Assembly: GCA_002794465.1 (NCBI GenBank)
Contig: MTSL01000186.1
Location: 54,576 to 81,619, forward strand
Source: Paramicrosporidium saccamoebae KSL3
Taxonomy: Eukaryota > Fungi > Cryptomycota
Direction: 5' to 3'
Length of the DNA stretch: 27,044 bases
The notes below the pieces were generated by a model. That model was not told the origin of the DNA and made no database searches. It was given only the letters and a program-made list of their open reading frames with translations. A program made the translations under genes and the position numbers. Of the stretch, positions 1 through 27,044 are shown piece after piece. Every line of letters begins with the position of its first letter. The first letter of the stretch is position 1.

Positions 1-134
1 TCAGCAAAGCGATCCACTATAGCACACAAATACCCAACTAATCAATCCTCTACGTCACACTGGGGGATTCCAACAGAGGATCTTATTACTAACCTCACAT
101 TTACAAATAAACCAAATGAAACGACTCATACTAG

Positions 135-1082
135 TCAAAGCCCCATTTCGAGAATGTAACGATCGGCAGATTGTCGCCATGTATGCAGGATTTCTGTAAT
201 TTGATTTCCAATATGCTTCAAGGCACCATCAGAGGAGAGCTCGCTCCGCCTAGTTGCCAACCGTAGGACCTTGCCGATTTTCGTGTTTTTAATGTTCTCG
301 ATTGTGACTTTGTCTTTAGCTAGAACCTCTAATATTTTTTCGGCAATTGGAATCTCCACTTCCTGAGCAAATTAGCGAAAGCTGTCACTTTACCTTTAGA
401 TGCTCGCGGAGAAGTATTTTCTGAAGCTTGACTCTGCAATACAACACATGATCACGCGTAGCCAGCCCTTGGCCATCTTCATGCTGCACTCTTCTTGGAC
501 ATTTCAGAACCTTTATCGCACTAGATTTAGTCTCCTTTTCTGCAAGTGGTTTTTTTGGCGGTCGTCCTCTTTTCCTTTTGATGATTGCTACAAAGGGTCA
601 GTGACGCATGCATAACAGTACGACTATCGCTGCTATCCAGAACGGTGCTGGGGGAATCAACAACCTCCCTTGGCATTATCTCAAATCGGCGATACTTTTC
701 TGGGTCACGGGCTTCGACTAAAGCGTTTCTAAAACGAGTAGCTGTGCTTTTTCCGCTAAAGAGCTCCCAATTGGATTCGAATGGCCGGAGCGCGTCAACT
801 GGTACTAGTGAGCTAATTTTCATGTGACATAATATAAATAGGATACTAGTCATGCGAGCCAAAAAAGTAAACGGGGATAACACTTCCCGGTTTATATTGT
901 GTCCTGGCAATGTGCGCAAGCTCTTTGGGAGCGTCTTCTAGAGCTTTCACCTATCCATATAAGTAGGTCCACTAAAGTACTCTTCCAGGCCACCAAGGAT
1001 ATCCACGAAGTTTGGCCCATATTATAGTTTCTGCTTTCGTTATCTCGCCGATGGTATCAGCCGAAATTGATGGGTCGCTCAT
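135..1082 (-). CDS. PWWP + AT-hook + TFIIS-N-like domain chromatin protein (LEDGF/HDGFRP2-like architecture), 272 aa, 5 exons
   Basis: Hand-spliced exons 1082-981, 950-847, 812-622, 587-394, 362-135; GT-AG introns of 30, 34, 34, 31 nt keep the frame. Reads IWAKLRGYPWWPGR...VYFFGSHDYSLVPVDALRPF...FRNALVEA (PWWP), KRKRGRPPK (AT-hook), LYCRVKLQKILL...IKNTKIGKVLR...ILHTW (TFIIS N-terminal-like). Confidence 0.85.
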
Positions 1083-1470
1083 TGAGGTGGCCTATGAAAA
1101 TTGGCCGGGGAATTCCCGCCCTACCGCTGTACTAAATATACCATGATAGGGCAGGGATATTCTCTAAAGTCTCTATGTAGAGGTTTTGTATGATCCGCCG
1201 AATGCATTTGCGTACATAGTCTCCACTCCAACGCTGCTTCATAGAGTAAATCGACAGGCATGACGGATGCACAACTGCGAATCCACAGGCACTTGTTTAC
1301 ACAATACCAACTTCAGCCATCTCGTATGAATCATCCACCTCGATTCATACTAGAGACATGGGCGTGGTAGCTCTGTTGATGCCACTAGTACTGTGACGCC
1401 CGGCCGGTGCTATACAACATACGACCAGGGTTGGTAGTTTTTTGTCTTTGACACTTACAATAGTGACGCC

Positions 1471-1885
1471 ATGGCCCCTCAGGGTAAGAAGAACGTACCA
1501 TCCATCCCGCTTTCTCATCCGTATAGAAAAAGTCTACCGAGTCCATCAACTCGCGCCTTGCTCTCGTCATGAAGAGCGGAAAGTACAACCTTGGTGTCAA
1601 GTCGACCCTGAAGACTCTCCGTTCTGGAAAGGGTACTGTTGTGTCGTATAGCTTGGTTCTAATAGTGTAGCCAAGCTTGTCATTATCGCTGCCAACTGCC
1701 CTCCCCTTCGTCGCTCAGAAATTGAGTACTACGCCATGCTGGGACGCACTGCTGTCCATCATTACACGGGCAATAATATTGACTTGGGTACCGCTTGCGG
1801 TAAGTACTTCCGTGTTGGTGTCTTGAGCATCACCGATGCTGGTGACTCTGACATCACTCAGGAGATGGGTATTACCGAGGCCTGA
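1471..1885 (+). CDS. RPL30: 60S ribosomal protein eL30, 114 aa, 3 exons
   Basis: Exons 1471-1494, 1527-1632, 1671-1885 (introns 32, 38 nt) give [23 protein letters not shown]...[22 protein letters not shown]...[29 protein letters not shown]. Missed by the ORF track. Confidence 0.97.
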
Positions 1886-1975
1886 GCGCTAGAGTGCGTG
1901 TCCACAAAGTTTACATCATCTGTCCGTCTGTTCCAATAAAAATCTTATTGAGAGACTCGGCCAACGTTCAGTTGT

Positions 1976-2653
1976 TTATTGGGCGGCCTGCCTTATTTTT
2001 GGGAGCCATTGTTTCGGGAAGCTTAATCCAGCCTTTGGTCTTCGCTTCAGCGGCTTTAGTGTATCCGTATCAGTTGAAGCTAATAGAGTCTTGGCACGAA
2101 CAGTTTTGCATTCATCTACCAAATCCTTTAGAATCTCCAAGGCACGTTTCCGATTTTGTGCTTGGAATGGAAAATCATTCACGACAAAGGAGACGGAATC
2201 TGTTCGTTCGCTGTATCGGTCCTCCGACAACAACATTCGCAGCACTTGGCTTTCATCCGCAGTCAATCCGAGACTCTTGATGCGGACTCTAATGGTGACA
2301 GCTGCAGTAGTAGGATCGAATTGACGCTCGCATCCAGGCTCACCGGCAACGTATCTTGTCGTGATTCTAGCCGACTCTTTTGCATGAATGTTGGTGGGGA
2401 AGGACTTTGCAAAACCTTTCACGTTAGTACTTTATAAGGGTGTACTTTGAAGTTCTTCATGGTCTAATTTGTGCTGAGTTTGGAGACGCATTAAATGGAA
2501 TAGCTGTAGCCGACTGGCAATGCCTCCTGGGTTTTTGTATATCACATCTCCTGCTGCCGGTGTCTCCCCAACGTCACCTGATGGACGTATGGAATATAAA
2601 CGCAGCCCGTATGAAGGGCAAAAGCATGAGCTTTTAACAAAGAGGCGATTCAT
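1976..2653 (-). CDS. RSM24: Mitochondrial small-subunit ribosomal protein mS35 (Rsm24 family), 215 aa, 2 exons
   Basis: Exons 2653-2446 and 2415-1976; 30-nt intron with TACTAAC branch site. Presequence-like start MNRLFVKSS...RLYS; core SLGLTADESQVLRMLLSEDRYSERTDSVSFVVNDFPFQAQNRKRALEILKDLVDECK matches the Rsm24 pattern. Confidence 0.8.
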
Positions 2654-3151
2654 AAGCCCGAGAGTATACCTACGGCCCAGGGATGAAGGGCCGTTGTCGT
2701 AAATGTAAAAGGTATTGACGATTGTTATAACCACTGATTAGCTATAGATTTTCAGCAGAGGTTTTAATTTGTGGATACTGAAGGATCTTGCCGTGTACTG
2801 GAGCGTACTGAGGAGTAACGAGGAGAATCACCATGGGCACACTTTTTTGTTGGGCAGGAGGAAATTTGCTGACTCGTAGTTTGTGGGCTCGTACACATAG
2901 TACTAATTTGTGAACAGATCGAGTCACCACGTTACACATTTCCACCAAACCTCATACCAATCATTTCATCATCTTACGGAAAGAGTCCTTTCCGCGCGAT
3001 GCTTTGTCCATCTAATAAATCGGTTCAAGCAAACGGCATATTTTGCTTCAGAAAATACGTTTCCTAAAGATCACGTTTCATGTCCCAATACTTGCTCATA
3101 TTTCGAGCATACAAAATGGCATGACCAGGGTTTAGAACTTGAATTTCCAAG

Positions 3152-4121
3152 ATGGGGATGCTGAAACGCCGTCTTAAGCAGCAGGAAGATGGTGAAGACC
3201 ACATCGAAGACAACGAAATGTTTGAGGGAGAAGTGTTTGACGAGTCTTCCACTAGTGAGGAAGAAGATGCCGAATTTTCTGAGCAGGATACACCTACGGA
3301 AGAGTGTAGGCCCAACAAGAAAAAAGTCATGATTCTGGCCTCTCGTGGGGTGAACGCTAGACAGCGCCATCTGCTTGATGACTTGTGCTCTCTTATGCCT
3401 CATGCCAAAAAAGGCAAGCATTCTTTTCATAATTTTTCATTTCTTAGAGGGAAAATTTGACACAAAACGCGACTTGTTCGCCTTGAATGAGCTGGCAGAG
3501 CTCAATAGCTGTGATCACGTTTTGTTTTTCGAGTCGCGTAAGCCACAAGAGCTCTTTGTCTGGGCCTCCAAGAGCCCAAGTGGACCAAGCGTACGCTTCC
3601 ACGTCCAGAACATTCATACACTGGAGGAGCTGCATCTGACGGGAAACTGTATGAAAGGATCCCGTCCCATTCTTACATTTGATCCACATTTTGACGAGAC
3701 AAGCCACGGTCAGACAATTAAAGACCTGTTAAGTGCAGTCTTTGGCACCCCGAAGGATCACCGGAAGACGCGTCCTTTTGTAGACAGAGTCATGCATTTT
3801 GGCTGGGCTGACGATCGTGTCTGGATCCGTAATTATCAAATCAAAGAGGGATCCTCTGTTGAAGAGAGCGTTGAAGGACTTTCTTTAGAGGAGATAGGCC
3901 CGAGACTGGTCATGCATCCCATTAGAATTCTCGATGGAAGCTTTGTGGGGCGAACGAGTTGGCAGAATACCAACTATGTTCCCGCCGGGGCCGTTCGTGC
4001 CCAAGCTCGCATGGGAATGGCACTGAAGCACAAGCAGCGCAGCAGAAATCAAGAAGCTACTGCCTTCCGCAAGAAGAGTGCTGTTCTTCCCGACAATGAA
4101 TTAGATCATGTCTTTGATTAA
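3152..4121 (+). CDS. BRX1: Ribosome biogenesis Brix-domain protein Brx1, 311 aa, 2 exons
   Basis: Exons 3152-3413 and 3448-4121. Motifs ILASRGVNARQRHLLDDL, PHAKKEGKFDTK, LNELAELNSC, GPSVRFHVQNIHTLEELHLTGNCMKGSRPIL, LEEIGPRLVMHPIRILDGSF. Confidence 0.95.
3414..3447 (+). other. 34-nt GC-AG spliceosomal intron in BRX1
   Basis: AG|GCAAGC donor and TTCTTAG acceptor; no GT in the interval; removal restores the frame and the conserved PHxxKExKxDTK motif. Confidence 0.85.
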
Positions 4122-4390
4122 TAAAGCAACGAATGCGAGGGTTAGCATAAAAAGTCGTATTAACGGAACATGGATCTGTAAGGTGGCAAAATGATTAGCC
4201 GGATGATATGTGGTGGGCCAAGCATGGAAAAAGAGACGGGAAGCGGAGAGATTGACACTCTACCTATGCTTATAACCTTCCTCACTACGCGACAAGCGGA
4301 TATTATTTAGCAGAGCCTTTCTTACAATTCTCATGAGCATATCTACGGATCAACCAGCCCCAATAAAAGTCTGGACTTTACAATGAGAGT

Positions 4391-5085
4391 TCATGCTGAT
4401 TTCTTCTTACTTAATCCTAAAATGTACATTTCTGACGATTCCTTTCGGGACGCTTTGGGCTTCACCGTTACAACCTTGTTGAAAACTATGGAAAGAGCTT
4501 CATGCAAGTCTACGGATGTATAATGTGAGCCCTAATAGACATACCAGTGATCAGTCTCCCCTCGAACACTTTGGCCACAAAGTGACCTCCTGGACGTAAT
4601 GACAGTCTTGAGAATGCAAATGCGGATTTTACAAGCTCCATAGACCGAATGTGGTCCTGATCACCAATTCCGCTCAAGTTTGGTGACATGTCTCTATGCA
4701 TTATTTGGGGAACACTGTGGTACGACAAAACGACATCGACAGCTCTTCCACTACACATGTTCGATATGTGTTCCAAGCTCTGAGGAAGCGTGAAATCGCC
4801 TTGCACGAACTGCACGGCAGGGAGGGGGTCCATCTCCAGCATATCGATAGCTATCACTGAGCCATCTCGACTAATGCGCGACGATGCCACCTGACTCCAC
4901 CCTCCTGGAGTTGCTCCAAGGTCCACTACAAGGTTTGCGCCTTTGAATAGCGAAAACTTTTCGTCAATTTGTATTAGCTTGAATGCCGCCCTCGACCGGT
5001 AATTTGCATCCCGTGCTGCTCGTACATATGGATCCCTTGCCTGTCTTGTAAACCATTGACTTGATGACGAATAATGCCTCTGCAT
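4391..5085 (-). CDS. MRM2: FtsJ/RlmE rRNA 2'-O-methyltransferase, probably mitochondrial Mrm2, 209 aa, 3 exons
   Basis: Exons 5085-4724, 4693-4545, 4509-4391 (introns 30, 35 nt). DPYV..YRSRAAFKL, VDLGATPGGWSQV, VVLSDMSPN, FVAKVF, KPKASRKESSEMY contain the K-D-K-E tetrad; short length and the SSSQW..RQ..DPYV start favour Mrm2 over Spb1/Trm7. Confidence 0.85.
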
Positions 5086-5105
5086 GAAAATCTATAAAAT
5101 TTATT

Positions 5106-5732
5106 TTACAATGCGGTTCCTCTTTCGAGACTTTCACGGAGCTCTTCCGTGTATTCGTCATACGCTCTGGATGCCTTTTTGTTAAAGCGGGCGTTCCGTT
5201 CATTAATAAATGTAACCTCTTCTGTTTCATCGAACCGGCGCCTCCTCGAATGTTTTAGTCGTTGCTGTTGGTCTTTTACCACCTCTTGCGCCATAGCCTC
5301 GGCGGCTTCCTCTTTGCTGCGGCGCACAATAGCGTGAGTATCGAGTTTATCTGTGAGTTTCTCATACTTTCGACGGGTAAGCTGAGTAAAGTCTGTAAAA
5401 CCGGGATCCCGACGTGCCTCCTTAGCGGCAATCATTTCGTTCCACTGTCGAGTCTCCTCCACCGTATAAGTGAGGTTATTTTTCCGGTCCAAATCTATGC
5501 CCTCCTCTTTGGCAGCCTGCTTGGCCAGGTACTTGTGAGCTTTGGCCTGCTTGCGGAGGAGACGATTCTGGTTTCGTGGATCTCTACAGAGTTCGGCGTC
5601 TTCTATTTTCGTGCTAGCAAGATTTAGTGCAGCTGCCTCTTCACGTTTGTCCCGAAGCTCTTTGAAACGGGCTAGGCGTGCTTCTAGGGTTGAACTAGTG
5701 TTTAGGGATGAGCTCGGGTCGTCGCTCTTCAT
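5106..5732 (-). CDS. SYF2: Pre-mRNA splicing factor Syf2 (NTC component), 208 aa
   Basis: C-terminus VTFINERNARFNKKASRAYDEYTEELRESLERGTAL plus YTVEETRQWN and GFTDFTQLTRRKY are Syf2 family signatures. Confidence 0.93.
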   Translation of the reverse strand: MKSDDPSSSLNTSSTLEARLARFKELRDKREEAAALNLASTKIEDAELCRDPRNQNRLLRKQAKAHKYLAKQAAKEEGIDLDRKNNLTYTVEETRQWNEMIAAKEARRDPGFTDFTQLTRRKYEKLTDKLDTHAIVRRSKEEAAEAMAQEVVKDQQQRLKHSRRRRFDETEEVTFINERNARFNKKASRAYDEYTEELRESLERGTAL

Positions 5733-5764
5733 GAAGGGTGTGGGTAGGCTACCCCAGCACCATA
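5733..5764. promoter_or_regulatory. Putative 32-nt bidirectional promoter/initiator between divergent SYF2 and ApgM start codons
   Basis: Sequence GAAGGGTGTGGGTAGGCTACCCCAGCACCATA separates the two ATGs and contains the dyad GGGTAG-G-CTACCC (5742-5754). The function is inferred from position only. Confidence 0.5.
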
Positions 5765-7105
5765 ATGAAAATAGTCTTGGTGATCGTAGATGGGCTTGGG
5801 GACCTTCCTATACCTTCCAAAGGCCTGGGGACCGCATTGCAGTGTGCAGCCACACCCACATTAGATGCACTTTCTCATCGTGGGTGGACGGGAATAATGG
5901 ATCCGGTTGAGGCTGGACTTGCCTGCGGTTCCGATACTGCCCACCTCTCCATTTTTGGCTATCAACCAAAAGAGTAAGCTATAAAAAAGACCCTAAAACG
6001 GTAGAGTGTATCGAGGAAGAGGCGCATTTGAAACAATGGGGAATGGTGTTGCTATGAATCCAGGTGACATTGCCTTCAAGGTATATCATATTGGTCAAAG
6101 TATTTACAGTTGCAGTGTGTGTTCTCCTGCTGGAACGAAGAAACCGGGATTGTGACAAAGCGACGGCCTGAGCGTGACTTTGTGGAGCAGGCAAAAATGT
6201 TCTGTCAGTGTTTGTCCAGTGTAAACTTAATTCCGTCCTTTCCCCAACATCGGGCTGAAATTCACTATGCCAAGGAGCATCGTTGCGTCATCAAAATAAT
6301 TGGTCCTTCTCTAAGCGATGAGATTAGTGGAACCGATCCAACTAAAGATCCAATGCCGATTGTAATATGTGTCCCGTCAAGTAACTCTGATGACGCCATT
6401 TTGACTTGTCAAATTGTCAATGAGCTTCATATGAGCATTTGGAGAATCTTAAAAGCACATCCTGTAAATATTGATCGCCAGAAAAGAGGGGAACCGCCTG
6501 TTAACGTTTGTCTACTTCGTGGCTGTAGCATGGCTATAAATGTTCCGTCATTTGAAGCACAGCACGGCCTCAAGGCACTGCTCATAGCTCCAACACCCAT
6601 AATCGCCGGGATTGGAAAAACAGTTGGGTTGTCTTTATTGAAAGCGCCCGGTGCAACTGGGACATTGGACACGGACATGTTCAGCAAGGCCAAAGTTGCT
6701 ATGGATGCCCTATTTACCAACAGTTTTGACATGGCTGTGATTCACATTAAATGTGTCGACGACTGCGGCCATGATGGCGATGCCGAGGGAAAGATAAACG
6801 CTCTCCAACGGGTGGATGACATGGTAAAGTGGATACTGAATTACCCAGAGATAGAATCAGGAGAGCATATTATTGCGGTAACAGGTGACCATAGCACCCC
6901 TATCAATGTAAGCGACCATACATCTGAGCCGGTGCCCTTTGTGGTTTCCCTCACGAAAGGCAGCCTTAAAGGCCACCCAACTTTATTTGATGAAGTCTCT
7001 TGTTCCAGTGGAGTGCTGGGTCGCTTTGTCGGATCTTCAGTCATGACAATCCTCAAGAATCTGCGAACCAACTATCAGGCTCTCCAGAATCCACAACCTG
7101 ACTAA
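5765..7105 (+). CDS. apgM: 2,3-BPG-independent phosphoglycerate mutase, archaeal ApgM type, 424 aa, 3 exons
   Basis: Exons 5765-5973, 6005-6080, 6116-7105 (introns 31, 35 nt). MKIVLVIVDGLGD, ACGSDTAHLSIFGY, YRGRGAFE, PGDIAF, HIKCVDDCGHDG, VTGDHSTP, HTSEPVP: the catalytic Ser and metal ligands appear intact. Confidence 0.9.
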
Positions 7106-7361
7106 ATATGCCAACCAGCTATATAGATCGAATTATTGGAGGTTAGAAATAAAAATCCCTAATTGAAGGATTTTTGATCCATAGATCCTGTAACGTAGGG
7201 ACGTCAGGGCTCTTTTACCGTAGGAATTATTATCGCACATGCTTAACGAGAGTCGTTTTTGTGGGGTATAATGTCTTTTACAGGGCGAATTATTTCATCC
7301 GAGTCCGCTACAAGTAAAGATTATCATCTCTTGAACGCAAATGGGTCCACACGTATCACCA

Positions 7362-7460
7362 AACCCACATAACCCACAGAACTCATATAACTCACGTAAC
7401 CCACAGAACTCACATAACTCACAGAATCTATATAATCCACATAAACTACATAGCTCACAT
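7362..7460 (+). repeat. Degenerate 9-nt minisatellite, 11 units, consensus AAC(C/T)CACA(T/G)
   Basis: Units: aacccacat aacccacag aactcatat aactcacgt aacccacag aactcacat aactcacag aatctatat aatccacat aaactacat agctcacat. Confidence 0.9.
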
Positions 7461-7510
7461 ACATAACTATATTTTCATATAAACAAACTTTGCCAGAATC
7501 TGACGAGAAA

Positions 7511-8743
7511 TTACTGACAAATTGACCACAGAAACTCTTCTTTGCGCCGTTTAGACAGAATATCGCGCAGCTTTTCCTCTAAAGAGTCAACGTTTAGATT
7601 TAGGAAAATATCGGGAAACAACTTTCGATAGAGACGCAGATTCGATTGAACCTGTGCAGACGGTAGGGATGATACACTTTCTGGATCACTGGCCAGATCA
7701 TGCTTCCGATTCAACTCTGAATATACTACATGCCGTTCTTGCAACAGTGCAAATGACTTTTCTGGGAGTCGTACTTTCCGCAAGCGGCGGAATTTTACGG
7801 GGTCACATGGCACGGCCTCAACAACTGCCGAGAGTGTAATTTTGTTACTTCCATAAAGATCAATTTCCGAAAGCGACGGGAATAATCGGAAGAGTTCTAA
7901 AATTGCAGAGTCCTCCAACTTGTCCAAGTAGCACAGTTTAATACATTTCAGGCTCCTCGCAAATTTTGCATGCTTTGCCAGGTATCGAAGCGACTTTCCA
8001 CTGATACGAGTCCCGGATAGTCCCAGCGCTTGAATTCTGTCAAGTTTTATCAGATACCGGACTTCTTCGTCCTCAATCGACACACATGTAAGGTCAAGAA
8101 CAAGCAAGTCTTTAAATCCATGGAAGAGAGGAACCGTGCAATTGAATGCCGGATAGTGACCCGCCGTTACCAAGCCGATCTCGTTAACTTTTCCCCCATA
8201 GGAGGGACCCATCATAATACTCTGTAAATCGGGACAGCGGGAGTACAGCTTGAGTACAGCCGGCGATAACCTTCCCTCAGTTTCCAAGAGCTTGAATAAC
8301 GACAATGGAGAGGTGATTGTATCAGGAATATCAGCCAACTCAAGCTTGGTAATAATTCCATCTACTTCTGATCCATATATCCAAGCCGTTGCATTTTCAT
8401 TGGCCGGTTCTGTTTTAGGACGTTTCACAGTCTTTTTCACCCCCTCATTGTCATCCAGAGCGGACAAGATATTCACAGGCGCAGTCTTTTTAATGAAATC
8501 AGGAGCGCTGACGCTCTTGACCCCGCTCTGAGTGGCATTGTTAGGGGTGACGCGATTCGTGTCGCGAGACTGTAGAGGATGACGAGGACGCGGCTCTGTC
8601 AGCGGCACCTTTGCATGGAGGGTGGCGCTTTGAGAGAGCTTCTCATTCTCCTTGTCGACAAGTGAGTCGGGAGTGTTGGCCTGCCCAATCGCGGGGTTCG
8701 GCAGCATTGCGCGCAACTCGCCCCGGCCAGTACTTGATAGCAT
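7511..8743 (-). CDS. Uncharacterised leucine-rich-repeat (RNI-like) protein, 410 aa
   Basis: Disordered N-terminus followed by LxxLxL repeats (LLVLDLTCVSI, IQALGLSGTRI, LKCIKLCYLDKL, LSEIDLYGSNKI); no F-box recognised. Confidence 0.75.
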   Translation of the reverse strand: MLSSTGRGELRAMLPNPAIGQANTPDSLVDKENEKLSQSATLHAKVPLTEPRPRHPLQSRDTNRVTPNNATQSGVKSVSAPDFIKKTAPVNILSALDDNEGVKKTVKRPKTEPANENATAWIYGSEVDGIITKLELADIPDTITSPLSLFKLLETEGRLSPAVLKLYSRCPDLQSIMMGPSYGGKVNEIGLVTAGHYPAFNCTVPLFHGFKDLLVLDLTCVSIEDEEVRYLIKLDRIQALGLSGTRISGKSLRYLAKHAKFARSLKCIKLCYLDKLEDSAILELFRLFPSLSEIDLYGSNKITLSAVVEAVPCDPVKFRRLRKVRLPEKSFALLQERHVVYSELNRKHDLASDPESVSSLPSAQVQSNLRLYRKLFPDIFLNLNVDSLEEKLRDILSKRRKEEFLWSICQ

Positions 8744-8817
8744 TCGGATTCAAAGTGCTCTTCAGCTCTGAACACTGGCTTATTATATAATATTTATAAA
8801 CTCGGTGTGGGGTCCAC

Positions 8818-9472
8818 CTAACAGCTACGGCTAACGGGCTTTACTGGTGACTGGCCTCCAGTAGTGCCCTCTGCCTTTTCGTCGTCTTCATCATCGTCAA
8901 GCAGATCACATCCGCAATCGTAATGTGCGTCGACATCTTCGCACGAAAACTCTGGCTTTCCAAGGCGCTTGTTGACAATGTTATGAATAGTGCAAACATA
9001 CTGCGAGAACTCGGCCTGGGAACCCAACTAAAAGGTCAATGACAGGATGACGGCCTCTACCTTTGGTGGGTTATCAATCAACATCTGTCTCATGTGACGT
9101 GCGCACTTTGGACACGGGTAAAGATGGCTTATGAGCCCCATAAACTGATCCATTCGTGTCTTGTCCACATCGGTTGGCTCATCGGGATAGCGCGCCGCCA
9201 GCGTGTGTAACAATCTCCAAGTGGCATTGCCCAACAACTTTCTAAACTCTTCCTCATCCTTTGGACCCACGTCGTTCTCCACCTCAGATGTGGACTCGAG
9301 CGAGTACGAGATTGAGGCCACAGCTAGAGGATGAGTGCGGTCGAGATGGCATTTACGTCGGCGGTCTTTTGCTTTACATAGGCACCGACGCTCTGCAAAC
9401 ACTGCACTGCTAGAAATGTTAAAGACATTGTAGATGGTACCAAAACAGCAATAAAAGGGATATTAGGAGCAT
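8818..9472 (-). CDS. ERV2: FAD-linked sulfhydryl oxidase, Erv2 type, 196 aa, 3 exons
   Basis: Exons 9472-9441, 9409-9061, 9027-8818 (introns 31, 33 nt). Signal peptide MLLISLLLLFCSAVFA, LGNATWRLLHT, YPCPKC redox motif, CTIHNIVNKRLGKPEFSC, and the Erv2-type C-terminal CGC shuttle. Confidence 0.9.
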
Positions 9473-9639
9473 CGGCGGGGTGTGCTTAGGGTAGGGCAAT
9501 GTTTTATTTGGGGATGGCTGAGGAAGCACGGCGATTTGTTCCTTTTGATGCAGTTTCCATATTTAGACACTTATCAGAACAGTCCATATTAAATTGGCAA
9601 CATATCTAATAAATTACGGAAAATTCGTTAATCGACGTT

Positions 9640-11481
9640 ATGCAAGGGACCGATCAACCGGATGCCAAACGCAGTCGTAAAGGTAAGATTATGGAATGCC
9701 ACTTGTAAAATTTGCAGACCGAAGCAGGGATATAAAACGAAGCAGAATTAATACAGGCTCCATTCCAGGTATGGCCATCGCGCATACATGACCTTGTAGA
9801 ACTGGAAACTATGCCGGGAACACTAGACCCGCTCGTGTTTGCCAAGGCACGAACCGCCGAAGTTCTTCTACTCAAAAAGGAAATCCAAGATGGCGAATTC
9901 CGCGGTGCTCGACGCGTCTTCCAGACCCTCTCCAGGTCTATGAGACGCAGAGCGGCAAGTTACAATATACGCAGACTGCCTGTACGGCTACGTCAGAAGG
10001 CACTCGATGAGGCTGCTAAGGATCCTTCTACAGTGCAGAAAGCAATCAAGAAGCCGCCATGCAGAAGAAGGAGACGAAGAATGGGTGATATTGCCAAAAA
10101 TTTCGAGAGCAGGATGACAAGTAAGAGATGGCTAGAGACACATCTTTGGCATGCAAAAAGGGCAAAGATGGATAACTTATGGGGATATCGGATTGCCGTG
10201 AGGAGCAACGAAAAGTGTCGAAAATCATGCATTAGAGCGAGTGTGGCCAAATGTTTTCTTTATGACTCGTCCTATCATGAAATTGTACAATTTTCGCATC
10301 CATTCGGCGAATTCCTTGAAATGATCGAGCCTCACATTTCTGCTAAAATCCATGCCAACTCTACGACTCTGGGCCATTTTTTTTGGAACACTGATTTGTC
10401 TCATAATGGAATTATTATTGGCCCTGCCAAGCTGATACTCACAGTTCAAGAGGGCCTTCCCATCCTAAGAGCCATTGTTCACCCTTTAATCTCATCAAGG
10501 ATTCAAGTATTATTACCACAGGCCACCGTGGTCCGCGGGGAATACTCCATGTTTGAATTGGAGGGCTCTCAGAGTCCCGAGTTTTTGTCCTGTATTCTAT
10601 CGATGCAATTCAAGTATCCACAAGTATGCAGCTCGAATATTTACGAATGGAGCTGCAAGGATCCCCGTTTCGCCTTTCCTCAAAAATTGACAGATCGGCG
10701 CGAGCCCTGTGACTCGGACTTGACATCAATTGATGGCGATTTTTGGAGCAAGAGCGGGTCAGTACATCGAAAGAGCCAAAAGGAGATTAACGATTTACTC
10801 TCGCTCCACACAATTCCTGGGACAAAACTCCAGCCTACAGAGGCAGATCCAAGAATGCCTGTTTTGTTAATTTTTGAGACTATGGAGCAGATAATCCGGC
10901 GCAAACATCACCGAGTGACTGTGATAGTTCCCAAAGGATGGGGTTCTGCACTCTGGAGGTCGCTTATATTTGCAGGCGCACGATTCGGGGGCCTTGAAGA
11001 ACGTCAAGCTGTTGATGCCGAGCATGGACGGCCTGTTTTCCCCAATGACTACCCCTCCTCATCTGCATATCTGCCGTATTCTGAAAAACTATTTAAAGAA
11101 TTGGAGGATAAATGGAACAGACGACCTCCAGCCAAGCGGATTAATTATTCCCGTCTTGGTATCCAACAGCCTTTCAGGATCGATCTCAGTCTTTTGGGTG
11201 AGAATTGCAAAATTTGCAGATTGGAATGTACTGGACGAGGAGTCCCAGAATGGAATGGACGTGTATTTATAGATGGTCAGCTCGTTGGATTTATTACCAC
11301 AGGGTTCTATTCCCAGACTCATGGAAAGGGCATAGCCTTTGCCACATGTGCGATCCAAAACCTGCCCATTCCAACCCAACAACCGACTGACCCAATTCAA
11401 CAACTGACGTGCCCTATCCAAGTTTCCATTTCAGGCTTTGAGGGGCCCCATAGATCTGCAATCATTACCAAAATATTTTAG
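9640..11481 (+). CDS. POP1: RNase P/MRP subunit Pop1, 591 aa, 3 exons
   Basis: Two small 5' exons (9640-9682, 9718-9768; introns 35, 31 nt) splice in frame to 9800-11481. Motifs FQTLSRSMRRRAASYN, WLETHLWHAKRAKM, WGYRI, VPKGWG..LW, E.G...FPNDYP, NRRPPAKRINY, GFITTG.YS...GKG.A. Confidence 0.9.
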
Positions 11482-11506
11482 AAAACAACCTGTTTAATGA
11501 ACCAAC

Positions 11507-12892
11507 TTATTTTGGAAGCATAGCCTCCAACTGCCGAATTCGGATAGACTTTTGCGCCAGATCGCTCTTTAGTTGCCCATTCTCCTTGCTCAGACTACGC
11601 CAAGCCTCACGCAGAGCCTCTTCAGTAGTCGGCTCTTCCTTCTCTTCTTTCAAGACCGTACTGGATATGGACATTTCACGACGTGGTGCCACAAATGACA
11701 CTTCCATGCTAGCCCGACGCGGACAGCTAGTTTTGCCGGCAAAAAACTCTGATGCCGACAAGGCGGGTTCACCCGATAATGCATCGGGATAGATATCGTG
11801 AGCAAAATTGGTGGCACTGTCACGACGAGGCACCTTGAACGACAGCGGTTCCAGAATGGGCTGACTCCCATAGACTTTGATGAAGCGCGCAATCTCATTG
11901 TCATTGACACTGACGACCCGTTTTGGAAGTAGGGCCAATCCTCGCTGCGGATCAACCGACTTGTACTCGGAAAGAGGAAAGAGATAGGGCGCCTCAGACA
12001 ATAGCTCATAGTATCGGATGTTTCCGTCACCCCGACCAGCGAGGTACACAAGTCCACAATCGGGATCAAAGAATGGCAAAAGTGGTCCGGAAGCCGAATC
12101 GACAGAAATCATTGTTAGCGGTGTTTCCAAATTGCGCGAATCCCACAAGGCCACTTCCCGTTCACTCGAGCGTCCAAATCCGGTGGTCAGAAGCTGATTA
12201 GTTTCGCCTAACCATTGCACACGGATTCCCTTTACACCAGTATGTGCTTGCTTCCTCTCTGCCACCGCTGCTGTGCCGGAGCGTGGGTCAAAGATGCGCA
12301 CTGTCTTATCGCGACTGGTGGTGGCCAGTTTATCCCCAACAAGAGCCCAACTCTGGTCCAGTACTGCGTCAGTGTGTCCCGTTAGAGTCTGATGGGCTAC
12401 TCCCTTGGTCACATCCCAAAGACGGACTGTCATGTCGTGACTGGCACTGGAAAGCACTGCCTCGGCAGCAGGATGCCACGTCAGATCGACAATTCGTCGT
12501 TCATGACCCTTTAGCTCTCCTGCATATTCAGAGGTCGTCTCGGTAGGTCCGCCCTCGGGCACATTCCAAACAAGGATTCGGCCGTCATCTCCCGCCGACG
12601 CCACAACATGATCATTAAATGGACTCCAGTCGGTATCTAAAACGGGTCCTGTATGTCCGGTATAGAGGGGCACTGCGGTGGGGAGGCGTCCCGTCTTTTC
12701 CAATGGCTGGACGAGGAATGCACCGCCGCCCGCGCTATCCCAATGGACAGAGAGGAAGAGTGGGTTGGCTTTGACAAGGTGCCAATCGTTGCTGTCGAGC
12801 GAGACTGACGCACCCTCATAGCACGACTCGCGCTTGCTCCCAGTCCCAAAGACGTGGCGATACTTGCTACTGCGGACTATCTTGGCTGTCAT
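11507..12892 (-). CDS. CRN1: Coronin (actin-binding WD40 protein), 461 aa
   Basis: Starts MTAKIVRSSKYRHVFG; WD40 repeats (GHTGPVLDTDWSPFNDHVVAS), LAGRGDGNIRYYE, QRGLALLPKR, FKVPRR, C-terminal coiled coil. The true ATG is at 12892; the ORF-track extension to 12973 runs into the intergenic duplication. Confidence 0.97.
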   Translation of the reverse strand: MTAKIVRSSKYRHVFGTGSKRESCYEGASVSLDSNDWHLVKANPLFLSVHWDSAGGGAFLVQPLEKTGRLPTAVPLYTGHTGPVLDTDWSPFNDHVVASAGDDGRILVWNVPEGGPTETTSEYAGELKGHERRIVDLTWHPAAEAVLSSASHDMTVRLWDVTKGVAHQTLTGHTDAVLDQSWALVGDKLATTSRDKTVRIFDPRSGTAAVAERKQAHTGVKGIRVQWLGETNQLLTTGFGRSSEREVALWDSRNLETPLTMISVDSASGPLLPFFDPDCGLVYLAGRGDGNIRYYELLSEAPYLFPLSEYKSVDPQRGLALLPKRVVSVNDNEIARFIKVYGSQPILEPLSFKVPRRDSATNFAHDIYPDALSGEPALSASEFFAGKTSCPRRASMEVSFVAPRREMSISSTVLKEEKEEPTTEEALREAWRSLSKENGQLKSDLAQKSIRIRQLEAMLPK

Positions 12893-12900
12893 TCGTGTGT

Positions 12901-13196
12901 TTGTATCGTTATGTCTGTCAACACAAGTTACTATGGTTGGACCGCAAAACCTGAATATGAAATATTCATGCAATTTCCCCTTTTGGGAGTGGTAGTTTTA
13001 CGTGACATTACAAAATATTTTAATCAGAAAACTAAAGTATTCAGATCACTATTGTATTGTTATGTCTGTCAACACACACACACACACACAAGTTGCTGGA
13101 CCGCAAAGCCTAAATATGGAATAGTCTCACACAATGTCCCCTTCGTCACTACAGTTGTACGGATATATCACAAAATACTTTAATTGAAAAACTAAA
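12901..13196. repeat. Diverged two-copy tandem duplication (period about 151 nt) filling the coronin-CLIP170 intergenic gap
   Basis: 12901-13036 and 13052-13196 share ttgtat(c/t)gttatgtctgtcaacac, tggaccgcaaa(a/g)cct(g/a)aatatg, cccctt, cacaaaata/tacaaaata and aaaactaaa in the same order. Confidence 0.9.
13072..13090. repeat. (AC)9 microsatellite
   Basis: Read directly; the equivalent position in the other duplicate copy has only (AC)2. Confidence 0.95.
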
Positions 13197-13201
13197 AAGG
13201 G

Positions 13202-16200
13202 TCAAGCCGAAAAAGGATTCGGATCATTGATTGCTATACCAGGATCCCTGGAGGAGCCACTACCACACTGATCCGCCGCATGGCCGGTTTGCTTGCATAT
13301 ACTACAGACATTTCCATCCAACACCAGGCCAGGAGTACGTCCAGCACCATGTGCTTCCAACGATGCGAGCAGCTCTTCATACTCCTCATGGAGTTTTTCC
13401 ACATCCACATCGGCGGGCTTGTAAATGCGCATAAATGACGCCACCGATTTTATGGGATTTAGGATACGCCATGATGATTCTTGATGTGTTTGATGGAGTT
13501 CGTCAATCAGATGACCCGCCTTGGTGAGGAGTGCATGCTGTTGCTTAATTCCAACCTCTGTTTTCAGTGTCTTTAGAGCCTCGCGGATCGTGATCAACTC
13601 AGCTTCGAGAAGGGCCTTTTCGTGTTCCAAGGACACGTTCATTCGCTTTAGATGGACCTTTTCGGCAGTAACCTGGTCGTTCTCCGCTTGTAAGCGCTTC
13701 ACCACATCCGACTCTGAACCTTCCTTTCCAGGCTGTACAATCTCTTCCAGTCTCGTACGGAGTTGCTGGATCTCCTCCTCCTTGACCGAAAGTCTCTCTC
13801 CCGCCAGCTGCAAATCTTCTTTCAAAGCATTAAACTTGACAGCAAGCCGTTTCCTACTCTCGTCTGTATTTTCCAAATCAGCAATCCTTTGCTGCAAATC
13901 TAACAGTTCTTTCTCGGCCAAATCAAGCATTTCCTTCTTGTGAGTATTATGAGACTCGAGTTCTTTCCTCTTTTTAATTTCCTCATCAAGAGTTCGCTGT
14001 AGTGCGTGAGAATCTGCATTGCCCCCACTGACAGACGGGGTCGTTTCCAACTCTCGACACCTTTCCTGAGCAGTAGCAAGTGCTTGCTCCAACTTTTCAT
14101 TTTGCACCCGTAAATGCCTAAGCTCGTCGTACAAAGAGTCCAACTTGGAAATGTCATGCTGAGAAAGGCTGCCATCACGTAGATATGTCTCCTGCAGTTT
14201 TTCAAGACTGTCCTTTTGCTTCGTCAACTTTGTAATCAAAGATTCCTTGTCCTGCAGCATTTCGCGGGCAGTTTTTAGGTCCTCCTCCAACCTTGAGACA
14301 GCGGCAGTCGGTTTCTGGCCATCAGTGTCAATAACCATAAGACCCTCAGTCGAGCCCCGCTGGCTAGTCTGCAATTCTTGAATCTTCATCCTTAATATTT
14401 CCACCTCTCGGGAATCTGCATTCTGTGCGGCCTTTTGTAACCGTTCGCATTCCAACCGAGATTGCTCCAATGCCTGAGCGTAATCGTTTCGTTCTTTGAT
14501 AATCTTTTCCAGCGGCTTGTCTTCGCTGTATTTTACTTGAAGTTCATGCTGCAAATCTTCAATCTTCTTTTGCAAGATTTCCGCATTAGTCTCGCTCACT
14601 CTCGATTTGCTTCCGTATTCCCGCTTCAAATTTTCAATCACGACTTCTTGGCTCCTTACTGACTTCAAAGTCTCCCTGTGGCTCGCCTCAAGACGCGCTA
14701 GCTCATCAGTTCGGGTGTTAAGAAGCTCAGTCAGAGTATCAATCCGGTGATTTGCGCCATCAAGCTCAGTAGTCGCGTTGCGGAATTTGCCAGAATCATC
14801 GTGAAGAGCGCTCCGCAGAATATCCCTCTCTCTGACAAGATCGTCAATTTCCTTTTTCAAAATGTCAACTTCCGATTGGTTTCTCACAAGCGGGCCAGAA
14901 AACTCTTCAATCTTTGCCTTGGCCTTGTCCCTCTCCAGCTCTGTAGCGCTCAGCCTAAGCTGGATTGCATAGAGCTCAGTGTCCTTTTTCTTTTCCAGCT
15001 CATCACGATCCCTCTTGAGACTGTCAATTTCAGCTTGCAATTCGGAAACTTTGAGATCAAAATCGTCCTCCCGCTCCGAAGATAGCGGAGTTTCAGATTT
15101 GCCCACCACAAATTGAGCCTGATTGGCATATCTCCGCTTATACTTTGCAATCTGGTGCATCAAATACTTTTCCTGAGTCTCCTTTGCCTTGTATAGCTCG
15201 GCAAATTTGTGCTGTTCTTCGACAAGCTGAGATGCGATTCTCTCCAAAGAAACTTGAGAGTTTGCATCTGCTGACGAAACAATCGATAGGACCGCCTCCT
15301 TATTAGAGTGAGGCCGCGAGATGGATGCAACTTGACGCTGCAATTCTTCAATTCGCGCATCTTTCTCCGCTGCTTCAGCAGTAAATTTGATATAATTTTC
15401 CTCCAAAGAAGTGCGTAGTGCCTCAATCTGAGCACGATGCTTGACCTCTAGCTGCGCAGCATCCTGATAATCGATCAGCTTACTTTGCAAATTGGAGACT
15501 TGTGCATTTCCGAGTTCTTTTTCTTTTTTGAGAAAGTCGACTTCTTGCAACAGCTCGGATATTTTGGCATTTTCCTTGTGTAGCAGCCTAATTTCCTCCT
15601 CCTTTTCTTTTATACGTTCTTCGTATTTACGACATACGGCGACAGTCTCCGAATTGAGCTTTTCCAAATCATCCGCTTCCTGAGCGAGTATTTCGTTCCT
15701 TGCTCCGGTCAGAGTTTTGTTCTCCCCCACAAGCGCCTCATACTTTTGCTTTACAGTATTCAATTCGGCAGTCAACTCTCTCAATTGCGGACTGGTATCA
15801 CTAGACACGAGCTCGCTAAATTTGGCTCGCAGATCAGCAATTTCCTTACGAAGAACAGAGCGATCGCGATTGAGATTTGCAACATTTGAAGCATTTTCCC
15901 GTATTTGCGCCTTCAAGTTGTCTTCGATTTCATCCTTTGCCTGTAGCTGCTCCTGCACGAGTCGCAATGTTTCCTCTGCACCAAAAACTTTGTTTTTCGC
16001 TTCTTCTAGTCTTTGTGCCAATTCCAGCCTCTCGTTCAGTAGCGCCTCTTTGTCTTGTTCAAGAAATCGTTGAGACTCTTTCATTGCAGCAGCTTCCTTT
16101 GGATTGCTTGAAGCCGTCTTCTCGCGCTCCGCCTTTAGCTGCAAAAAGTTTACCCGCTTGGCCTGTCTATCATAGCGACCCAACGATTTCTCATAGTGAT

Positions 16201-16858
16201 CCAATGCAGCCAACAGCCTCTCGCGATTCAATAGATAATCGCTGATGTCCTGGTGATCAGAAATCTGAAGCCTCAAAGCATTTAGCCCAGACTTTGCATG
16301 CTGCATCTCGGCATGGCGCTTCTCCAATTCAAGTTCCATGTTAGCGAGTGAATATTTATCAGTGTCGTTGACATTTGATATGGCCGAGGAATTCTTTTCC
16401 CGCAGCAATTCCACATCTAATTTGGCCATAGTTGGTGGCGTTTGAACATGTGCTGTGGCGGCAGAATAACTCTGCTTTGTGGTAATCATCGGAAGTGACT
16501 TTGTGATGGTGGTTTGGACTGGAGTTTTGACTTGCTCCGTCGTTATAGGAGGCGCTCTGCCGCTCCATTCCTCAGTCAGTGGTGTTTTGCTACTCCATTC
16601 GCCGTGGGTCGGGGCAGAATTTTTCCTCAACCGGGCAGAACGTCCCTCGGATGCCAATTTGCTCGGATGTACAAAGACAGCCTTGTTTGGCTCCGTTCTG
16701 AAATATTCCACACCTTCAACTGTCCCGTCATGTTTTCCCGTGGAATTATCTAGCTCAATGCCAGCCCAGACACCTTGCCTGAATTGTGTGGGGCCAAGAA
16801 AGCGGAGAGTCCCTGTGCTACCGTCATCTAAGGATACCCGGTCACCTACCGAGAACAT
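13202..16858 (-). CDS. BIK1: CAP-Gly, long coiled-coil and C-terminal CCHC zinc-knuckle protein (CLIP-170/Bik1/Tip1-like), 1218 aa
   Basis: N-terminal CAP-Gly (GTLRFLGPTQFRQGVWAGIELDNSTGKHDGTVEGVEYF), about 900 aa of heptad-rich sequence, terminal CSICKQTGHAADQC (CX2CX4HX4C). The knuckle favours CLIP-170 over p150glued. Confidence 0.75.
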   Translation of the reverse strand: MFSVGDRVSLDDGSTGTLRFLGPTQFRQGVWAGIELDNSTGKHDGTVEGVEYFRTEPNKAVFVHPSKLASEGRSARLRKNSAPTHGEWSSKTPLTEEWSGRAPPITTEQVKTPVQTTITKSLPMITTKQSYSAATAHVQTPPTMAKLDVELLREKNSSAISNVNDTDKYSLANMELELEKRHAEMQHAKSGLNALRLQISDHQDISDYLLNRERLLAALDHYEKSLGRYDRQAKRVNFLQLKAEREKTASSNPKEAAAMKESQRFLEQDKEALLNERLELAQRLEEAKNKVFGAEETLRLVQEQLQAKDEIEDNLKAQIRENASNVANLNRDRSVLRKEIADLRAKFSELVSSDTSPQLRELTAELNTVKQKYEALVGENKTLTGARNEILAQEADDLEKLNSETVAVCRKYEERIKEKEEEIRLLHKENAKISELLQEVDFLKKEKELGNAQVSNLQSKLIDYQDAAQLEVKHRAQIEALRTSLEENYIKFTAEAAEKDARIEELQRQVASISRPHSNKEAVLSIVSSADANSQVSLERIASQLVEEQHKFAELYKAKETQEKYLMHQIAKYKRRYANQAQFVVGKSETPLSSEREDDFDLKVSELQAEIDSLKRDRDELEKKKDTELYAIQLRLSATELERDKAKAKIEEFSGPLVRNQSEVDILKKEIDDLVRERDILRSALHDDSGKFRNATTELDGANHRIDTLTELLNTRTDELARLEASHRETLKSVRSQEVVIENLKREYGSKSRVSETNAEILQKKIEDLQHELQVKYSEDKPLEKIIKERNDYAQALEQSRLECERLQKAAQNADSREVEILRMKIQELQTSQRGSTEGLMVIDTDGQKPTAAVSRLEEDLKTAREMLQDKESLITKLTKQKDSLEKLQETYLRDGSLSQHDISKLDSLYDELRHLRVQNEKLEQALATAQERCRELETTPSVSGGNADSHALQRTLDEEIKKRKELESHNTHKKEMLDLAEKELLDLQQRIADLENTDESRKRLAVKFNALKEDLQLAGERLSVKEEEIQQLRTRLEEIVQPGKEGSESDVVKRLQAENDQVTAEKVHLKRMNVSLEHEKALLEAELITIREALKTLKTEVGIKQQHALLTKAGHLIDELHQTHQESSWRILNPIKSVASFMRIYKPADVDVEKLHEEYEELLASLEAHGAGRTPGLVLDGNVCSICKQTGHAADQCGSGSSRDPGIAINDPNPFSA

Positions 16859-16888
16859 CTACATCATTAGCAGGATGATTCAAAGTAC
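16859..16888 (-). other. Putative 30-nt 5'UTR intron ending immediately before the CLIP-170-like ATG
   Basis: GTACTT...GCTAAT...TAG|ATG has the same size and signals as the other introns; I found no in-frame upstream ATG in the preceding exon. Confidence 0.45.
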
Positions 16889-17464
16889 GTTGCGGGAAGC
16901 AAGAGGGGACGCAAGCGAGGCAGGAATGTTTGCCGCCAATCGACGAATCCGTCGACCAATCAGTGGATCCGCTGCCCCATTAGCAACCACTGACGCGTCA
17001 AACTCTCTCAAATCGAACAGTCGGCCGAATCATAACATGTTGATGCAGTAAGGGGGTCAACTCGCGTTTAGGACAGAATTGATGTACATAGGTTGGTGTG
17101 ACGCCACAGAATGCAGTAGACGCAGAATCACTGATACAAACAAGGTTGTGAAGAAGCTATAGTTCAGTATTGAAAAGCATCCTCTTACTGACGACTCTAG
17201 CCCATATGTCTATATGTCTATGTTATCTCACAATCTGGTGTATTGAGAGTGACTACCTATCTATGAAAGGCGACATATGCTTAATAGAGCACTATCACAT
17301 CAGCAGATCCTTTATCATCTCGAGCTCATACATACGATACACCACACCACGTAATTTAGTGAATAATAACTCTCTCGCTTTAAAATACGGTAAGCCGCCT
17401 AGTCTGTTGTGATTGCTGATATTGACTGTGACTACCCTGGCGGCTTTGATACTCATCTTTCAAG

Positions 17465-19477
17465 ATGCCTGTAAAGCGACAACAGACTCTTCCGTTGCAT
17501 CCACCCATCTCCAAAGACAAGGAGACATTTGTTGTGGATGGTCTCACCATCCGTCCTGAACTTGACGGTGCCCGTTTTGGTCGTCACTATCGTCGTCGTC
17601 CTGACCGTCATCCGTTCATCGTAGACGTGCCAAGTAGCATCTTTTTTGCCACGCGGGCGATGCCGCAGATTAATACACGGTACCCGGTGGTGGTGGGCGA
17701 GTCTTTTTGGCGCCTGACCGCCTATGTGGATTCAGTGCCGGCCCGGAAGGAGGAACGAGTGCCTGGAAAGTGTCCCCATGTGTTGGTGAGGGGCGTGAGT
17801 GGATGTGGAAAATCGTACTTGATGGCTGCTGCCAGTGCATTATTGGGATTTGGACCACAGTCCATGCGTCCTCAGCAGCTGAATTATTTGAGCTCTGATT
17901 ATCGGACAGTCTTTATTGGGGACTGTAAGAGATGGCTAGAGTCTGACGACCCGCTGACTTATTTCAGAATGGAGCTACTTGCCGGATTCAGAGACAATTG
18001 CCAAGATGTCGATGACCATCATAGTCCGGATCATCTGGGCTGTTTGGTTTGTGTGGAACCGTTTACACGAGTTGAGCAGATTGGACACTTTATGGAGAGG
18101 TGCTGTCGTTGGGTCGAGGAGCATCAGCCCGACACACTTTTTGTATTTTTCATCGACCAGGCTGAGGAGCTAATGTCCCGTCCCGACTCTATTCCCTACC
18201 AGGTAGTGTCTTTGCTTGTCAAAATGCAGTCTCCCCTCGTCATATTCTCAGTAACATGTCCTGTTGGTTCGTCTTTTCCATTCCCGTATGGTACGGTGAT
18301 TGATATTCCATATCGGGTGACCTCTGCCGAGTTTGCCAAGCATCTCGAGGTTCATTCTGGACTGGAAGAGAAGGCTTTGTACAAAGATGTAAATTGGTGG
18401 AAGGACATGCGACTCTGGACTGGAAGTATCCCCAGTGAAATCACCGAACTCGCTAGGATGCCTGGTCCGTCTGTCCCACATAGGTTAAAGCTGTACCGCA
18501 AAATGGTGTTACAGAAGACGCAGGCCTCGTTCCTTGCCGTTAGCAAGCTCGATGGCAAGCAGAGGAACGTGTTGTTGATTGTCGTGTTTGCCATCATTCT
18601 GCGGGTGCCCATGGACATGTCGGGAGAGTTCAACTTGCCAAACATTATGGCCTTGGGCCCTACCATCACTGATCATTTTTTGTTAAACTGTCTACAAGCA
18701 TTTTACCACACTAGCGACGGCATCATTACCATGAGAGACGTCCCTGCTACCACTTCAATGGCCGTGCACATGGCATTGTGTTCAGTGAGCATTATGAGCT
18801 CAATCATACGTTCCTGGCCCAACTTGTTTGAAAATGTTGTCCATGCAATGATGCAAAGCAAGCTGCTCTGTTCCGAGGCCAAACGAAGAATGTCTCGGTT
18901 CTACACCCACGCCAAGCTGCTTTGGGGCAAACCAGATTGGTCCTTTGAGGGCAGCAATGAGATGGGCGACACGATCCGCTTCAAATTCCGTCAGCCTCGA
19001 GTAGTGATATTCGCAGGACAGACTCCCGTTCCGGCCTTTATTATGCCCAATGGACCTGACGCCGAACATCACGGAGTGGTCGGAAATGGCGATTACGATG
19101 CGATTGCTTTTGTTCCTGGTCGCACGAGTTATTGGTTCTTTGACCTGTTCATTTTGGTCCCAGATGACCGTCGTCTCTATGCAATCACCACCAGTACTGT
19201 GGTGGGAACTTGGCTTAAAGAGCTACAGACGCGTGTCGGCCCGATGCAGCTGCAACAACAACGGGATGATGGACTGTTGACTCCTGTCATTCTGCTGGAT
19301 CATTGGAAGGATGCGTTGCGAAAGGCTGGATTGCCCAAGGTCATAATCAAATGCTGTGTTGTAAAGCCGCTGGATTTAATGATGACCGCTGGTTACAAGC
19401 CACCGGTCGCTACCGACGAGGCTTCAGAGTCTTTGGCTGCACATCTTCAATCATCTGCAGTCATTAAAGATGATTAA
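17465..19477 (+). CDS. Crinkler-like P-loop NTPase plus degenerate restriction-endonuclease-fold protein, 670 aa, single exon
   Basis: Walker A VLVRGVSGCGKS, RTVFIGDCKRWL..DPLTY, Walker B FVFFIDQ, WTGSIP, and C-terminal FVPGRTSYWFFDLFIL..RRLYAI follow the motif order I recall for fungal crinkler-family NTPase-REase proteins. Family call is from memory. Confidence 0.65.
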   Translation: MPVKRQQTLPLHPPISKDKETFVVDGLTIRPELDGARFGRHYRRRPDRHPFIVDVPSSIFFATRAMPQINTRYPVVVGESFWRLTAYVDSVPARKEERVPGKCPHVLVRGVSGCGKSYLMAAASALLGFGPQSMRPQQLNYLSSDYRTVFIGDCKRWLESDDPLTYFRMELLAGFRDNCQDVDDHHSPDHLGCLVCVEPFTRVEQIGHFMERCCRWVEEHQPDTLFVFFIDQAEELMSRPDSIPYQVVSLLVKMQSPLVIFSVTCPVGSSFPFPYGTVIDIPYRVTSAEFAKHLEVHSGLEEKALYKDVNWWKDMRLWTGSIPSEITELARMPGPSVPHRLKLYRKMVLQKTQASFLAVSKLDGKQRNVLLIVVFAIILRVPMDMSGEFNLPNIMALGPTITDHFLLNCLQAFYHTSDGIITMRDVPATTSMAVHMALCSVSIMSSIIRSWPNLFENVVHAMMQSKLLCSEAKRRMSRFYTHAKLLWGKPDWSFEGSNEMGDTIRFKFRQPRVVIFAGQTPVPAFIMPNGPDAEHHGVVGNGDYDAIAFVPGRTSYWFFDLFILVPDDRRLYAITTSTVVGTWLKELQTRVGPMQLQQQRDDGLLTPVILLDHWKDALRKAGLPKVIIKCCVVKPLDLMMTAGYKPPVATDEASESLAAHLQSSAVIKDD

Positions 19478-19586
19478 TCATCTCATAACATTGATGTGAG
19501 AGTATCGTATATATAGGAACCAAAGACCATATAGGGACTAAAAACCTTTAATAGAGATCTTTACTACAATCGAGATTTATTTTACA

Positions 19587-20156
19587 TTACTCGGCCAGTG
19601 ACTTTACAATACCAAGTAGTCTGGAGCAGTCCTTGGATGGCTTTGGTAGAGCCTCCATCAACGCTAGAATACTCCTCCAATCCACCTGTTCCTTGGCCAC
19701 TTTGCCCGTCTTTTTCTCTCCATCCCATTCGCTTCTTCCTACCTCTTGCTCGCTTCGTCCCGTCTTTCTTCCTGCCACGTCCTCTTTATACTTTACACGC
19801 CACTCCTCTAGGTCTCGTTTCGCCGCCTTTGACCGCTCCCCTGCCATTTGCACTGCGGACGCGTCGCGCTCTGCAATTTGACGAGCACGTTCCGTCTTCC
19901 ATTCCTTCATTGCCGCCGTCTCCACTTTGGTCTTTGGGGTGGTGGGAGATGTGACACGCGTATTGGCGGTGGGGCTTGCTATGTAGCTAGCCACCGGTCT
20001 GGGACTAGTAGGGTGCGAGGCATTATTGGGGGCTTCAACGGGTTCGTCCACCTGCATAACATTGTCATTTTCAATTTCAACTGCCTCTAGAGCTTCCAAT
20101 GCCGCCTTTTCCCGGGCGAGAAAGTCCTCCATCGGGTCAGTGGACGGAGCGGTCAT
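19587..20156 (-). CDS. CLC1: Clathrin light chain, 189 aa
   Basis: DFLAREKAAL N-terminal motif, MKEWKTERARQIAERD central helix, DWRSILALM and DCSRL C-terminal motifs. Confidence 0.85.
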   Translation of the reverse strand: MTAPSTDPMEDFLAREKAALEALEAVEIENDNVMQVDEPVEAPNNASHPTSPRPVASYIASPTANTRVTSPTTPKTKVETAAMKEWKTERARQIAERDASAVQMAGERSKAAKRDLEEWRVKYKEDVAGRKTGRSEQEVGRSEWDGEKKTGKVAKEQVDWRSILALMEALPKPSKDCSRLLGIVKSLAE

Positions 20157-20323
20157 ATTGATTGTATTGGCGGAGCCAGGGCTACAGCATTAAATATAAT
20201 TCAGTATGGACCTAGTGAATTTGTGTAAAGTGACTTGTTGCATTATTCAGATCGTGTCGATAGCAAAAACAACATATTCTAGATCTAAAATTCAATAAGC
20301 GTCTCGCAAAGCAGGGGGTGGCA

Positions 20324-22135
20324 ATGACCAAAAAGAGCAAGGAGCACAAGAGGCGACGTCAGGAGCTTTTTGAACAGGACCTAGCTGAGCAAACTCTAAA
20401 GCCGACGCGTATCAAGGTGCAAGCCCCACCTTCTAGCGATGACGAAGAGCCTATGCGCATGTGGGAGCAGGAAAAAGAGTCTTCCAACGCACTCCCGGTC
20501 ATGTCCCACAGCGGCAAGTGGAAGTCTTCTAAGAAGAATATTACTATCCGACCAGAGCACGACCAGAGCCAAGAAGAGGAAGAGCAAGAAGAGGATGAAC
20601 AAGATGTATCACCAAACGGTTCAGAGGCGACAAAAAGCTATGAACAGGTTCGGGATGAATTGGCATCTATTGCTATTGCCATCACTGAGGAAACTGATCA
20701 TGTTGGCAAGTTGAGAGATATGCTCAAATACGTAGATCCCGCTAGGAATTCCGTTCCGGTGGTGCGCTTAGCTTTATTGTCCACTCTTGCCGTAATCAAA
20801 GACATTCTTCCCGGATATTATATTCGGCCACTTAGCGAGGGAGAAAAGGGAACCACTGTGTCAAAGGATATCAAGAAAATTCGTCATTTTGAGGAATCGA
20901 TCCTCGCCGGTTACCGACATTTCTTCAACGTTTTGAAGGGGATAGTGCAGCCAAAGAATCGTCGTATCGCAAAGAGCCGTCTTCCCATTCTACAAATCGC
21001 CTTGACCTGTCTTCACGAGTTGCTGCTGTTTGCCAGCCATTTTAACCATTTTGAAGATGTTCTCAAACTGGTTGCACACTCTTTGACACTTGAAGAGTTT
21101 CCTGACGAGGTGGAGCGCAGTTGCATGGCCTTCCGTCAACTATTTGACACTGACGAGCAGGGACAATCCACCATGCTGGGAGTGCGTCTAATCTCAAATA
21201 TGATCAAGGAGCTCGAATATTCTTGTCCCGTGTCATGGCTAAAGGCGCTAGAGACGGTTCGGCTGCGTTCCGATGTGGCTGGTCGCGCAATCAACCCCAA
21301 AGGCGTCCTTAGAGGCAAAAAGAAGCATCTCTCCCTTCGCGAACGCAAAGAACGAAAGACGAAGCAGGAAGAGATGAAACACATGGCCGAGGCGGAGGCT
21401 ATTGTCAGCAAGGAGGAATTGAACAAATGGAATTCTGAATCGCTCAAATATCTCTTCCGGATCTACTTTGGAGTCCTGAAGCACGCTCCCGAGCCAGAGC
21501 TTCTGCCCCCCATCCTGGCAGGACTGGCGAGACATTCACACCGCATTGGCGTAGAGTATTTTGTTGACCTGCTTCAGGCCTTGAAGCGACTGATGGAGGA
21601 TCACACCAACCTCGACGTAATTCCCGCCCTGCACTGCATCCTTACTGTGGACCGAATCTACTCTATCAATGAGAATCTTGCCGCCATGGATCTCAAATTC
21701 TTTTACAACGCACTGTTTCGTCAGATAGGCAAGTTGTGTTGTCCCCTAGATTGGGATCTGGTGCAAAAGCCTCTGCAGGGATGCATTTCGGCGCTCTTCC
21801 ATCCAAAACGCATAATTCCCACTATCCGAGTTGCCGCGTTTGTCCAACGGATGGCCGATGTCTCTTTGGTATTCCTTAATACAAACCAACCAGGACCAGC
21901 AGTGTTTATGGTGGACAACATTAAGAGCATCCTCACTCACCACAACAGGGCACGGGGTATTCTCGATCGAGATCCGTTTGGACAGGGTGCTTATATGCCA
22001 TCATGCGAAGACCCTGATCTCTGTAACCCCCAGAGTCGCTCCCTCTACGACATTCTCATTGCTATCAAGACCAAGGACAGTCGACAGGGAAAGCTACACA
22101 CGCTAATCTCGGAAATAATCAAACTGACACCATAA
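20324..22135 (+). CDS. NOC3: Nucleolar complex protein Noc3 (CBF/Mak21 family), about 603 aa
   Basis: LALLSTLAVIKDILPGYYIRPL, VSKDIKKIRHFEESIL, SHFNH, ESLKYLFRIYFGVLK, GLARHSHRI, RVAAFVQR, PDLCNP. First ATG 20324; an extra 5' exon (20206-20229, intron 20230-20263) is possible but unproven. Confidence 0.92.
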   Translation: MTKKSKEHKRRRQELFEQDLAEQTLKPTRIKVQAPPSSDDEEPMRMWEQEKESSNALPVMSHSGKWKSSKKNITIRPEHDQSQEEEEQEEDEQDVSPNGSEATKSYEQVRDELASIAIAITEETDHVGKLRDMLKYVDPARNSVPVVRLALLSTLAVIKDILPGYYIRPLSEGEKGTTVSKDIKKIRHFEESILAGYRHFFNVLKGIVQPKNRRIAKSRLPILQIALTCLHELLLFASHFNHFEDVLKLVAHSLTLEEFPDEVERSCMAFRQLFDTDEQGQSTMLGVRLISNMIKELEYSCPVSWLKALETVRLRSDVAGRAINPKGVLRGKKKHLSLRERKERKTKQEEMKHMAEAEAIVSKEELNKWNSESLKYLFRIYFGVLKHAPEPELLPPILAGLARHSHRIGVEYFVDLLQALKRLMEDHTNLDVIPALHCILTVDRIYSINENLAAMDLKFFYNALFRQIGKLCCPLDWDLVQKPLQGCISALFHPKRIIPTIRVAAFVQRMADVSLVFLNTNQPGPAVFMVDNIKSILTHHNRARGILDRDPFGQGAYMPSCEDPDLCNPQSRSLYDILIAIKTKDSRQGKLHTLISEIIKLTP

Positions 22136-22196
22136 TTTGCATGCACAATGGGATTTGTGTTACAATCTGATGTCGTAGATGTATAGACACAATGAC

Positions 22197-22556
22197 GTCT
22201 GGTATGACTAGATTTCGTAAATATAATGGCGTCTGTTATGATCGAATTTCATAATTACAATAGTGTCTAGTATGACTGGATTTCGTAAATACTAAATTGT
22301 CTGCTACAACTGGACTTTATAAAGACCATCTATTCCACAACCTGATTACGTATAATGACGCCCCCACAATACAACCTGATTTCATGCAGCGACACTCACA
22401 GTATCACCCACAGTAGAATCTGATTCATCACAACATTACCCACTGTAGAATCTGACTCATCACAATGTTACCCACAGTAGAATCTGATTCATCACAACAT
22501 CACCCACAGTATAGTCTGATTCGTCACAATATCGCCTACAGCATAATTACAATATC
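22197..22556. repeat. Composite non-coding minisatellite: four 34-nt units, two transitional units, four to five 32-nt units
   Basis: gtct-starting units at 22197, 22231, 22265, 22299; cccac-starting units at 22407, 22439, 22471, 22503 and a degenerate one at 22535; shared core resembling ta.aa.ctgatt. Confidence 0.9.
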
Positions 22557-22588
22557 TCTTCCACGCATCGACGAGTATAAACATTTAT

Positions 22589-22873
22589 TCATTGCGCGAA
22601 ACCACTGCCTTTCCCTTCTTCAGAGTCCTCCAGGATTGGCTCTTTCATCGGAGACTTCCCGATGCTGCCGGCCGAGTTGCTGTGTGGGATGGCGGACGGC
22701 GTAGGGTGCAATTGTCCATGCGTATGGGTTTGGCCCGCTTTGCACATTGCATAGTCGCCACTGTCAAAGTACTTTCTCTCCTGTAGTCGAGTTCGATGGT
22801 GTGTGGCCGCGTCTAACGTTGCTGTGGATTGGCCGGGCGGCGTGGTTGACTGAGTGGGCTGGTCGTCAGACAT
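22589..22873 (-). CDS. IGO1: Endosulfine (Igo1/ENSA/ARPP19), PP2A-B55 inhibitor, 94 aa
   Basis: ERKYFDSGDYAM is the Greatwall/Rim15 phosphosite; HPTPSAIPH follows as in fungal Igo proteins. Start taken at MSDDQP. Confidence 0.9.
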   Translation of the reverse strand: MSDDQPTQSTTPPGQSTATLDAATHHRTRLQERKYFDSGDYAMCKAGQTHTHGQLHPTPSAIPHSNSAGSIGKSPMKEPILEDSEEGKGSGFAQ

Positions 22874-22953
22874 AATGCACTCTGGTGGACAATCTAATCG
22901 AATCAAACGATGGGACCATGTATTCCGAATTTATCCTTATTTAGCAGTTTGGT

Positions 22954-23862
22954 CTAGCCAATGTGGGGACGATTCATATAGGCGTTGAAGTATTGTGACA
23001 GCACATAGTTCATCACCCGCAAATTATCCACGTGCGGCATACTCCTCATCGACTCTCTATCCAATTGTGTCTCAATCTTTACCGTCGGCCTCAGCACCAA
23101 CTGTAGCGCCTGTCCCGTGTTCTCGGCTCGCATCCCACCCAACACCGAACCAAGTGCTTCAAAGTGTACCTCTACATCTGGAAATTTCAGCAAGTCGGAA
23201 GAACGCAGTGTGTAGCAGGAAATGGCTTCCATTGGATTCTCCTCCCGACGAAGGGGGTAGCGCTCCGGATAGCAATCGCGCTTCGACCCTCCTCTTTTCT
23301 GGTATTGCAGGATGAGGCCTCTCTTCTCCAGTCTGTTGTCGTGTCCATGATCCAATGGACGCCAACCCTCCCGCGCTGCATCACCCACCCCACCCACAAT
23401 GTCTGGAAGATAGAATTCACGACACTTTTCCAAAAAATAGAACATTTTCACATTGTGCAGTGTTGTCTTTAGCTTTATCCCCGAGCCCAGTTTTTTGATT
23501 TGCTGGGTCAGCGCGGAAGGGTCAGTCTTTACGACCTTTTTCTTTCCCGCTGCCTTTCTCAGACTCTGCTGTATTAGCGCTCCACGTGCCCGTTCCATCT
23601 CTTTTCTCTGCGCCTCGGTGGCGGTGCGTTGCGCAGGGTCCTCTTGCATTGCATCGCATTCCTTCCCCGTCACCCGCTGGCCTGTCAAAATTTCGAGGAG
23701 ACAGGCCGCCCGGTACTTGGTTTCGTTTGACATTGTCTGGGCTCCTTGGAGGATAATGGAGCATTCAAGCGAATGCAAAGCGGCCGTACGGTCAAAGAGG
23801 GTGAGCATGTCCTCCCTGAGGATGCGCTGAAAGTACTCTTGCAATCTGGACCGGCCCAACAT
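22954..23862 (-). CDS. MRPL7: Mitochondrial large-subunit ribosomal protein uL5m (MrpL7-like), divergent, about 302 aa
   Basis: SRLQEYF..ILREDML, LEILTGQR, KTTL...MFYFLEK....YLP, LLKFPDVE follow the uL5 motif order. The start is uncertain (23862 or 23928). Confidence 0.7.
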   Translation of the reverse strand: MLGRSRLQEYFQRILREDMLTLFDRTAALHSLECSIILQGAQTMSNETKYRAACLLEILTGQRVTGKECDAMQEDPAQRTATEAQRKEMERARGALIQQSLRKAAGKKKVVKTDPSALTQQIKKLGSGIKLKTTLHNVKMFYFLEKCREFYLPDIVGGVGDAAREGWRPLDHGHDNRLEKRGLILQYQKRGGSKRDCYPERYPLRREENPMEAISCYTLRSSDLLKFPDVEVHFEALGSVLGGMRAENTGQALQLVLRPTVKIETQLDRESMRSMPHVDNLRVMNYVLSQYFNAYMNRPHIG

Positions 23863-23882
23863 CTCCGCCTGCAGGGGGGACG

Positions 23883-23913
23883 GGATGACTATATATATAG
23901 GATGACTATATAT
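23883..23913. repeat. 17-nt-period tandem duplication GGATGACTATATAT x2
   Basis: Copies at 23883-23896 and 23900-23913. A non-triplet period suggests this stretch is upstream of the true uL5m start. Confidence 0.8.
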
Positions 23914-24091
23914 GGAGAGAGCGACCATGGATCAGTGCCATTTATTATACACTAGCATTATTAATACAAAACTTGCCATATCCATGGAACTAGAGATTGG
24001 AGCATTAATAGGCACCAACGTTCATAATGTCTAATATATTAGAAACTGACATTGGTGAAATGGCATCAGTAAAGGTCTTTGGACGCATTGC

Positions 24092-24126
24092 GTCACTGGG
24101 GCGCTAGCATGCTAGTGCCCAGTGAC
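24092..24126. repeat. 35-nt near-perfect palindrome in the divergent uL5m/SIP5 intergenic region
   Basis: GTCACTGGGGCGCTAGCATGCTAGTGCCCAGTGAC: 17-bp arms with one bulge and one G-T pair; perfect 12-nt core CTAGCATGCTAG. Confidence 0.85.
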
Positions 24127-24369
24127 ACTCATTAAGACTAATCTTGCCATCATCTGCCAAACTTGGTACCTTACGACCGATGGAATAGGAGGTCTCAGTC
24201 CAACACTCTTGGTCCAATTCTCAAACCCCGGCGGCCAACCGGCGAAATAGAGCCTTATGATTGGAGCGGACAAAATTTCAGTGCTTCCTAATTGGGTACA
24301 CTAGAGCCTGTCCAACTAAGCACCAGTGGGCCGGCCAGTAAAAGGCACCCGCTGGCTGCATCGAGCAAG

Positions 24370-25274
24370 ATGGGCAACGCACTGCGCAAGACTCGAGACG
24401 GACCCGTCGATGGCGGAGCCACACGCACGAACGTACCCCCAACAACGGAATATGATGCGGGGGCCGTTGAGAAGCTGATCATGAGTAAGAGATTGGCTCC
24501 ATTTTATGAGGGAGAGCCTGATGCGTCGGTGGAGGGTAATGTCTCGGATACATCCCTTTCGGGGGGAGAGGAGCTCAAAAAGGAGAAACGACGACTGTTT
24601 AGACGATCGAGTAAACAAAGAGGCCACTATGAAGCGCAGGTAATTGAGCATTTCTTGCGAGACCGTTCCACTGAATGTCCCATCTGTTTCCTGGTAAGTG
24701 TCCAAGTGTCTATGCTGATCTGTAGTGCTTTCCGAGAAACATTAACAAAACTGTCTGTTGTAACCAAGCCTTGTGCACGCAATGTTTTGTAAATCTCCGC
24801 CGTCCGCCGTCTGGCCGCACCCTAAGTTGTCCGTTCTGTAATCGTCGGGACTTTTCCATCCGGTATTGTGCGCCCTTGCTGGTTCTGGAAGAGGAAGCTG
24901 GCATCTCGAACATATCACGTCCAAGTCCTGTGAAATGCGAGGCAATTCGGGCCTACCGTCCCACCCCACCACAAGCCCCGCCAAGTGCGGCATATCGTGC
25001 GGCTACGCGGTATCAGGGATACAACGGCCCACCCTTTAGTGTTCGCTCAGGCAGCCGAGCAACGACCTACGGAGGCGGTGTACTTGTGCTGTACAATGAG
25101 CAGGGTCGGCCAGTGTACTTTCCAGATACGCAGCGCACTGCCACATATGGCTCGCCCTACGGCTCCCAGCTCCCAAGACAAAATGCAAATAGGAACAGAA
25201 CAACGTATTCGCAACAGAGTGCATCATATTCGTCGCGGTATCGATCTGGCACTTCACGGTACAATCTCTCGTAA
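24370..25274 (+). CDS. SIP5: Sip5-like RING-type zinc-finger protein, 290 aa, 2 exons
   Basis: Exons 24370-24693 and 24726-25274 (32-nt intron). MGN start, VDGG, LIMSKRLAPFYEG, ECPICFLCFPRNINKTVCCNQALCTQCFVNLRR...CPFC match the Sip5 pattern. Confidence 0.85.
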
Positions 25275-25389
25275 CGTCCTCATTTCTCTAGCTACGCCTA
25301 TCTAAACACCACACTTTATTAATTGCTGACATAAAATCTCATCTTGATTCTAATTAGTATCGTTCTTAGTACGTAGATCCTAACGGTTC

Positions 25390-26448
25390 CTAGTATGAAA
25401 TATAGGACATGGACTGGAGATCGCTCATTGGCATCACAGACGGTTCCCATCCTGAGGGATATTGCAATTTTGACACATAATCCTGTCGTTGCGCTGCTAC
25501 AATCTGCACGGCCTGCTTCGTAACCACGTCGGGAGACCATGGAACCTTTAGCACCACGTTCAGCTCATACTCGCATTCTATCAGCTTGGATCGAGTTGAC
25601 GGTTCTGTGTCATGTGGCAGCGATAGCTGGATGTATCGGTCGGCTCGGTCCCCCGCCCGCACTCCGGGAGAGCTGGCTTTTATGACGGTTCCGTTCCCAT
25701 AAAACGTGTCCGACCCCGCATGAACCGACAAGTCCTTCCGCAACTTTAGTGTAAACGCCTCCAAATCCACCTGTGACTCGGAATTGTCCACAATCAGATG
25801 CAATTGAACCGTCTCGCCCGGACTATATGCATTCTTGTCGATATTGGCCGACATTGTCACAGTCCCCTTGGGAATGCAGCACAAAAAGGTCACTTTGGCC
25901 TCTTTCAGTGTATCCGATGACATGAGCATATTTCTCAGTGGCTCATTGATCAAAATGTCCTGACTATGATACAAATTCGGCTTCAACATTCCCGGCACCG
26001 CGACTTCTGCCTCCACATGATATCTCAAACTCGCCTGTAAGCTTCGCGAATACTGTCTCTTGTTGTAAATTTCAAACGTTCCAGGCAGTTTTTGATCCAA
26101 CTGAAACTGAAATGGGAATACAAAGTTCCCGCTGCTCAGCGTACTCTTGGTGGCGTAGATACAGTAGCGACGTCGGAAAAAGGTATGGTGACCATTAACG
26201 CGCTCGGTATATGTTTCGACTATGTTCTTTTGAGGATCGTGAGGATCTTTGACTGTGCGACTTCGGGTCACGTCGAATTCAGTCAACTCATTTCCATTTA
26301 TCTTTAGATAGACTCCATCGACGTGGAGTGGCTGCACGACGGATAGAGTCACTTGGCCAGTTACCAAATCGCCAGCATAATACTGTTGTTTGTCAGTGTG
26401 GATATGGATAATGTTGCTTTGGCCGAATAATCGTCCAAGGAATGTCAT
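25390..26448 (-). CDS. Arrestin-domain protein (N and C domains), 352 aa
   Basis: YYAGDLVTGQV, FVFPFQFQLDQKLPGTF, LRYHVEAEV, IDKNAYSPGETV, PSTRSKLIECEYEL, VPWSPD. The ORF-track start is a TTG; the ATG is at 26448 (alternative 26484). Confidence 0.9.
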   Translation of the reverse strand: MTFLGRLFGQSNIIHIHTDKQQYYAGDLVTGQVTLSVVQPLHVDGVYLKINGNELTEFDVTRSRTVKDPHDPQKNIVETYTERVNGHHTFFRRRYCIYATKSTLSSGNFVFPFQFQLDQKLPGTFEIYNKRQYSRSLQASLRYHVEAEVAVPGMLKPNLYHSQDILINEPLRNMLMSSDTLKEAKVTFLCCIPKGTVTMSANIDKNAYSPGETVQLHLIVDNSESQVDLEAFTLKLRKDLSVHAGSDTFYGNGTVIKASSPGVRAGDRADRYIQLSLPHDTEPSTRSKLIECEYELNVVLKVPWSPDVVTKQAVQIVAAQRQDYVSKLQYPSGWEPSVMPMSDLQSMSYISY

Positions 26449-26604
26449 TCCGTCGCTCCCCGGCAATGCTGCGAATGACAACATGGCATCCCTTAACCAA
26501 TCAAAAGTAGACGCCAAAACAATGAACTTTTAGGTGAGGCTCTAACTTGGAGCTTCTAAATTTTGATTAATGGTTTATGAATTGCTAACTTTAGACTACT
26601 CGGT

Positions 26605-27044
26605 CTAGTCGGAATCGTCTTCGTATGGTGGTGCCCCTTCGTCATTGATGGGAGGCAGGGCACACCATTTGGTGGAATCCACTCGCAATGATGCCCCAAC
26701 TACGACCTCGGTAGATACTTTCTTCTTCTGGTTTATTCCATAACCAAGGATTGCTGTCAAGATATACCGGCAATGAATTTCACGCGTGTTCACAGAGCAT
26801 TCCAGGTCTGCTGGTGTGGCCAAGTCCACGGTCTTTTCCAAAACTTCACCGGCTGCAAGAAGATTGCCAATCCACTTGGAGATGACCTTTGGTTTCGTAA
26901 AGCTGCTACCCTGCGCGCCAAGCGTAAGTTTTTGCTTCAACTGCAACAAAACAAACGCTGATGTCGATGTGCATTGAGAAGCATCCAGACAAATAACTGC
27001 GGTAATGGTCTCCCCAGGGAGGATCGTGTTGGTTTGCAAACTCA
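26605..27044 (-). CDS. Second arrestin-domain protein, C-terminal part (5' end beyond the window)
   Basis: ILPGETI, LKQKLTL, ECSVNTREIHCRYILTA match the arrestin C domain; the frame is open to the window edge; tail ends GAPPYEDDSD. Confidence 0.75.
   Translation of the reverse strand, partial: SLQTNTILPGETITAVICLDASQCTSTSAFVLLQLKQKLTLGAQGSSFTKPKVISKWIGNLLAAGEVLEKTVDLATPADLECSVNTREIHCRYILTAILGYGINQKKKVSTEVVVGASLRVDSTKWCALPPINDEGAPPYEDDSD

Follow-up and report, generated by a model that had tools for sequence, protein, structure and literature searches.

STAND NTPases, which include Apaf-1/CED-4, the NACHT/NLR proteins, the AAA_16/MalT-like proteins, nSTAND1 and Avs, are built on a tripartite module of nucleotide-binding, helical and winged-helix domains, in which a GxxGxGK[ST] Walker A motif is joined by a Walker B Asp that is normally followed by Asp or Glu. 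An ATPase with a winged helix is also found in the archaeal ATPases of PF01637 (SSO1545, PDB 2fna) and in ORC/Cdc6. Crinkler/RHS (CR) effectors carry a header (Ubl/LxLFLAK ... HVLVxxP) in front of their C-terminal domains; family definitions are taken here second-hand from PMC5289972 and PMC6131194, which relay those of Zhang et al. 2016, and, as the former summarises that work, most Phytophthora CRN C-termini combine a P-loop NTPase, an HTH and a restriction endonuclease (REase) domain. Trypanosome RHS proteins (PF07999; PMC6393297) show that large eukaryotic P-loop proteins of this general class can act as core nuclear factors, not effectors. The protein considered here, protein X, is encoded in a 27,044-nucleotide stretch of DNA (the window) and had been described in an earlier note as a Crinkler-type NTPase with an apparently inactivated nuclease domain. 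The gene and its surroundings are as follows.

17465..19477, + strand: gene X, a complete, single-exon open reading frame of 670 aa plus stop (open reading frame list, homologue colinearity)
16859..17464, no strand: divergent intergenic region of 606 bp, common to gene X and the CAP-Gly gene
13202..16858, - strand: neighbour, CAP-Gly coiled-coil (CLIP-170-like) protein (PF01302, synteny with the loci of relatives)
19587..20156, - strand: neighbour, clathrin light chain (PF01086, synteny)
20318..22135, + strand: neighbour, NOC3 (PF07540 in relatives, PDB matches to NOC3)

The open reading frame list shows gene X uninterrupted over its whole length, and the frame aligns colinearly with its homologues, of which 15 are close and about 15 distant. 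Since these homologues are full length, the single exon proposed earlier is plausible. Compared with a 93%-identical relative (L012), gene X has a dN/dS of 0.049 at a dS of 0.72; it is a real, intact gene under strong purifying selection. Its head-to-head arrangement with the CAP-Gly gene is kept in nine loci of relatives (L001, L004 to L010 and L015), and the shared intergenic region is presumed to be a bidirectional promoter. On the 2.2-kb Logan contig checked for transcription of gene X, poly(A) was not found, and nothing in the window matched Rfam or was picked up by a tRNA scan. In PDB comparisons, NOC3 and coronin score highest against mammalian chains.

The slot that gene X occupies, between the CAP-Gly protein on one side and clathrin light chain and NOC3 on the other, recurs in L001, L004 to L010, L012 and L015. 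It recurs also in L014, although X is just 27 to 32% identical there, and among relatives with sufficient flanking DNA the sole exception is L011. Against L001 and L004, protein X is 68 to 69% identical, compared with 63% for coronin, 52 to 53% for NOC3, 45% for POP1, 42 to 43% for clathrin light chain and 34 to 39% for the CAP-Gly protein; against L009, the values are 41% for X and 38% for coronin. Protein X is thus about as conserved as coronin and more so than NOC3, POP1, clathrin light chain and the CAP-Gly protein. Given its fixed slot and level of conservation, gene X is a core, lineage-specific and vertically inherited gene. The earlier description of a lone accessory gene among housekeeping genes therefore holds for the conserved flanks but not for gene X itself, which is syntenic, single-copy and constrained.

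The family to which X belongs is small. An exhaustive phmmer search of 1.84 billion representative proteins returned just 21 relatives at E <= 0.001, none with a name or known family, and a search of 5.8 billion clusters returned 15, in clusters of one to three member sequences each, so that the family appears to be without expansions. Gene X is single-copy as judged from these cluster sizes and the fixed slot. Profile searches for remoter relatives or other architectures returned only known members or fragments, a tblastn search against plasmids gave no match, and a PDB sequence search with the single protein gave none either. Searches of Pfam, NCBIfam and PADLOC with the whole protein produced only sub-threshold matches to the P-loop. 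Residue invariance is reported below over 22 family members.

The N-terminal 100 residues fall into two parts.

17465..17575, + strand: aa 1-37, variable disordered tail without a signal peptide (pLDDT < 50, hydropathy)
17576..17764, + strand: aa 38-100, family-specific conserved extension RRPDRHPF...FF.TRAMP...RY.VVGESFWRL.AY.DSVP (alignment)

Identity over the tail is 30%, 10% and 6% in close, mid and far relatives, respectively, and residues 38-100 are better conserved in close and mid relatives (79% and 54%) than any other segment. The AlphaFold2 (AF2) model predicts disorder over residues 1-76 and places a helix at 73-90 that closes the extension and precedes the P-loop strand. A hydrophobic signal-like segment at the N terminus was not found by hydropathy or direct reading, nor was an LFLAK or HVLV motif by direct reading, in agreement with the earlier note. 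That note had gone on to propose a novel header over the first ~100 residues, a view that is difficult to maintain for a variable tail followed by an extension that runs on continuously into the NTPase domain.

The features of the module that follows are these.

17765..18364, + strand: aa 101-300, P-loop nucleotide-binding domain (AAA_16/nSTAND1 sub-threshold at aa 101-240, Foldseek)
17792..17815, + strand: Walker A motif GVSGCGKS, aa 110-117 (G110, G115, K116 and S117 in 22/22)
17921..17935, + strand: DCKRW, just past strand beta2 (145-151), with D153 and W157 (both 22/22)
18032..18052, + strand: H190-L-G-C193-L-V-C196, His/CxxC insert within the NTPase domain (alignment)
18140..18169, + strand: Walker B motif FVFFIDQAEE, aa 226-235 (FFIDQ at aa 228-232), a natural Asp-Gln (D231 and Q232 22/22, E234 21/22)
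18389..18472, + strand: aa 309-336, helical domain with STAND-like GxP motif RLWTGSIPSE (W318 20/22, G320 21/22, helices 309-330)
18473..18754, + strand: aa 337-430, winged-helix domain of helices and a beta-hairpin at 405-429 (H415 in FYH(T/P)xDG 20/22, P427 22/22)

In the model, residues 100-430 fold as a STAND/ORC-type module of nucleotide-binding, helical and winged-helix domains. A Foldseek search with the full model returned CED-4 first (E 1.9e-7), followed by Apaf-1, NLRP5 complexes, ORC4/5, Cdc6/Orc1, Avs3/4 and SSO1545, with a probability of 1.00 for CED-4, Apaf-1 and NLRP5 and of 0.98 for Avs3/4. Normalised to query length, the TM-scores of these matches are low (0.17 to 0.22), since no more than a part of the multidomain model superposes. 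Beyond the tripartite arrangement and the Walker A motif, X resembles STAND NTPases in an 'h.h.P...E(F)..' strand-helix after beta4 and possibly in a GxP-like WTGxxP and a winged-helix His; WTG(G/S)xP and FYHxxDG are candidate equivalents of the canonical STAND GxP and His by their position in the model. Weak Pfam matches across the family point the same way, with AAA_16 found in 20 of the 22 members, nSTAND1 and NPHP3_N in 10 each and NACHT in 4. None of the Pfam matches reaches its gathering threshold, the best family-wide E-value being 2.6e-6 (AAA_16); for X itself, AAA_16 scores 19.1 against a threshold of 32.6 bits and nSTAND1 13.8 against 27.1 bits. X differs from known STAND NTPases in this respect, in being single-copy and slowly evolving, in lacking LRR, WD40 or TPR sensor repeats and a death-fold, TIR or CARD effector, and in having its own conserved N-terminal extension and its own C-terminus, a single 200-residue alpha/beta domain that gave no match to repeats.

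The key Walker A residues are intact throughout the family, as the earlier note had read them. Its intact Walker B needs qualification, since the Asp is present but the residue after it is an invariant Gln, which leaves the usual catalytic acidic residue missing from all 22 members. Experimenters introduce Asp-Gln into Walker B when an AAA+ ATPase is to be trapped, and X offers a natural instance of this substitution. Searched against PDB sequences, the family profile matched P-loops only, with Rix7/NVL chains carrying a DQ Walker B at the top, one of them labelled 'Rix7 mutant'. The invariant D153 may supply a catalytic carboxylate in its stead. Close and mid members carry the His/CxxC insert, as does P0020, but the other far members (P0021, P0022, P0024, P0025, P0027 and P0030) lack it; that it binds zinc is speculation.

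The C-terminal domain is the part of the protein with the fewest parallels.

18782..19399, + strand: aa 440-645, C-terminal alpha/beta domain without a detectable structural or sequence relative (AF2, Foldseek, Pfam)
18869..18904, + strand: CSEAKRRMSRFY, aa 469-480, a Cys-x-Glu that opens a basic helix at 470-487 (C469 and E471 22/22, R475 21/22)
19109..19144, + strand: FVPGRTSYWFFD, aa 549-560, with P551 and D560 (the Asp earlier taken as that of 'PD'), opening a beta-strand (both 22/22; strands 546-551 and 561-565)
19175..19195, + strand: LYAITTS, aa 571-577, on which strand (D/E)xK would be expected in a PD-(D/E)xK nuclease (A573 20/22)

The domain was modelled with confidence by AF2 (pLDDT 90, pTM 0.87), and a Foldseek search with this model returned nothing significant (best E 0.24 in PDB and 0.058 in BFVD), with no REase among the top PDB matches. 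Its profile gave zero matches to PDB sequences or Pfam, and the domain appears, on profile and model comparisons, to be restricted to the X family. Its secondary structure runs from the helix with E471 through strand 546-551, the D560 strand (561-565), strand 570-575 and helix 578-590 to strand 627-632, an order that fits an alpha-beta-beta-beta-alpha-beta core only if an insert of ~60 residues, a three-stranded meander, is allowed. An identity with Ulp1/SENP was considered and rejected: Foldseek probability was 0.30 or less, the domain has no invariant His, and the order of Cys before Asp is wrong for clan CE.

The C-termini of RHS and CR proteins carry an 'FD ... Q.T'-like motif. In X, the Asp of YWFFD that the earlier note had singled out is indeed invariant (D560), and no member has an acidic residue or Lys on the LYAITTS strand, which reads (Y)A(I/L/V)(T/S)(T/S) family-wide, so the missing Q/ExK was also read correctly. 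The upstream helix with its Glu had been thought to be lacking; we find that the invariant C469-x-E471 opens helix 470-487 immediately before the beta-sheet. Identity over the domain is 72%, 46% and 24% in close, mid and far relatives, respectively, the same as for the nucleotide-binding domain. Because C469, E471 and D560 are invariant although (D/E)xK is absent throughout, a decayed nuclease, the pseudo-nuclease of the earlier note, is unsupported. The restriction-endonuclease assignment itself is unproven, and the results lean against such a fold without being decisive. Of the P-loop NTPase plus nuclease once proposed, the NTPase, a winged-helix/HTH domain and a small alpha/beta domain with an Asp stand, and the REase fold is not supported.

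Taken together, the alignments and models suggest, with a probability that we put at about 70%, that X is a single-copy ATPase of the STAND/ORC structural class that works inside the cell and is inherited vertically, likely a nucleotide-gated switch and not a secreted effector. The earlier note's own alternative, a 'domesticated NTPase switch', fits these data. The NTPase does not literally fall within a conserved housekeeping AAA+ family; gene X behaves as a lineage-specific STAND-type housekeeping gene. As a switch, X would bind ATP and hydrolyse it slowly, since Gln takes the place of the canonical catalytic carboxylate (an expectation drawn from the DQ motif alone), and the invariant D153 or E234 may stand in for the missing carboxylate. 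It would then work through its nucleotide state, as STAND proteins do, with the winged-helix domain and its near-invariant H415 possibly relaying that state to the C-terminal domain. There, a putative conserved polar pocket and a basic helix may bind, and possibly cleave, an intracellular nucleic acid or phosphate-bearing partner; K116, S117, D153, D231, Q232, C469, E471 and D560 are invariant, and the Cys-x-Glu...Asp set adjoins an Arg-rich helix. The ~200-residue C-terminal domain, confidently modelled and without a structural neighbour, is a tractable target for structural and functional work; pending a demonstrated function, X is of modest practical importance.

The question of where such a switch came from is separate, and an answer in terms of ancestry is compatible with it. 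It is possible, though we consider it doubtful, that X descends from the Crinkler/RHS 'NTPase + HTH + REase' module and is a domesticated form without a header, whose C-terminus would be a much diverged PD-(D/E)xK domain with a non-catalytic or rearranged site (E471 from helix alpha1, D560 from beta2 and a Lys or Arg from the helix) and whose role would be nuclear housekeeping, as for trypanosome RHS. X is likewise eukaryotic, has no classical signal peptide and shares the order of NTPase, HTH-type domain and small alpha/beta domain with Asp that most Phytophthora CRN C-termini display (Zhang et al. 2016, as summarised in PMC5289972). Its secondary-structure order is compatible with an REase core carrying a three-stranded meander, the 13 residues from D560 to the beta3 position are a typical spacing, and header-less RHS proteins with core roles in transcription are described (PMC6393297). 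However, the Pfam profiles Crinkler (PF20147) and RHSP (PF07999) match none of the 22 members at E up to 1, no Crinkler match was obtained for X at E <= 10, and the phmmer search found no relative beyond the 21 of no known family, which speaks against the Crinkler-type membership proposed earlier. X also lacks the CR header and any detectable sequence similarity to CR effectors. No REase-fold protein in PDB reached a useful Foldseek score, PD-(D/E)xK, Cas4 and DUF559 entries appeared in BFVD only at a probability below 0.1, (D/E)xK is absent from the entire family, and it is unusual for as many as ~60 residues to be inserted between alpha1 and beta1, as they would be in this putative core. X is neither multi-copy, nor in repeat-rich DNA, nor fast-evolving, in contrast to CR effectors, and, unlike single-copy X, trypanosome RHS belong to a multigene family that retroelements interrupt.

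A broader version of the switch reading, rather unlikely as a whole, would make X the founding member of an undescribed eukaryotic family that joins a 'trapped' Asp-Gln STAND ATPase to a new-fold Cys-x-Glu...Asp domain and is a core, possibly essential, component of a deep and barely sampled lineage. Its origin could lie in a domesticated transposon- or Crinkler/RHS-like NTPase-nuclease module, in parallel with the recruitment of trypanosome RHS into transcription.

An NLR-like sensor of immunity or self-defence, which would oligomerise on an invader and fire a C-terminal nuclease-like effector in the manner of prokaryotic Avs, strikes us as improbable. The Foldseek likeness of X to CED-4, Apaf-1, NLRP5, Roq1 and Avs3/4/5 and the predicted conserved acidic/Cys pocket of the C-terminal domain are consistent with such a role, as are PADLOC matches to P-loop defence ATPases, although these span the P-loop only (25 to 50 residues) at weak E-values. 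No sensor domain can be recognised in X, however, whether made of repeats or otherwise, and immune STANDs tend to be multi-copy, polymorphic and fast-evolving, unlike the single-copy, syntenic and constrained gene X.

A role for X in replication or chromatin, as a divergent AAA+ loader of the ORC/Cdc6 kind with a DNA-binding winged helix, seems to us very improbable. X shares with this group and with the archaeal ATPases a winged-helix domain after the ATPase, and its Foldseek matches include 2fna as well as, with E-values around 1e-4, Cdc6/Orc1, ORC4, ORC5 and RFC-type chains, but STAND proteins outscore them, no match was found at the sequence level, the C-terminal domain is different, and the Walker B motif is DQ and not DE. 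Pfam ORC-CDC6-like profiles match a single member of the 22 (E 0.047), and a family restricted to ~30 sequences would not be a universal replication factor.

Scarcely credible is the reading that the earlier note preferred, in which X is delivered into host cells as a Crinkler-style effector of an endoparasite: a loose likeness in architecture to CRN C-termini, a source organism that might be parasitic and the unconventional secretion that CRNs can show (according to the review PMC5289972) are set against the absence of a signal peptide, of an LFLAK/HVLV header and of a Pfam Crinkler match, a single copy held in a fixed slot in relatives down to ~30% identity, a dN/dS of 0.05 with conservation like that of coronin, and relatives that stem from varied metagenome and sequencing-run assemblies, one labelled activated sludge. 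If X is indeed an intracellular switch, it warns against calling effectors by motif resemblance alone and indicates that switches of the STAND class need not be immune or effector genes but can be core genes that evolve slowly. Since the family totals ~30 sequences, nearly all metagenomic, in an unusually stable gene order, gene X could also mark an undersampled eukaryotic lineage.

An uninterrupted ORF of 670 aa (here X) occupies positions 17465 to 19477 of the forward strand, and each of the motifs quoted in the earlier note was found in its place:

17465-19477, + strand: X, 670 aa
17792-17815, + strand: Walker A of X, GVSGCGKS, aa 110-117
18140-18169, + strand: Walker B of X, FVFFIDQAEE, aa 226-235
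19109-19144, + strand: FVPGRTSYWFFD of X, aa 549-560
19175-19195, + strand: LYAITTS of X, aa 571-577
13202-16858, - strand: CAP-Gly coiled-coil protein
19587-20156, - strand: clathrin light chain
20318-22135, + strand: NOC3

Comparison with a 93% identical relative at L012, one of the loci in other genomes or metagenomes that carry homologues, gave dS of 0.72 and dN of 0.035, and the resulting dN/dS of 0.049 clearly rules out an ORF that arose by chance. On the best-supported reading, X is a conserved single-copy gene for an intracellular ATPase of the STAND type, whose Walker B naturally reads Asp-Gln and which combines an N-terminal extension specific to the family with a C-terminal domain of unassigned fold containing an invariant Cys-x-Glu...Asp site. 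The observation that drew attention to the gene was therefore largely correct, while of its interpretation only the cautious half, a "domesticated NTPase switch," holds. The closest relative, the 606-aa protein P0001 (L012, contig positions 1 to 1906), ends at the contig end, and since tblastn homology to X runs upstream to contig nt 2 (query aa 38), it is probably full length in reality.

Among 5.8 billion protein clusters, a word-indexed search returned 15 homologues (93 to 40% identity), all unnamed, at one to three sequences per cluster. An exhaustive phmmer search of 1.84 billion representatives found 21 relatives at an E value of ≤0.001, and those gained beyond the first search were of unchanged length and architecture at 21 to 46% identity. 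Profiles of the family alignment and of the C-terminal domain yielded nothing new beyond fragments, as did scanning JGI metagenome contigs, and a plasmid search found no homologue. Because relatives in the world's databases are so few, with only one from an NCBI assembly, the source lineage appears to be poorly sampled.

Ordinary eukaryotic genes surround X: the CAP-Gly gene stands head to head with it, clathrin light chain (-) and NOC3 (+) come after it, and its other neighbors in the window encode coronin, POP1, an arrestin-domain protein, and endosulfine. This slot is kept where flanks suffice: at L001 and L004 to L006 (X 68 to 69% identical), L008 (61%), L010 (60%), L009 (from a metagenome labelled activated sludge; 41%), L007 (NCBI assembly GCA_047514055.1; 40%), L012, L015, and L014 (27% by tblastn to 32% by phmmer). 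Past the slot, L014 continues with NOC3, endosulfine, an unknown gene, SIP5, and arrestin, matching the window exactly. The exception is L011, where the neighbor on one side differs.

Amino acid identity of block genes to their counterparts at L001/L004 and at L009
X: 68-69%; 41%
Coronin: 63%; 38%
NOC3: 52-53%; no L009 figure
POP1: 45%; 33%
Clathrin light chain: 42-43%; 28%
CAP-Gly protein: 34-39%; no L009 figure

Given these identities relative to its neighbors, X is one of the block's most constrained genes; at L014, the farthest locus, its 27% is similar to the values for NOC3 (33%) and arrestin (23%). Constraint, single copy, and fixed synteny together contradict the proposals that X is the only clearly accessory gene of the window and that it encodes a host-directed effector. 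It belongs instead to a clean, uncharacterized family.

Pfam scanning of X gave only subthreshold matches, to AAA_16 (aa 101 to 236; E value of 0.002, 19.1 bits against a 32.6-bit cutoff) and nSTAND1 (E value of 0.045). Weak matches recurred across the family, to AAA_16 in 20 of 22 members (best E value of 2.6e-6), to nSTAND1, NPHP3_N, and AAA_22 in 10 of 22 each, and to NACHT in 4 of 22, while Crinkler, RHSP, or any PD-(D/E)xK family was matched in none of the 22. An AlphaFold2 model of the full protein (16-sequence alignment; mean pLDDT of 73, pTM of 0.63) leaves aa 1 to 76 mostly disordered and predicts a Rossmann-like alpha/beta domain at aa 100 to 300, followed by helices 309 to 402 and a beta-hairpin at 405 to 429, which together make up a helical domain and a winged helix. 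Foldseek searches of the PDB matched this model to CED-4 (E value of 1.9e-7, probability of 1.00) and further to Apaf-1, NLRP5-containing complexes, ORC4/ORC5, Cdc6/Orc1, Avs3/Avs4/Avs5, Roq1, and the archaeal ATPase SSO1545 (2fna). Only part of the multidomain model superposes on these structures, which keeps the TM-scores low, at about 0.2 when normalized to query length. As modelled, the ATPase module (aa 100 to 430) is structurally closest to STAND proteins. In the family alignment, the helical domain carries R-x-W-T-G-(G/S)-x-P-x-E (W318 in 20 of 22, G320 in 21 of 22) and the wing carries Q-x-F-Y-H-(P/T)-x-D-G (H415 in 20 of 22), with P427 invariant; these motifs read like STAND hallmarks, and from their positions we infer equivalence to the canonical GxP and His. 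Nevertheless, X differs from canonical STAND proteins in its DQ at Walker B, in having no repeat sensor, and in scoring below all Pfam gathering thresholds.

Two other features of the NTPase domain were observed. D153 and W157 (17921-17935), present in 22 of 22 members between strands beta2 and beta3, lie in a highly conserved stretch, GDCxRWxxSxDPLxYFRxEL, with no corresponding known motif. An H-x-G-C-x-x-C-x-E-P-F insert in a loop (aa 190 to 196; 18032-18052) may form a small metal-binding knuckle; it is kept in close and mid-distance members and in the far member P0020 and is missing in the other far members (P0021, P0022, P0024, P0025, P0027, and P0030).

In ASCE P-loop ATPases, a carboxylate following the Walker B Asp activates the attacking water, and in STAND and AAA+ ATPases this position is Asp or Glu. 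The description of Walker B as intact is half right, since the Mg-binding D231 is invariant but the adjacent residue, Q232, is Gln in 22 of 22 members. The best matches of the family profile to PDB sequences were Rix7 and NVL chains that also bear DQ, one labelled "Rix7 mutant," which we take to be engineered Glu-to-Gln variants. With Gln at this position, the protein would be predicted to bind ATP but hydrolyze it slowly, unless a second invariant carboxylate takes over; D153, where strand beta2 ends, and E234, at position +3 of Walker B, are candidates for this role.

A hydropathy scan and direct reading bear out the absence of a signal peptide and of LFLAK: aa 1 to 37 are hydrophilic, the Kyte-Doolittle mean of 15-residue windows never exceeds 1.17 in the first 75 residues, and neither LFLAK nor HVLV occurs in the sequence. 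The novel header once proposed does not survive, however, as there is no separate header domain of any sort. Residues 1 to 37 vary among relatives (identity of 30% in close, 10% in mid, and 6% in far ones), whereas aa 38 to 100 are the most conserved part of the entire protein in close (79%) and mid (54%) relatives and run continuously into the helix preceding the P-loop strand.

Modelled alone from a 13-sequence alignment, aa 440 to 650 gave a confident prediction (pLDDT of 90, pTM of 0.87): three helices, the last at 470 to 486, a three-stranded meander (492 to 516), a loop, strands at 546 to 551, 561 to 565, and 570 to 575, three helices, a strand at 627 to 632, and a final helix. Foldseek found nothing significant in the PDB (best E value of 0.24, uracil phosphoribosyltransferase; best probability of 0.30, Ulp1) and no restriction-endonuclease-fold protein among the best 50 matches; in BFVD the best E value was 0.058, with PD-(D/E)xK, Cas4, and DUF559 entries only at probabilities below 0.1. 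The domain profile matched neither PDB sequences nor Pfam. The order of elements would permit an alpha-beta-beta-beta-alpha-beta core with the meander counted as an insertion, placing D560 at the "PD" Asp and LYAITTS at (D/E)xK. Even so, the inactivated nuclease of the earlier note finds no support: the LYAITTS position is A-x-(T/S) in every family member, so no recent inactivation occurred, and conservation of the domain across close, mid, and far relatives (72, 46, and 24%) matches that of the ATPase domain (68, 45, and 28%), with C469, E471, P551, D560, and W614 in 22 of 22 members and R475 in 21 of 22. Nor is the upstream Glu helix missing, since C469-x-E471 opens the basic helix CSEAKRRMSRFY. 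This pattern of residues suggests a constrained polar site beside an Arg-rich helix, which might bind a ligand or nucleic acid or form a noncanonical catalytic center.

In a review on CRN proteins (PMC5289972), most Phytophthora CRN C termini are "NTPase + HTH + REase" following the redefinition of Zhang et al. (2016), preceded by a ubiquitin-like header with LxLFLAK; CR proteins are presented there as toxins or effectors that stem from NTPase-REase modules linked to transposons in prokaryotes. X shares this domain order, but it has neither the header nor the multicopy, diversifying behavior, any REase fold in it is putative, and no sequence test applied, with Pfam models as the yardstick, places it with Crinklers, against the membership first proposed. 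Trypanosome RHS proteins are a precedent for core transcription factors among the large P-loop proteins of this general class (PMC6393297); X differs from them in having no RHSP profile match.

Genes of the window contain few introns and lie close together, and their order persists where the proteins have diverged to very low identity. The series Erv1, POP1, coronin, CAP-Gly, X, clathrin light chain, NOC3, endosulfine, orf324, SIP5, arrestin (9811-26517) is kept at L004, L009, and L014 with orthologues only 23 to 40% identical, a synteny unusually deep for a eukaryote. Two ORFs have no Pfam match, at 7511-8743 (-, 410 aa) and 22954-23928 (-, 324 aa). The latter, 65 to 72% identical in close relatives and 39 to 40% in L009 and L014 at the same syntenic position, is a second conserved orphan gene. 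An ORF at 6110-7105 (+) in this eukaryotic neighborhood matches PhosphMutase (PF10143) and Metalloenzyme (PF01676) and corresponds to the archaeal ApgM-type cofactor-independent phosphoglycerate mutase; the match begins only at position 59 of the profile, which makes an upstream exon likely.

One further gene bears on the biology of the organism:

1976-2422, - strand: mitochondrial ribosomal protein MRP-S28 (PF10213)

Its presence indicates that mitochondrial translation is retained, which speaks against a parasite of the highly reduced, microsporidian type. The best PDB chains for NOC3 and coronin are human and mouse rather than yeast: NOC3 scored 200 bits against human NOC3L versus 169, 150, and 139 bits against the three other NOC3 chains of the PDB, which we take to be fungal, and coronin (11507-12973) scored about 360 bits against mammalian coronin-1A/1B/1C. 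These scores point to an opisthokont-like lineage that evolves slowly and may have branched early. The window also encodes SIP5, an ART-type arrestin, and endosulfine, proteins characteristic of fungi and related organisms.
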